From the NCBI GenBank assembly GCA_046351595.1, contig JAXLYE010000004.1:513219-577218 (forward strand): a stretch of 64,000 bases of DNA, in the 5' to 3' direction. Positions 1 to 64,000 of the stretch are shown one piece after another. Source of the DNA: Polyangia bacterium (GTDB taxonomy: Bacteria; Myxococcota_A; Polyangia; Palsa-1104; JAEUJZ01). The position numbers and the translations under genes were made by a program. The notes beneath the pieces are model-generated. The model worked only from the letters and a program-made list of their open reading frames with translations, was not told the DNA's origin and made no database searches. How positions within the stretch are numbered: position 1 is the stretch's first letter; each line of letters starts with the position of its first letter.

Positions 1-201
1 CCAGCCCGCGCGGCGTTCCCGAGTCGCTGCTGCCGCCGCGCCGGCTGTCGCGCGCGGCGGGCCGCAAGGCGACCCCGCGGGCGCTGTCATGAGGCCGGCC
101 CTAGGCGCCGTGAAAAGTTCTCGCTCGCTCGTCGCTGCGCGCGCCCCGCTTGCGGCGGTCGCGGGCGCTTGCGAAGATGTCTCTGCCTGCGCTCCTGGGA
201 C

Positions 202-600
202 CGCTGCACGGCTAGCGTCCCGTCCGCGATGGAACGTCGCGGCTGCTCATGACCTGCATTGGAGAACGCGGAGTCGCGCACTGCCGCTTGCGGCTCTTCG
301 CAGTGTGCGCACCGCTGCACAGCAAGTAGTCGCGGTCCCAGGAGCTGCAGACTTTTTCGTGTCACCTTCTCCCTTCGGGGTCCGGGTCGGCCCAGGGCTA
401 GCGTATGGTCCGCGATGGAACGTCGCGGCTGACTCAGACCGGCACAATACAAGGCGGTGGGCCGAGTCGCCGCCAGCGGCTCTTCGCAGCTCGCGAGCGA
501 GCGCTTCGGCCCATCCCCGACCGGGTGGTCGCGAGCTGACGCCTTCGGCTCGAAGCGACTCGGCCACCGCTGCATCGGAAGTAGCGCCGGCCCGGACCCC
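202..600 (+). repeat. Diverged tandem duplication of about 190 bp (copy 1 about 202-345, copy 2 about 385-600). Each copy carries the hairpin CCGCGA-TGGAACG-TCGCGG (227-245 and 413-431) plus the shared blocks GGCTCTTCGCAG and CACCGCTGCA..AAGTAG..CG. It lies immediately upstream of, and overlaps the 5' end of, the retron RT ORF. Candidate retron msr/msd ncRNA region.
   Basis: Direct sequence comparison of the two segments: GCTAGCGTCCCGTCCGCGATGGAACGTCGCGGCTG against GCTAGCGTATGGTCCGCGATGGAACGTCGCGGCTG. The inverted-repeat stem is present in both copies. The position relative to the RT gene matches retron architecture. Confidence 0.35.
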
Positions 601-2160
601 GAGCTTCTCTGTCCGTCCGCTTTCTTCGTCGTCGTGTCGGAGGCCGTCGTGAGCCTGGCTGCGCTCCTTCTGAAGCTGCGCCCCCTGGTTTCGGGAGAGC
701 GCGTCAACTGGCCGCAGGTGTTCGCGCTGCTGCGCGGCAAGTCGGATCTGGCCGAGTACGAGGTCGCGCGCCTGTACGTCGCCCGCGTCGCCTCGCCGGG
801 CCTGCACCGCATGGCACGCAGCGTCGACCCGCGCGAGCGGGTGCAGGCGGCCAAGGGGATCCGCCTGTGCTGCACCCGGCAGGAGGCGGCGACGCTCCTG
901 CGCCCGCTGGTCAAGGACGTCGACAGCCACGTGCGCAGCGCCGCCCACGCCTCGGTGCGCGCGCTCGCGCTAGAGGACGTGGCGCTGCCCGATACGCGCT
1001 TCAAGCCGCCGCGCCGGCCCGACACGCTGCGCCCCGGCGGCTGGAACCCGACCGGCTGGTCGTTCGGTCTGTTCGGCCGCCGCTACTGGTACTGGAGCCA
1101 GAGCCCGAGCGCGAAGAAGAAGGGCGCGAAGAAGCCGGACCTCAAGAAGCTCGGTGTGCCGCCGCTCGGCTCGGTCGACGAGCTCGTGAAGTGGCTGGGG
1201 CTGGGCACGGCGAAGGACCTGCGGCGCTACATGCGGCCCGGCGCCGGCCCCGGCTCGCCCTACGTGCAGTTCACCATCCCGAAGTCGAGCGGCGAGCCGC
1301 GCACCATCACCGCGCCGCGCGCCTCGCTCAAGAAGCTGCAGCGCCGCATCCTCGACGAGATCCTGGCCAAGCTCGAGCCGCACGAGGCGGCGCACGGCTT
1401 CGTCCGCAGGCGCTCGGTGCTGAGCAACGCGCGGCCGCACCAGGGCGCAAAGCTCGTCGTGAAGATGGACCTGCGCGACTTCTTCCCGAGCATCTCGTAC
1501 AAGCGCGTTACCGGCCTGTTCCAGAGCTACGGCCTCGGCGAAGAGGTCGCGGCGGCGCTGGCCGGCCTGTGCACGCACCGCGCCGTGCTGCCCGACGGGT
1601 TCGTGCTGTGGCCCGGGGTGCTGCCGCAGGGCGCGCCGACCTCGCCGGCGCTGGCCAACCTCTTGTGCCGCCGGCTCGACGCGCGCCTCTCGGGTCTGGC
1701 CCGCCGCGCCGGGGCCGCGTATACGCGCTACGCCGACGACATGACGTTTTCGTGGCGGGAGCCGCCCAGCGCGGTCGCCGCCTCGGCCGAGCCGGCCGGC
1801 AAGAAGCCCGGGCTCGGGCGCTTCCTGTGGTGGGTCGAGCAGGTCTGCCTGCAGGAGGGCTTCGTCGAGAACGCCACCAAGCGCCGGGTCCTGCGCGCCT
1901 CGGGCCAGCAGCGCGTCACCGGCATCGTCGTAAACTCCGGGCTCTCGGTGCCGCGGCAGGCGCGGCGGCGGTTCCGCGCCCTCTTGCACAACTGCAAGGT
2001 CGCGGGCGTGGCGTCGCAGGCGCGCGGCCGCTCCGACTTCCGCGCGTACCTGCTCGGCTACGCCTCGTACATCAAGATGGTCCACCCCGCGCTCGGCGCG
2101 CGCCTCTTGCGCGAGGTCCGCGAGGTCCTGCGCAGCGACCGCGGCCCGACGGAGTCGTAG
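457..2160 (+). CDS. Retron-type reverse transcriptase with an N-terminal extension of about 230 aa (Mx162/Mx65-like). The RT domain starts near 1150-1230; the true start codon may be downstream of 457.
   Basis: Translation carries YVQFTIPKSSGEPRTITAP (the start of the RT finger), the NARPH (NAxxH) motif, QGAPTSPALANL (QGxxxSP), YADDMTF (YADD catalytic motif) and VTGIVVN (the retron VTG motif). A long N-terminal extension matches myxobacterial retron RTs. The RT gene is convergent with the downstream gene. Confidence 0.8.
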   Translation: MGRVAASGSSQLASERFGPSPTGWSRADAFGSKRLGHRCIGSSAGPDPELLCPSAFFVVVSEAVVSLAALLLKLRPLVSGERVNWPQVFALLRGKSDLAEYEVARLYVARVASPGLHRMARSVDPRERVQAAKGIRLCCTRQEAATLLRPLVKDVDSHVRSAAHASVRALALEDVALPDTRFKPPRRPDTLRPGGWNPTGWSFGLFGRRYWYWSQSPSAKKKGAKKPDLKKLGVPPLGSVDELVKWLGLGTAKDLRRYMRPGAGPGSPYVQFTIPKSSGEPRTITAPRASLKKLQRRILDEILAKLEPHEAAHGFVRRRSVLSNARPHQGAKLVVKMDLRDFFPSISYKRVTGLFQSYGLGEEVAAALAGLCTHRAVLPDGFVLWPGVLPQGAPTSPALANLLCRRLDARLSGLARRAGAAYTRYADDMTFSWREPPSAVAASAEPAGKKPGLGRFLWWVEQVCLQEGFVENATKRRVLRASGQQRVTGIVVNSGLSVPRQARRRFRALLHNCKVAGVASQARGRSDFRAYLLGYASYIKMVHPALGARLLREVREVLRSDRGPTES

Positions 2161-2164
2161 CTCG

Positions 2165-3124
2165 CTACTCCGTGCTGCGCGGGCTCGCGGCCAGCGCGGC
2201 GCGCAGCGCGGCGAGCTCCTGCTCGTTCTCCGCGAGCAGCCGATCGCGCTCGGCGCGCTCCTGCAGCAAGAGCTCGATGTGCCGCTGGCTGCGGCGCAGC
2301 TTGTCCTCCAGGCGCTTGCGCTGGAAGAACTCCGGGATGCGGGCCGCGGCCTCGCGCGCGGCGCCCTCTTCGTGTGCGCCGGCGCGGTACATGCCAAGGT
2401 GCTCGGACAGGCGCCACGGCGGCGACATGATGAAGCGGCAGGCCGCGTGGCCGGCGGCGCGGCAGGTGATCTCGACGGCGGCCAGCGGCAGGCCGAAGCT
2501 CTCTTCGCACCAGCCCGAGGAGTACCCCGCGTTCATCGCGCACACCGGCTGGCTCGCCTGCCGACCGCGCCGGATCCACGAGTCGGCCTCGAACGAGTAG
2601 GGGTGATCGTAGATCAGGTAGTAGTTCTCGTTGGGCACCACGCGGCTGCTCGGATCGATGCGCACCTTTGCCCAGCCCGAGAACGCGAACTGCACCGGCC
2701 CGATCGACAGGCGCTCGACGGGCTCGGTGATGCCCATGTGCGCGTGGAAGTGGCGCGCGTCCGACTTGCCGATGGCGTGCCCGAGATCGAACAGCAGGTT
2801 GGCCGCGAGCTTGCGCGCCTCGTGCTCACTGCCCTCGCTGTAGATGCCGGCTAACAGGTCCGTGAACTCGAGCGACATGGCGCCGGCGCGCATCAGGATG
2901 TAGCGCTCGCCGGAGACCTCGAGCGTGCCGTGCGCGGGGTCGTGGCGCAGGCTGCCGAAGTAGCGCCGCGCGTACTCCTCGGCCTTGCGGAACAGCGGCG
3001 CGAACTGCGGCGGGACGTCCACGGTCTCGACGGAGTCGACGGAGTCGGGGGCAGGGGAGGGGCCGCCCGACTCGTGCGGCTCGTGCGGCTCGCGGGGACG
3101 GCTCGGATCGTGGCTCGAGGTCAT
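2165..3124 (-). CDS. V4R / XylR-N-like ligand-sensing domain protein with a coiled-coil C-terminus. Its start overlaps the stop of the upstream cyclase gene by 4 bp (ATGA).
   Basis: Clean ORF with good codon usage. Resemblance to activator-of-aromatic-catabolism / 4-vinyl-reductase domains (GERYILMRAGAMS...LLFDLGHAIG, and a Cys-containing C-terminal half GWCEESFG...CRAAGHAAC). Translationally coupled to the 3121..7206 gene. Confidence 0.45.
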   Translation of the reverse strand: MTSSHDPSRPREPHEPHESGGPSPAPDSVDSVETVDVPPQFAPLFRKAEEYARRYFGSLRHDPAHGTLEVSGERYILMRAGAMSLEFTDLLAGIYSEGSEHEARKLAANLLFDLGHAIGKSDARHFHAHMGITEPVERLSIGPVQFAFSGWAKVRIDPSSRVVPNENYYLIYDHPYSFEADSWIRRGRQASQPVCAMNAGYSSGWCEESFGLPLAAVEITCRAAGHAACRFIMSPPWRLSEHLGMYRAGAHEEGAAREAAARIPEFFQRKRLEDKLRRSQRHIELLLQERAERDRLLAENEQELAALRAALAASPRSTE

Positions 3125-6100
3125 CGCAGAAGCTCCGTGTGCAGCGCCTGCGCGGCGCGTCCGTCATGGCTGTCGGCGAGTCCGCTGCAGCGTACGAGCG
3201 TCTGCTCGAGCAGACCCGCGGCCTCGGCGCGGTTGCCCTCGGCGCGCCACAGCCGACAGAGGCTGGTGGCGGCGCGCAGCTCGAACAGGCGCGCCTGCTG
3301 GCAGCGGGCGATGTCGAGCGCGCGCAGGAACAGATCCTCGGGCGCGCCGTCCAGCGGATACTCCAGGTAGGCGCCGCGGCTCTTTTGGCGCAGGACCTCG
3401 CCCTGCACGCGCAGTACCTCGGCCGCGGCGAAGCGCTCGCCGTTGGCGTTCATGCGCTGCACCGCGTCGGTGATCGTTGCCAGCGCGGCGTCGGGCTGGC
3501 CGCTCTCCAGCTCGAGCTGCGCGATGATCGCGAGCAGCATCGTCAGCGACAGCTCGGAGCCGACCTTGCGGCGCGCGCTCATCACCGCCTGCATGCGCGC
3601 GATGCCGGCCGGCGCCTGCCCCTCTTTCGCCTGCACCCAGCCGCCCAGGAACTCGGCCTGCAGCGCGACGTGCGGGTAGCCCTGCTGCGTCGCGAGGTGT
3701 TGTAGCTGCTGCGCCAGCTCGCGCACCGTGGGCACGTCCTGCAGGCCCTGCGCGAAGACCCCGGCCGCGAACATCGCGAAGGTCAGGCTGTAGGGGTGGT
3801 TGATCTCGCGCGCGCAGGCGACGGCGCGTTCGTAGACCGGGCGCGCCTGGGCGACGTGGCCGAGGTACCACAGGCAGTGCCCGAGGTAGCCGCCGCACAT
3901 CACCTCGAGATCGAAGCCGTACAGGTACGCCAGGCGCTGGTGGCGCTCGCGAAGGTAGCGGCGCAGCAGCGACTCGGCGTGCGCGCGCGCGGTGGTGAGC
4001 TCGCCGAGGAAGAAGCAGGTGATGTGCAGCGCCGCGGTGGCGGCCAGCGCCGCGTCGGAGTCCGGATCGCCCTGGCCCTCCTGCTCGAGCCGCAGCGCGT
4101 AGTCCCGCGCCAGCCAGATGCGGCCGCGCGTGATGTTGAACGTCCACAGCCCGAACAGCGTCGGCAAGAGCTCCGGCGGGCGGCCGGCGCCGCCGTCCCG
4201 CTCGACCCGCTCGCACAGCGCCAGCGAGCGCAGGAGCGCCTGCTCGGTCTCGGGCGCGACGAAGCCGCGCACCGCGGAGAGCGCGATGGCCTGCGGCGCA
4301 CGCAGCGCCAGCTCACGCCCGGCCTGCGTCGCGCTCTCGGGCAGCCGCGCGAGCAGGGCGAGCCCGCGCTCGAACAGCGCGATGGCCTCGCGCGAGGCGC
4401 CGCTGTGCAGCGCCTGCAGGCCGGCCCGCTGCAGCGCGTCCACCGCCTTGTCCAGCTCCTCGCGGCTGGCGTGCGGGTGATCCGCGGCCTGGCTGTAGTG
4501 GTGCGCGAGCAGCGGGTAGATCTCGCCGGCGCGGTGGCTGGCGACGCCGCTGGCGCTGCGCTCGTACCAGGCCGCGACCTCGAGGTGCAGCTGGCGGCGC
4601 TGCGCGAAGGCCAGCGTGTTGTACGCGACCTCCTGGATGATGATGTGCTTGAAGCTGTACGTGAGCTCGTCGGCGGCGAGCCGCGAGGTCAGGTCGTGCC
4701 GCTCGAGATCGTCGAGGTAGCCGCGCAGGTGCGGGCGATCCGAGGCGATGGGGTGGACGCTGCTCAAGAGCGGGTGGAAGAAGGTGCGGCCGACGACGCT
4801 GGCGACCTTGAGCAAGAGGTGCTGCGGCGGGCGCAGGCGGTCGATGCGGCTCAGCACCACGCCGTGCATGGTGGTCGGCAGGCGCAGCGCGCGCAGCTCC
4901 GCGAGCGTGCGCTTGAGGTGGCAGACCCCGGCCTCGACCCGGAACGCGCCGGCGTCGTGCAGCGCCGCGGCCAGCTCCTCGGTGAAGAAGGGGTGGCCCG
5001 CGGTCTGCTCGAACAGGAAGTCGACCAGCGGCGGCGGCGGCTCGGCCCCGCCCAGGCGGTCGCGCAAGAGCGCCACGACGTCGGCGCGCGGCAGCGGCTG
5101 CAGCACGAGGAGCAGCGCCTGCGGATCCGCGCGCAGGCGCTGGTACTCGGCGAGCGTCGCGGCGTCCGCGATGGCCGCCGGCGGCCGGCTGGTGATCACG
5201 AGGAGCAGCCCCGGCACCTCGCGGCGCACGCGGTGCAGGAGCGCCCACGACGCCGAGTCGAGCCAGTGCGCGTTCTCGAGCAGGAGCAGCAGCGGGCCGG
5301 GCGCGCGGGCGAGCATACGCGCGAGCAGCGCCTGCCGCTGCTCGGAGTGGGCGCGGCTGGCCACGGCGCGCGTCCACTCGCCGTCCGGATCGTCGAGGTC
5401 GAGGCGCAGCACCGGGCCGAGCAGCGCGAGCTGGTCCGCGTACTCGGGCGCGAGCTGCACGAGCCGCTCGCGCAGGAGCTGGCGCACGTCCTGGTTCAGG
5501 TCTGGGCGCAGGTCCTGGGCATCGGCCGGAGCGCCGCTCGTCGTCCGCGGGGCCGGCAGCCGGAACAGGGCGCGGAAGACGCTGGCCCAGGCGAAGTAGG
5601 CGGTCGTGCGCTCGATGGCGTCGCCGGTGCCGCACAGCGTGGTGATGCCGAGCCGCTCGGCGTGCGCCAGCACCTCGGCGATCAGGCGCGACTTGCCGAT
5701 GCCGGCCTCGCCCTCGATGAGGACGCAGCCGCCCGCCGCCTGGGCGCTGAGCGCGCGCAGGCGCTCGACGATGCGCTCGAGCTCTCCGTGGCGGCCGACC
5801 ATGCGATCGACGAAGTGCTCGGGCGAGGGCGGCGCGACCGGGCCCGCGGCGGCGAGCGGGACGTGCGCGGTGATCGGCTCGGCCTTGCCCTTGACCTTGA
5901 GCGCGCGCGAGCCGCCGAAGCGGACGCCCGCGCGCGCGGCCTCGTACGACGGCGCGTCGCACAGGATGGGCAGGGCGGTGCTGGCGGCGGCGCCCATCAG
6001 CCGCGCCGCCAGGTTGACGACGTCGCCGAGCACCGTGTACTCGCGGCGCTGCTCGTTGCCGATGGTGCCGCAGAAGGCGTGGCCGGTGGCGACGCCGATG

Positions 6101-7206
6101 GCGCAGCGGCCGCTCCCGCGCTGCAGCACGGGCTGACAGGCGACCGCCGCGCGCACGCCGCGCAGCGCGTCGTCCGGGTGCGACAGCGGCGGCAGCCCGA
6201 AGACCGCCAGCAGCATCACGCCCTTCTCGTCGACGTGCAGCTTGTTGATGCTGCCCTCGTGCTGGCCGATGATCGCCTGCAGCTCGGACACGAGCTCGGG
6301 CGCGCGATCGCCAGCGCCCGGGGCCGCGGCGGCCTGATCGTCGAGATCCGGCAGCAGCGCGAACAGCACGGTCACGCGCCGCAGCTCGCCGAGCCAGCCG
6401 CCCTGTCCCGCGTCCAGGCGATCGAGCACCGCGTCCGGCAGGCAGGCGCGCAGCGGCGCCACCATCTCCGGCCGCAGCGCGACCCGGGCGCTCGGCGCGA
6501 CCGGCGGCGCCACGAGCTGCACAAGGCGCACGCCGCCGTCGACGGGCTCGGCGTGTCCGCGCGCCGCGATCTGCTCCCAGGCCGGCGCCGCCAGCGCCAC
6601 CTGACCCGGCTGCGCGAGCGGGCACAGGAGGCTGGCCTGCTGCAGGCCGGCGCCGGTGCACACGAACTCCCAGCGCCCGTCCCCGCCGCCGAGCTGGCGC
6701 AGCACCACGTCACCCAGGCCGATGCCGATGCGCATGGACAGGGTCACGCCGTGCACCGGCCGCGCGCCCGCGAGCGCCGCCTGCAGCGACAGCGCGCAGC
6801 CCGCGGCCTGCGCGACCGCGTCCGCGCTGCCGTCGTCGCCGTCGCCTAAATCACCCGCCGCCGGCACCCGCCACAGCGCGATCAGCCCGTCGCCGGCGAA
6901 CTTTACGACCTCGCCGCCGTTGGCATCGATGCGATCGATAATCTGGCCGAAGTAGGCGTTGAGGGTCGCGGCCAGGAGCTCGGCGCCGACCTCGCCCTGG
7001 CGGCTCAGGCGCTCGGTCAGCGCGGTGAAGCCCGAGATGTCGGCCAGGAGCACCGCCGCGCGTTGCCCCAGCCGGATCGGCGCGGCGGGCGGCTCGGGCT
7101 GCGCAAGGTGCCGGATGTACTGGAGCGGGACGTAGCTGGCCAGAGTCTGCAGCTCCGCGCTCGCACCGGCCGGGTCCTGCTCTTCCTGCCGCGGGGCTGC
7201 TGACAT
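3121..7206 (-). CDS. Large signalling protein with two class III adenylate/guanylate cyclase domains, an AAA/STAND-like ATPase and C-terminal TPR-like repeats.
   Basis: First cyclase domain: LLADISGFTALTE...VVKFAGDGLIALW. Second cyclase domain: HVDEKGVMLLAVFGLP...GVATGHAFCGTIGNEQRREYTVLGDVVNLAARL. Walker A: GEAGIGKSRL. Long helical-repeat C-terminus. 1361-aa ORF with ATG at 7206. Confidence 0.85.
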   Translation of the reverse strand: MSAAPRQEEQDPAGASAELQTLASYVPLQYIRHLAQPEPPAAPIRLGQRAAVLLADISGFTALTERLSRQGEVGAELLAATLNAYFGQIIDRIDANGGEVVKFAGDGLIALWRVPAAGDLGDGDDGSADAVAQAAGCALSLQAALAGARPVHGVTLSMRIGIGLGDVVLRQLGGGDGRWEFVCTGAGLQQASLLCPLAQPGQVALAAPAWEQIAARGHAEPVDGGVRLVQLVAPPVAPSARVALRPEMVAPLRACLPDAVLDRLDAGQGGWLGELRRVTVLFALLPDLDDQAAAAPGAGDRAPELVSELQAIIGQHEGSINKLHVDEKGVMLLAVFGLPPLSHPDDALRGVRAAVACQPVLQRGSGRCAIGVATGHAFCGTIGNEQRREYTVLGDVVNLAARLMGAAASTALPILCDAPSYEAARAGVRFGGSRALKVKGKAEPITAHVPLAAAGPVAPPSPEHFVDRMVGRHGELERIVERLRALSAQAAGGCVLIEGEAGIGKSRLIAEVLAHAERLGITTLCGTGDAIERTTAYFAWASVFRALFRLPAPRTTSGAPADAQDLRPDLNQDVRQLLRERLVQLAPEYADQLALLGPVLRLDLDDPDGEWTRAVASRAHSEQRQALLARMLARAPGPLLLLLENAHWLDSASWALLHRVRREVPGLLLVITSRPPAAIADAATLAEYQRLRADPQALLLVLQPLPRADVVALLRDRLGGAEPPPPLVDFLFEQTAGHPFFTEELAAALHDAGAFRVEAGVCHLKRTLAELRALRLPTTMHGVVLSRIDRLRPPQHLLLKVASVVGRTFFHPLLSSVHPIASDRPHLRGYLDDLERHDLTSRLAADELTYSFKHIIIQEVAYNTLAFAQRRQLHLEVAAWYERSASGVASHRAGEIYPLLAHHYSQAADHPHASREELDKAVDALQRAGLQALHSGASREAIALFERGLALLARLPESATQAGRELALRAPQAIALSAVRGFVAPETEQALLRSLALCERVERDGGAGRPPELLPTLFGLWTFNITRGRIWLARDYALRLEQEGQGDPDSDAALAATAALHITCFFLGELTTARAHAESLLRRYLRERHQRLAYLYGFDLEVMCGGYLGHCLWYLGHVAQARPVYERAVACAREINHPYSLTFAMFAAGVFAQGLQDVPTVRELAQQLQHLATQQGYPHVALQAEFLGGWVQAKEGQAPAGIARMQAVMSARRKVGSELSLTMLLAIIAQLELESGQPDAALATITDAVQRMNANGERFAAAEVLRVQGEVLRQKSRGAYLEYPLDGAPEDLFLRALDIARCQQARLFELRAATSLCRLWRAEGNRAEAAGLLEQTLVRCSGLADSHDGRAAQALHTELLR

Positions 7207-7302
7207 ATGTCTCCAGAGAACACTCTACCACCCACCGCCCGCGGCGTGGATGCCGCCGTGCGCAGGTGTAATTCGGCGCGCGCAAGGTAGACGTTACGCA
7301 GC

Positions 7303-7608
7303 TCAAGGAATCGCGGTGGCCAGCGTGGCGACTCTGGGAGTCCCGATTCCGGTCGCCAGGTCGTAGCCGGTCCGGGTCGCGCAGCCGCCGTAGCCCATGT
7401 CGCGGATGTCGCGGAAGGCCGAGCGCGTCGCCGTGTGCGTGTACAAGAGCGGGTTGAGGAACCCGACCGCAGGCTTGCCGCTGGCGCGGCGCGCGTGGTT
7501 GATGAGCGTCACCGCGCCCGCGAACACCGGCGTCGACGCCGAGGTGCCGTCGGCGTAGGTCCACTTGCCCAGGTACGTAAGCGGCGATTCAGCCCTGGCT
7601 CCGGTTCC
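7303..7608 (-). pseudogene. C-terminal fragment of a sedolisin (peptidase S53) gene carrying the catalytic-serine motif; no N-terminal part is adjacent.
   Basis: Minus-strand translation from about 7608 reads ESPLTYLGKWTYADGTSASTPVFAGAVTLINH...GFLNPLLY...GYDLATGIGTP, the S53 C-terminus including the GTSxxxP Ser motif. It is preceded by an in-frame stop and an AT-richer degenerate sequence (7540-7780). Confidence 0.6.
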
Positions 7609-7786
7609 CTACACCGCGTGCAAAAGAGGCCGGAACGGAGTCCGTGCGGACACTACGCAAGTAAGGACTGAAGGGACTGGAGGGACTCCCGGGGGCGGCG
7701 CGGCTGCTTTTCTGTCGGCGGAGGTGGTACGATGAGGCCGCGCACTGCGGACGGCGGGGGCGCTCAGGTCTTATTCGGAGTCAGAT

Positions 7787-9058
7787 ATGCCAAGTGACAC
7801 GGAGAATCCCAATCTGACGTTCGCCCGGAACTGGACGACCGGCGGCCCGATCGAGCTCGAGAGCCTCAGCGGCTCGCGCGCGACGATCCTCGCTGAGGCC
7901 GATCGGAACCACGACGGCGTGGTCACCATGCGTGAGGCCCGGGATCGGCTGATCGTGAGCAGCCGCGTGCTCTCGGACCCCGCCGCGCAGACGTTCGAGG
8001 CGGAGCTGGAGCTGTTCCTGCTGGAGCGGACCGGGCACGCGGTCGATCTGACGGGGCCGGGCGGCACGGGCCGGTCCCGCATCCTGTACATCCAGCTCAA
8101 TAACGTGAGGAACCAGAAGCTGCGGGAGGAGCAGGATCTGCTGCGGATCGCGCAGCGGGATCCGGACCGGCCCGTGCTGGACACCCTGAACCTGACCCGG
8201 GAGTTCAACACCAACGGCGACGTCGCGGCTGCGACCGCCGCCTTCCGGGGCGCGCTGTGCCGCTACTTCGACGGGCTGATCGCGCACGGGCAGCGCATGA
8301 GCGGCTTCGTCCTGTCCGGGCACAGCAACGGGACGGCGATGCTGCAGGAGACCGCGGACCACCTGTACTACGCGAACCTGGAGCCGCGCGCGGTGCTGCG
8401 CGAGCTGCGTGCCGGGAGCCCGGCGTATCGGGCGCTCATGGACGGGTGCGAGAAGGTGGCGGCGCTCGCGTGCTTCCAGGGCAGCGCGCTGAACGAGTGG
8501 GCGGAGATCTTCCCGAACGCGGCGCTGGCCGGGACGCGGATGTTCGCACCGCTCAGCAGCTCCCCGGCCTCGGCGGCGCTGTTCGATCAGGCGGCCACTG
8601 CGCACCAGATCCTCGAGGACGCGGCCGGTGACACCGCGTCGGCGCGGCGGGTCGCGGCGAGCGTGCCGTACAGCGCCGCGCTGCGGTCCTCGGAGCCGTC
8701 GCTGCATGTGCCGATCCAGCATGACGAGGTGCGCGCCAAGGCGCGGGCCCAGCTCGCGGCCGCCGAGAGCGAGTACCGGCGCCTCGAAGCCGAGATCCGC
8801 CAGATCCGCAGCAAGGGCGCCGCCGGCTTCTCCCAGAGCCTGCTCGATCGCGCGTACGCGGTCGCGAACACGTACTATCTGGCCCTGACCGATCTCTGGA
8901 TCGCCGAGGGGCGGCCCGGTGGGGAGGGCGGCGCGGAGGCGCACCGGCTGGCGCAGGCGCAGTTCGAGGTCCACGACCTGTTCGCGATCCGCAAGCACCT
9001 GCCGCGGCCGGATGTGCCGAGCGGCGTGGAGCCTACGATCCAGACCTCGTACGCCTAG
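7787..9058 (+). CDS. Hypothetical protein (423 aa) with an EF-hand-like Ca-binding loop (DRNHDGVVTMRE); no signal peptide.
   Basis: Long ORF with plausible codon usage. DxNxDGxVxxxE matches the EF-hand loop consensus. No other recognisable family. Confidence 0.45.
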   Translation: MPSDTENPNLTFARNWTTGGPIELESLSGSRATILAEADRNHDGVVTMREARDRLIVSSRVLSDPAAQTFEAELELFLLERTGHAVDLTGPGGTGRSRILYIQLNNVRNQKLREEQDLLRIAQRDPDRPVLDTLNLTREFNTNGDVAAATAAFRGALCRYFDGLIAHGQRMSGFVLSGHSNGTAMLQETADHLYYANLEPRAVLRELRAGSPAYRALMDGCEKVAALACFQGSALNEWAEIFPNAALAGTRMFAPLSSSPASAALFDQAATAHQILEDAAGDTASARRVAASVPYSAALRSSEPSLHVPIQHDEVRAKARAQLAAAESEYRRLEAEIRQIRSKGAAGFSQSLLDRAYAVANTYYLALTDLWIAEGRPGGEGGAEAHRLAQAQFEVHDLFAIRKHLPRPDVPSGVEPTIQTSYA

Positions 9059-9199
9059 CAGCCGGCGCGAGCGCGCGGCCCGGAGCTCCGGGCCCGAGGC
9101 GGAGAGGAAAGGGAAAAGGAAAGGAAATGGAAAGGGAAGAGGGGCGGGGGAGGAGGGAGCGGCGGCGCAGGTCCGGCGGAGCCCTCCGCCGTCGCGGGG

Positions 9200-9631
9200 T
9201 CACTGCGGCTGGCCCGCCTCCTGGGCGCGCCGGTTCTGTTCGATCCAGGCGCGCGCGTCCTGCTCGGTCGCCACGGAGGTGAGGGCGAGCTCGCTCCGCC
9301 CCAGCATGTTGATGGCGCGCAGCAGCAGCGTCCACATCGCGCGCGTCATGAAGCTGCTGCCGTACAGCGCGACCCCGTGGATCCGGTGCTCCTGGTGCCA
9401 GCGCGAGATCCAGCGCCGCCCCTGCGGCTGAATCACGCCCGCATCCTTCATATTTCCCAGCACGTAGACCGGACGTGAGTCCTTCAGGGCGGCCTCCAAG
9501 AGGCCATGGAATTCAATGATTTCGTTCAGCTCGAAATCGCCGCTGACATGAAGAAGATGGATATCGCCGTCGACTTGATAAGTATGTTTGCCCAATTGCT
9601 TCATAGTTGCCTCTTCATGACCTGACGGCAT
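9200..9631 (-). CDS. Small hypothetical protein, possibly STAS-like (anti-sigma-antagonist-like fold), encoded in a markedly lower-GC patch.
   Basis: 143-aa ORF (alternative start MKQLGKH at 9604). The local GC is visibly lower than the surroundings (many A/T-ending codons), suggesting foreign origin. The domain call is tentative. Confidence 0.4.
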   Translation of the reverse strand: MPSGHEEATMKQLGKHTYQVDGDIHLLHVSGDFELNEIIEFHGLLEAALKDSRPVYVLGNMKDAGVIQPQGRRWISRWHQEHRIHGVALYGSSFMTRAMWTLLLRAINMLGRSELALTSVATEQDARAWIEQNRRAQEAGQPQ

Positions 9632-9960
9632 ATGCTTCTACCTTAACGCACATCGGCGGCCGGTCCTGCTCTCCGGCCCGCGCTCTTCTCGCAAGCCGCG
9701 ATCCCGCCGCGCCGCGGCCTCGGTCCGTTCCCCCTGCCTATCAAGTATCATCCTTGCCGCCGCGTCACAAGTAGCTACGCGGCCCGGCGCTCGCGGCCCT
9801 TGCAGCGATTGCAGCAATTGCGGCGATTGCATCGGGGCGTTCGACCATTTAGGCTGATAAATGCGCCTTGGGGGGGATCGGCGTTGGCACATATGTGCTC
9901 GGCTATGTGCCTATTTTGGGGGGCGATCCGCCCATTGCAACCACGCGAAAGGAGACGAAC

Positions 9961-11241
9961 ATGTACGGCTCGCTCCTCCGTCTGCGCCTCCGGGTCGCCT
10001 CGCTGGTCACGTCGCTGGCCGCCTCTCTGGTCGCCTCGCTGGTCACGCCGCTTCTGGCCGCATCGAGCCTGGCTCTCGGCCCCGCCTGCGGGGACGGCGC
10101 GGCGCCGCTGGAGAGCGGAGCGAGCGCCCTCCTTTCCATCGGTCCCGGGAACATGAACGCTGCGGACTGGAACGGTGACTCGCTGCCGGATCTGTCGGTC
10201 GCCAACTTCCTGTCCGCCAACTTCGCGGTCCGTCTGAACGCGGGCACGGACCAGGGCCCGGGCGGCGCTACGTTCCAGGAGTCGCGGCTCTACCCGGCCG
10301 GGCTCTTTCCCTCGTTCATCGCCGCCGCGGACTTCAACCACGATAACCGCCTCGATGCCGCGGTCGTCAACGCGGTCTCGAACGATGTCTCGGTGCTGCT
10401 CGGCAAGGGCGATGGGTCGTTCCTGGCGACGCGTCAGTACCCGCTCTCCGATCCGCGGAAGCCGCTGCTCGGACTCGGCCTGGGTCCTTTTTCGATGGTC
10501 GCGCGCGACTTCAACCACGATCAGCACCCGGACATCGTGACCAACAACTCGCTGACCAACAACGTCTCGGTCCTCCTCGGAACCGGAACGGGGACCTTCC
10601 AGGCTGCGAAGACGTATCCGCTCCTGGGGCCCAAGAGCCTGGGGCTGGTCCCCTTCGCCCTCGCCACCGCCGACTTCGACGGCGACGGCAACTACGATCT
10701 CGCGGCCGGCGCGCTCAGCAGCGTCGTCATCCTGAAGGGACGCGCCGACGGCTCGTTCACCGCGGTGCGCGAGTACATGCACGGGATCGACACCGCCTGC
10801 GTCGATGTCGCCGACTTCGATGGCGACGGCAAGATGGACATCGCCGCGACGGCGACGGTGACCAACAGCTACACCATCCTGCTCGGCCGCGGCGACGGCA
10901 GCTTCACGATCAAGGAAACCCGGCCGGCCGGCGGCACCGCGCCGCAGTGCTTCAGCATCGGTGATCTCGACGGCGATCAGAAGCTCGACCTGGCCATCGT
11001 CAACACCGCGTCGGCCTCCGTCGGCGGCGCCGTCGCGGTGCTGCTCGGCAAGGGCGACGGAACCTTCGCGCAGCCCGTCGCCTATCCGGTCGGCATCCTG
11101 CCCTGGGCCTCTGCAATGGTCGACTTCAACCACGACGGCAACCTGGACGTCGCCGCGTGCAACGCCATAAATTCCTCGGTGTCGGTGCTGCTCGGAAACG
11201 GCGACGGAACGCTGCAGCCGCAGATCATGGTCCCGATGTAG
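9961..11241 (+). CDS. Secreted FG-GAP repeat (integrin-alpha-like beta-propeller) protein with about 7 repeats.
   Basis: Strong RBS AAAGGAGA before ATG 9961. Signal-peptide-like N-terminus (LVTSLAASLVASLVTPLLAAS). Repeated DFNHDxxxD...NxVSVLLGxGDGxF units typical of FG-GAP/VCBS repeats. Confidence 0.75.
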   Translation: MYGSLLRLRLRVASLVTSLAASLVASLVTPLLAASSLALGPACGDGAAPLESGASALLSIGPGNMNAADWNGDSLPDLSVANFLSANFAVRLNAGTDQGPGGATFQESRLYPAGLFPSFIAAADFNHDNRLDAAVVNAVSNDVSVLLGKGDGSFLATRQYPLSDPRKPLLGLGLGPFSMVARDFNHDQHPDIVTNNSLTNNVSVLLGTGTGTFQAAKTYPLLGPKSLGLVPFALATADFDGDGNYDLAAGALSSVVILKGRADGSFTAVREYMHGIDTACVDVADFDGDGKMDIAATATVTNSYTILLGRGDGSFTIKETRPAGGTAPQCFSIGDLDGDQKLDLAIVNTASASVGGAVAVLLGKGDGTFAQPVAYPVGILPWASAMVDFNHDGNLDVAACNAINSSVSVLLGNGDGTLQPQIMVPM

Positions 11242-11325
11242 CGGCGTGTCGGGGGCGCCGCGGTGATGCCGGCAGACAGTGCCCTGCCGCGTCGCCGCGC
11301 TGATAAGATCCGGACGGGGGTGCGC

Positions 11326-12771
11326 ATGGATCCGCGGCTGCGGCTTCGTCGCATGATCGGCGAGCTCGATCTCGATCCGCTGCGCGCGCTCGCCGATCGG
11401 ATCACCGGCGCGCAGTTCGCCGCGCTGTTTCACCCGCGCCCGCGGGAACGCGGCATCTCGCTGCACCTGGGTCCTTATACGACTCCGTATCTGGAGGGAG
11501 ATCAGGGCTCGGACGAGGCGCGGGCGGCGCGTGCCGAGCTGCTCACGCTCAAGCGCGAGCTCGAGCAGGAGCTCACGGACTTGGAGCGCCGCGCCGGACC
11601 CCTGTTCCCTTCCCGCCGCGCCGAGCTGTGCACCCTGACCGCGCAGTTCCTGCTGGCCGTCGCGCCGCGGGATCTGAGCACCACGGCGCTGCGTACCTAC
11701 GGGCTCGGGCTGATCTGGATGTTCGCGGTGGACGACGGGGTCGATCGAGTGACGGCCCGGATCAACGATCTGAACCTGCCGGGGTGCCGGATGTGGTATC
11801 CGCGCGTCGTGCAGCGGCTGGTCGAGCGCCACATCGCGAGCCTGAGAGCGGGGCTGCGCGGGCAGCCGTGCCCTGCGCTCCCGACGGACTGGCGGGAGGC
11901 CGTGCTCGTCGGGACGGAGCTGCCGCTCGGCCGGCTGGAGCGGGGGCTGCACAGCGCGCTCGGCTGGTACATGGGCAGGGGGATGCGGAAGCTCTACGCG
12001 CTGGGCGGGCTGCTGCACCGCTGCGGCCTGCTCCTGCGGGAGCTCTGCGCGCGTCTTTACAAGACCGCCCCGGAGGCGCTGCCGGGCGAGGCGTGCCAGG
12101 CGCTCGTCCGCGTCGCCGCGCCCTTCGTCAACATCCTGTCCGAGAGCCTCCTCAAGAAGGTGGACGAGGTCGCCGCGGCACCGACGAGCGCCGAGGCGTA
12201 TTACGTCCGGCACGCGCAGACGAGCGGCACGCGCATGACCTTCGAGCTCGGCATCCTCATCACCGGGCTCGATCGCCGCCTGCAGCTGCAGGCGCGCGCG
12301 GCGCTGCAGGTCGAGCGCGCGATGGAGCATGCGTATCGCTGCGTCCTTTTGGCAAACGAGAGCTGCTTCGCGCGCGACATCGGCACGGCCGAGGAGTCGC
12401 TGGTGGCGGTCCTGATCGCCGAGGCGCTGCGCGAGGCGGGGCCGGCGCCGTTCCTGGGGACGCAGCGCGCGCACGGCCAGGTGCTGCGCCGGTACGGACA
12501 TACGCCCGCGGCGTTCGCGGCGGTAAAGCGCATCTATGCCGATCTGCGGAGCCACCTCTTCGCGCTGCTCGACGCCTGCGAGGCGCTGCTCGGCACCGCG
12601 CCGCCCGACGCTGTGGCGGTCGCGCGCTGCATCGCCGAGACCCTGCTGTTGTGGGCCGTGGGCTATCACCTGCTGAACCCGACCTGCAGCCGCTACGGCG
12701 ACTCGTTTGCGGCCGTCGCGGCGGTGCTGCACGACGACTATGCGCGGTTCCGTCGCGTGGTGCGGCGGTGA
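11326..12771 (+). CDS. Terpene-synthase-like protein (class I DDxxD metal-binding motif); function uncertain.
   Basis: LIWMFAVDDGVD resembles the aspartate-rich DDxxD motif of class I terpene cyclases. Mostly alpha-helical composition. No clean NSE/DTE triad was found, so the call is weak. Confidence 0.3.
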   Translation: MDPRLRLRRMIGELDLDPLRALADRITGAQFAALFHPRPRERGISLHLGPYTTPYLEGDQGSDEARAARAELLTLKRELEQELTDLERRAGPLFPSRRAELCTLTAQFLLAVAPRDLSTTALRTYGLGLIWMFAVDDGVDRVTARINDLNLPGCRMWYPRVVQRLVERHIASLRAGLRGQPCPALPTDWREAVLVGTELPLGRLERGLHSALGWYMGRGMRKLYALGGLLHRCGLLLRELCARLYKTAPEALPGEACQALVRVAAPFVNILSESLLKKVDEVAAAPTSAEAYYVRHAQTSGTRMTFELGILITGLDRRLQLQARAALQVERAMEHAYRCVLLANESCFARDIGTAEESLVAVLIAEALREAGPAPFLGTQRAHGQVLRRYGHTPAAFAAVKRIYADLRSHLFALLDACEALLGTAPPDAVAVARCIAETLLLWAVGYHLLNPTCSRYGDSFAAVAAVLHDDYARFRRVVRR

Positions 12772-13191
12772 GGCTGCGGAACCGCTGTTCCGCGGGCCCC
12801 CAGGCGCAGCGCCGGCGAGGCCGCGGGAGAGCCCTTCGGCCCGTCGCCCCGTCTGTCCGCAGGCGCTCGACGGCGGCTTGAATTAAGAAGGCCGCGACGG
12901 CGGGGCCGGAATCTGTGCCAGGTACGCCAAGCCTGATTAAGCCGCCCGAGTTCGTTCCCACATCGGACTACGGGAGGCGCGTGTCATGAAGACAGAGAAA
13001 AGGGCTCACCCTGCGGAGCGGACATTATCGGCCGTGAGGGAACGCGGCGAATCCGGCAGCTCGTGCGCGAGTACAGATCCAGCAGCACCGGATAGCGGCC
13101 TTCCTCGGCCCAGAGGTCGTACGGAGAATGCGTACCTCACGCATTGTCCTTGGCGAAGAAGCCCGCTGCAGGCGTGCGCCGTCCTGCGACG

Positions 13192-15313
13192 CTACCCGCT
13201 GCCGGCGGTTGTCCGCGCAGCCGCTGCTTGGACGCGCAGCGATCGGAGCTCGGTCACCCAGTCACAATCAGGCGGCATCGACATGCGGACGGAGCGCCCG
13301 GCCGGCCCGCCGAAGAACGCCGTCGCCAGGATCTGACCGAGCACAGAGCTGCTACCCGTGAAGCCCTGGCTCTCTCCGCGCACCCGCTCCTGCAGCAGAG
13401 GCTCCAGGTCCATCGGCTGCAGCGTGACGACCAGCAGGTACTCCAGCTGCGCTTCGGTCGGGCGCTGCCCGTCCGCACGTACGGGCAGCTCGCGCGGGAA
13501 GCGGACCCGGATCGGTCTCCCCTCTCCGAGCCCGATCCGTCCGCTGCCGTGCGCAGCCAGCGGAGCGCTTGCCCCGCGCGGCGGATAGACCTGCCGGATG
13601 CCGGCGGCCTGATCGATCTCAAGCACCGAGACGTAGACCTCGAGCCGCGAGCGGTTGGTGATCTCCAGAGCCAGCTGCGCACCGTCTGTGACGATCGGGA
13701 GCTCGGTCGGAGCCTTGTGCAGCGCAGTCGGGTCGCCCGATCCGGGCAGCAGGTAGATGGCGAGGTCGAGCTGTCCGCGCAGCGCGCTGCGTGGGTTGCA
13801 GAGGGTGCGGACAAAGTGCCTTCGCACCAGGCGCTCCAGGTTCTTCAGCACGCCCTGCGTCTGCACGCGGCGCAGCGGCGCGCCCCAGATCTCACCGCCG
13901 TCATCGACGATGAGGAAGCAGGTGTGATCCAGCGCGCCGAGCTGCGGGGCGATATCACCGGCTCGGATGTCCTGGCGGGCCGGGACCAGGTGCACACTCA
14001 AGCGCGGCGTCTCTTTACCCGCCACCAGCCGGAGCCAGGGAGAGCTCTGGATCCCGCTCAGCAGATCCTGCAGTTCATCACGGCTGCCCTTCTGCTGCGG
14101 GACCGCCTGCAGCTGCACGACGGCACCGCCCGCGCCGGTGTGATCATAGACCGCGACCGACCACTTCGTATCCAGCGGCTGCTCGGCGAGGACCGCGCGC
14201 CACAGCGGCTCGACCGGCCCGGCGTCGTGGATCAGGTGCGCCTGCGCGCGTGTCGCATCCGACGAGATCACCCGCACCCGGGGCCGCGCGCTCGCTTCCT
14301 CGGTGAGCTCCAGGTGCTGCGTGCCGGGCGGGAACAGCACCCATTCGCTGCTCACCACGACCCCGCGCGGCTTGCCTCCGCTCAGCCAGACCGTGCGCTC
14401 TGCGGTCACGCTCTCGACCAGGACATACGGTGCGATCTCGCGATCGCTCATGTCGAACAGCACCCGCTGCCGCGCGCCTTCGATCTGGGGGTGCTGGGTC
14501 GGGATCGCTCGAGTCACCGCGCAGGCGGCTCTCTCAAAGACGTCCTGGTAGGTCGATCCGGCGGGTGCGGACAGCAGGGCCTGCGCCAGCTCATACGTCA
14601 GCGCGCCGTGGTGGATCGTCTCTCCACCATCGAACACCGCGACCTCACGCGCCTTTTCCTTCGCCAGGCATGCACCGATGTATACGTAGTGATCGCTCGC
14701 GGGCAGCCACTCAGCCTGGCTCCCGAGCAGCGGCAGCAACTTCGGGTCGATCGGCGAGGCCGGTAGCTCGGAGAGCGCGCGCGGATCGGCCGGCAGCCCG
14801 CGCTCGCCGCTGAGCACCGGACCCGCCGAGCGGTGCATGGTGGCGGAGTGGCAGCAGTCAAATAGCAGCGTGATGAAGCGTGTCTTGTTCGCCAGCCGGA
14901 TCAGCCACAGCCGTAGCTCGTCATCGGTGATGTCGCGGTTCGGGTGCGCGCCGCGCCCGCTGTCGAACGGGATCAGCGTGTCATCGAGCTTCGGGTCCAG
15001 CTTGGTCCCCTCGCGGTCTGCCATCTGCGAGCCGTGGCCGGCGTAGAACAGGACCACGACATCATCCGGCGCGGTCCGCTCGACCAGCGCGTCCAGCTCA
15101 CGCAAGATCGCCGCGCGCGTCGCTGCCTCGTTGAGCAGGAGCGTCACGCTGGAGCGCGCAAAGCCGAACCGCTCGACGAGCAGCTGCTGGATGAGCCGTA
15201 CATCGTTCACGCAGCCGCGCAGATCGTGCGACTCCAGTACGTGCCCGCTGGCGTCTACGTGGCGCAGGAAGGGATAATTCTGGATTCCGATCAGCAGGGC
15301 GTGCCGGTTCATG
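13192..15313 (-). CDS. Caspase-like (peptidase C14 / metacaspase-type) domain protein with an uncharacterised C-terminal region of about 530 aa.
   Basis: N-terminal domain HALLIGIQNY...GCVNDV...DDVVVLFYAGHGSQ (catalytic His)...ITLLFDCCHSATM (catalytic Cys). ATG at 15313. Divergently oriented from the CHAT gene across a 235-bp intergenic region. Confidence 0.8.
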
Positions 15314-15548
15314 TCTGCTCCAGTGCGCGGGTCGTCAGGCCCAGGACCCGCCGGCCGCACGTACCCAATCAGTAACCTTATTCCGTCCCCCGTTACAGTG
15401 CCGCCACGGGGGGGAGACAGCGACCGGCCTGGGGTCCGGTGTGCAGCCACCTCGCGTCGACATCGCTCTGCATTGCGAGCGGACCGCCTGACGCTGCGGT
15501 GGCTGAGTGCGCGTGGCATGGTGATTGCTTTTTTGTCGCCAGACGTTC

Positions 15549-17246
15549 ATGAGTACGACAAAACCTACCATCCTGTTCCTGTCCGCGAACCCGAGTACCA
15601 CACGGAGGCTCGAGCTCGGTCAGGAACTGGGCGCGATCAAAGAGCAGCTTCGATCCTGCGGAGCCGAGGACCGGATCGAGCTGCAGATCGAGCCGGCGCT
15701 GCGTGCGGACATGCTGCAGGCGGCCCTGCTGGGACACCGACCGCAGATCGTCCACTTCAGCGCGCACGGCAGTCCCGAGGGAGAGCTGGAGCTCGGCGGC
15801 AGCGGCAGCGAGGATCTGCAGGCCGTCTCGGCCGCGCAGCTGAAGCAGGTATTTGAGGTCCTGGGCAAGGGCATCCTCTGCGTAGTGCTCAACGCCTGCT
15901 ACTCTGAGAAGCAGGCAGAGGCCCTGCGCTCGGTCGTTCCCTGCGTGGTGGGCATGTCCCGCGCCGTCAGCGACCCTGCCGCGCAGACCTTCGCCGCCAG
16001 CTTCTACCAGGCGCTGGCCCGCGGAGAGAACGTCGCCACCGCGTTCAAGGTCGGCTGCAATCAGATCGGATTTACGCCCGCGGCCGAAGAGCAGACCGTG
16101 CCGCGCCTGCTGGAGCATGAGGAGCACGGCGCCGAGCACCTGTATCTGTTCCCTCCCGAGCCCGTGAGCGAGCCGCCGGTCAGCCCCAGGCGGGAGTCCG
16201 GAGGCAGCGCAGCGGCTGCGCCAGAGAACGCGAGCTGGGAGGGACTCCTCCGGATGACAACCATCCGTGAGCACCTCTCGAGCTTTCGCAGCCTGTTCGC
16301 CACGGTCAGCGAGCAGATCCGCGAGCTGGCCTGGCACAAGAAGCTGCACGATCTCTTCCAGGAGCTCAACCACCCCTATCACAACCTGAAGAACGAGCTG
16401 GCCCGGTGTGGCGACACGCCCGATTCCTGGAAGAAGAACAAGAAGTACCTGGTAGGTCATATCAGCCTAACCAAGCTGAAGGGTCTTGAGATCCTCGCCC
16501 ACATCGAGTCCGCGCCGCCGCGCGTAAAGACCGTGTTCGAGGGGCGCAAGCGCATCCTGGCCAGCGCCATCCAGATGCTGGAGAAGGCCCAGAGCAGCGG
16601 CGACATCCGCGTGCTGAACACGGCCGTGTACGAGCGGCTGGCCAAGTCGCTTGAAAATGATCCAGCGGTGGCCAACCAGCACCTGGTCGAGATCGCAAGA
16701 GGCCTGGATCCTCAGCTGGTGCGGGTCGTCGATGCGCTCCAGAGCGCAAATTCAAAACTCAAGACCTCGGTCCACACGGACTCCCGGGTCCAGTTCCTGG
16801 GAGAGCAGATCCTGGAGCTGTCCAGCCTGCGCGAGAGCCTGTCCTGCCTGGTCGGTCAGCACGACTGCTGGCAGTCCTTTGACACCTACCTCCGCCCGGT
16901 GATCTCGGCGACGACCGTACCCGAGTTCAGATCGGGCTGGGAGCTGATCCGGATGGTCGAGCCCACCATCTTGACCCCGGAGGTCGAGACCGAGAAGTGG
17001 GCGGCTGACCTGAAGAAGAGGAGCGCAGACATCGAGCAGGCGCTGGCCGCGGAGAAACCCGCGGAGGGCTCCGCCAAGGCGAGCGATGAAGACTGCAGCG
17101 TCTTCGGGCTTAATCAGGAGTACTTCGACATCGCCACCATGCGGTTTGAAGAGATCGACAAAGCGCTGCTGCGCGTGTGCGAGAAGCTGAAAGAAAAGGG
17201 CGACCTGTTGGACGTCGCGGTGAGGATGCTCGATGGAAAACCGTAG
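15549..17246 (+). CDS. CHAT-domain (caspase-fold protease-like) protein with a helical C-terminal region.
   Basis: N-terminal block ILFLSANP...IVHFSAHG (His)...VVLNACYS (Cys) matches the conserved CHAT dyad pattern. The stop overlaps the next gene's start (ATGGAAAACCGTAG), indicating translational coupling. Confidence 0.7.
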   Translation: MSTTKPTILFLSANPSTTRRLELGQELGAIKEQLRSCGAEDRIELQIEPALRADMLQAALLGHRPQIVHFSAHGSPEGELELGGSGSEDLQAVSAAQLKQVFEVLGKGILCVVLNACYSEKQAEALRSVVPCVVGMSRAVSDPAAQTFAASFYQALARGENVATAFKVGCNQIGFTPAAEEQTVPRLLEHEEHGAEHLYLFPPEPVSEPPVSPRRESGGSAAAAPENASWEGLLRMTTIREHLSSFRSLFATVSEQIRELAWHKKLHDLFQELNHPYHNLKNELARCGDTPDSWKKNKKYLVGHISLTKLKGLEILAHIESAPPRVKTVFEGRKRILASAIQMLEKAQSSGDIRVLNTAVYERLAKSLENDPAVANQHLVEIARGLDPQLVRVVDALQSANSKLKTSVHTDSRVQFLGEQILELSSLRESLSCLVGQHDCWQSFDTYLRPVISATTVPEFRSGWELIRMVEPTILTPEVETEKWAADLKKRSADIEQALAAEKPAEGSAKASDEDCSVFGLNQEYFDIATMRFEEIDKALLRVCEKLKEKGDLLDVAVRMLDGKP

Positions 17247-20200
17247 CGAAGGCGCGTCGAGTAGTGATTCCGTCTCCTCCGAGATGGCTGCGCTCAAGGC
17301 GCTGCTGGCGCATATCGAAGAAGCGCTGAAGACGCGGGCCGTCATTGACGCCATGTCGGCGCTGCGCGACGCCCAGGTCGCGCTCAGCGAAGCGCGCCAG
17401 CGCGGCGGAGAGACCCCGGAGTTCGTCGTGCTCCTGGAGCGGCTGCTGGCAGTGGGCCGGGCGCTCGGGGCGCTCCTGGACAGCTCCAGAGAGCGCGGGC
17501 ATGCGCAGAGCCTCCTCAGCTTCTGGGGCAACCTGCTGCTCCATGCCGGCCGCGAGAGCCCGGACATCACGCTCGCGGATTTTGATCGCGAGCAGCTCCC
17601 GACTCTCGAAGACAAGCAGTGTCCCTACCTGGGCCTGGAGACGTTCCACGAGGAGGACAGCGGTCGCTTCTTTGGCCGCAACAGGGTCATCGAGAAGCTG
17701 GAGAACACGCTGGCGCAGGGGCGCGTCCTGGCGGTGCTGGGCCCGTCGGGGAGCGGCAAGTCCTCGGTCGTGCTGGCCGGGCTGGTCCCGCGCCTCTGCA
17801 AGCGCCTGGGCATCAGCGCGCTGATCATGGTCCCTGGGACGGAGCCGGTGGCGGCGCTGCGCGCGCTCGGGATCTCGGCGGAGCAGACCCGTCCCGTCTT
17901 CCTGGTCGTCGACCAGCTGGAAGAGATCTTCACCCTGTGCGACAGCGAGGCGCTGAGGCAGCAGTTCTTCTCGGAGATCCTGGCGCTGATCCGCAGCCCG
18001 ATCGAGCACAAGGTCGTCCTGACGCTTCGCAGCGACTTCGAGGAGAACCTGGCGGAGTACAAGGAGCTCAACGAGCTCCTGCACGCAAAGAATCACCATG
18101 AGGTCATCGAACCGCTGAGCAAGGACGAGCTGCGCGAAGCCATCGAGCGACCGGCCGCCGAGGTCGGGCTGCGCTTCGAGGCCGGCGTGGTGGACAGGCT
18201 CATCGACGATGTCGTCGGACAGCCGGCCAGCCTGCCGCTGCTCCAGTTCGCGCTCCTCAAGCTGTGGGACATGCGTGATCACAACCGCATCACGCTGGCT
18301 CTTTACAACAGCCTGGGCGGTGCGCGCGAGGCGCTGTGCAACTGCGCGGACGATGTCTACCAGCACCTGCAGGAGGAGGACAAGAAGACCGCGGACAAGG
18401 TGCTGCTTCTGCTGGCCGTGCCCGTGGCGACGCGACGGGAGGTGACGCGCAGCCGTGTCTCTTTGTCCGAGCTCTACGGCTCTCTGGGAGAAACCCGAGA
18501 GCGCGTGGATCGGATCCTTGCTTCGTTCGAGCAGGCGCGCTTGCTGCGGCGGACGCCGAAGCGGGTCAGCGGCCAGGCGGAGCCGCCGCCCGACAAGGTC
18601 CTGATCGAGTTCGCGCACGAGGCGCTCGTGCGCAACTGGGATCGCCTCGAGGAGCAGATCGACTCCGTCCGCGAGTGGCTCGGTCGCAAGCGCGAGCTGG
18701 AAGCGCTGGCGCAGAGCTGGATCCGCCGGCAGAAGGAGAGCCCGGACGCCGGCCTGCTCGGCTCCGAGGAGGTCCGCAGCGCCGAGCGCGACAAGCAGGA
18801 GATCGAGCGTCTCGGGATCCCGGTGGACGCAGGGGTCGGCCGGCTGATCGAGGCCAGCATCGCGGCCGTTGACCGAAAGGAGCAGGAGCAGGAGCGGGCC
18901 CGGATGCTCGAGCAGGACCGGCTCCGTGAGCAGGCGCTGGCGCAGGAGAAGCTGGCCCAGAGCGAGCGGCTGCGTGCGGACCAGGCGGCGGCGGCTGCGG
19001 CGAGCGCGAGCGTGAGCCGGCGGCGCCTGCAGTGGGCCACGGCGCTGCTCGGGGTCGCGCTGACCCTGGCGCTGGGCTGCTTCCTCTTCTTCCTCTGGTA
19101 CAAGGACAAGGTGCAGAAGCAGACCGCACGGTCCGAAGCGGACGCATGGATCGAGCAGGCCCGCCAGCTCCTGAACCCGGTGCCGACACCGGACCGGAAC
19201 CCTGCCATCCTCGAGCTCAACCGCCTCTACACGGCGCATCCCGACGATCCGCTGCTGCCGGACCTGTTGGCGGACGTGCGGCGGCGCATGTTCGACGGGC
19301 TCCACACCATCCTGGTCGGCCACGAGGAGCCCGTCTCGGGCGGCGTATTCAGCCCGGACGGACTCTCAATCGTCACGGTCGATGAGAAGGGCAAGCTCGT
19401 GCTCTGGGACGTCGAGTCCGGTGGCCAGAAGAGCTCCGTGCCCGCAAAGGCAGCGCGCAGCATCACCTGGAGCCCGAGCGGACGGTCCCTGGCTGCAGGC
19501 TGCGCAGAGGGCCGCATCCAGATCTGGGAGGTGGACCAGCAGCGCTTCAGCCGCAGCCTGCCCGCACCGCAGCCCAACGCAGACAACGGCGCCATCACGA
19601 GCCTGACCTACAGCCCGGACGGCCGCAGCCTGGCCGCTGCGGGCTGGCCCAGCGTGGTTATCTGGAGATTGGACGAAGCGGGGACCGCGTGGCGGCCGGT
19701 GCGCGCGCTGCGCGTGTCGGACGAGCCCCTCGGCTCCCAGCCGACGGCCCCGACCGAGGCCCTGCCGATGGCCGACCAGCGCGTACAGCGTGCGGCGGAG
19801 CCGCGCGCCCCCAGCGCCGACAAGCCGCTCCAGGTAGCCAAGTCCAACCCTCCGCTTGAGCGCACCCCCGTGAGCTACGCCGCCTGGAGCCCCGACGGGC
19901 AGATCCTTGCCACTGCGTGGGACAGCTCGCAAGCGGTGAGGCTCTGGCATGTTCGGACCGGTGGGCTGCTGAAGACCGTCGCACACCTCAGCAACGTCCG
20001 CGGCGTCGCCTTCAGCCCCGACGGGCGCAGCTTCGCGACGATCGGGGAGGACGGCGTGGCGCGCCTGTGGATCACCAGCAGCGGCACGCCGGCGCGGCTC
20101 AGCCGCCGCGGACATGGCGGTGAGGCATTCGGCGTGGCCTGGAGCCCGGACGGGCGCCAGCTCGTCACCGCGGGCCGCGACCGGACGGCACGGGTGTGGG

Positions 20201-39389: not shown

Positions 39390-40550
39390 TCAAGCGGCCG
39401 TATCCCCGATCGTCCGGAAGTGCTCGAGCACGTGCGCGAGCGCGTCGTCCGAGACGAAGTCGAGGCCCTGCACGGAGTCCGCGGCGGCGGCGGCGGCGCG
39501 CGTGAACATGCGCTCCTCGTAGCCGGCCACGGCCTCGTCCCAGTCCGCGTGCTCGGCGAGCCGCAGCGCCAGCTCCAGCGCGTCGAGCATCGCCATGTTC
39601 ACGCCCTCGCCCGCGAACGGCGGCATGACGTGCGCCGCATCGCCGAGCAGCGTCACGCCCGGCCGGTGCGTAAAGCGGTGCCCGACCGGCAGCGCGACGA
39701 TCGGGCGCACCTGGATCGTATCGCTGCAGGCGTCGATGAAGCGGAGCAGGGCAGGGGCCCAGCCCGGCAGCAGCGCCCGCAGCTCGGCGCGCGCCCGCGC
39801 CGGCGATGACAGATCCAAGAGGCCGCGGGCGAGCCGCTCCTCGGGGGTGCGGAACATGTAGTAGGCGCGCACGTGGCCGCTGCTGCTGCGCTGCGCGATC
39901 AGGGCCTGGCTGCGCCCGACCACCGAGACCTTGCCGCGCGGGACCAGCGCCGCGAGCTCGGGGTGCCGCGTGTCCACGTCGTCGAGCTGGAGCTCGATGA
40001 AGACCACGCCGGTGTACGCGGGCACCGCGGCGGACAGCAGCGGCCGCACCCGCGACCACGCCCCGTCCGCGCCGACCACGAGATCGAACGCCCCGAGCGC
40101 GCCCTGCTCGCCGAGGACGCGGCAGCGCCCGTCCGCGGTCGGCTCGGCGCCCGTGACCTTGCTGCCCCAGCGGATCACGCCCTGCGGCAGGCTGTCGAGC
40201 AGGAGCTGGCGCAGCTGCGTGCGGTCGATCTCGGGACGATCGCCGCTGGCGCCGCTGCCGTCGCTGGCGCCGCTGTGCTCGAAGTGGAGCACACCCTGCG
40301 GGTCGTAGATCGCATCGTACTGATCGTCGTAGCGCGCGAGGGCCTGGAACCCTGCCGCGAGCCCGGCCTCGCGCAGGGCGCGCTGGCCCGACTCGGCGTG
40401 CAGATCCAGCGAGCCGCCCTGCGGCCGCGCCAGCGCATGCTCGTCGAGCTCGAACACGGTGGTCGGGATGCCGCGGGTCACAAGCAGCCTCGCCAGCGTG
40501 AGCCCGCCCGGCCCCCCGCCGACGATGCCGACGCTTCTTTTTATTTGCAT
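39390..40550 (-). CDS. FAD-dependent monooxygenase (TetX/aromatic-ring hydroxylase-like).
   Basis: VGIVGGGPGGLTLARLL dinucleotide-binding motif. DLVVGADGAWSRVR and GDAAH motifs. Confidence 0.8.
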   Translation of the reverse strand: MQIKRSVGIVGGGPGGLTLARLLVTRGIPTTVFELDEHALARPQGGSLDLHAESGQRALREAGLAAGFQALARYDDQYDAIYDPQGVLHFEHSGASDGSGASGDRPEIDRTQLRQLLLDSLPQGVIRWGSKVTGAEPTADGRCRVLGEQGALGAFDLVVGADGAWSRVRPLLSAAVPAYTGVVFIELQLDDVDTRHPELAALVPRGKVSVVGRSQALIAQRSSSGHVRAYYMFRTPEERLARGLLDLSSPARARAELRALLPGWAPALLRFIDACSDTIQVRPIVALPVGHRFTHRPGVTLLGDAAHVMPPFAGEGVNMAMLDALELALRLAEHADWDEAVAGYEERMFTRAAAAAADSVQGLDFVSDDALAHVLEHFRTIGDTAA

Positions 40551-40580
40551 AGGAGACTATATAAAGTTACTTAGGTCCCT

Positions 40581-41066
40581 ATGCAAGATGAAAGCGGATC
40601 GGACGGTGGAGCGAGAGGCTGGGAGCCCAGGGCCACGGCCTCGTTCTGGATCAACCGGGCGTCGCGGACGCTGCTGAAGCTGCAGGACACGCGCCTGCGC
40701 CCGCTCGGCTTCGGCATGAGCCAGCTGCCGGTCCTGCAGGCGCTGGCCGGCGGCAAGGCGCTGTCGCAGACGGAGCTGGCGCGCGCGGCGTGCGTCGAGC
40801 AGCCGACGATGGCCGAGCTGCTCGCGCGCATGGAGCGCGACGGCGTGGTCGAGCGCCAGCCCGATCCCGAGGATCGCCGCGCGACCCTGACCTCGCTGAC
40901 GCGGCGCTCGCGCGTGCGGCTGCCCAAGGCGCAGGCCGCGCTGATGGCGCTGGAGGACGAGGTGACCGCGGGCCTCAGCGCCGCCGAGAAGGGGCTGCTT
41001 TTGGACCTGCTGCAGCGTGTGCTCGCGAACGTGGAGAGGTTGCCGGAGAAGCTGCCGGAGAAGTAG
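40581..41066 (+). CDS. MarR-family transcriptional regulator, divergent from the monooxygenase.
   Basis: Winged-HTH LSQTELARAACVEQPTMAELLARMERDGVVERQPDPEDRRATLTSLT. Confidence 0.8.
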   Translation: MQDESGSDGGARGWEPRATASFWINRASRTLLKLQDTRLRPLGFGMSQLPVLQALAGGKALSQTELARAACVEQPTMAELLARMERDGVVERQPDPEDRRATLTSLTRRSRVRLPKAQAALMALEDEVTAGLSAAEKGLLLDLLQRVLANVERLPEKLPEK

Positions 41067-41160
41067 CCAGAGAAATAGCCAGAGAAGTAGCCAGAGAAAT
41101 AGCCAGAGAAGTAGCCAGAGAAATAGCCAGAGAAACAACCAGATACGTAGGGAGACGAGC
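41017..41160 (+). repeat. Tandem 12/24-bp repeat (GCCAGAGAAGTAGCCAGAGAAATA, about 5 copies) spanning the marR stop codon and running into the intergenic region.
   Basis: Direct reading: gccggagaagctgccggagaagtagccagagaaatagccagagaagtag... Confidence 0.8.
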
Positions 41161-41239
41161 AGCCGCGGCGCTGCCGCTGTAACTATTCTGCAGACACCGC
41201 ATCCAAGCTGGAGCAGCCTGTGAACCCTAGGAGGCTCTG

Positions 41240-41617
41240 ATGTCCGTCCTGAATCACGCAGAGATTCCGTTCACCCACCTGCCGGGTCTTGCGCACCAGA
41301 CGCTGGCCGGCCCCGAGCACGGCCTGAAGACGCTGGAGGTGTGGATGCAGACGATCGCGCCGGGCAGCGGCACGCCGGTCCACCGCCACGCCTGTGAGGA
41401 GGTGATCGTCGTGCTGCGCGGAGCGGGCCGGCTCATCCTCGAAGGGGTGGAGCGCGACTTCGGTCCCCAGAGTACGCTGCACATCCCGCCGGATGCGGTG
41501 CACCAGATCGTCAATACGTCCGCCGAGGAGATGCACCTGGTCGCGGCGCTCGGCCAGGCGCCGGTCCGCGTCATGACGCCCGAGGGCGAGCGCATCCCGC
41601 TCCCCTGGCAGGGGTGA
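41240..41617 (+). CDS. Cupin-domain protein.
   Basis: GTPVHRHACEEVIVVLRGAG, a conserved-barrel cupin motif. Confidence 0.6.
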   Translation: MSVLNHAEIPFTHLPGLAHQTLAGPEHGLKTLEVWMQTIAPGSGTPVHRHACEEVIVVLRGAGRLILEGVERDFGPQSTLHIPPDAVHQIVNTSAEEMHLVAALGQAPVRVMTPEGERIPLPWQG

Positions 41618-41932
41618 GCCCCGCGGCCTGAGCTCCGCGGTCGTGTGACGTCCGCACACCGGCAGGGGCGCCTTCTCCGATCGGAGATGCGCGCCTGAGA
41701 AGGAGGCCAAGGGGCGCGCGCCAGACCCGCGAGATCGCAGGAGAGCGGGCGCGGTCGCTGCTGTCTGGGGCTGGCCTCCGTGTTGCAAAGGAGGGCCGCG
41801 GGGGGACACCGCACAGGCAGACTTGCGCTCCTGTGGCGGACCGCGCGGTCATGAGAATCGTGCGGGCTTTGTGCTGTCTGCACGGCCCGGGCTCCCTCGC
41901 CACGTACTACGTACACACGGGGGAGTCGCAGA

Positions 41933-43171
41933 ATGGATGAGGCCAAGAAGGTCCGCGCCCAGATCGCCGCCGGGTTCACGCTGCCGGCGGTGATCATGGT
42001 CCTGTTCGGCGTCCTGTCGTACCGGGCCATCCACCGCTTCACCGCGGCCCGCACCTGGGCCAGCCACACCGCCGAGGTGCGCGTCGAGATCGGCGAGCTC
42101 TTGGACACCCTGGTGGGCGCGGAGAGCGGGCAGCGCGGCTTCGCCCTGACCGGGGACGAGGGCTTCCTGCAGCCGTACCGCCTGGCGATGACGCTCATCA
42201 ACAAGCGCTACGAGCGGCTGCGCACGATCACCGCGGACAACCCGCAGCAGCAGCAGCGGCTGCAGGCGCTGCGCCCGCTGCTCGACACCAAGCTCGCGTA
42301 CATGCAGCGCGCGGTCGATGTGCGGCGCCAGAAAACGACCACGCCTTCGGTGCCGGCGCCAGCGCCGACGACGATTTTCGATGACAGCGGGCGCCTGATG
42401 ATGAGCGACCTGCACGACGCGCTCACCGAGATGGACGCCTCCGAGCAGGCGCTGCTCCGCGCGCGCGAGCAGAACATGACGGAGGCGTCGCTCGCGCTGG
42501 TGAACACGCTGCTGCTCGGGATGGTGTGCTCGGTCTTGACCTCGTTCTTGATCGGCCTGTGCCTGGTCCGCCGCATAGCGCAGCTGACCCGGATCTTCGT
42601 GCTGAAGGTCGAGCAGCTCTACACGGAGCTTGGGAGCAGCGCGGCGCAGCAGCTCGAGCTGGCGGAGCAGGCCGAGGCCAAGCGCGACGCCGCAGCGCAC
42701 GAGACGGCGCGCATCCTGGCGACGGCCGAGCACCTGTCGCAGCAGGCCAGCGAGGTCCTCGCGCGCGTCCGCGAGATCAGCACCGCGATCGAGAGCCTGC
42801 GCCCGTCGAGCGGCGGCGCGGAGGAGCTGGCCGCGGCCGCGCAGCACGCCGAGCGCGGCGCGCTGTCGCTCGATCTGGGGGCCGTGGACCTGCGCCGCCT
42901 GCTCGGGCGCATCCACGAGCTGGACAGCGAGCTGGCGGAGCTCTTGCGCGAGTCCGTCTCGGTGCAGGTGGCCGCGGATCGACCGCGCATGGCGCTGGCG
43001 TCGCTCTTGTTCCAGCTCGGCTCCGAGCCGCGTGCGCACGCCGGGGCCCGCGCCAGCGCCATCCGCAGCAGCGTCCGCGCGAGCCGCGTCCGGAGCGGCG
43101 GCGTTCGCCCCGTGCGCCCGAGCTCGCGGCCCGAAGTGAACGCGCCCGGGCACCAAGGAGCCGGACCGTGA
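41933..43171 (+). CDS. CHASE3 sensor-domain membrane protein with coiled-coil cytoplasmic region.
   Basis: TM helix then SHTAEV...RGFALTGDEGFLQPY (CHASE3 signature), a second TM, coiled coils. 4-bp overlap with the downstream kinase start. Confidence 0.7.
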   Translation: MDEAKKVRAQIAAGFTLPAVIMVLFGVLSYRAIHRFTAARTWASHTAEVRVEIGELLDTLVGAESGQRGFALTGDEGFLQPYRLAMTLINKRYERLRTITADNPQQQQRLQALRPLLDTKLAYMQRAVDVRRQKTTTPSVPAPAPTTIFDDSGRLMMSDLHDALTEMDASEQALLRAREQNMTEASLALVNTLLLGMVCSVLTSFLIGLCLVRRIAQLTRIFVLKVEQLYTELGSSAAQQLELAEQAEAKRDAAAHETARILATAEHLSQQASEVLARVREISTAIESLRPSSGGAEELAAAAQHAERGALSLDLGAVDLRRLLGRIHELDSELAELLRESVSVQVAADRPRMALASLLFQLGSEPRAHAGARASAIRSSVRASRVRSGGVRPVRPSSRPEVNAPGHQGAGP

Positions 43172-45513
43172 GCAGCCAGGAGAGCACCGTGCAGAACCCC
43201 GTCCCGGAGCGAGCTCCGAAGCCGCTGCCCGCTCTGGAGGAGCAGCTGATCGGCAAGTCGATCGGCCGCTACCGGATCCTGATGCGCCTCGGCCGCGGCG
43301 GCATGGGCCTCGTCTATGAAGCGGAGGACGCGCTGCTCAACCGCCGCGTCGCGGTGAAGTTCTTGCCGCCGAACATGCAGGGCGACGTCCGGCTGCGCGA
43401 GCGCTTCTTCCGCGAGGCGCAGGTCACGGCCCGCCTGAGCCACCCCAACATCATCGCCATCCACGACATCGGCGAGGTGCAGGGCCGCATCTTCGTGGTG
43501 ATGGAGCTGCTCAGCCCGCGCAGCCTCGGGAGCCACATCCGCGAGGGCGGCGCGCTGCACTTCAGCGAGGCGACGCGCATCATCGCCGACTGCTGCTCGG
43601 CGCTGGCGGTCGCGCACGCGGCGGGCCTGGTGCACCGCGACGTGAAGCCGGACAACATCCTGTGCTCGCTGGCGGGTGTCGCCAAGGTGACGGACTTCGG
43701 CCTGGTCAAGGTGCTGACGCAGAGCAGCTCCGAGGGCGGCCTGACGATGGAGAACGCGATCGTCGGCAGCCCCTCGTACATGAGCCCCGAGCAGATCAAG
43801 GCCGAGACGGTCGACGCGCGCAGCGACATCTACTCGCTGGGCATGACCTACTACGCGGCGCTGGCCGGGCGGCCGCCGTTCTCGGGCGCGACCCCGCTCG
43901 TGCTGTTTGCCGACCACTGCGGGACCCCGACCCCGGATCCGCGCGAGGTGCGCCCCGACATCCCGGCGGCGTGCGTCAAGGTGCTGCTGCGCGCGACCGC
44001 CAAGTCGAAGCAGGATCGCTACCAGAGCGCCGCCGAGATGAAGAAGGCGCTGGAGGACGCGCTGGCCCAGGCCGAGGCGCCGCCGCCGTATGCGTTCCTG
44101 ATCCCTTCGGAGCAGCCGTGGCACACGCCGGAGCCGCAAGCCCCTGAGGCCGCGGGCGGCGAGCCCGAGCCGCCGACGCAGACCTGGCCATCGGACACGC
44201 CGGCGGGTGACATGACCGGCGCGCTGGAGTCGCCGCGCGGGCGCGCGCGGTCGCTGTTGGTGCTGCTCGCGACGATGGTGATCTGCGGTGCGATCCTGTT
44301 CGTCGCCAACCGCTCGCTCCTGCAGAGCAGCCAGAGCGCGCCGATGCCGGCCGCCGAGATCAAGCCGCCGATCAAGGTCGGCGTCCTGCACTCGATGAGC
44401 GGACCGATGTCGATCACCGCGCGCCCGATCACCGACGCGACGCTGCTGGCGATCGACGAGATCAACGAGCGCGGCGGCCTGCTCGGTCGCCCGATCGAGC
44501 CGGTGGTCCTCGACGGCAAGACGGACGCGGACAGCTTCGCGCAGGCGGCGGAGCGGCTGATCGTGCACGACAAGGTCGCGGTGGTCTTCGGCGGCTGGCA
44601 CTCCTCGGCGCGCCGCGGCATCAAGCGGGTCGTCGAGCAGAACAACCACCTGCTGATCTACCCCGGCAGCGATGAGGGGCTCGAGGACTCGGCGCAGATC
44701 CTGTACCTCGGCTCCGTGCCCTCGCAGCAGGTGCTGCCGGCGCTGCGCTACTTCTCGCAGACGCTCGGCAAGCAGCGCGTGTTCGTCATCGGCAACGAGC
44801 CGAGCTTCGCGCGCCCGCTCGGCGCCATCATCGCCGACGCGGGTCAGGAGCTCGGCATGCGCCTGGTCGGCGAGCGCATCGTCCGCGAGGGCGCGACCGA
44901 GTTCGAGCGCGTGGTGCGCAAGATCGCGCACACCGGACCGGATCTCATCGTCAACGCGCTGCGCGGCGACGCCAACATCTCGTTCTTCCGCGCCCTGATG
45001 ACCGAGCTGCCGGCGAACAAGCGCCCGGTCACGCTGTCGCTCGCGCTCGACGCGAACGTGATGGAGGGCCTGGCCAGCCTGGACCTGCGCGGCAGCTTCG
45101 TGGCCGCGAGCTACTTCGAGACCGTCGAGCGCCCGCAGAACCGCGAGTTCCTGTCGCGCCTGACCGCGCGCTTCGGCGGCCACCGGGTCGCCAGCGATGC
45201 GATGGCCGCGGCCTACGAGGGCGTGCACCTGTGGGCGCAGGGCGTGCGCGCGACCGGCTCGTTCAGCCCGATCCGGCTGCGGCAGGCGCTGAAAGACCAG
45301 ACGCTGGAGGGCCCCGCCGGCGTGCTGCGCCTTGATCCCAGCAACGGCCACGCCTGGCGCCCCTATCGGCTGGGCCGCGTGAGCCACACCAACCGCATCG
45401 AGATCGTCGAATCCTCGCCGCAGCCGCTGCAGCCGATCCTCTTTCCGCGCACGCGGACGCGCACGCAGTGGGAGGCGCTGCTCACCCGCACCGACTCCGC
45501 GGCCGAGCCCTAG
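43168..45513 (+). CDS. Ser/Thr protein kinase fused via a TM segment to a periplasmic Leu/Ile/Val- or amide/urea-type solute-binding domain.
   Basis: Kinase motifs GRGGMGLVYEA, VAVKFL, HRDVKPDNIL, DFGLVK, SPEQ. TM segment LLVLLATMVICGAILFV. PBP type-I domain IKVGVLHSMSGPMSITARP...VVFGGWHSSARR. GTG start at 43168. Confidence 0.85.
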   Translation: MSSQESTVQNPVPERAPKPLPALEEQLIGKSIGRYRILMRLGRGGMGLVYEAEDALLNRRVAVKFLPPNMQGDVRLRERFFREAQVTARLSHPNIIAIHDIGEVQGRIFVVMELLSPRSLGSHIREGGALHFSEATRIIADCCSALAVAHAAGLVHRDVKPDNILCSLAGVAKVTDFGLVKVLTQSSSEGGLTMENAIVGSPSYMSPEQIKAETVDARSDIYSLGMTYYAALAGRPPFSGATPLVLFADHCGTPTPDPREVRPDIPAACVKVLLRATAKSKQDRYQSAAEMKKALEDALAQAEAPPPYAFLIPSEQPWHTPEPQAPEAAGGEPEPPTQTWPSDTPAGDMTGALESPRGRARSLLVLLATMVICGAILFVANRSLLQSSQSAPMPAAEIKPPIKVGVLHSMSGPMSITARPITDATLLAIDEINERGGLLGRPIEPVVLDGKTDADSFAQAAERLIVHDKVAVVFGGWHSSARRGIKRVVEQNNHLLIYPGSDEGLEDSAQILYLGSVPSQQVLPALRYFSQTLGKQRVFVIGNEPSFARPLGAIIADAGQELGMRLVGERIVREGATEFERVVRKIAHTGPDLIVNALRGDANISFFRALMTELPANKRPVTLSLALDANVMEGLASLDLRGSFVAASYFETVERPQNREFLSRLTARFGGHRVASDAMAAAYEGVHLWAQGVRATGSFSPIRLRQALKDQTLEGPAGVLRLDPSNGHAWRPYRLGRVSHTNRIEIVESSPQPLQPILFPRTRTRTQWEALLTRTDSAAEP

Positions 45514-45529
45514 CTGCGCGCGGCGCCGC

Positions 45530-46927
45530 TCAGTGCTCGCACAGGCTCACGGTGCGGACGTTGAGCGACTGCTTGTGGCGCTTGCGCTCCTCCATGAGCG
45601 CGAGGCGCACGGCCAGCGCCTCCTCGCGCGGGATGAGCCCCTGCTGCGGCGGCACCTCGCGCGTCGACGGGATGGTGACGCTCGGGTCGACGAGCCAGAA
45701 CACGATGACGCGCCGCCGCGCCTCGGTCGCGCCCGCGGCGACTGAGAGCGCGCTGAGCTTGTGGATGTGCGAGTTCGGGAAGACCAGCAGCCGGCCCGCC
45801 GGCGTCGCCACGCTGCCCAGCGGGATCGTGCCCTCGCCGACGAGCCGCTCGACCGGCGCCGGCCGGCACTGGTCGATGTTCCAGAACAGGCGCCCGGCCT
45901 CCTCGACGGTGTAGGCGCGCTTGAAGCGCAGCTCGCCGCCTTCGAGCGCCTCGTCGCGATCGAGCACGTAGACGCAGGTCGCGATGATGTGCTCGTGGCT
46001 CATGCCCTCGACGTGCCAGACGCCCTCGTGCGTCTCGCCCGCGCCCAGGCGGTACTCGACGATCTTGGGGATGACCAAGAGCTCGCGGCCGCGCAGCGAC
46101 GCGGGCGGGGCCGGCCGCGACTTCGCATCCTTCTTGCCCTCGGGCAGCTCGCCCTCGTGCTCGATGTCCTCGATGTCCTCGACCCAGAAGCGGGTGCTCT
46201 CGACGTAGCCGACCGTGCTCTCGATCAGCGGTAGCGCCGTCGAGAACAGCGCCGCCAGGTCGTCGTAGGTGGCGGCGTGCCGCGCGCGATCGAGGTTGTT
46301 GATGTAGGACTCGATGGTCACGCTGCCGTCCTCGGCGACCCGGAAGGGCGTCGGCAGCCACTGGTAGCGCGAGCTCTCGAAGGGCCGGCCGAAGCGGTCA
46401 CGCCCGGGGCTCGGCCCCTTCTTGCGCGGCACCGCCTTCTGCAGCACCGAGCGCCCCTCGATGTACGGGTAGAGCGACGGGTGCACGAGGTCGCACACGC
46501 GCGTCCCGGAGCCCGGGTGGTAGTCGGCGGGCTCCAGGTCGATCAGCCGCTGCACGTCGGCGCGCAGGCGGTCGATCAGCGCGCTGTCGACCAGCCCGTC
46601 CGCGAACGCCACGCCGTCCGGGTCCTTGCGCCGCAGGTGCGACTCCCAGATGCCGCTGATCTCGGGCGACTCCCGCACCGTGAACCAGCCGTCGCTCTCG
46701 ACCTCGATGTCCTGCCCCGTCTCCTCGTCCCGCAGGGTCAGGGTGTCCTCGCCGCGCGCGATCACGGTGGCGGAGTCGCCGGGGAAGGGCTCGCCGCTCG
46801 TCGTCTTCACGTCTTCGGGCCGGACTTCGAGGGTGTCGCCCGGCTGCGGGGCGTAGCCCTCGCCGTAGCTCAAGAGCTCATCGATGAAGGCGTAGTCCGT
46901 GGTCTGGGCGAAGTGGATCGATGACAT
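45530..46927 (-). CDS. DUF4246-like hypothetical protein.
   Basis: 465-aa ORF. Family recalled from WLPTPFRV and HPSLYPYIEG-type motifs only. Confidence 0.4.
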   Translation of the reverse strand: MSSIHFAQTTDYAFIDELLSYGEGYAPQPGDTLEVRPEDVKTTSGEPFPGDSATVIARGEDTLTLRDEETGQDIEVESDGWFTVRESPEISGIWESHLRRKDPDGVAFADGLVDSALIDRLRADVQRLIDLEPADYHPGSGTRVCDLVHPSLYPYIEGRSVLQKAVPRKKGPSPGRDRFGRPFESSRYQWLPTPFRVAEDGSVTIESYINNLDRARHAATYDDLAALFSTALPLIESTVGYVESTRFWVEDIEDIEHEGELPEGKKDAKSRPAPPASLRGRELLVIPKIVEYRLGAGETHEGVWHVEGMSHEHIIATCVYVLDRDEALEGGELRFKRAYTVEEAGRLFWNIDQCRPAPVERLVGEGTIPLGSVATPAGRLLVFPNSHIHKLSALSVAAGATEARRRVIVFWLVDPSVTIPSTREVPPQQGLIPREEALAVRLALMEERKRHKQSLNVRTVSLCEH

Positions 46928-47131
46928 TCGGGCTCCAGCGGGTGCGGGTTTTCGAGCGCGAGATCAGTCCGGAAGGCGGCAGGTCTCCGAGAGAGACTCC
47001 GCGGGATCCGCGAGGAAGAAGGTAGCCAAGCGGGCAGGTGATTGAAAGGAGGAAGTAGGCGGAGCGCCCGGAGCCCGCGCCGCTGTTCGGGCGTGACAAG
47101 CATACGCTCCATGATGTAAAGCCTGCGCTAC

Positions 47132-48238
47132 ATGGGTCAGACAGGGTCGAACCAGGTCCGGGCGCTGCGCGAGGAGCGCGGGCTCTCGCAGGGGGCGCTC
47201 GCCGGCGCCGCCAGCCTGTCCCGGCAGAGCGTGAGCGCGATCGAGGCGGGGCGCGCGGTGCCGGCGGTGGACGTGGCGCTGCGCCTCGCCCGCGCGCTCG
47301 ACTGCAGCGTCGAGGAGCTGTTCGGGTACGGCGAAGCCGCGGGCTCGCTCACGGCCGAGCCGGCGAGCCCCGCGGTGAGCGGCCGGGTCGCGCTCGCGCA
47401 CGTGGCCGGGCGCTGGGTCGCGCACCCGCTCGACGGGCTGAGCGCGGGCCGGGCCGCCGACGCTGTGGTCGTGCGTGCCGGGGCGCGGCGGGTCGAGGTC
47501 GAGCTTTTGCGCACGCCCGCGGACGCCGCCGAGAGCATCGTGCTCATGGGCTGCGCGCCGGCGCTCGGGCTGCTGGCGGATCGGCTCAACGGGCGCCGCG
47601 GCCCGGGGCGGTTCTTGTGGCTGCCGCGCTCGAGCACGCAGGCGCTGCAGGCGCTGGCGCACCACCAGGCGCACGTCGCCGGTGTGCACCTGGTCGATGA
47701 GGACACCGGCGAGGCCAACGTCCCGGACGTGCGCCGGCACGCGCGCCGCGGCGCCCTGGTGGTGATCACGCTAGCGCGCTGGGAAGCCGGGCTCTTGACC
47801 GCGCCGCACAACCCCAAGCGCATCCGCGCGGCCGCGCAGCTCGGTCGCAAGGGGCTGCGCCTGGTGTCGCGCGAGCCGGGCTCCGGGGCGCGCCGCCTGC
47901 TCGAGCGCGAGCTGCGGCGTGCCGGGCTGCCGCTGCGGCTCCTTGCGCAGGCGCCGGTCCAGGCGACCGGGCACCTGGAGGTCGCGCAGGCGGTCGCGCA
48001 CGGCTCCTGCGACGTCGGGGTGGCGACGCGCGACGCGGCGCTGGCGTTCGGCCTCGAGTTCATCCCGCTCGCCGAGGAGCGCTACGACCTGGCGCTGTCG
48101 GCCGACCAGCTCGCGGATCCGCGGCTGGTGCGCCTGCTGGACATGCTGAGCACCGCGGCGTTCCGCCGGGACCTGTCCTCGCTGGGCTACGACCCGCAGG
48201 CGTGCGGCCAGCGCGTGGCCGAGCTGCGCGTCGCCTGA
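47132..48238 (+). CDS. XRE-family HTH regulator fused to a periplasmic-binding-protein-like substrate-binding domain.
   Basis: N-terminal LREERGLSQGALAGAASLSRQSVSAIEAGRAVPAVDVALRLARALDCSVEELF. C-terminal PBP-like fold. Confidence 0.7.
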   Translation: MGQTGSNQVRALREERGLSQGALAGAASLSRQSVSAIEAGRAVPAVDVALRLARALDCSVEELFGYGEAAGSLTAEPASPAVSGRVALAHVAGRWVAHPLDGLSAGRAADAVVVRAGARRVEVELLRTPADAAESIVLMGCAPALGLLADRLNGRRGPGRFLWLPRSSTQALQALAHHQAHVAGVHLVDEDTGEANVPDVRRHARRGALVVITLARWEAGLLTAPHNPKRIRAAAQLGRKGLRLVSREPGSGARRLLERELRRAGLPLRLLAQAPVQATGHLEVAQAVAHGSCDVGVATRDAALAFGLEFIPLAEERYDLALSADQLADPRLVRLLDMLSTAAFRRDLSSLGYDPQACGQRVAELRVA

Positions 48239-48260
48239 AGGCCGCCGCAAAGGAGACCCC

Positions 48261-49496
48261 GTGACCTGCCTTCGATCCAGAGCCTGCTCCCGGCGATCGC
48301 CGCGCCGCGCGATCCCGCGCTGGCCGTCGCTCGCGCTGCTCGTGCTCGTGACCTTGGGGACAGGCGCCCGCGGGCTCGCGCAGCCGGCCTGCGACGATCC
48401 GGTGAACCTGCCCAACCCAATATTTCTTACGGTCGGGGACACGCAGATCAACCTGATGCGCGAGCTCGGCGCGCGGCTGCGCGACAGCGAGCAGATCACC
48501 CTGATCTGGCGCGCGACGGGCTCGTGCACCAACCTCGACACGCTCTACGGCGACGTGCGGATGAGCGGCAACTTCTCGTACATCCCCGCCGGCTACGATC
48601 CGAAGGTCACGCCGACGCCGCCTTTGTGCACCGTGCCCGCGCCCGGGGTGCTCGCGGACCTCGCCAACTCGATCGTCTTCCCCGAGATCTGCCCGAGCCC
48701 GCGGCCCGCCGACGTGCTGGACACGCCGGGCCCGGTGCAGTCCTTCGTGTTCGTGGTCCCTTCCGCCAGCGCGCAGACCGCGATCACCGCGGAGGAGGCG
48801 TACTTCGCCTTCGGCTTCGGCCGCGACGGACAGGTCGCGCCGTGGCTGGACAACAGTCTGCTGTTCACGCGCCCGGTCACCAAGGGGACGATCCTCAGCA
48901 TGGGCGCCTCGATCGGCGTGCCCGCGGGTAAGTGGCAGGGCGTGCGCGTCGAGCTGTCGCAGGATCTCGCGAGCCGACTCGGCGCGGCGCCTATGCCCGA
49001 GCGCGCGCTCGGGATCCTCGGCTCCGAGGTCTACGACGGCTACCGCACGACGCTGCGCGCGCTGGCGTTCCGCGCCTACAAGCAGACGCGCGCCTTCTGG
49101 CCGGACTCGACGCCGAGCGCCTTCGACAAGCAGAACGTGCGCGATGGGCACTACCACCTGTGGTCGTATACGCACTGGCTGCAGCGCACGGACGCGCAGG
49201 GCCGGCCGCGCAAGGCGCTGGCGCAGCGGGTCGTCGATCTGCTCGTCGGCCGCGCCGTGCCGCCGCCGCGCTTCGAGCCGCTGGAGGCGACGGTGAAGGT
49301 CGGCCTGGTCCCGCGCTGCGCCATGCGCGTCGAGCGCAGCCGCGAAGGCGGCGACTTCTCGCTCTACCAAGACCAGGAGCCGTGCGGCTGCTACTTCGAG
49401 TCACGCGCCACCGGCAGCACGCGCTGCAAGCCGTGCGCGGACAGCGCGGCCTGCCGCGGCGGCACCTGCCGACACGGCTTCTGCGAGGAGCGCTGA
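48261..49496 (+). CDS. Secreted hypothetical protein with a Cys-rich C-terminus.
   Basis: Signal peptide. No confident family. Confidence 0.45.
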   Translation: MTCLRSRACSRRSPRRAIPRWPSLALLVLVTLGTGARGLAQPACDDPVNLPNPIFLTVGDTQINLMRELGARLRDSEQITLIWRATGSCTNLDTLYGDVRMSGNFSYIPAGYDPKVTPTPPLCTVPAPGVLADLANSIVFPEICPSPRPADVLDTPGPVQSFVFVVPSASAQTAITAEEAYFAFGFGRDGQVAPWLDNSLLFTRPVTKGTILSMGASIGVPAGKWQGVRVELSQDLASRLGAAPMPERALGILGSEVYDGYRTTLRALAFRAYKQTRAFWPDSTPSAFDKQNVRDGHYHLWSYTHWLQRTDAQGRPRKALAQRVVDLLVGRAVPPPRFEPLEATVKVGLVPRCAMRVERSREGGDFSLYQDQEPCGCYFESRATGSTRCKPCADSAACRGGTCRHGFCEER

Positions 49497-49498
49497 GC

Positions 49499-49798
49499 AT
49501 GCGTACGCGTACGATCGACCGGCCCGGGACGCGCCTGCGCCGGCTGCGGCGCGCCGGGATGAGGGTCCTGCTTCCCGGGCTGCTGCTCGCGCTGCACGCG
49601 GGCTGTCCGGGAGACTCCGGCGCGCTCATGGCGGAGGACCGACCGGACCTCGGTGCGCCGCCACCGGATCGGGCCTGCGTCCCCTCGCCGCGCACCCACG
49701 TCGAGATCCTCAACGCGTGCACCGATGCGCAGTCCGTGGACAAGCGCGTGGTGCTGCCGCTCCTGCGCCCGGATGGCACGCTGCCGCCGCTCCCCTAG
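49499..49798 (+). CDS. Small putative lipoprotein.
   Basis: MRTRTIDR...LLLALHAGC lipobox. Short ORF, weak. Confidence 0.25.
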   Translation: MRTRTIDRPGTRLRRLRRAGMRVLLPGLLLALHAGCPGDSGALMAEDRPDLGAPPPDRACVPSPRTHVEILNACTDAQSVDKRVVLPLLRPDGTLPPLP

Positions 49799-51107
49799 TC
49801 GCGGCTGCGCGCTGCTGCTCGCCCTGCTCGCACCGACGGCGGCGCGGGCCGAAGACGGGGCGCTGGCAGAGCGGGTGGCGCGGCTCGAGGCCCAGGTGCG
49901 TGAGCTCGCCCAGGCGCGCGAGCCCGCGCAGGATCCACGCTCGCCCGTGCTGCGGCTCACAGGCTTCGTCCAGGTGGACGCCGCGGTGTACCGGCAGGAC
50001 TCCGAGGATCAGCTGGACGAGGCGACCGGGCAGCCGCTGAACGAGACGCGCTTTGTGATCCGGCGGGCGCGCCTGCGCGCGGTGAGCGAGTGGCGCTACC
50101 TCGGGGCCGCGCTGGAGCTCGACGGCTCGACGGTGCAGGGCGCGCAGGCGCGGCTGCTCGGCGCCGAGGCGTGGGTGCAGTGGCCGGCCCCGCGCGAGCT
50201 GCCGCCGTACGCGCAGCTCGCCGCCGGCCTGTTCAAGATTCCCTTCGGGCGCGAGGTCCTGCAGTACGACCCCGAGCGCCTGTTCCTGGAGCGCTGCACC
50301 GTGGTGCGCGCGCTGTTCCCGGGCGAGTACGATCTGGGCCTGCGCGTGCAGGGCGGCTGGCGCCTGCTGCGCTACGCCGTGGCCGCGATGAACGGAGCGC
50401 CGGCCGGCGAGGCGATGTTCTCGGCGCGTGATCCGAACCGCAGCAAGGATCTGATCGCGCGCCTGGGCATCGACAGCGCGCTCGGCTCCGCGCTGCGGCT
50501 GCGCGTCGGGCTCTCGGGCGTGTACGGCACCGGCTTCAGCCCGGGCACGGCCGCGACCAAGGACGTGCTGACCTGGCGCGACGACAACGACGACGGGCAG
50601 GTGCAGCCGAGCGAGCTCCAGGTGCTGCGCGGTCGCGCGGCAACACCCTCGCAGAACTTCGACCGCAGCGCGCTCGGTGGCGATGCCGAGGTGACGATCG
50701 CGCTGCCGCGCCTGGGCGAGCTGCAGCTCGCCGCGGAGATCATCTGGGCCCAGAACCTCGACCGCGGCCTCGTGCCCGCGGATCCGATCGCGGCGGGGCG
50801 GTCGCTGCGCGAGTTCGGGTACTACGTCGGTTTCACGCAGGCGATCACGCCCTACGCGCGGCTCGGCCTGCGCTTTGATTCCTACGATCCGGACGCGGAT
50901 CGGCAGGAGCAGCGCGGCGCCCAGCTCGTCCCGGTGGTCGCAGGCTTCTCGACGCTGGCGGTGACGGCTGCGGTGCAGCACCCGCGCTTCGGCCGCCTGA
51001 CCGTGGAGTACGAAAACAGCCGCAACCCGCTCGGCCGCAGCGCCTCGGGAGCACCGACCACGCTCGGTCGCGACGCGGTGATCTTGCGCGCGCAGGGGAG
51101 CTTCTGA
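49776..51107 (+). CDS. Outer-membrane beta-barrel, phosphate-selective porin O/P-like.
   Basis: Signal peptide plus a coiled-coil N-terminus. Alternating amphipathic strands. C-terminal ...LRAQGSF with a terminal Phe. Confidence 0.45.
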   Translation, partial: ARCRRSPSRGCALLLALLAPTAARAEDGALAERVARLEAQVRELAQAREPAQDPRSPVLRLTGFVQVDAAVYRQDSEDQLDEATGQPLNETRFVIRRARLRAVSEWRYLGAALELDGSTVQGAQARLLGAEAWVQWPAPRELPPYAQLAAGLFKIPFGREVLQYDPERLFLERCTVVRALFPGEYDLGLRVQGGWRLLRYAVAAMNGAPAGEAMFSARDPNRSKDLIARLGIDSALGSALRLRVGLSGVYGTGFSPGTAATKDVLTWRDDNDDGQVQPSELQVLRGRAATPSQNFDRSALGGDAEVTIALPRLGELQLAAEIIWAQNLDRGLVPADPIAAGRSLREFGYYVGFTQAITPYARLGLRFDSYDPDADRQEQRGAQLVPVVAGFSTLAVTAAVQHPRFGRLTVEYENSRNPLGRSASGAPTTLGRDAVILRAQGSF

Positions 51108-51979
51108 TGCGCGCCGCGCGAGGCCTCTTGGTGCTGCTGGCGTTGACCGCCGCGTGCGAGACCGCGTCGCCGCTGTCCGCGGTCACGTCGCTGCTGCGGG
51201 TCGAGGGCGCGCAGCGGGTCGAGGGCGCGCCGCCGGCTGGCTTCGGCGGGCCAGGCGTCCGCGGCCTGTCGCTGCTCAGCGCGGCGGTGTGGCCGGGGCA
51301 GCAGGGCAAGCCGCTCGGCGGCACGCTCGACGCGGGGGCGACCGCGGTCTCGCTGTACCTTACGGGCGACCGCAGCCACTTCATCCTGCCGGCGGCGCCA
51401 CCGGACGTGACCGCGCCCGAGCTGCCGACGTTCGCGACCGCGCTCTCCTTCGCGCCGGAGCTGCCCCCGGGGCCGCGCGCGCTGCAGGTCCAGGCGACGG
51501 ACGAGCAGGGACGCTACGGCGCACCGCTCGTGCAGGCGCTCTCGGTCGCGGAAGAGCCCTCGCCGCCGGGGGCGCTGGTGTTCACGCTGCGCTGGCAGCG
51601 CGCCGCGGATCTCGATCTGCATGTGGAGGAGCCGAGCGGCTCGGAGATCTGGGCGCGGCGCAAGGGAGCGACGAGCACACCCGTCGGAGCACCGGAGGCG
51701 AGCGCGGGCCACCTCGATGCGGACTCCAACGCGCAGTGTGTGCTCGACGGGCGGCAGCGCGAGAGCGTGATCTATGCCGGTGCCGTGCCGGCCGGTCGCT
51801 ACCGGGTGCGCGTGGACACCTTCTCGCTGTGCGGCCAGGCGACCGCGTACTGGCAGCTCGAGGCGCGCGCGCACGGCCTGGTGCTGGCGACGGCGCGCGG
51901 CCAGAGCCTGCCGTCCTCGACGCGCGGCCCGCACGGGCAGGGAGCCGGGGTGCTGGCGCTGGAGGTCGAGCTGCCGTGA
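51107..51979 (+). CDS. Lipoprotein, hypothetical.
   Basis: MRAARGLLVLLALTAAC lipobox. Stop/start overlap with the upstream gene. Confidence 0.5.
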   Translation: MRAARGLLVLLALTAACETASPLSAVTSLLRVEGAQRVEGAPPAGFGGPGVRGLSLLSAAVWPGQQGKPLGGTLDAGATAVSLYLTGDRSHFILPAAPPDVTAPELPTFATALSFAPELPPGPRALQVQATDEQGRYGAPLVQALSVAEEPSPPGALVFTLRWQRAADLDLHVEEPSGSEIWARRKGATSTPVGAPEASAGHLDADSNAQCVLDGRQRESVIYAGAVPAGRYRVRVDTFSLCGQATAYWQLEARAHGLVLATARGQSLPSSTRGPHGQGAGVLALEVELP

Positions 51980-54057
51980 GGCGCGCGGGCGCGGCCGTCC
52001 TCACCATCGAGCTCGCGGCCGCCGCGCTGCACCCCGCGACCGCCGCAGCCGAAGCAGCTCGCGGTGTGGCTGGAGCTTTCGAAACCGTCGTGCGCGCAGA
52101 GCCCGAGCGCGCGAGCCCTCTCGCCACGCGGCTCGACCCGAGCGAGGCGGCGACGCGGCCCGGGACCTTCGGCGATGCGCTGCGCGCGATCGAGTCCGCA
52201 CCGGGGGTGGCACGCACCGCGCTCGGCTCCGGCCTGCTCGTGATCTGGGGCGCGGCGCCGCAGGAGTCCAAGGTCCTCCTCGACGGGATGGAGCTGCCGG
52301 CGCTGTACCACCTGGGCGGGCAGCGCACCCTCCTGCCGACCGGGTTCCTCAAGGAGCTGTCGCTCGTGCCCGGCGCCTACGGCGCAGAGTACGGCCGCGC
52401 GCTCGGCGGGCTCGTCGTGATCGAGAGCAGCGAGCCGTGCCCATCGCCCGGTATCCACGGCGCGCTCTCGGCGGATCTGCTCGATGCCGGCGCCGAGCTC
52501 TCCGGCCGCATCGGTCCGCGCCTGCAGCTGCGCGCCGCGGGCCGCTACAGCTACCTCGATCGTGTGCTCTCTGCGCTCGCACGCGAGGATCTCGGCGACA
52601 CGTTCCCGCTGCCGCGCTACTACGACTTCCAGGTCCAGGCCGCGCTCGAGCTGCGCCCGCGCGAGCGGCTCACCGCGACGGTGCTCGGCTCCGGCGACGA
52701 GCTGCGGCGGGCGCGCGCGCTCGGTGATCCACAGCGCGTGCAGTCTGAAACCTGGCGGCGTGTCTCCTATCGCGCCAGCCTGCGCTACGAGCGCCACCTG
52801 CCGGACGGCGCCCACGTCAGCGCGCTGCCCTGGTTCGGCTGGGATCAGAACCAGTACGAAGCGGCCTTCGGCCTGACGCCCGCCCGCCTGGACTCGCGCG
52901 AGCTCCGCTATGGCCTGCGCGCCCGCTACCGCCTGCCGCTCGGTGCGCGCCTCGCGCTCGATGTGGGGCTCGACGGACTCGGCGCCCGCGTGCAGCTCGA
53001 GCGCGCGGGCTCGCTGACCCGCCCCGCCCGCGAAGGCGACCGCGCCGTGTTCGGACAGGGCCCGGGCACCGAGGTCAACGCCGACACCTGGACCGTGCAC
53101 ACCCTGGATCTCGCGGCCTCGCTGACGCTGGCCATTCGCCTCGGGGCGCTGCGCATCGAGCCCGGCCTGCGCGCCGGCGGCACCCTCGTTGACACCAGCC
53201 GCCTGCTGCCGCGCCTCGGGGCCTTGCCGCCGCTCGGCGCGCGCCGCATCGAGTTCGTGCTCGAGCCGCGCCTGCGCCTGCGCTACCGCCCGCACCCGCG
53301 GCTCGAGCTCGTCGCCGCCTCCGGCCTCTATCACCAGCCGCCCGATCCCGCGGACCTCAGCGCAGTCTTCGGCAACCCCACGCTCGAGCCGTCCCGCGCC
53401 GTCCACGCCACCGCCGGCCTGTCCGTCGCCGCGCATCGCGCCCTCCAGATCGAGCTCGCGGGATTCTTCCGCTCCCTCGACCGGCTCGTCGTGCGCAGCC
53501 CGCTCGCCACCCCGCCGCTCGCGCGCGCCCTGGTCCAGGACGGCGCCGGCCGCAGCTACGGCGCCCAGCTCGCGCTGACGCTCGCGCCCTGGCACGGGCT
53601 CAGCGGCGCGCTCGCCTACACCCTCGGCCGCAGCGAGCGCCGCGATGCGCCCGACTTCTCCTGGCGCCCCTCGGCCTACGACCAGACCCACGTCCTGCAG
53701 CTCGCCCTGCGCTATGTCCTGTTCGGCATCGGGCTCGGCGCGCGCCTGCGCTACACCTCCGGCCTGCCGCGCACCGACGTGCTCTCCGCCTACTACAACG
53801 CCCGCGAGGACGAGTACCAGCCCGTGCTCGGTCCGCTCTACGCCGGCCGCCTGCCCGACTTCGTGCAGCTCGACGCCCGCATCGATCGCACGTTCCACCT
53901 CGGCGCGCGCCTCGTCCTCACCGTGCAGCTCGAGGTCCAGAACGTCACCAACCAGAAGAACGCCGAGGAGCGCGCCTACCGCTTCGACTATTCGCAGAGC
54001 GGCTACATCACCGGCCTGCCGACCCTCGCCGTGCTGGGCGCGCGGATCGGCTTCTGA
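51976..54057 (+). CDS. TonB-dependent outer-membrane receptor.
   Basis: Plug-domain pattern GDALRAIESAPGV...VIWGAAPQESKVLLDGMEL...GGLVVIES. C-terminal ...GARIGF with a terminal Phe. GTG start overlapping the previous stop. The Arg-rich 5' part of ORF 51154 is a frame artefact. Confidence 0.75.
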   Translation: MRRAGAAVLTIELAAAALHPATAAAEAARGVAGAFETVVRAEPERASPLATRLDPSEAATRPGTFGDALRAIESAPGVARTALGSGLLVIWGAAPQESKVLLDGMELPALYHLGGQRTLLPTGFLKELSLVPGAYGAEYGRALGGLVVIESSEPCPSPGIHGALSADLLDAGAELSGRIGPRLQLRAAGRYSYLDRVLSALAREDLGDTFPLPRYYDFQVQAALELRPRERLTATVLGSGDELRRARALGDPQRVQSETWRRVSYRASLRYERHLPDGAHVSALPWFGWDQNQYEAAFGLTPARLDSRELRYGLRARYRLPLGARLALDVGLDGLGARVQLERAGSLTRPAREGDRAVFGQGPGTEVNADTWTVHTLDLAASLTLAIRLGALRIEPGLRAGGTLVDTSRLLPRLGALPPLGARRIEFVLEPRLRLRYRPHPRLELVAASGLYHQPPDPADLSAVFGNPTLEPSRAVHATAGLSVAAHRALQIELAGFFRSLDRLVVRSPLATPPLARALVQDGAGRSYGAQLALTLAPWHGLSGALAYTLGRSERRDAPDFSWRPSAYDQTHVLQLALRYVLFGIGLGARLRYTSGLPRTDVLSAYYNAREDEYQPVLGPLYAGRLPDFVQLDARIDRTFHLGARLVLTVQLEVQNVTNQKNAEERAYRFDYSQSGYITGLPTLAVLGARIGF

Positions 54058-54180
54058 GCGACCCGCGCAGCGGGCCCTGCGCCCGATACGCGGGCTCGGG
54101 CGCGTGCGGCCCCGTCGCAAGCTGTGGTACGTTGATCAGCGCTCCCGTCTGAGCTACCCGAACCGACGCCCCAGGAGGAT

Positions 54181-56716
54181 GCGGATGAACCGGGCTCTCT
54201 CGCTGCGCGCCGTGGGCCGCCTGCTGGCACCGGTGCTGCTCTTGTGCGGCTGCGAGGCGCTCTATGCGCAGAACCCCGCCAACTGCGTCCAGAACGAGAA
54301 GGCCTGCAGCCGCGACGAGCGCTGCAACCCCGAGACGCAGCGCTGCGAAACCCTCGACTGCCAGGTCAACCCTGCCCTGTGCCTGCCGTCGGAGTTCTGC
54401 AGCCCCTCGCGCCGCTGCGCGCCCAAGACGTGCGTGATCGACGCCGCGCTCTGCACCACCGCCGAGCTGTGCAACCCCGCCACCGAGAAGTGCGAGCCGC
54501 GGCAGTTCGTGCTCGGCCAGCCCGACGAGCGCACCAACCAGAACGCCGCCTTCGGCCTGCGCCGGCCCGCCTCGGCGATGCTGGTGCCGCCGCCGCCGCC
54601 GACCAACCTCGGGCCGACGCGCCTCGTGGTCGCGGACACCGGCAACGCCCGGGTGCTGATCTGGAACGACGTGCCCACCACCAACCGGCCCGCGGACGCG
54701 GTGCTCGGCATGCCAGACATCCATACGCTGTCGGCCAGCGGCACCTACAGCGGCACCAACGAGCGCAGCCTGGGCTTGCCGTGGTCGGTGACCAGCGACA
54801 GCACCCGCCTGATCGTCGGCGATCAGGATCAGCAGCGCGCGCTGATCTGGAGCCGCCTGCCCGACAAGCCGAGCGGCGCCGACGCCATCGCCGCGAGCCG
54901 CCTGTGGGGCCAGTTCGACTTCGAGTCGAGCCGCCCCGACGCCGGGGTCGGTGATACCAACGAGCTCGGCCTCGATCACCCGCGCGTCTTCTTCGACCGC
55001 TCCAACCGCAGCCCGCAGAAGTTCTTCATCAGCGACATGATGAACCACCGCGTGCTGGTGTTCCCGGACGTGCCCGACAGCCCGCTCACGCCGCCGAGCG
55101 CGATGGTGGGCCAGGTCGACTACGTCAGCTATGACCCGACGACCACGGCCACCGGGCTGAGCGCGCCACGCTCGCTGTGGAGCGACGGCACGCAGCTGTT
55201 CGTCGCCGACTCCCAGAACCACCGCGTGCTCGGCTATGCGCTGCCGCTGCCCGCGACCGGCGGCACCGCGTCGCTGGTATTCGGGCAGCCGGGCTTCACC
55301 ACGGCAATGCCCAACCGCGGCGGCGCGCCGAACGAGCTGACGCTGGCAAACCCCTCGAGCGTCTGCGTGGTCGGCACCGCGACCCGCCTGCTGTTCGTCG
55401 CCGACGAGCAGAACCACCGCGTGCTGCGCTACCGGCTGCCGATGGCCAACGCCGATCTGGTGCTCGGCCAGGCGAGCTTCACCGCCGTCGCGCCCCACCG
55501 CGGCGCGGCCCCGACCGCCGCCTCCATGGACACGCCGGTCGAGGTGACCAGCGACGGCACGCGCCTGGTCGTGGTGGACGCCGCCAGCAACCGCGTGCAG
55601 ATCTGGAACACGCTGCCCACGACGAGCGGCCAGCCCGCGGACGTGATCCTCGGCCAGCCCGACGGCACTTCGATCCTGCCCAACACCCCGCCTACGCGCA
55701 GCCTGACCCAGATGCGCCTGCCATCGAGCGTGGCCACCGATGGCGCGCGCATCGCGGTCGCGGACACCGAGAACCACCGCGTCCTCATCTGGAACACGGC
55801 GCCGGTCGCCGCCAATACGCCGCCGGATCTGGTGCTCGGCCAGGCCGACGGCAGCGGCAACCGCCCCAACACCGGCCTCGCGGCCCCCAACGCCTCGACC
55901 CTGAGCGCGCCGCTGTCCGTCGCCTTTGCCGACGGCGGGATGCGCCTCGTCGTCGCGGACTCCGGCAACCACCGCGTCCTCATCTGGAACCAGCTCCCGA
56001 CCCAGAGCTTCGCCCCGGCCGACGTCGTAGTCGGGCAGCCGCGCTTCAACGTCGGCACGCCGCAGTCGCTCACCCAGGGGCTCAAGGAGCCGTCCTCCGC
56101 GGTGCTCTCCGGCGGCACGTTATACGTCGCCGACACCGGCTACAACCGCGTGCTCGTGTACAACGACCCGTTCCGGTCCGGCACCACCGCGGACGTGGTG
56201 CTCGGCCAGCCCGTGCTCGGCTCGGTCACGGCCAACCAGGGCGGGCAGTCCGCGCGCTCGCTGTCCCAGCCGCGCGCCGTCTACGTGCACGAAGGCAAGC
56301 TCCTGGTGGCCGACACCGGCAACCACCGCGTCCTCGTCTGGAACACCCTCCCCAAGACCAGCTTCGCCGACGCCAACGTGCTGATCGGCCAGGCCGACTT
56401 CAGCACCTCGTACACGCGGACCGACCGCACCGGCCTGTTCGGACCGCGCGGCCTCGCCGTCCACAACGGCCGCCTGTACGTCAGCGCCGCGCTGCAGAAC
56501 CGCGTCCTGTACTGGAACCAGATCCCGACCCAGAGCGGCCAGCGCGCCGACGGCGTCCTCGGTCAGGTCGAGTTCCTGTCCAGCCTCCCCAACGACTTCG
56601 AGCTGCCGCCCATCCAGCGCCTGTCCCAGCCGATGGGCCTCGCCGCGCTCGGCCGCTGGCTCCTCATCGCCGACTCCCTCAACCACCGCGTCGTGGTGCG
56701 CGGCCTGCCCGAGTGA
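54181..56716 (+). CDS. Secreted NHL-repeat beta-propeller protein (about 14 NHRVL repeats) with an N-terminal Cys-rich module.
   Basis: Lipoprotein-like signal LLLCGC. Repeated ...ADxxNHRVLxW... units. Confidence 0.8.
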
Positions 56717-56761
56717 ATCTCCCATCCGTCCTCGGGCCGTCCGCGCTCGCACCGTCCGCGC

Positions 56762-57676
56762 TCAGCGCGGGAACGCATGCGGCCGACCGGCCAGCTGCTT
56801 CTTGAAGAAGTCGATCGTCCGCTTCCACGCCAGCGCCGCCGCCGCCTGGTCGTAGCGCGGCGTCGTGTCGTTGTTGAAGCCGTGCTGCGTGCCCGGGTAC
56901 ACGAACAGCTGGTAGCGCACGTGCGCGCTCTTCAGCGCCGCCTCGAACGCCGGGATGCCGGCGTTGATGCGGTCGTCCGTCTCCGCATAGTGGATGAGCA
57001 TCGCCGCCTGGATCTTGCCCACGTCCTCGGCCTTGGGCTGCGTCCCGTAGAACGGCACCGCCGCCTGCAGCTCCGGCACCCGCGTCGCCAGCATGTTGAC
57101 CACGCCGCCGCCGAAGCAGAACCCGACCGCCCCGAGCTTGCCCGCGTAACCCGGCTGCCGCTTGAGGAACGCCAGCGCCGCGATGAAGTCCTCGCTCGTC
57201 TTTGTCTGATCCAGCTTCGCGAACAGCTCCCGCGCCTTGTCCTCGTCCCCCGGGTAGCCGCCGAGCGGCGTCAGCGCGTCCGGAGCGAACGCCAGAAACC
57301 CCTCCAGCGCCATGCGCCGCGTGATGTCCTCGATGTGCGGGTTCAGGCCGCGGTTCTCGTGCACCACCAGCACCACCGGCAGCTTGCCGCCCCGGGCCGC
57401 GACCGGCTGCGCCAGGTAGCCGCGCATCCGCCCGTACCCCAGCGGCGACTCGTACTCTGCGTACCCCGCGGCGAGCCGGGTGTCGTTCGGCGCCACCACC
57501 TGCGCCTCCGCAAAGCGCGGGCTCAGCGCCTCCAGGATGGCCGCCGCCGTCCAGCCTCCCACCGCCAGCTTCGCCGCCCGCTCCAGGAACTCCCGCCGGT
57601 CCACGAAGCCGTGGACGTACTGGTCAAACAGCTTCCACACCTCGGGCCCAAGGTCCCGCGTCGATCGTCGCTCCAT
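56762..57676 (-). CDS. Dienelactone hydrolase family protein with a Tat-type signal.
   Basis: RREFLERAAKLAVGG twin-arginine motif. DLH fold motifs GAVGFCFGG and H near the C-terminus. Confidence 0.8.
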   Translation of the reverse strand: MERRSTRDLGPEVWKLFDQYVHGFVDRREFLERAAKLAVGGWTAAAILEALSPRFAEAQVVAPNDTRLAAGYAEYESPLGYGRMRGYLAQPVAARGGKLPVVLVVHENRGLNPHIEDITRRMALEGFLAFAPDALTPLGGYPGDEDKARELFAKLDQTKTSEDFIAALAFLKRQPGYAGKLGAVGFCFGGGVVNMLATRVPELQAAVPFYGTQPKAEDVGKIQAAMLIHYAETDDRINAGIPAFEAALKSAHVRYQLFVYPGTQHGFNNDTTPRYDQAAAALAWKRTIDFFKKQLAGRPHAFPR

Positions 57677-57741
57677 GGCTCACCTCGCGGCCGGCATTCT
57701 AGCGCGCCGCCCCGACCCCGATGCGCTACACCGTCCCTACC

Positions 57742-58632
57742 ATGAAGCCGTCTCCGCGACCCCCCGGCCTGCCTCCCGCGCTGCTCCCCGTGCTACTCGC
57801 CCTGCCCGCCGCCGCCTGCGCCCCCGAGCTCGGCCCCCCCGCCTCCCTCATCCAGGGCCCCCGCATCCTCGCCATCCTCAGCGAACCGCCCGAGACCTTC
57901 CCCAAAGACCCCGTCCGCCTCCGCCTCTACGCCGTCACCCCCGCCGGCCCCCTCGGCGACAGCGACGCCGAGGTCGAGTGGTCCTTCTGCACCGACCCCA
58001 AGCCCCCCGTCCAGCCCAACGCCGCTCCCGACTCCTGCCTCGCCGCATCCGTCCGCCCCATCCCCGGCACCACCCTCACCGTCACCGCCTCGCTCCCCGA
58101 AGACGCCTGCTCCCGCTTCGGCCCCGAGCCGCCGCCGCAGCAGGGCCCCGAGATCCCGCGGCCCCGCGATCCCGACCCCACCGGCGGCTACTACCAGCCC
58201 GTCCGCGCCCGCCTCAACGGCCAGACCGCCCTCGCCCTCCTCCGCATCCGCTGCAACCTCGCCCGCGCCACCCCCCAGACCGCCGCCGAGTACCGCACCC
58301 GCTACACCCCCAACCAAAACCCCCACCCCCTCTCCCTGACCCGGTCCCCCCTCCCCAGCAGCACATCAATCACCCTCCGCCTGACCCTAACCCCCGACTC
58401 CCAAGAGACCTTCCTCACCCTCAACCCCGCCACGCAAGCTCTGGAAGAGTCCCAAGAACAGCTCAGAGTCTCCTGGTTCACCACCACCGGCACCCTCAGC
58501 CCCAGCACCACCCCAGCCACCCAAGACTCCCAGACCACCTGGACCCCCACCGAAGAATCCCCCCCTTCATTCTGGGCCGTATTAAGAGATTCCAGAGGCG
58601 GCTCCTCCGTCCTCTTCCTCCCCCCTCCCTAA
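57742..58632 (+). CDS. Pro/Thr-rich lipoprotein, hypothetical.
   Basis: MKPSPRPPGLPPALLPVLLALPAAAC lipobox. Confidence 0.5.
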   Translation: MKPSPRPPGLPPALLPVLLALPAAACAPELGPPASLIQGPRILAILSEPPETFPKDPVRLRLYAVTPAGPLGDSDAEVEWSFCTDPKPPVQPNAAPDSCLAASVRPIPGTTLTVTASLPEDACSRFGPEPPPQQGPEIPRPRDPDPTGGYYQPVRARLNGQTALALLRIRCNLARATPQTAAEYRTRYTPNQNPHPLSLTRSPLPSSTSITLRLTLTPDSQETFLTLNPATQALEESQEQLRVSWFTTTGTLSPSTTPATQDSQTTWTPTEESPPSFWAVLRDSRGGSSVLFLPPP

Positions 58633-58648
58633 AGAAGCGACACCCCAC

Positions 58649-58830
58649 CGTACAGAGTATGCGCGGGTGGCGGCGGAAGGAGGGCTCCCGACGCGGAGCG
58701 GCGGGATACCTGCAGCCGACAGGACCCGCGCCCCTAAAGCCGTACAGAGTATGCGCGGGTGGCGGCGGAAGGAGGGCTCCCGACGCAAAGCGGCGGGATA
58801 CCTGCAGCCGACAGGACCCGCGCCCCTGCA
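58649..58830 (+). repeat. Two tandem copies of a roughly 90-bp element (CGTACAGAGTATGCGCGGGTGGCGGCGGAAGGAGGGCTCCCGACGC..AGCGGCGGGATACCTGCAGCCGACAGGACCCGCGCCCCT).
   Basis: Near-identical direct repeats read in the sequence, with only a 2-nt difference. Confidence 0.85.
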
Positions 58831-59832
58831 TCACCCAGTAGGCTTGTCCCCACCCTCCGGTTCCTCTTTCTTCTTCCCAGACTCCCCACTCCGCCTCCCC
58901 GCCGAAGCCAACAGCGGAAAGTGCCCCATCCCCCCCGGGTCCTTCCGACACAAGAACCGCCCCACCGCACAAACCTCTTCATAGCTCCCCGCAAACAGCA
59001 CCGCCACCCGAGCCTGCCGATCCTGCCACTCCTCCACGCTCTTCCCCGCCCCCCCGTCCAGGTAATCGAGGATCTGATCCGCCAGCTTCGCCGCCAGCCG
59101 CTCGTCCGCCTTGTCGTAGTGCCGCGGCGTCCCCGCGATCGCCTGGTGGTGCTGCTTGTACAGCCGCGCCAGCGCCAAAAGATCCGCCGCCAGATCGTTG
59201 TACCCCGCCCCCTGCCGGATCGCCCCCAGCTCCCGCGCCACCTGCGGGTCGTCGCTGAAGTGGAAGTCCAGCACCCGCAGCATGCGCGCCCGCAGCTGCC
59301 CCGCCTGATCCAAGAGCACCAGCGGCACCTGCTGCGTCGACGCCATCCCCCGCGCCCCCTCGAGCTGCGCCCGCGTGAACCACGCCGCCTGCGCCAGCTC
59401 GCGCAGCCCCGTAAGCTGCGACAGGTCGAACAGCCCCGCCTCGGCCAGCGCCTCGTAGCAGTGCACCAGCTTCGCCGTCTCGATGTAGCGCAGCACCTGC
59501 AGCGCCGCGAGCGCCGCGCGCTGCAGGTGATAGGTCGGCCGGCTCACCTCGCGCGCCGGCAGCGCCTGCATCCGCGGCAGCACCCGGAGGTACGCCGCCT
59601 CCGTCGCCGCCGCCGTGAACGCCTCGCTCGCCTTGTCCGCTTCTGCGGCCCGCGCCGGCGCCCGGATCGCCGCGGGCGTCGCCTCCTTCGCAGCCGAGCG
59701 GGCCCCCGCCTTGGCGGGCTTCGCCTTCGCGGCCGGCTTCTTCGCGGCCGGCTCCTTGGCGGTCGGCTTCTTGGCAGTCGTCGTCTTCGGGATCGTCTTC
59801 CGGGGGGTCGGGCGCGGGCTTGATCTGGGCAT
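58831..59832 (-). CDS. Hypothetical protein with a histone-H1-like Lys/Ala/Pro-rich N-terminal tail.
   Basis: 333-aa ORF with helical body. N-terminal TTTAKKPTAKEPAAKKPAAKAKPAKA. Confidence 0.5.
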   Translation of the reverse strand: MPRSSPRPTPRKTIPKTTTAKKPTAKEPAAKKPAAKAKPAKAGARSAAKEATPAAIRAPARAAEADKASEAFTAAATEAAYLRVLPRMQALPAREVSRPTYHLQRAALAALQVLRYIETAKLVHCYEALAEAGLFDLSQLTGLRELAQAAWFTRAQLEGARGMASTQQVPLVLLDQAGQLRARMLRVLDFHFSDDPQVARELGAIRQGAGYNDLAADLLALARLYKQHHQAIAGTPRHYDKADERLAAKLADQILDYLDGGAGKSVEEWQDRQARVAVLFAGSYEEVCAVGRFLCRKDPGGMGHFPLLASAGRRSGESGKKKEEPEGGDKPTG

Positions 59833-60009
59833 GTCTCGCTTATAACAAAGCCCGGATCCGGCGTGTGCGCCCGATCACGCTCCGTCGCCCAGCCGGCCGA
59901 TCGAGGACCCAGCTGGGGCAGACCGGGGCCGCGCCCGCAAGCCCGCGTCGCGCCTCGGGTGTGGCTCGTCGCAGCCGGTACGGGACCCGGCGCGGGCCGC
60001 GGCTGCGGA

Positions 60010-60420
60010 CGGTTTGCCCGGTCCCAGCCGCAAAAGAGCCCTCGGACCCCGCAAGAGGGATGTCGGACTGTCCAAAAAAGCCCCAGGACCCCCCCAAAAG
60101 GGATGTCGGACTGTCCAAAAAAGCCCGAGGACCCCCCAAAAGGGATGTCGGACAGCCCAAAGAGGCCGTCGGAGCCCCTCCCAGGGATGCCCGACATCCC
60201 TAAAGACCGCCTCCGGGGGCCTAGAAGAGAGGTCCGACATCCCTCAGAAGGGGGTCGAGGCCCTTCCCTGGGAAGTCAGACATCCCAGAAAAGGGTGTCA
60301 GGGCCCTTCGGAGGGATGTTCGACCTCCCCAAAGAGGGTGTCGAGGCCCTTCCAAGGGATGTAAAACCTCCCAAAAGAGGGTGTCGAGGCCCTTTTAGGG
60401 GACGGCGGGGCGCCGCGACA
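60010..60420. repeat. Degenerate array of about 40-bp units built on the palindromic core GGGATGTCGGAC / GTCCGACATCCC, in both orientations, about 9 units. Lower GC. Lies in the 635-bp region upstream of metH.
   Basis: Units read directly: AAAAGGGATGTCGGACTGTCCAAAAAAGCCCCAGGACCCCCCC x2, then variants including GGGATGCCCGACATCCC. No unique spacers. Confidence 0.8.
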
Positions 60421-60468
60421 AACTGCGGGGTGCAGCGCCGGCCGGACGGGGTAGTATGCCCCCCCAGA

Positions 60469-64000: not shown

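Follow-up and report, generated by a model that had tools for sequence, protein, structure and literature searches.

The left end of the analysed DNA, a stretch of 64,000 nucleotides called the window hereafter, carries a true retron that belongs to the classic myxobacterial (Mx162/Mx65) family. The locus very probably comes from an operon of three parts in the myxobacterial branch of type XIII retrons, with a partner gene, two tandem ncRNA genes, and one reverse transcriptase (RT) gene, and the window covers the 3' two-thirds of it (Table 1). While a retron as such is ordinary for a myxobacterium, the conserved pair of a short and a long ncRNA leads to the prediction that a single RT makes two msDNAs.

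Table 1. Features of the retron locus (positions in the window; aa, residues of the RT)
Feature	Position	Strand	Remarks
Partner gene, 3' end (cut by window edge)	1-92	+	Frame 3; last 29 residues SPRGVPESLLPPRRLSRAAGRKATPRALS; stop codon 90-92
Intergenic leader	93-190	+	Block at ~140-190 conserved in L081 and L120 (three-way alignment)
Retron ncRNA unit 1 (msr-msd)	191-345	+	155 nt; inverted repeat, fold, covariance model
Unit 1 a1/a2 stem	191-204/332-345		14 bp, perfect
Unit 1 inner stem	211-214/327-330		GCUA/UAGU; abuts predicted branching G215 in UAGC 213-216
Unit 1 msr hairpin	224-242
Unit 1 msd template	~262-326		3' limit inferred; predicted msDNA ~65 nt, 5'-CTTGC start
Retron ncRNA unit 2 (msr-msd)	374-603	+	230 nt; inverted repeat, fold, covariance model
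Unit 2 a1/a2 stem	374-391/586-603		17-18 bp
Unit 2 inner stem	397-400/582-585		GCUA/UAGC; abuts predicted branching G401
Unit 2 msr hairpin	410-428
Unit 2 msd template (long)	~450-581		3' limit inferred; predicted msDNA ~130 nt, 5'-CTTCC start
Shine-Dalgarno-like GGAGG	639-643	+	5 nt 5' of GTG start codon; kept in L081
Retron RT gene	649-2160	+	503 aa + stop codon, GTG start; profile, alignment, and fold evidence
Six-helix HEAT/ARM-like domain of RT, aa 1-105	649-963	+	AlphaFold2 model, mean pLDDT 88; helices aa 3-14, 21-30, 37-56, 61-74, 77-87, 93-105
RT linker, aa 106-175	964-1173	+	Low model confidence; invariant PDxR...GGWNPTGW motif
NARPH motif, aa 260-264	1426-1440	+	In frame
QGAPTSP motif, aa 327-333	1627-1647	+	In frame
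YADD motif, aa 361-364	1729-1740	+	In frame
RVTGIVVN motif, aa 422-429	1912-1935	+	In frame

The upstream partner gene and the role of the operon

The window begins inside a gene, of which only the tail is present. In this tail, 25 of the 29 residues are identical to the end of the upstream gene in L081, the closest relative, whose RT is 95% identical to that of the window. The full-length homologue in another relative, L120 (917-4090, 1057 aa), has HEAT_2 and Aldo_ket_red domains, and the same pair is found in L004, L008, L010, and L019. The partner of these relatives is a protein of ~1000 aa in which HEAT repeats are combined with a degenerate aldo/keto-reductase (AKR)-like domain without the catalytic Lys and His, which are replaced by Gly and Phe, respectively. 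The gene is genetically linked to the retron: by tblastn, 45 related loci encode the protein next to the ncRNA and RT, mostly directly upstream on the same strand. No toxin or nuclease domain is recognisable in the partner, and the L120 protein matches none of the PADLOC models. HEAT_2 repeats are present in the partner orthologues of L081, L120, and 43 further loci. Matches of partner orthologues to PADLOC HEAT-ARM_XIII are weak (1e-4 to 7e-11) or absent, and these proteins have the AKR-like domain in addition.

An earlier note on this DNA stated that no effector gene is apparent nearby. This is correct within the window but not for the locus as a whole, since the first 92 positions are the tail of a conserved partner gene. 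The same note allowed for a partner beyond the window edge, which agrees with the 29-residue tail and its orthologues; to call this partner the 'effector' of the retron is a guess. The gene downstream of the RT is convergent, as the note said. Two genes on that side, V4R/XylR_N and cyclase-AAA_16, were dismissed as effector candidates: both are convergent and have no PADLOC match. The V4R/XylR_N gene recurs in L081 alone, and at the same place L120 has a convergent gene of 313 aa without a Pfam match. Caspase, CHAT, and nSTAND1-WD40 genes exist in the same window, 11-20 kb from the retron.

To our knowledge, all retron types tested to date act in defence. There is a real, if lesser, chance that the locus, though a retron, is not an anti-phage system. 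In this reading its RT-msDNA particle would be vertically inherited and domesticated, serving Myxococcota in housekeeping or development, and the partner would be a scaffold and not a toxin. The absence of a toxin-like domain and the inactive look of the AKR site in the partner are consistent with such a role. So are the host-like codon usage of the RT (GC3 of 0.95, the same as that of the neighbouring genes) and the lack of mobile-element hallmarks around the locus within the window. Correlation with host 16S is seen for type XIII, and vertical inheritance is reported for myxobacterial retrons (PMC7736814, PMC6868368). Besides the defensive record of the other types, two features of the locus and its relatives point the other way: the diversified msd stems in ncRNA arrays resemble arms-race variation, and the caspase, CHAT, and nSTAND1-WD40 genes hint at an immune neighbourhood. 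Neither type XIII nor myxobacterial retrons are known to have a defence phenotype shown by experiment, and no report of an effector mechanism for type XIII or of a function for myxobacterial retrons was found in the literature.

Two tandem ncRNA units between the partner and the RT

The msr/msd search upstream of the RT, which the first reading had proposed, finds two tandem units that this reading had not noticed. The two units share a 68-nt msr core. The msr hairpin is identical in both, and the msd templates differ. Each unit is closed by its own a1/a2 terminal stem and keeps a 3' RAAGUAG element. Each also has a UAGC motif, the AGC of which is invariant in 14 aligned units. The G of this motif (G215 and G401), located at the inner end of the a1/a2 stem, is the predicted priming guanosine. 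Just 3' of the hairpin, unit 1 has the near-consensus UGGAGAACG while unit 2 has AAUACAAGG.

Both RNAs are structured (fold z = -3.6 for unit 1 and -5.5 for unit 2). The terminal stems score 28 (unit 1) and 34 (unit 2). Of 400 anchors placed at random in the window, 2 reach the score of unit 1 (top 0.5%) and none reaches that of unit 2. The predicted msDNA of unit 2 folds into a long hairpin (z = -3.0). For the short predicted msDNA of unit 1, the fold is no better than that of shuffled sequence (z = -0.08).

The covariance model of this RNA (R1) was built on the 68-nt msr core only; the whole-unit MAFFT alignment is too ragged in a1/a2, and these terminal stems were located by a separate script, not by alignment. 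Loci from L082 onward were left out of model building. R1 gives 77.5 bits for unit 1 and 62.5 bits for unit 2, and has matches just 5' of the RT in 45 other loci. In 14 units the msr hairpin is 100% paired, with compensatory changes at 3 of its 8 pairs. Compensatory changes are more widespread in the msd stem, where they are seen at 10 of 13 pairs across 29 units. The a1/a2 stems are 13-26 bp long and their sequence is different in every locus. Rfam contains no retron or other RNA family that matches this region, either at E up to 10 over 1-3000 or at gathering thresholds over the whole window. A single terminator-like site was found, at the a2 stem of unit 1, which is no more than shuffled sequences give. 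The conserved block of the leader may include a promoter, and a scan with the sigma-70 consensus found none.

Compared with L120, unit 1 is 94% and unit 2 is 79% identical. Both values are higher than those for third codon positions of the RT (71%) and for the spacers (48-62%). The msd parts of the positional orthologues in L120 are 96% (unit 1) and 84% (unit 2) identical. The orthologue of unit 2 in L120 is also 230 nt long, and the a1/a2 changes of unit 2 among the window, L081, and L120 are compensatory. The pair of a short and a long unit is kept in relatives whose RT is just 80% identical. Arrays of two or three units are found in roughly a quarter of the related loci, and arrays with positional orthologues are seen in nine other lineages. 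Within every array msr is better conserved (0.80-0.98) than msd (0.36-0.83). These comparisons indicate that both ncRNA units are maintained across relatives.

It is unlikely that only one of the units is in use, with the other decaying after a duplication or acting, without templating, as a regulatory RNA or as a decoy in competition for the RT. Neutral tandem duplications are common, and it is unit 2 that would be suspected: it has the lower R1 score, the lower identity with L120, and the divergent segment 3' of the hairpin. Yet an intact a1/a2 stem, the adjoining UAGC, an identical hairpin, and RAAGUAG are kept in both units. The compensatory changes in its terminal stem, the retention of the short-plus-long pair at such RT divergence, and the orthologous arrays in other lineages also argue for two units in use.

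The reverse transcriptase and its N-terminal extension

The RT gene is shorter than was first thought. In the earlier note the retron locus begins at position 87, and the longest open reading frame (ORF) begins at 457. An alignment with 20 homologues places the true start at the GTG codon at 649, so that 87-648 is not RT-coding. A start at 457 is ruled out: homologues lack residues 1-64 of that ORF, and the DNA for these residues overlaps ncRNA unit 2. The RT reading frame is intact up to its end at 2160. All four of the motifs claimed for it (NAxxH, QGxxxSP, YADD, and VTG) are found in frame in this plus-strand ORF; NAxxH and VTG are retron-specific.

The RT matches Pfam RVT_1 (E = 1.3e-17), and among 66 RT models of PADLOC the top match is RT_XIII (E = 2.3e-110). 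The top NCBIfam matches are retron families (about 1e-60), followed at a distance by the group II intron RT (5.5e-12) and Drt2 (7e-07). Among PDB chains, the nearest sequence is the Ec86 RT (E = 8e-36). The RT model gives the same picture: its top fold matches are the Ec86, Eco2, and Eco7 retron RTs (E = 2e-21), of which Ec86 is the nearest solved structure (TM 0.80, normalised to target), while group II and DGR RTs are at about 1e-10. The RT has more than 3000 homologues, the nearest of which are from Myxococcota. Full-length homologues with 53-56% identity are found in Myxococcus, Corallococcus, Hyalangium, and Haliangium. The claim of a retron-type RT is thereby borne out; the RT does not group with non-retron RTs in profile or fold matches, and a structured ncRNA exists upstream. 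A group II intron, DGR, Abi, or DRT-type enzyme with unrelated repeats upstream is for practical purposes ruled out by profile, fold, motif, and ncRNA data: the RVT_1 fold is common to all of these enzymes and weak group II and Drt2 matches exist, but retron models are better by about 50 to 100 orders of magnitude, the fold matches favour retron RTs, NAxxH and VTG are present, the upstream RNA covaries and has retron anatomy, and there is no intron RNA, DGR template/variable repeat pair, or maturase domain.

Clade 10, or type XIII, is the clade of the Mx162, Mx65, Sa163, and Ne144 RTs (Mestre 2020, PMC7736814). The profile match supports placing the window RT in this clade, in the Mx162/Mx65 branch. 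Note that the RT_XIII match spans only positions 92-426 of the 469 in the profile, implying that the N-terminal domain of the RT differs from that of canonical type XIII.

Myxococcal RTs have been described as extended at the N-terminus (PMC6868368). Such an extension had been noted for the window RT and is indeed present, although its length of about 230 aa has to be corrected to ~165-175 aa: the sequence match to the PDB begins at residue 167, and in the model the RT fold sets in near residue 176. The extension is conserved end to end, over ~170 aa, in homologues from Myxococcus, Corallococcus, Hyalangium, Haliangium, and Polyangiaceae. Its first part is modelled as a six-helix domain, which has a weak match to Pfam HEAT_2 (E = 0.016). 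When this domain alone is used in a fold search, the matches are weak (E of at least 0.03) and all are HEAT/ARM proteins; this result is taken as supporting evidence only. Among 1.84 billion proteins just 42 clusters match the domain. Nearly all of them are the N-termini of proteins of 450-500 aa, while a few belong to giant repeat proteins, each with many matches to residues 72-107. The domain is confined almost wholly to this RT family.

Relation to other retrons and proposed working

Myxobacterial retrons were the first retrons to be discovered, and Mx162 and Mx65 are separate retrons, each with an RT of its own. Mx162 (Mxa1), Mx65 (Mxa2), Sa163 (Sau1), and Ne144 (Nex2) belong to the same RT clade by HMM as the window retron and share the extended RT N-terminus. 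As in the window, Mx162-type retrons have the ncRNA immediately 5' of the RT, long a1/a2 repeats, and a YAGC branch motif, and the primary transcript of Mx162 (241 nt) is close in size to unit 2 (PMC6868368). The host-like codon usage is also alike. Judged by the clade HMM and published descriptions, on which this comparison with Mx162 and Mx65 is based, the window differs in having two ncRNA genes for one RT.

Canonical type XIII retrons consist of a WGR plus HEAT/ARM gene, a DEDE/winged-helix/SWIM gene, the ncRNA, and the RT. In an example from Chitinophaga (L022), the RT core matches RT_XIII as that of the window does, and the gene upstream, in the same orientation, encodes a large HEAT-repeat protein, as in the relatives of the window. 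Unlike the window, L022 has WGR_XIII (E = 0) and SWIM_XIII (1e-242). By tblastn, with the SWIM query taken from L022, 51 of 60 short-form loci have SWIM and 35 have WGR, while neither is found in long-form loci or in the 64-kb window. The HEAT plus AKR-like partner shows the opposite distribution (45 long-form loci, none of the 60 short-form loci). In the relatives of the window, the HEAT plus AKR-like gene is directly followed by the ncRNA, and SWIM is absent between them. Across the loci compared, the myxobacterial branch has only the HEAT plus AKR-like partner and canonical type XIII only WGR plus SWIM, with no overlap between the two sets. Therefore, current defence-finder models would score the system as incomplete.

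Ec86 (Retron-Eco1, type II-A) is the best-understood case of an RT-msDNA particle that restrains an effector. It provides the solved structure closest to the window RT, but it lacks the N-terminal extension, has another effector and only one ncRNA, and comes from another host phylum. For the window retron, the following working can be proposed. Transcription would proceed from left to right across the region, and each ncRNA would fold through its own a1/a2 stem. The single RT would recognise the msr hairpin, prime from the 2'-OH of the G in UAGC (G215 or G401), and copy the msd templates leftwards from G326 and G581. One enzyme would thus make two different branched msDNAs, of ~65 nt and ~130 nt; the 2'-5' branch, the msDNAs, and the RT stop sites are predictions from the sequence. 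By analogy with solved retron complexes, the RT-msDNA particle would bind and control the upstream partner protein, for which the HEAT-like N-domain of the RT is the likely docking surface.

Another case of duplicated units is Ne160 (Retron-Nex1) of Nannocystis exedens, for which repeated msr-msd copies are described (Lampson & Rice 1997, as summarised in PMC6868368). Both concern several msr-msd units in a myxobacterial chromosome. While the copies of Ne160 were read in 1997 as a sign of retrotransposition, the window array sits between the partner gene and the RT, apparently in one operon, and has conserved orthologues instead of scattered copies; these data favour a maintained multi-template array. 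An engineered counterpart exists in 'multitrons', in which one RT serves several msr-msd units (PMC10370050), as proposed for the window. Multitrons are synthetic, whereas the window arrangement is natural and conserved. In the literature, nothing was found on natural two-ncRNA retrons, the type XIII mechanism, or recent Mx162 work beyond Mestre 2020 and the remark on Ne160 in a 2019 review. In L004, two ncRNA units are separated from the RT by 3.4 kb. This separation looks secondary because the gap contains a YhgA-like transposase gene.

A wider proposal, which we find doubtful, is that long-form RTs with a HEAT/pseudo-AKR partner and one to three ncRNA units make up a retron subtype of their own, which lacks SWIM and belongs to Myxococcota and Planctomycetota. 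Its natural multi-template arrays would let one RT make several msDNAs, with msr held constant for RT recognition and msd stems diversifying, and each msDNA would be a separate specificity or sensor module shown to the HEAT-repeat partner. If true, this would be the first natural 'multitron' and would give a handle on the role of myxobacterial msDNA. The window locus and its relatives define a clean, testable operon of partner, ncRNA array, and RT, and the natural two-unit array may be of interest to builders of multiplexed retron editors.

RT family and N-terminal domain

As the earlier note had claimed, the NARPH, QGAPTSP, YADD, and RVTGIVVN motifs all lie in one forward-strand ORF ending at 2160, which matches Pfam RVT_1 (1.3e-17). 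RT_XIII is the top PADLOC match (2.3e-110), and retron RT models account for all of the best 25 of 66. In NCBIfam, retron models reach about 1e-60 versus 5.5e-12 for the group II intron RT. The Ec86 retron RT is found among PDB sequences at 8e-36, and Foldseek gives Ec86, Eco2, Eco7, Ec78, Ec83, and Eco8 at 2e-21 to 4e-13, whilst group II and DGR RTs score no better than about 1e-10. Because retron models are far ahead in both HMM and fold searches, the RT does not group with group II intron, DGR, or Abi RTs; structured RNA lies upstream (see below), and the retron reading stands. Type XIII (RT clade 10) is the clade holding Mx162, Mx65, Sa163, and Ne144 (PMC7736814), and myxococcal RTs of the Mx162/Mx65 clade have been described as carrying an extended N-terminus (PMC6868368). 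There are more than 3000 RT homologues; the nearest named ones (Haliangium, Polyangiaceae, Hyalangium, Corallococcus, and Myxococcus) are 53-61% identical over the full length. The locus is a real retron, to all appearances intact, and belongs to this long-known myxobacterial family.

Since the window is 71% G+C, long spurious ORFs are frequent on both strands; of these frames, just the one with a GC3 of 0.95 is coding. The longest possible RT ORF begins at GTG 457, a start rejected here as its residues 1-64 have no counterpart in 20 aligned homologues. All 20 start where GTG 649 sits (V/M-SLAALLL...) and GGAGG is located 5 nt 5' of this codon, so the gene is taken to begin there.

The N-terminal extension reported earlier is present, at about 170 aa rather than 230, because the Ec86 match begins at RT residue 167 and, in the AlphaFold2 model (mean pLDDT 88, pTM 0.86), the RT fold follows a low-confidence linker (residues 106-175) bearing an invariant PDxR...GGWNPTGW motif. 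Residues 3-105 are modelled as six helices. From model and sequence, the extension looks like a short HEAT/ARM-type repeat: it matches Pfam HEAT_2 with E = 0.016, several homologues carry precomputed HEAT_2 annotation, and HEAT/ARM proteins are the sole, weak matches in a fold search. Among 1.84 billion representative proteins, the domain is found in just 42 clusters, and in nearly all of these it forms the N-terminal part of a protein of 450-500 aa. In a few giant repeat proteins, residues 72-107 are matched repeatedly. The domain appears family-specific and merits a specialist's attention.

Features of the retron locus and other genes in the window
Feature	Position	Strand	Basis or remark
Partner 3' end, 29 residues + stop	1-92, frame 3	+	translation: SPRGVPESLLPPRRLSRAAGRKATPRALS
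ncRNA unit 1	191-345 (155 nt)	+	perfect 14-bp a1/a2 stem
msr hairpin, unit 1	224-242	+	8 bp; sequence/fold
Pyrimidine-rich tract	within 346-373	+	sequence: ACTTTTTCGTG
ncRNA unit 2	374-603 (230 nt)	+	17-18-bp a1/a2 stem
msr hairpin, unit 2	410-428	+	8 bp, same as in unit 1
Pyrimidine-rich tract	within 604-648	+	sequence: CTTCTCTGTCCGTCCGCTTTCTTCG
Retron RT, 503 aa	649-2160	+	homologue alignment, upstream GGAGG
NARPH	1426-1440	+	RT motif
QGAPTSP	1627-1647	+	RT motif
YADD	1729-1740	+	RT motif
RVTGIVVN	1912-1935	+	RT motif
V4R/XylR_N protein	2165-3124	-	convergent with RT
Adenylate/guanylate cyclase + AAA_16 (STAND-like) ATPase, 1361 aa	3121-7206	-	convergent with RT
Caspase-like Peptidase_C14 protein	13192-15546	-	
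CHAT-domain protein	15525-17246	+	
nSTAND1 NTPase with WD40 repeats, 1655 aa	17224-22191	+	

Tandem msr-msd units

A search upstream of the RT finds retron ncRNA twice, as direct repeats spanning 191-603, each closed by terminal inverted repeats (a1/a2). The terminal-stem score of unit 1 is reached by 2 of 400 random anchors in the same search of the window, and that of unit 2 by none of 400. Each unit has a short inner stem, GCUA paired with UAGU in unit 1 and with UAGC in unit 2, that leads up to the G of a UAGC motif (G215, G401), and a UAGC-type context is the conserved setting of the retron priming guanosine (PMC6868368). They also share the msr hairpin and a 3' RAAGUAG element directly before a2. 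The two RNAs are more stably folded than shuffled sequence, with z = -3.6 (unit 1) and -5.5 (unit 2). The msd templates differ. Counted from the start next to a2 (G326, G581) as far as the conserved junction of msr and msd, the predicted msDNAs measure about 65 nt (unit 1) and about 130 nt (unit 2), with putative stop sites. As DNA, the longer one folds into an extended hairpin (z = -3.0), and the shorter one folds no better than shuffles.

Related loci were taken from genomes (80), from metagenomes with the N-terminal domain as query (38), and from contigs of the closest proteins. Fourteen units served to train a covariance model of the 68-nt msr core; both window units are among them and match by construction. 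The model has matches immediately 5' of a long-form RT (one with the N-terminal extension) in 45 other loci, many outside the training set, and nowhere else in the 64-kb window. Msr hairpin pairing is kept in 100% of cells in the 14 units, and 3 of the 8 pairs have changed in a compensatory manner; the msd stem has such changes at 10 of 13 pairs (29 units). The a1/a2 sequence is different in every lineage. Units are mostly 150-170 nt, the longest being the 230-nt unit 2 of the window, its closest relative L081 (RT 95% identical), and L120. Six more distant relatives from Planctomycetota and uncultured Myxococcota MAGs (L013, L014, L015, L017, L018, and L020) have no match to the msr model, and their ncRNA, if any, has therefore diverged.

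Arrays occur in about a quarter of lineages, with two units in L081, L120/L121, L123, L007, L084, L004, L112, and L097, and three in L101. In every array the msr (0.80-0.98) is more similar between units than the msd (0.36-0.83). In L101 (294-855) the msr and a1/a2 are nearly identical and the msd loop identical, while all differences between the msd stems are compensatory. L007, L084, and L123 have A and B unit types in common. The RT of L120 is 80% identical to that of the window; for these two loci, identity is 94% in unit 1 and 79% in unit 2, compared with 71% for RT third codon positions and 48-62% for spacers. Because of these identities, the compensatory a1/a2 changes of unit 2, and the msd identities to the positional orthologues in L120 (96% and 84% for units 1 and 2), it looks as if selection maintains both units and neither is a decaying copy. 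Multi-copy msr-msd has a precedent in Retron-Nex1 (Ne160) of Nannocystis exedens, for which Lampson & Rice (1997), as cited in the review PMC6868368, reported several duplicated repeats and no RT closer than a kilobase. Similarly, in L004 (Polyangium sp. 6x1, 4253-9518) the two-unit array has no nearby RT; it follows a HEAT + AKR-like gene, and the RT is 3.4 kb further, after three ORFs including a YhgA-like (Transposase_31) gene. The conserved array of one short and one long msd template is of specialist interest.

Two other elements flank the units. A block of about 50 nt just 5' of unit 1 (140-190), which contains CCCCGCTTGCGG and CTTGCGAA, stays conserved across L081 and L120, unlike the spacer around it. 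This candidate promoter or operator has no match to the sigma-70 consensus. Most units here and in most related loci have a C/T-rich tract 3' of the a2 arm, which could mark processing, termination, or RT binding.

The upstream partner and a possible mechanism

The window edge cuts a gene ending at 92, and 25 of its last 29 residues match the end of the protein encoded 5' of the L081 ncRNAs. HEAT_2 repeats and an aldo/keto reductase (AKR)-like domain exist together in the L081 fragment and in full-length orthologues (1057 aa in L120; 940-1250 aa in L004, L008, L010, and L019). A tblastn search places this partner in 45 long-form loci; its gene usually lies on the same strand as the ncRNAs and stops 100-300 nt short of the first one. 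In the six distant relatives, a HEAT + AKR-like gene is upstream of the RT on the opposite strand. The L120 protein matches no PADLOC model. The AKR-like domain matches solved AKRs at 2.6e-11. Its catalytic Lys is replaced by Gly (VTGTY/VTGSY) and its catalytic His by Phe (DVFLLFW) in all four sequences examined (L019 6596-7759, L081 2-799, L120 917-4090, and L123 1-1368), suggesting a pseudo-enzyme; the domain probably serves in binding and not in catalysis.

In canonical type XIII loci, Chitinophaga L022 among them, WGR_XIII and SWIM_XIII are encoded upstream of the RT. Among the 60 short-form loci, SWIM is found in 51 and WGR in 35. Both are absent from the window and all long-form loci, whereas the HEAT + AKR-like protein has the opposite distribution. 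The myxobacterial branch therefore has the type XIII RT core in common, with an N-terminal domain and partner of its own. This HEAT and pseudo-AKR partner in place of SWIM and WGR may interest specialists.

We infer, for the most part, that a single transcript would contain both ncRNAs and the RT message, and that the RT would recognize the shared msr hairpin and prime at G215 and G401 to produce two branched msDNAs. By analogy with the solved Ec86, Eco2, Eco7, Ec78, Ec83, and Eco8 complexes, one would expect the RT-msDNA particles to associate with the partner, plausibly through the HEAT-like N-terminal domain. The output may be either abortive infection or a housekeeping role; a literature search found no published phenotype for type XIII retrons, for which Mestre et al. 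noted a vertical inheritance pattern (PMC7736814).

Neighbouring genes

The gene downstream of the RT is indeed convergent and encodes a V4R/XylR_N protein, overlapping the cyclase-AAA_16 gene by 4 nt. These two were rejected as part of the system, as their recurrence is limited to L081, where the V4R/XylR_N gene is at the matching place. L120 has there a convergent 313-aa gene with no Pfam match, and in other related loci the downstream genes vary. In L010 (9178-10770) and L019 (9416-10837), the gene just 3' of the RT encodes a conserved N-terminal domain and a C-terminal half rich in repeats, which Pfam identifies as leucine-rich in L010; this type of gene is absent from the window and most relatives. 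A candidate NLR-like conflict system, the Peptidase_C14, CHAT, and nSTAND1-WD40 cluster (13192-22191), lies 11-20 kb away from the retron.

Follow-up and report, generated by a model that had tools for sequence, protein, structure and literature searches.

Retrons are normally described as one reverse transcriptase (RT) with one template RNA. The locus at the start of the DNA analyzed here, a 64,000-nt stretch from a Polyangia bacterium (referred to below as the window), raises the question of whether a single retron RT can naturally be served by two. Its RT gene is preceded by 560 nt that separate it from a HEAT/aldo-keto-reductase (HEAT/AKR) gene, and in this region an earlier note, made from the letters of the DNA, had pointed out a diverged duplication that might represent two template units.

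The duplication comprises two units, U1 (187-349) and U2 (374-603), which both lie upstream of the RT gene and on its strand. A repeat search returned one direct repeat of 97 nt (207-303 versus 393-489, 73% identical, offset 186) and a second one further along (310-338 versus 565-593, 76% identical, offset 255). Within the first, a 24-nt block, GTCCGCGATGGAACGTCGCGGCTG, is identical in U1 (222-245) and U2 (408-431). Local alignment of the complete units gave a score of 80, compared with 19.6 +/- 3.0 for 500 dinucleotide shuffles (z of about 20), and the longest exact word common to both is 24 nt, compared with a maximum of 12 nt in the shuffles. The duplication is real and far beyond chance, and all of the sequence blocks that had been listed as duplicated are present. 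Of the proposed 190-bp tandem duplication, the duplication itself stands, but a uniform 190-bp period does not: U1 measures about 155-163 nt and U2 about 228-230 nt, with U2 carrying about 75 extra nt between GGCTCTTCGCAG and CACCGCTGCA relative to U1. Tandem Repeats Finder reported nothing for the tandem region because the units differ by this 75-nt indel. A mobile-repeat check found no other copy of the 75-nt insert in the window or in any locus collected.

The real boundaries of the units are two long-range inverted repeats, which the earlier note did not mention. A perfect repeat of 14 bp brackets U1, and one of 17 bp (94%) brackets U2 (Table 1). A UUCG-type hairpin, CCCTTCGGGG (371-380), which had been placed between the copies, does not hold up as a separate element: its G-run is the start of the U2 closing stem. 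The motif is missing in relatives, and the related locus L002 has CCTCGAATGGAG in its place.

Table 1. Coordinates of the features of the two-unit locus. Positions are those of the window.
Feature	Position	Strand	Evidence or remark
HEAT/aldo-keto-reductase gene, last 29 codons and stop TGA (90-92)	3-92	+	cut by window edge
Promoter-like footprint: -35 TTGCGG (150-155), 17-nt spacer, -10 GAAGAT (173-178)	150-178	+	phylogenetic footprinting only
U1, short complete msr-msd module (predicted)	187-349	+	inverted repeat, fold, covariance model, covariation, conservation
U1 closing stem a2/a1	191-204/332-345, extendable to 187/349	+	inverted repeat
U1 5' bulge	205-209	+	5 nt
U1 short stem GGCUA/UAGUC	210-214/327-331	+	
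U1 candidate priming G215 in CUAGC, facing G326	215, 326	+	
U1 msr hairpin	224-231/235-242	+	8 bp
U1 msd hairpin	268-315	+	
Inter-unit spacer, unconstrained	350-373	+	T-run 352-356 right after U1 closing stem
U2, long complete msr-msd module (predicted)	374-603	+	inverted repeat, fold, compensatory changes, conservation
U2 closing stem a2/a1	375-391/586-602	+	inverted repeat
U2 5' bulge	392-396	+	5 nt
U2 short stem GCUA/UAGC	397-400/582-585	+	
U2 candidate priming G401 in CUAGC, facing G581	401, 581	+	
U2 msr hairpin, identical to that of U1	410-417/421-428	+	8 bp
U2 msd hairpin, long, branched	453-571	+	
Shine-Dalgarno GGAGG, 5 nt upstream of RT start	639-643	+	invariant in six aligned relatives
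Retron reverse transcriptase, 503 aa, GTG start, HEAT-like N-terminal extension	649-2160	+	Pfam, PADLOC, motifs, homologs

Each copy carries all sequence-level hallmarks of a retron ncRNA, which supports the proposal of a duplicated msr/msd module or of two alternative template units. Both adjoin the RT gene, share its strand, and have a long a1/a2 inverted repeat. In both, a candidate priming G is found in TAGC at the inner end of a2, with a second G opposite to it, and a conserved msr stem-loop is followed by an msd stem-loop. According to a review (PMC6868368), the priming G of a retron usually sits in a TAGC or CAGC context where the a2 arm ends on its inner side, and the legend of Fig 2 in Mestre et al (2020; PMC7736814) refers to "two opposing G residues" in the retron ncRNA. 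A search of Rfam 15 over positions 1-3000 (E <= 10) returned no relevant match and only a chance miRNA match inside the RT gene.

The msr hairpin, CCGCGAUG-GAA-CGUCGCGG, is common to both units, and the closing-stem sequence is private to each, differing between U1 and U2. Because the ends of each unit form such a private closing stem, the units are predicted to fold independently, and folding the RNA of 183-660 as a whole yielded two separate domains. Compared with shuffled sequences, the U1 fold has a z-score of -3.6 and the U2 fold one of -4.6. Folded as DNA, the predicted U2 msDNA strand forms a stable hairpin (z = -3.5), and the predicted short msDNA of U1 showed no difference from shuffles.

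Comparison with related loci revealed that this architecture is shared widely. All 25 units defined there have one common layout, which consists of a closing stem of 13-26 bp that is lineage-specific in sequence yet complementary, a bulge of 3-7 nt, a GCYA/URGY short stem, a G in (U/C)AGC, an msr hairpin and an msd hairpin. An RNAalifold consensus of 13 U1-type orthologous units from different lineages contains 43 pairs, 26 of them with compensatory changes. In the MAFFT alignment of these 13 units, 92.4% of the cells are paired, compared with 76.7% in column shuffles (0 of 500 reach the observed value), and pairing falls to 34-50% when the partners are slid by 1-3 columns. Compensatory changes affect 12 of the 14 pairs of the U1-type closing stem across the 13 orthologs. 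The short stem covaries between GCUA/UAGY and GCCA/UGGC (UA in nine sequences, CG in four), and the msr hairpin is paired in 100% of cells, some of its pairs having switched in relatives from AU to GC or from GC to AU. For U2, the consensus fold of four orthologs includes closing-stem compensations (G378-C599 to A-U and C391-G586 to U-A) and one in the msd stem (A495-U529 to C-G); with only four distinct U2 sequences, this covariation support is thin, amounting to four pairs, two of them in the closing stem.

The gene that adjoins the units can be classified as a retron RT because its best PADLOC profile is RT_XIII and its translation contains the retron-specific motifs SNARPH (NAxxH, region X) and RVTGIVVN (VTG) together with YADD, the catalytic box. 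The RT_XIII match (1.6e-110, 368 bits) leads RT_other (329) and RT_outgroup (312) by a moderate margin, and the best 25 of the 60 PADLOC matches are all to retron RT profiles; Pfam RVT_1 is matched at 9.8e-18. It had been suggested that the annotated start of this gene at 457 falls inside structured RNA and that the real start is further downstream, and this is borne out. GTG 457, the start of the mechanically called reading frame, lies inside U2, and GTG 649 stands behind a GGAGG. Both the GGAGG and GTG 649 are invariant in six relatives. Gene calls for the orthologs start at the equivalent GTG and give proteins of 501-510 aa. Homologous proteins (470-510 aa) align from residue 1, with M1, L3, and L6 conserved. 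Across 457-648, relatives differ from one another by indels whose length is not divisible by three. The end of U2 is 46 nt away from the conserved GTG in the window and 24 nt away in L002, and because of this 22-nt difference 457-648 cannot be a conserved coding extension. The RT is thus predicted to start at GTG 649, not at GTG 457. RT gene calls in this family can therefore begin inside the ncRNA, as with GTG 457 here and a 527-aa call in L174.

RT homologs are abundant in Myxococcota. The close clade was found only in Logan assemblies, via exact-protein look-ups; a scan of genome contigs gave a best RT identity of 62%, and a scan of metagenome contigs gave few close relatives, the best at 64%. 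As the earlier note had proposed, we checked whether the duplication is absent from close relatives. It is not: every relative whose RT is 80% or more identical and whose upstream sequence is long enough has both units, namely L001 (95%), L002 and L003 (80%), and L005 and L006 (81%). The sequences of L004 and L007 begin too late to include a whole U1, and L168 (79% RT identity), with only 110 nt upstream of the RT and no unit in that stretch, is uninformative.

No other non-coding part of the locus is as well conserved as U1, which has 99% identity to L001 and 94% to L002. U2 is 79% identical to its counterpart in L002, with 85% in the msd hairpin and 72% in the msr-proximal part. The baselines in the comparison with L002 are 71% at RT third codon positions and 58-65%, with additional indels, in flanking non-coding DNA; the inter-unit spacer is likewise at 58% with indels, and in L005-L007 it contains a variable (GGGATATC)n repeat. 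Because both units are conserved above the baselines and U2 shows compensatory changes, both appear to be under purifying selection, U1 strongly and U2 more weakly, with part of U2 only weakly constrained. The conservation of both copies above flanking DNA and their retention in relatives, together with the retron-type RT beside them, further support the duplicated-module proposal.

The two units seem to differ in age. U1, which matches the covariance model with 159 bits, shares with nearly all single units a spacing of about 110 nt between the priming G and the 3' motif, compared with about 180 nt in U2. In addition, its a2 arm, GCUCCUGGGACCGC, resembles the a2 arm of single units in Myxococcaceae, GCUCCUGGGGUCGC. 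These two features indicate that U1 is the ancestral module, orthologous to the single unit upstream of related RTs, and that U2 is a derived duplicate in which the msd hairpin or its tip was lengthened by about 75 nt. The Myxococcus locus L172 has the same short single unit, which is not of Mx162 size.

Tandem pairs are not confined to the close relatives. Intact pairs were also detected with the covariance model in L014, L169, L093, and L012, with both copies scoring 88-158 bits. Altogether, a pair is present in 5 of 20 full-length RT lineages, that of the window included, and the other 15 have a single unit, which means that the second unit is not required for the system. For L089, L093, L170, and L171, the unit coordinates are those of the covariance model, as the regex unit finder missed or mis-closed units there. 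Of the two copies in L014, L014_A is most similar to L169_A (77%) and L014_B to L169_B (82%). Because A copies group with A and B copies with B, this pair is older than the split of the two lineages. On a rough RT tree, in which the window's own branch is an artifact of a wrong reading frame and its position is taken from L001 (95% identical), the pair-bearing lineages are not monophyletic. This distribution may reflect either repeated duplication or an old pair that was lost several times, which the data do not separate. In L012, the pair lies behind the HEAT/AKR gene and the RT is 3.4 kb away, with an inserted segment between them that encodes a YhgA-like transposase. No dispersed msd-only copies were found within the 64-kb window.

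The partner gene is cut by the edge of the window. What remains of it, read in frame 3 as SPRGVPESLLPPRR...RKATPRALS*, corresponds to the C-terminus encoded by the L001 gene that precedes the RT. Full-length partners in relatives are about 1000 aa long (959-1057 aa) and are located immediately upstream of the ncRNA. Homologs in L002, L008, L012, and L172 contain Pfam HEAT_2 and Aldo_ket_red domains, and those of L008 and L012 additionally give weak matches to the PADLOC HEAT-ARM_XIII profile (6e-8 and 2e-7). The order HEAT/AKR gene, ncRNA, RT is found in most of the 20 full-length RT lineages with a readable upstream gene, and L011 looks different. Downstream of the RT, the window contains two convergent, unrelated genes (V4R and cyclase-AAA_16).

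Signals that may govern transcription are found upstream of U1. A promoter-like motif, TTGCNG-17 nt-GAA(C/G)AT, precedes the first unit in five lineages (the window, L002, L014, L169, and L093). It lies 7-9 nt upstream of the closing stem of that unit, and the spacer sequences differ between lineages. A generic sigma-70 scan called no promoter, the footprint included. Transcription is predicted to begin near 185, at the base of the U1 closing stem. None of the second units in the lineages compared is preceded by the motif. Because the footprint occurs before first units only, a single promoter and co-transcription of both units appear probable. A terminator scan returned one weak terminator-like site, at 332-348 plus the T-run that follows, and L169 has a GC hairpin and a T-run between its units. 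The T-run after U1, or the hairpin and T-run in L169, could end some transcripts before the second unit.

In our view, the locus is likely to be a natural two-template retron, in which two complete msr-msd modules stand in tandem and are served by one RT. A transcript from the promoter upstream of U1 would carry both units and could run on into the RT gene. The single RT would bind each msr via the shared hairpin and prime from the 2'-OH of G215 and of G401. It would then copy the msd backwards, from 326 to about 262 in U1 and from 581 to about 450 in U2, so that both units would be reverse transcribed. The expected products are two branched msDNAs of about 60-65 nt and about 125-135 nt, both lengths being scaled from what we take to be the msr and msDNA dimensions of Mx162 and Mx65. 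The msDNAs would act downstream, probably as part of a complex that also contains the RT and the HEAT/AKR partner. One RT would thus probably make two DNA products, an arrangement rarely described in nature. Such a model is plausible because engineered arrays and UG27 arrays are reverse transcribed.

Other readings would confine reverse transcription to one of the units. U1 might be the only working template, with U2 being a copy that is no longer copied into DNA and that is retained as a structured leader at the 5' end of the RT mRNA, where it could act, for instance, as a decoy that binds the RT and tunes RT translation or the ratio of ncRNA to RT. Several observations agree with this: U1 is orthologous to the single unit found elsewhere and better conserved than U2 (94% versus 79%), single units prevail among the lineages, 46 nt separate U2 from the start codon of the RT, and the msr-proximal part of U2 has changed at about the rate of RT third codon positions (72% versus 71%). 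We nevertheless regard this as unlikely. The priming determinants of U2 are intact in all four sublineages (closing stem, GCUA/UAGY, UAGC, opposing G, and an identical msr hairpin), and its compensatory changes reach into the msd stem, a part for which a decoy that only binds the RT would have no use. Nor is the position of U2 special, as single-unit loci place their functional unit at the same distance from the RT start. The converse, that U2 is the working template and U1 an ancestral relic being replaced, would fit the canonical placement of U2 beside the RT and the resemblance of its long msd stem to the classical long myxobacterial msDNAs such as Mx162. It is quite improbable given that the promoter footprint belongs to U1 and that a relic would decay, whereas U1 retains 99% identity to L001 and 94% to L002, far above flanking DNA and RT third codon positions.

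A different origin of the second copy is conceivable, namely that it is a retrotransposed msDNA, a non-functional cDNA reinserted beside the retron, as has been proposed for the repeats of Nannocystis exedens. The Retron-Nex1 (Ne160) repeats, as summarized in PMC6868368 citing Lampson & Rice (1997), are a precedent, and the L012 tandem pair at 3.4 kb from its RT could be seen in the same light. However, a cDNA of msDNA would carry the msd and at most the overlapping end of the msr, whereas U2 comprises the complete msr, the stretch that lies 5' of the priming G, and a new closing stem with its two arms. The head-to-tail arrangement in the same orientation is what a local DNA duplication is expected to produce, and the separation in L012 is explained by the inserted segment with its YhgA-like transposase, all of which makes retrotransposition very improbable here. 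The refutation by coding sequence that the earlier note had considered, in which 457-648 would truly belong to the RT as an N-terminal extension and the repeats would be translated, has in its favor that the mechanical frame from GTG 457 is in frame with the RT and is open upstream in relatives too, in DNA of 68-70% GC. Yet U2 would have to be read in different frames in the window and in L002 (46 versus 24 nt from the start codon), homologs begin at the residue encoded at 649 with GGAGG and GTG invariant, and the substitutions in 457-602 are of the compensatory RNA type. We consider this reading exceedingly improbable.

The two-template retron may be part of a broader pattern. Tentatively, template duplication could be recurrent in this subfamily and selectively maintained, diversifying the msDNA of one RT, with the window's lineage making a short ancestral and a long derived msDNA that have distinct roles and with differing closing stems having evolved to keep folding independent. 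If so, these roles might involve different binding partners or different phage or cellular triggers.

Among known systems, the locus is closest to the type XIII retrons, which correspond to RT clade 10 in Mestre et al (2020) and include the myxobacterial retrons Mx162, Mx65, Sa163, and Ne144, and with which it can be placed because of its RT and its HEAT partner; the RT scores best as RT_XIII, and clade 10 membership is a proxy taken from this best PADLOC profile. Like myxobacterial retrons, it has an RT with an N-terminal extension, and its ncRNA, encoded upstream in the same direction, has an a1/a2 stem and carries the priming G within (T/C)AGC. Like type XIII, it has a HEAT/ARM-repeat partner gene adjacent and a seemingly vertical distribution within Myxococcota. 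Unlike type XIII, the partner is a fusion protein that joins HEAT repeats to an aldo/keto-reductase domain, the ncRNA module is present twice, and PADLOC and Pfam detected no DEDE/winged-helix/SWIM (cluster 114) gene among the neighbors checked in L002, L008, L012, L170, L171, and L172. The locus would therefore be expected to work like a type XIII retron, and at best it represents a divergent subtype with a HEAT/AKR partner. It bears on a retron type for which inheritance in myxobacteria appears to be vertical.

Duplicated ncRNAs are not mentioned in Mestre et al (2020; PMC7736814), in a retron census, or in a SPIRE survey. For natural tandem msr-msd units or two msDNAs per retron, our literature search found only a note on Ne160, the engineered multitrons, and the UG27 arrays. 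The first of these, Retron-Nex1 (Ne160) of Nannocystis exedens, is described as several duplicated msr/msd repeats that lack an RT closer than 1 kb and that were read as repeated duplication and insertion or retrotransposition (PMC6868368, citing Lampson & Rice, 1997). As far as this summary goes, both cases are retron loci of myxobacteria in which msr-msd copies are found beside one another. By description only, the pair studied here is set apart by its location between partner gene and RT, 46 nt from the RT start, by its conservation across lineages, and by the functional appearance of both copies. An RT is present beside the pair in the window, and only the L012 pair, 3.4 kb from its RT, resembles Ne160 in lacking one within about 1 kb. 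The present locus is probably a conserved two-template retron, with pairs in about a quarter of lineages, which would imply that one retron RT can work in nature with two RNAs whose only common part is the msr recognition core.

The UG27 RTs have natural ncRNA arrays that template cDNA, each unit giving a short hairpin cDNA (bioRxiv 10.64898/2026.09.22.753630). As described there, both systems have structurally conserved, sequence-diverged ncRNA units beside one RT that are gained and lost between relatives. UG27 systems, in contrast, are characterized as phage-borne, with a class 2 Unknown Group RT, two accessory proteins, many units, and motifs unlike those of a retron, and the passages on them mention neither an a1/a2 stem nor branch-G priming. 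The combination of an Unknown Group 27 RT with two accessory ORFs is not seen in the window, where the RT is retron-type and the neighbors differ. In engineered multitrons, each msr-msd unit of an array is reverse transcribed by one retron RT (PMC10370050). These constructs are synthetic, based on Eco1, and made for genome editing (PMC10370050), and they share with the present locus tandem msr-msd units on one transcript, with their own priming sites and a single RT, features that are here predicted. Unlike in multitrons, the closing stems of the natural pair differ, so that its long direct repeats comprise no more than the msr core and two short blocks of the msd. This natural design, in which the closing stems are distinct, the msr hairpin is shared, and the msd tip can expand freely, could serve as a template for stable multi-donor retron editors. 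If the subfamily-wide reading holds, these loci would be the natural counterpart of engineered multitrons and the retron analogue of the UG27 ncRNA arrays.

In almost all lineages of the family to which the window's RT belongs, a fusion protein of ~1000 aa, which combines HEAT repeats with an aldo/keto-reductase (AKR) domain, is encoded directly 5' of the ncRNA unit or units. No SWIM/winged-helix gene was found near the RT and ncRNA among the neighbours examined in the relatives' loci. These loci may represent a subtype of type XIII-like retrons, so far not described, whose partner protein has an AKR domain. The window RT is also faced by two convergent genes; the cyclase gene's stop codon and the start codon of the V4R gene share a 4-nt overlap.

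Alignment of 13 units revealed a motif, GCCGCTTGCGGCTYTTC, at the tip of the msd hairpin, which is sequence-conserved in many units and variant in several others, while the stem around it covaries freely. In U2, the derived second unit of the window, the motif is retained as a side branch. It may serve as a protein-binding or termination signal. At the position where U2 gained 75 nt, the units L012_B (second of a tandem pair) and L017 carry smaller expansions of 15-20 nt, each forming a small hairpin; length changes may be especially frequent at the msd tip.

The spacer between the two units seems unconstrained, since in one sublineage (L005, L006, and L007) it harbours (GGGATATC)n, a microsatellite whose copy number varies. 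In L169, which has another tandem pair, units A and B are separated by a GC-rich hairpin that runs into TTTT and resembles an intrinsic terminator, and T-runs lie 3' of the closing stem in many single units (L008, L009, and L010, also L014_B). The hairpin and the T-runs hint that termination or read-through after each unit is regulated. Units can also mislead gene prediction: the deposited RT call of L174 (527 aa) begins within its ncRNA unit, a start-codon over-extension of the same kind as GTG 457 in the window.

Coordinates of features in the window and in the loci of RT relatives (L-numbers)
Feature	Location	Strand	Remark
HEAT/AKR fusion gene	L002:917-4090
HEAT/AKR fusion gene	L008:6757-9636
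HEAT/AKR fusion gene	L012:3125-6151
HEAT/AKR fusion gene	L172:2860-5799
HEAT/AKR fusion gene	window 3-92		C-terminal end only
V4R/XylR_N-domain protein gene	window 2165-3124	(-)	syntenic in L001
Adenylate/guanylate-cyclase + AAA_16 protein gene	window 3121-7206	(-)	1361 aa; weak PADLOC PycC matches
ncRNA unit	L174:1428-1580
RT gene call	L174:1501-3084
GCCGCTTGCGGCTYTTC tip motif	window 283-299 and 469-485		alignment columns 93-110
Unit with smaller msd-tip expansion	L012_B:6373-6542
Unit with smaller msd-tip expansion	L017:9817-9986
(GGGATATC)n microsatellite	L006:609-660
(GGGATATC)n microsatellite	L007 about 60-120
(GGGATATC)n microsatellite	L005		equivalent place
GC-rich hairpin, then TTTT	L169:1664-1695
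Weak covariance-model match	L021:6784-6940	(-)	strand opposite to RT, 3 kb upstream of RT
Weak covariance-model match	L042:6821-6960	(+)
Weak covariance-model match	L066:9637-9788	(+)
Tandem ncRNA units	L012:6163-6549
YhgA-like transposase (PF04754)	L012:8816-9934
RT	L012:10001-11428

The covariance model of the unit gave weak matches (E 2.5e-4 to 0.03) close to RT homologs that are more distantly related and come from Myxococcota, Armatimonadia, and Anaerolineae. In Polyangium sp. 6x1 (L012), ~3.4 kb containing a YhgA-like transposase gene separate the tandem ncRNA pair from the RT. This arrangement resembles that of the Ne160 repeats, which an older account, summarised in PMC6868368, describes as having no RT within a kilobase.

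Follow-up and report, generated by a model that had tools for sequence, protein, structure and literature searches.

The caspase-type gene that we analysed in a 64,000-nucleotide stretch of Polyangia DNA (the window) encodes a cytoplasmic, predicted catalytically competent, metacaspase-like orthocaspase in which the His93/Cys154 dyad is intact. Free-standing bacterial caspase-like proteases form a very large family, of which it is an ordinary representative, and its C-terminal tail probably acts as an integral regulatory module. By analogy with a published cascade, we give about even chances to the hypothesis that the protein is a PCaspase-type executioner zymogen, which would be activated via a partner CHAT-type protease.

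The product of the gene is identical to the NCBI entry “MAG: caspase family protein [Polyangia bacterium]” (P0001). Its third-position GC content (GC3 of 0.83 in a window of 70% GC) and its 673 homologues in the database, mostly of full length, put the coding nature of the frame beyond doubt. The frame extends from stop to stop over 13192..15519 (-), and a 775-residue reading from 15519 was rejected in favor of the ATG at 15312, because a GGAG lies 5 nt upstream of this codon, the homologues share this start point, and the nucleotide similarity to an 80%-identical orthologue sets in 7 nt before it. The original prediction thus gave the correct product length of 706 residues, and its end coordinate of 15313 was one base too far. 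Scans for promoters, terminators and repeats at the ends of the gene found nothing. Downstream, a 985-residue open reading frame at 9775..12732 (-) was dismissed as a shadow of true genes on the plus strand.

Positions of the orthocaspase gene, the parts of its product and the divergent neighbors in the window
Feature	Position	Strand	Remarks
Orthocaspase gene	13192..15312	(-)	706 aa + stop codon
p20-like half of C14, residues 1-157	14842..15312	(-)	His93 in GHGS, Cys154 in DCCHS
Linker after catalytic Cys, residues 158-200	14713..14841	(-)	candidate processing or pseudo-substrate loop
p10-like half of C14, residues 201-288	14449..14712	(-)	from Pfam, AlphaFold2 model and Foldseek
Tail domain 1, residues 289-395	14128..14448	(-)	small all-beta barrel
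Tail domain 2, residues 396-508	13789..14127	(-)	alpha/beta domain
Tail domain 3, residues 509-706	13195..13788	(-)	Ig-like beta-sandwich, DUF4384-like
Divergent intergenic region, caspase/mini-CHAT	15313..15548	.	236 bp between start codons
Mini-CHAT gene	15549..17246	(+)	565 aa; candidate initiator protease
nSTAND1 NTPase with WD40 propellers	17233..22191	(+)	1652 aa; candidate sensor/switch

In Pfam, Peptidase_C14 (PF00656) matches residues 3-279 with an E value of 1.5e-23 and a score of 84.1 bits, the cut-off being 21.4, and the metacaspase-like domain as a whole comprises residues 1 to about 285-288. The NCBIfam model caspase_w_EACC1 (NF047832) stays below its cut-off of 140 bits, with 35.5 bits on residues 5-160 only. 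Neither Pfam nor NCBIfam detects an NTPase domain in the 706 residues; the protein is therefore not a STAND-fused caspase, and the view that it is a free caspase-type protease is borne out. The closest structural matches of the protease domain in Foldseek are metacaspases 4 and 9 (AtMC4 and AtMC9, E of about 4e-13), and a family profile searched against PDB chains matched metacaspases and GSU0716 only, in all cases through the protease domain. His93 is invariant (103/103 family members) and Cys154 is present in 102/103, aligning with the mutated catalytic cysteine of AtMC4 (6W8R) and Yca1 (4F6P). Asp37, within C34-V-N-D37, and Asp152 are invariant across the family and occupy the positions of the metacaspase S1 pocket; we take them to be the counterpart of the acidic S1 pocket of TbMCA2. 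Judged from sequence, the enzyme probably prefers to cleave after Arg or Lys. Three arginines of the linker that follows the catalytic cysteine, Arg-161, Arg-171 and Arg-178, are invariant or nearly so, and residues 158-168 are disordered in the AlphaFold2 model.

Since the Peptidase_C14 match reaches residue 279, the region without a Pfam match (about residues 289-706) measures roughly 420 residues and not the 530 proposed originally. Modeling of this part with AlphaFold2, which the original prediction had suggested, yields three confidently folded domains (pLDDT of 89.9 and pTM of 0.85 for the tail alone, 88.8 and 0.78 for the whole protein). A pTM of 0.78 for a protein of four parts suggests that, in the model, the tail may be packed rigidly against the protease. 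The first domain carries the conserved motif GxxxGxxxGSxW (Gly313, Gly317, Ser322 and Trp324) and the second the conserved motifs DPVPQLG and NLEKxARYR, while the third features an invariant Trp685 in its final strand. Also in the third domain, Arg645, conserved in 86/103 members and followed by a glycine in the query, opens an indel-rich loop of low confidence. When searched with Foldseek, the tail comes closest to the Ig-like AGS-C sensor domain of a Pycsar cyclase (9ard; E = 1.8e-3, TM score 0.47), and neither Foldseek nor the PDB-chain profile search returned a solved structural relative of the tail as a whole. The earlier statement that the tail lacks any recognizable motif holds for the query against Pfam, which gives no match to DUF4384 (PF14326) at E < 0.01, but not for its relatives: those aligned to the third domain score 20-28.6 bits with DUF4384, and P0056 (27.8) and P0129 (28.6) pass the gathering score of 27 bits. 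The arrangement of a caspase-fold domain followed by an Ig-like domain recalls the paracaspase MALT1, in which the latter (Ig3) exerts allosteric control and which gave one of the longest Foldseek alignments; with an r.m.s.d. of about 20 Å and three domains in the present tail, the resemblance is an architectural analogy only.

A profile of the tail alone retrieves 4336 representative proteins, 1922 of them at E ≤ 1e-10, and in all of the best 150 of these 4336 hits the tail directly follows a C14 domain or a truncated remnant of one. Mean pairwise identity is 37-40% in the tail, evenly along its length, and 55-58% in the protease domain. The tail had been proposed to be a target-recognition or regulatory module; because it is evenly conserved and, in the best 150 of 4336 hits, always joined to the protease, a diversifying role in target recognition is unlikely, and regulation is the most likely role.

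The unit of caspase and tail, about 690 residues long, occurs in thousands of proteins from at least eight phyla, and the architecture is therefore common rather than unusual, contrary to the impression left by the assumption that fusion to STAND NTPases or repeats is the rule in bacterial caspases. We counted the gene company of the family in 80 homologous GTDB loci from many phyla, a set without Haliangium ochraceum. In 39 of these loci a CHAT protease gene occurs no more than 10 kb away, and in 21 it is the immediate neighbor on the same strand; a Ser/Thr kinase gene, often with TPR and mostly immediately upstream, is found in 24, and an nSTAND1 NTPase gene lies within 10 kb in 16. The partner that recurs most often is thus a CHAT protease and not an NTPase. 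TPR-CHAT genes are frequent neighbors, ECF sigma-factor genes accompany the caspase in Acidobacteriota loci, and one CHAT neighbor bears a SIR2_2 domain. Among the 38 loci whose flanks extend at least 5 kb in either direction, 30 contain a CHAT, nSTAND1 or extra C14 gene and 8 contain none of these. In a relative of 44% identity (L082) the order C14-C14-C14-CHAT-nSTAND1 forms a single operon, and protease-NTPase fusions neighbor the caspase of other relatives (L041, L084 and L020); mini-CHAT-nSTAND1 fusions are seen in L020, L077 and L079, the one in L020 beginning 19 nt after the caspase gene. TIR appears in the family only as a rare fusion, exemplified by P0243, in which an N-terminal TIR/SEFIR domain precedes caspase and tail. 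About one third of the 80 loci (roughly 30) encode a longer version of about 1,000-1,400 residues; those scanned carry, after the tail, DUF7379, read here as an alpha/beta-hydrolase. Small conserved neighbor proteins gave no match in NCBIfam or Pfam, and a plasmid search returned only distant full-length relatives (about 25% identity) in uninformative context.

As originally predicted, the gene is encoded divergently from an NTPase operon, and neither a consensus sigma-70 promoter nor a repeat was detected in 15313..15548. The first gene of this operon, mini-CHAT, encodes a caspase-fold domain (residues 1-175) with a conserved His73/Cys117 dyad, followed by a helical region, and overlaps the nSTAND1-WD40 gene by 14 nt. 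Mini-CHAT has no SAVED domain, as its PADLOC match to SAVED_CHAT spans only the CHAT part (profile positions 300-472). A shared EAD- or Death-like adaptor was considered and dropped because residues 1-135 of nSTAND1 bear no similarity to the caspase tail or to the C-terminus of mini-CHAT. The mini-CHAT/nSTAND1-WD40 pair is a conserved core whose neighbors are exchangeable (L089). It may possibly fire the caspase, but the two are only weakly linked in this locus: in the closest full-length relative of the operon, no C14 gene occurs within 10 kb, and the 80%-identical caspase orthologue stands as a single-gene island between unrelated flanks, where the 3.6 kb of available upstream sequence contain neither CHAT nor NTPase. 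Conservation of the gene away from the NTPase, which the original prediction had named as one half of what would count against its reading, is thus found in part, given these flanks and the frequency of nSTAND1 across the 80 loci.

One of the closest known systems is that of PCaspase (Hoch_1323) of Haliangium ochraceum, a second-tier, broad-specificity protease of a type III-B CRISPR/SAVED-CHAT cascade. SAVED-CHAT cleaves and activates PCaspase, whose active site is autoinhibited; PCaspase possesses a “C-terminal putative regulatory domain”, and a sigma factor (PCc-sigma) and a kinase-TPR protein (PCk) are encoded alongside it (Steens et al., bioRxiv 10.1101/2023.06.23.546230). Both proteins are stand-alone C14 proteases with a C-terminal region and a His/Cys dyad at similar positions (79/146 in PCaspase, 93/154 here), both adjoin a CHAT gene, and both hosts belong to the class Polyangia. 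Kinase-TPR and sigma-factor genes recur in the family-wide company of the present caspase. The likeness is set by the published description and this gene company, and the second-tier, broad protease role is published for PCaspase and proposed for the present protein. On the other hand, the partner sensor of PCaspase is a cA3-binding SAVED domain, whereas here it would be a STAND NTPase with WD40 plus a separate mini-CHAT; the arrangement of caspase and CHAT in the window is divergent (236 bp apart, on opposite strands) instead of operonic; there is no CRISPR locus; and no kinase, sigma-factor or PCi gene lies beside the caspase gene in the window. The two dyad residues are 67 apart in PCaspase, compared to mostly 60-61 in the present family; spacings of 62-71 occur in 15 of about 200 family sequences for which both motifs were identified.

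In the executioner reading, we envisage that the caspase would be kept inactive by its tail together with the Arg-rich loop that follows the catalytic cysteine, both of which would also present a surface for docking or cleavage, that a sensor would switch on a CHAT-type caspase-fold partner, and that this partner would cut the caspase, which, once freed, would degrade many cell proteins so that growth stops, by abortive infection or programmed death. The nearest candidate activator in the window is the divergent mini-CHAT acting with the nSTAND1-WD40 NTPase. The more specific proposal that this pair is an apoptosome-like initiator cleaving a PCaspase-type executioner, with the tail as both zymogen lock and CHAT docking platform, is tentative, and we lean against it. 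If true, it would describe a two-tier bacterial caspase cascade triggered by a protein sensor instead of a CRISPR or CBASS nucleotide. More broadly, if the executioner reading holds, the PCaspase-type executioner would be a very widespread, portable output module, not the curiosity of one CRISPR locus, wired to many sensor-CHAT proteases (TPR, NACHT, nSTAND1, SIR2, SAVED). The tail is present in thousands of proteins without a Pfam model that covers it, DUF4384 matching only the last domain of some relatives; a lock-and-release mechanism residing in it would explain the control of bacterial caspase cascades and bear on how the division into initiators and executioners arose in cell death.

Could the protein instead be an autonomous stress or cell-death orthocaspase, unconnected to the operon and self-activating, for example by calcium-dependent autoprocessing at conserved arginines as in plant and cyanobacterial metacaspases, with a tail for oligomerization or substrate binding? 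We regard this as rather unlikely, although the solitary 80%-identical orthologue and the well-covered loci devoid of CHAT, nSTAND1 and extra C14 genes are in its favor. Moreover, an acidic motif (D99-R-E-G...D110-x-T-I-x-P-x-D117) shows the same conservation as in metacaspases that bind calcium, the three linker arginines match the enzyme's own predicted P1 preference, and cyanobacterial orthocaspases with DUF4384, an accessory domain in 23 of them, have been catalogued without defence context (PMC8283722). This is opposed by the strong and repeated enrichment of CHAT, STAND and kinase genes in the neighborhoods across phyla and by operonic fusion variants (TIR-C14-tail, and tail with alpha/beta-hydrolase), as well as, if the two belong to the same family, by the finding that PCaspase needs no cofactor once activated (bioRxiv 10.1101/2023.06.23.546230). 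Metacaspases and orthocaspases (AtMC4 6W8S, Yca1 4F6O, TbMCA2 4AFR) share the fold, catalytic motifs, acidic S1 pocket and predicted Arg/Lys specificity, but the full three-domain tail is absent or has never been described there, and metacaspases are activated by calcium and autoprocessing in contrast to the partner CHAT proposed here.

Activation by binding of a small signaling molecule to the tail, and not by cleavage, would fit the match to the AGS-C sensor domain, the TIR/SEFIR fusion of P0243 and the SIR2_2 domain on a CHAT neighbor. It also has a parallel in type IV Thoeris, whose PsCaspase is likewise a free caspase-like executioner with an uncharacterized C-terminal domain, hypothesized by Rousset et al. 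to bind the ligand N7-cADPR; this promiscuous Arg-specific protease aborts infection (bioRxiv 10.1101/2024.10.24.620036). However, PsCaspase is activated by a TIR-made nucleotide rather than by a protease, no TIR match was found among the window neighbors examined, and in the window, as in most of the 80 loci, the caspase gene has neither a cyclase nor a TIR gene next to it. The match to 9ard is weak and of a kind that Ig folds give in general. No nucleotide-binding fold was recognized in the tail, and the tails of PsCaspase and the present protein are probably unrelated. If the type IV Thoeris caspase resembles the TIR-associated caspase TipB of Tianpeng, in which His81 and Cys131 are 50 residues apart as opposed to 60-61 here, this would point to a different caspase lineage. 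Ligand gating is thus distinctly unlikely in our estimation. Very improbable is the idea that the tail is itself a payload, with cleavage at the Arg645 loop or the linker freeing a toxic or membrane-active fragment in the manner of protease-released effectors such as gasdermin, EACC1 and Pepco. The conservation and setting of Arg645 would suit it, and the longer versions with DUF7379 echo caspase-activated hydrolase zymogens (PMC12642450), but the tail has the folds of common soluble beta domains, it never stands alone among the best 150 of 4336 hits, no amphipathic or transmembrane features were noticed by eye in the sequence and the secondary structure of the model, and the PDB-chain profile search and Foldseek gave no similarity to known pore formers.

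Two further systems invite comparison. Caspase-fold proteases that are linked to STAND modules or repeats and combined with exchangeable effectors are known from LcCaspase/LcHydrolase (PMC12642450) and from the EACC1 systems, in which nSTAND1 has been reported (Kaur et al. 2020, PMC7159879); there, the caspase is upstream and the effector is not a protease. In Craspase (Cas7-11 with the TPR-CHAT protein Csx29), a CHAT protease with a sensor module cuts a specific partner, Csx30, but the trigger is RNA-guided and the substrate is a sigma-factor regulator instead of a second protease. The C-terminal domains of some Csx30 proteins are DUF4384 (bioRxiv 10.1101/2022.08.17.504292).

The caspase-like protein begins with a Pfam Peptidase_C14 match at residues 3-279 (E 1.5e-23), so that its uncharacterised part comprises about 420 residues and not the 530 of the original prediction. 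All 103 aligned family members have His93 (GHGS), and 102 of them have Cys154 (DCCHS), which aligns with the catalytic cysteine replaced by mutation in the crystallised AtMC4 and Yca1 proteins. The nearest solved folds of the protease are plant metacaspases 4 and 9, GSU0716, MALT1 and Yca1. Asp37 and Asp152 are invariant as well, and because they occupy what we take, after TbMCA2, to be the positions forming the acidic S1 pocket of metacaspases, the protein is expected to cut after Arg or Lys. The loop right behind the catalytic cysteine carries Arg161 and Arg171 (each 103/103) and Arg178 (102/103), and residues 158-168 are the sole disordered part of the model. The first strand of the fold lies at the very N-terminus, and neither a signal peptide nor a transmembrane segment was found in the protein.

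The stop-to-stop open frame spans 13192..15519 on the minus strand, in a window of about 70% G+C. The start was assigned to the ATG at 15312 because a GGAG lies 5 nt upstream, the homologues start at the same point in the family alignment, and the nucleotide match with the closest relative reaches no further than 7 nt ahead of this codon. That this is a genuine gene is beyond doubt, given its third-position G+C (0.83) and the hundreds of homologues of full length; the gene and 706-residue product that had been predicted are confirmed, with an end coordinate that was one base too far. A database record, “MAG: caspase family protein [Polyangia bacterium]”, holds the identical protein on a 1.01-Mb contig.

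AlphaFold2 with the family alignment gave a confident model of the whole protein (pLDDT 88.8, pTM 0.78), and residues 289-706 alone, the tail, reached a pLDDT of 89.9 and a pTM of 0.85. The tail is composed of three domains and, judging by the high pTM obtained for the entire protein, seems to be packed on the protease in a fixed manner. The tail of the query has no Pfam match; DUF4384 matches are seen in the third tail domain of aligned relatives, two of them exceeding the Pfam cut-off. No solved structure resembling the tail was found by a PDB sequence-profile search, which returned only metacaspases matched via the protease domain, or by Foldseek, which gave nothing at E ≤ 1e-3 and, with weaker E values, generic Ig-like sandwiches (AGS-C domain, RhoGDI, pilus chaperones) and the N-terminal barrel of F1-ATPase. 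Arg645, kept in 86 of the 103 family members and followed by Gly in the query, opens a low-confidence loop of the third domain that is rich in indels; this residue is a second candidate for a cleavage point.

A tail-only profile searched against 1.84 billion representative proteins yielded 4336 matches at E ≤ 1e-3 (1922 at E ≤ 1e-10), and the C14 domain precedes the tail in all of the best 150 of these 4336. The architecture, which had been considered exceptional, is common, and the protein belongs to an already known kind of protease. Thirty matches whose tail seemed to begin near the N-terminus are truncated gene calls that start inside the caspase domain. Variants gain domains at their ends, and the caspase and tail are never separated in them; the additions are a TIR/SEFIR domain or an extra 270 residues at the N-terminus, or a DUF7379 at the C-terminus. 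In one relative, P0243 (851 residues), the TIR/SEFIR domain is fused to caspase and tail. Versions of about 1,000-1,400 residues occur at about 30 of 80 homologous loci (about a third; e.g. L010, L014, L047), and those that were scanned carry the C-terminal DUF7379, which we read as an α/β hydrolase from its motifs VHGTFS and CHSRGG. In another relative, P0049, DUF7379 covers residues 900-1172 and shows a weak PGAP1-like match. Mean pairwise identity is 37-40% per tail domain vs. 55-58% in the protease halves. Because tail conservation is moderate and even along its length, a built-in structural or regulatory module would fit better than a diversifying recognition surface. The earlier proposal that the protein is a free effector protease whose C-terminal half is regulatory is reasonable; target recognition, the other role proposed for that half, fits less well.

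The 80 homologous loci were taken from GTDB species (Chloroflexota, Cyanobacteria, Gemmatimonadota, Acidobacteriota, Rhodothermales, Gammaproteobacteria, an actinobacterium and a Methanoperedenaceae archaeon), and neighbours within 10 kb were counted by iterated profile searches. A CHAT gene is present at 39 loci, directly adjacent on the same strand at 21; a Ser/Thr kinase at 24, usually as a kinase-TPR protein of about 950 residues immediately upstream; an nSTAND1 gene at 16; and extra C14 genes at many. Where at least 5 kb is available on both sides, 30 of 38 loci contain a CHAT, nSTAND1 or extra C14 gene, and Pfam scans of the immediate neighbours concur with the profile counts. The proposed tie of the caspase to the NTPase is weakly supported, and the partner that recurs most often beside the family is a CHAT protease. 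The modules on the CHAT partners vary (TPR, Big_2, FGE-sulfatase, SIR2_2, NACHT, mini-CHAT fused to nSTAND1), and the Acidobacteriota clusters are accompanied by ECF sigma-factor genes. For a relative of 44% identity (locus L082), the operon also contains a CHAT gene, an nSTAND1 gene and two further C14 genes; in another relative, the next gene encodes a 1625-residue C14-nSTAND1-WD40 protein.

Small proteins were also seen at some loci. Between the caspase gene and a C14-nSTAND1 gene, gammaproteobacterial loci L028 (9604..10119), L041 (11856..12338), L045, L056, L065, L069 and L072 encode a conserved protein of about 130 residues with 3-4 hydrophobic helices by eye and no Pfam or NCBIfam match, a candidate membrane effector. 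Proteins of 143-165 residues just upstream of the caspase gene, behind a kinase-FGE-sulfatase gene (L083 9516..9947, L088 9502..9999), resemble by eye a stand-alone DUF4384-type sandwich and have no database match.

In the window the caspase gene is divergent from the mini-CHAT/nSTAND1-WD40 operon, with start codons 236 bp apart; the His73/Cys117 dyad of mini-CHAT is present and conserved in relatives. Downstream of the caspase gene lie convergent, unrelated genes for a 502-residue protein lacking a Pfam match and an FG-GAP protein. The closest relative of the caspase gene (locus L081; 80% protein and 83.7% nucleotide identity) matches the window over a stretch that reaches 7 nt ahead of the start codon and 2 nt past the stop (3646..5775 vs. 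window 15319..13190); the flanks are unrelated on both sides, and no CHAT or NTPase gene occurs in the 3.6 kb available upstream. Neither repeats nor mobile-element marks were found at the ends of this cassette. The sole full-length mini-CHAT relative (36% identity; locus L089) also precedes an nSTAND1-WD40 gene and overlaps it by the same 14 nt, the pair spanning 10001..15692; it has genes for a metallophosphoesterase and an unknown protein upstream in place of the caspase, and no caspase gene within 10 kb. Because of the unrelated L081 flanks and the caspase-free L089, the operon looks like a conserved pair of core genes whose neighbours can be exchanged, and the caspase gene seems to behave as a mobile, cassette-like single-gene unit. 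Their adjacency in the window may be functional.

Features of the caspase protein and of the window
Feature	Position	Strand	Remarks
Caspase gene	13192..15312	-	706 aa
Tail domain 1	residues ~293-392		small β-barrel (AlphaFold2 model)
Tail domain 2	residues ~405-505		α/β domain (AlphaFold2 model)
Tail domain 3	residues ~510-700		Ig-like sandwich (AlphaFold2 model)
Mini-CHAT gene	15549..17246	+	565 aa; residues 1-175 small CHAT (caspase-fold) domain, remainder helical
nSTAND1 NTPase gene with WD40 propellers	17233..22191	+	1652 aa; 14-nt overlap with mini-CHAT gene
ORF overlapping 3' end of nSTAND1-WD40 gene	22136..24121	+	661 aa; start position uncertain
Reverse transcriptase	433..2160	+	575 aa; Pfam RVT_1 1.3e-17; PADLOC RT_XIII 2.4e-110
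V4R/XylR_N regulator gene	2165..3163	-	adjoins reverse transcriptase
Adenylate/guanylate cyclase domain + AAA_16 protein	3121..7206	-	1361 aa; weak PADLOC PycC (Pycsar cyclase) matches
Sedolisin-like protease	24819..26435	-	Pro-kumamolisin activation domain + S8/S53

In Haliangium ochraceum, which likewise belongs to the Polyangia, a cA3-activated SAVED-CHAT protease cuts and thereby activates PCaspase, a C14 protease with the dyad H79/C146 and a “C-terminal putative regulatory domain”, whose active site is autoinhibited in a model; active PCaspase degrades many proteins, leading to abortive infection, and its cluster consists of SAVED-CHAT, a sigma factor, an inhibitor, a kinase-TPR protein and PCaspase (Steens et al., bioRxiv 10.1101/2023.06.23.546230). 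CHAT, sigma-factor and kinase-TPR genes also accompany our family, and the likeness is drawn from this gene company and the published description. The dyad spacing of PCaspase is 67, whereas 60-61 is usual in our family, in which 62-71 occurs. PCaspase is among the most abundant protease-linked modules, and caspase-activated α/β-hydrolase zymogens are cut at R|G (Evans et al., PMC12642450), which is echoed by the DUF7379 fusions. We infer that the caspase protein would be a latent executioner of the PCaspase type: the tail and the Arg-rich loop would keep the enzyme inactive and offer a surface for docking or cleavage, the activating cut would come from a CHAT protease coupled to a sensor, and the activated caspase would then cut after Arg in many proteins. 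In the window, the plausible activator would be mini-CHAT, driven by oligomerisation of the nSTAND1-WD40 NTPase. For this whole chain, local pairing included, we consider the chances to be about even.

The protein might instead be an autonomous orthocaspase that processes itself, which we regard as doubtful; the available upstream region of L081 is free of CHAT genes, nearly half of the 80 loci have one, and reviews of cyanobacterial orthocaspases name DUF4384 as an accessory domain and give no function. A free Arg-specific caspase has been described with an uncharacterised C-terminal domain to which a nucleotide made by a TIR protein may bind (Rousset et al., bioRxiv 10.1101/2024.10.24.620036); that our tail likewise senses a small molecule and gates the protease seems improbable. 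Fusions of DUF4384 to proteases are frequent, and in some Csx30 proteins DUF4384 makes up the C-terminal domain; the TPR-CHAT protease has Csx30 as a substrate (Kato et al., bioRxiv 10.1101/2022.08.17.504292). That the tail itself is a released payload is, for a module that always stays joined to its caspase among the best 150 matches, very improbable. The interest remaining lies in a possible STAND-triggered two-protease cascade, as well as in the unstudied 420-residue tail.

The 661-residue ORF behind the nSTAND1-WD40 gene has no match in Pfam, NCBIfam, PADLOC or PDB sequences and no conserved counterpart in the related operon L089; it is a possible operon-specific effector. The reverse transcriptase, about 11 kb from the caspase gene, is possibly of the defence type.
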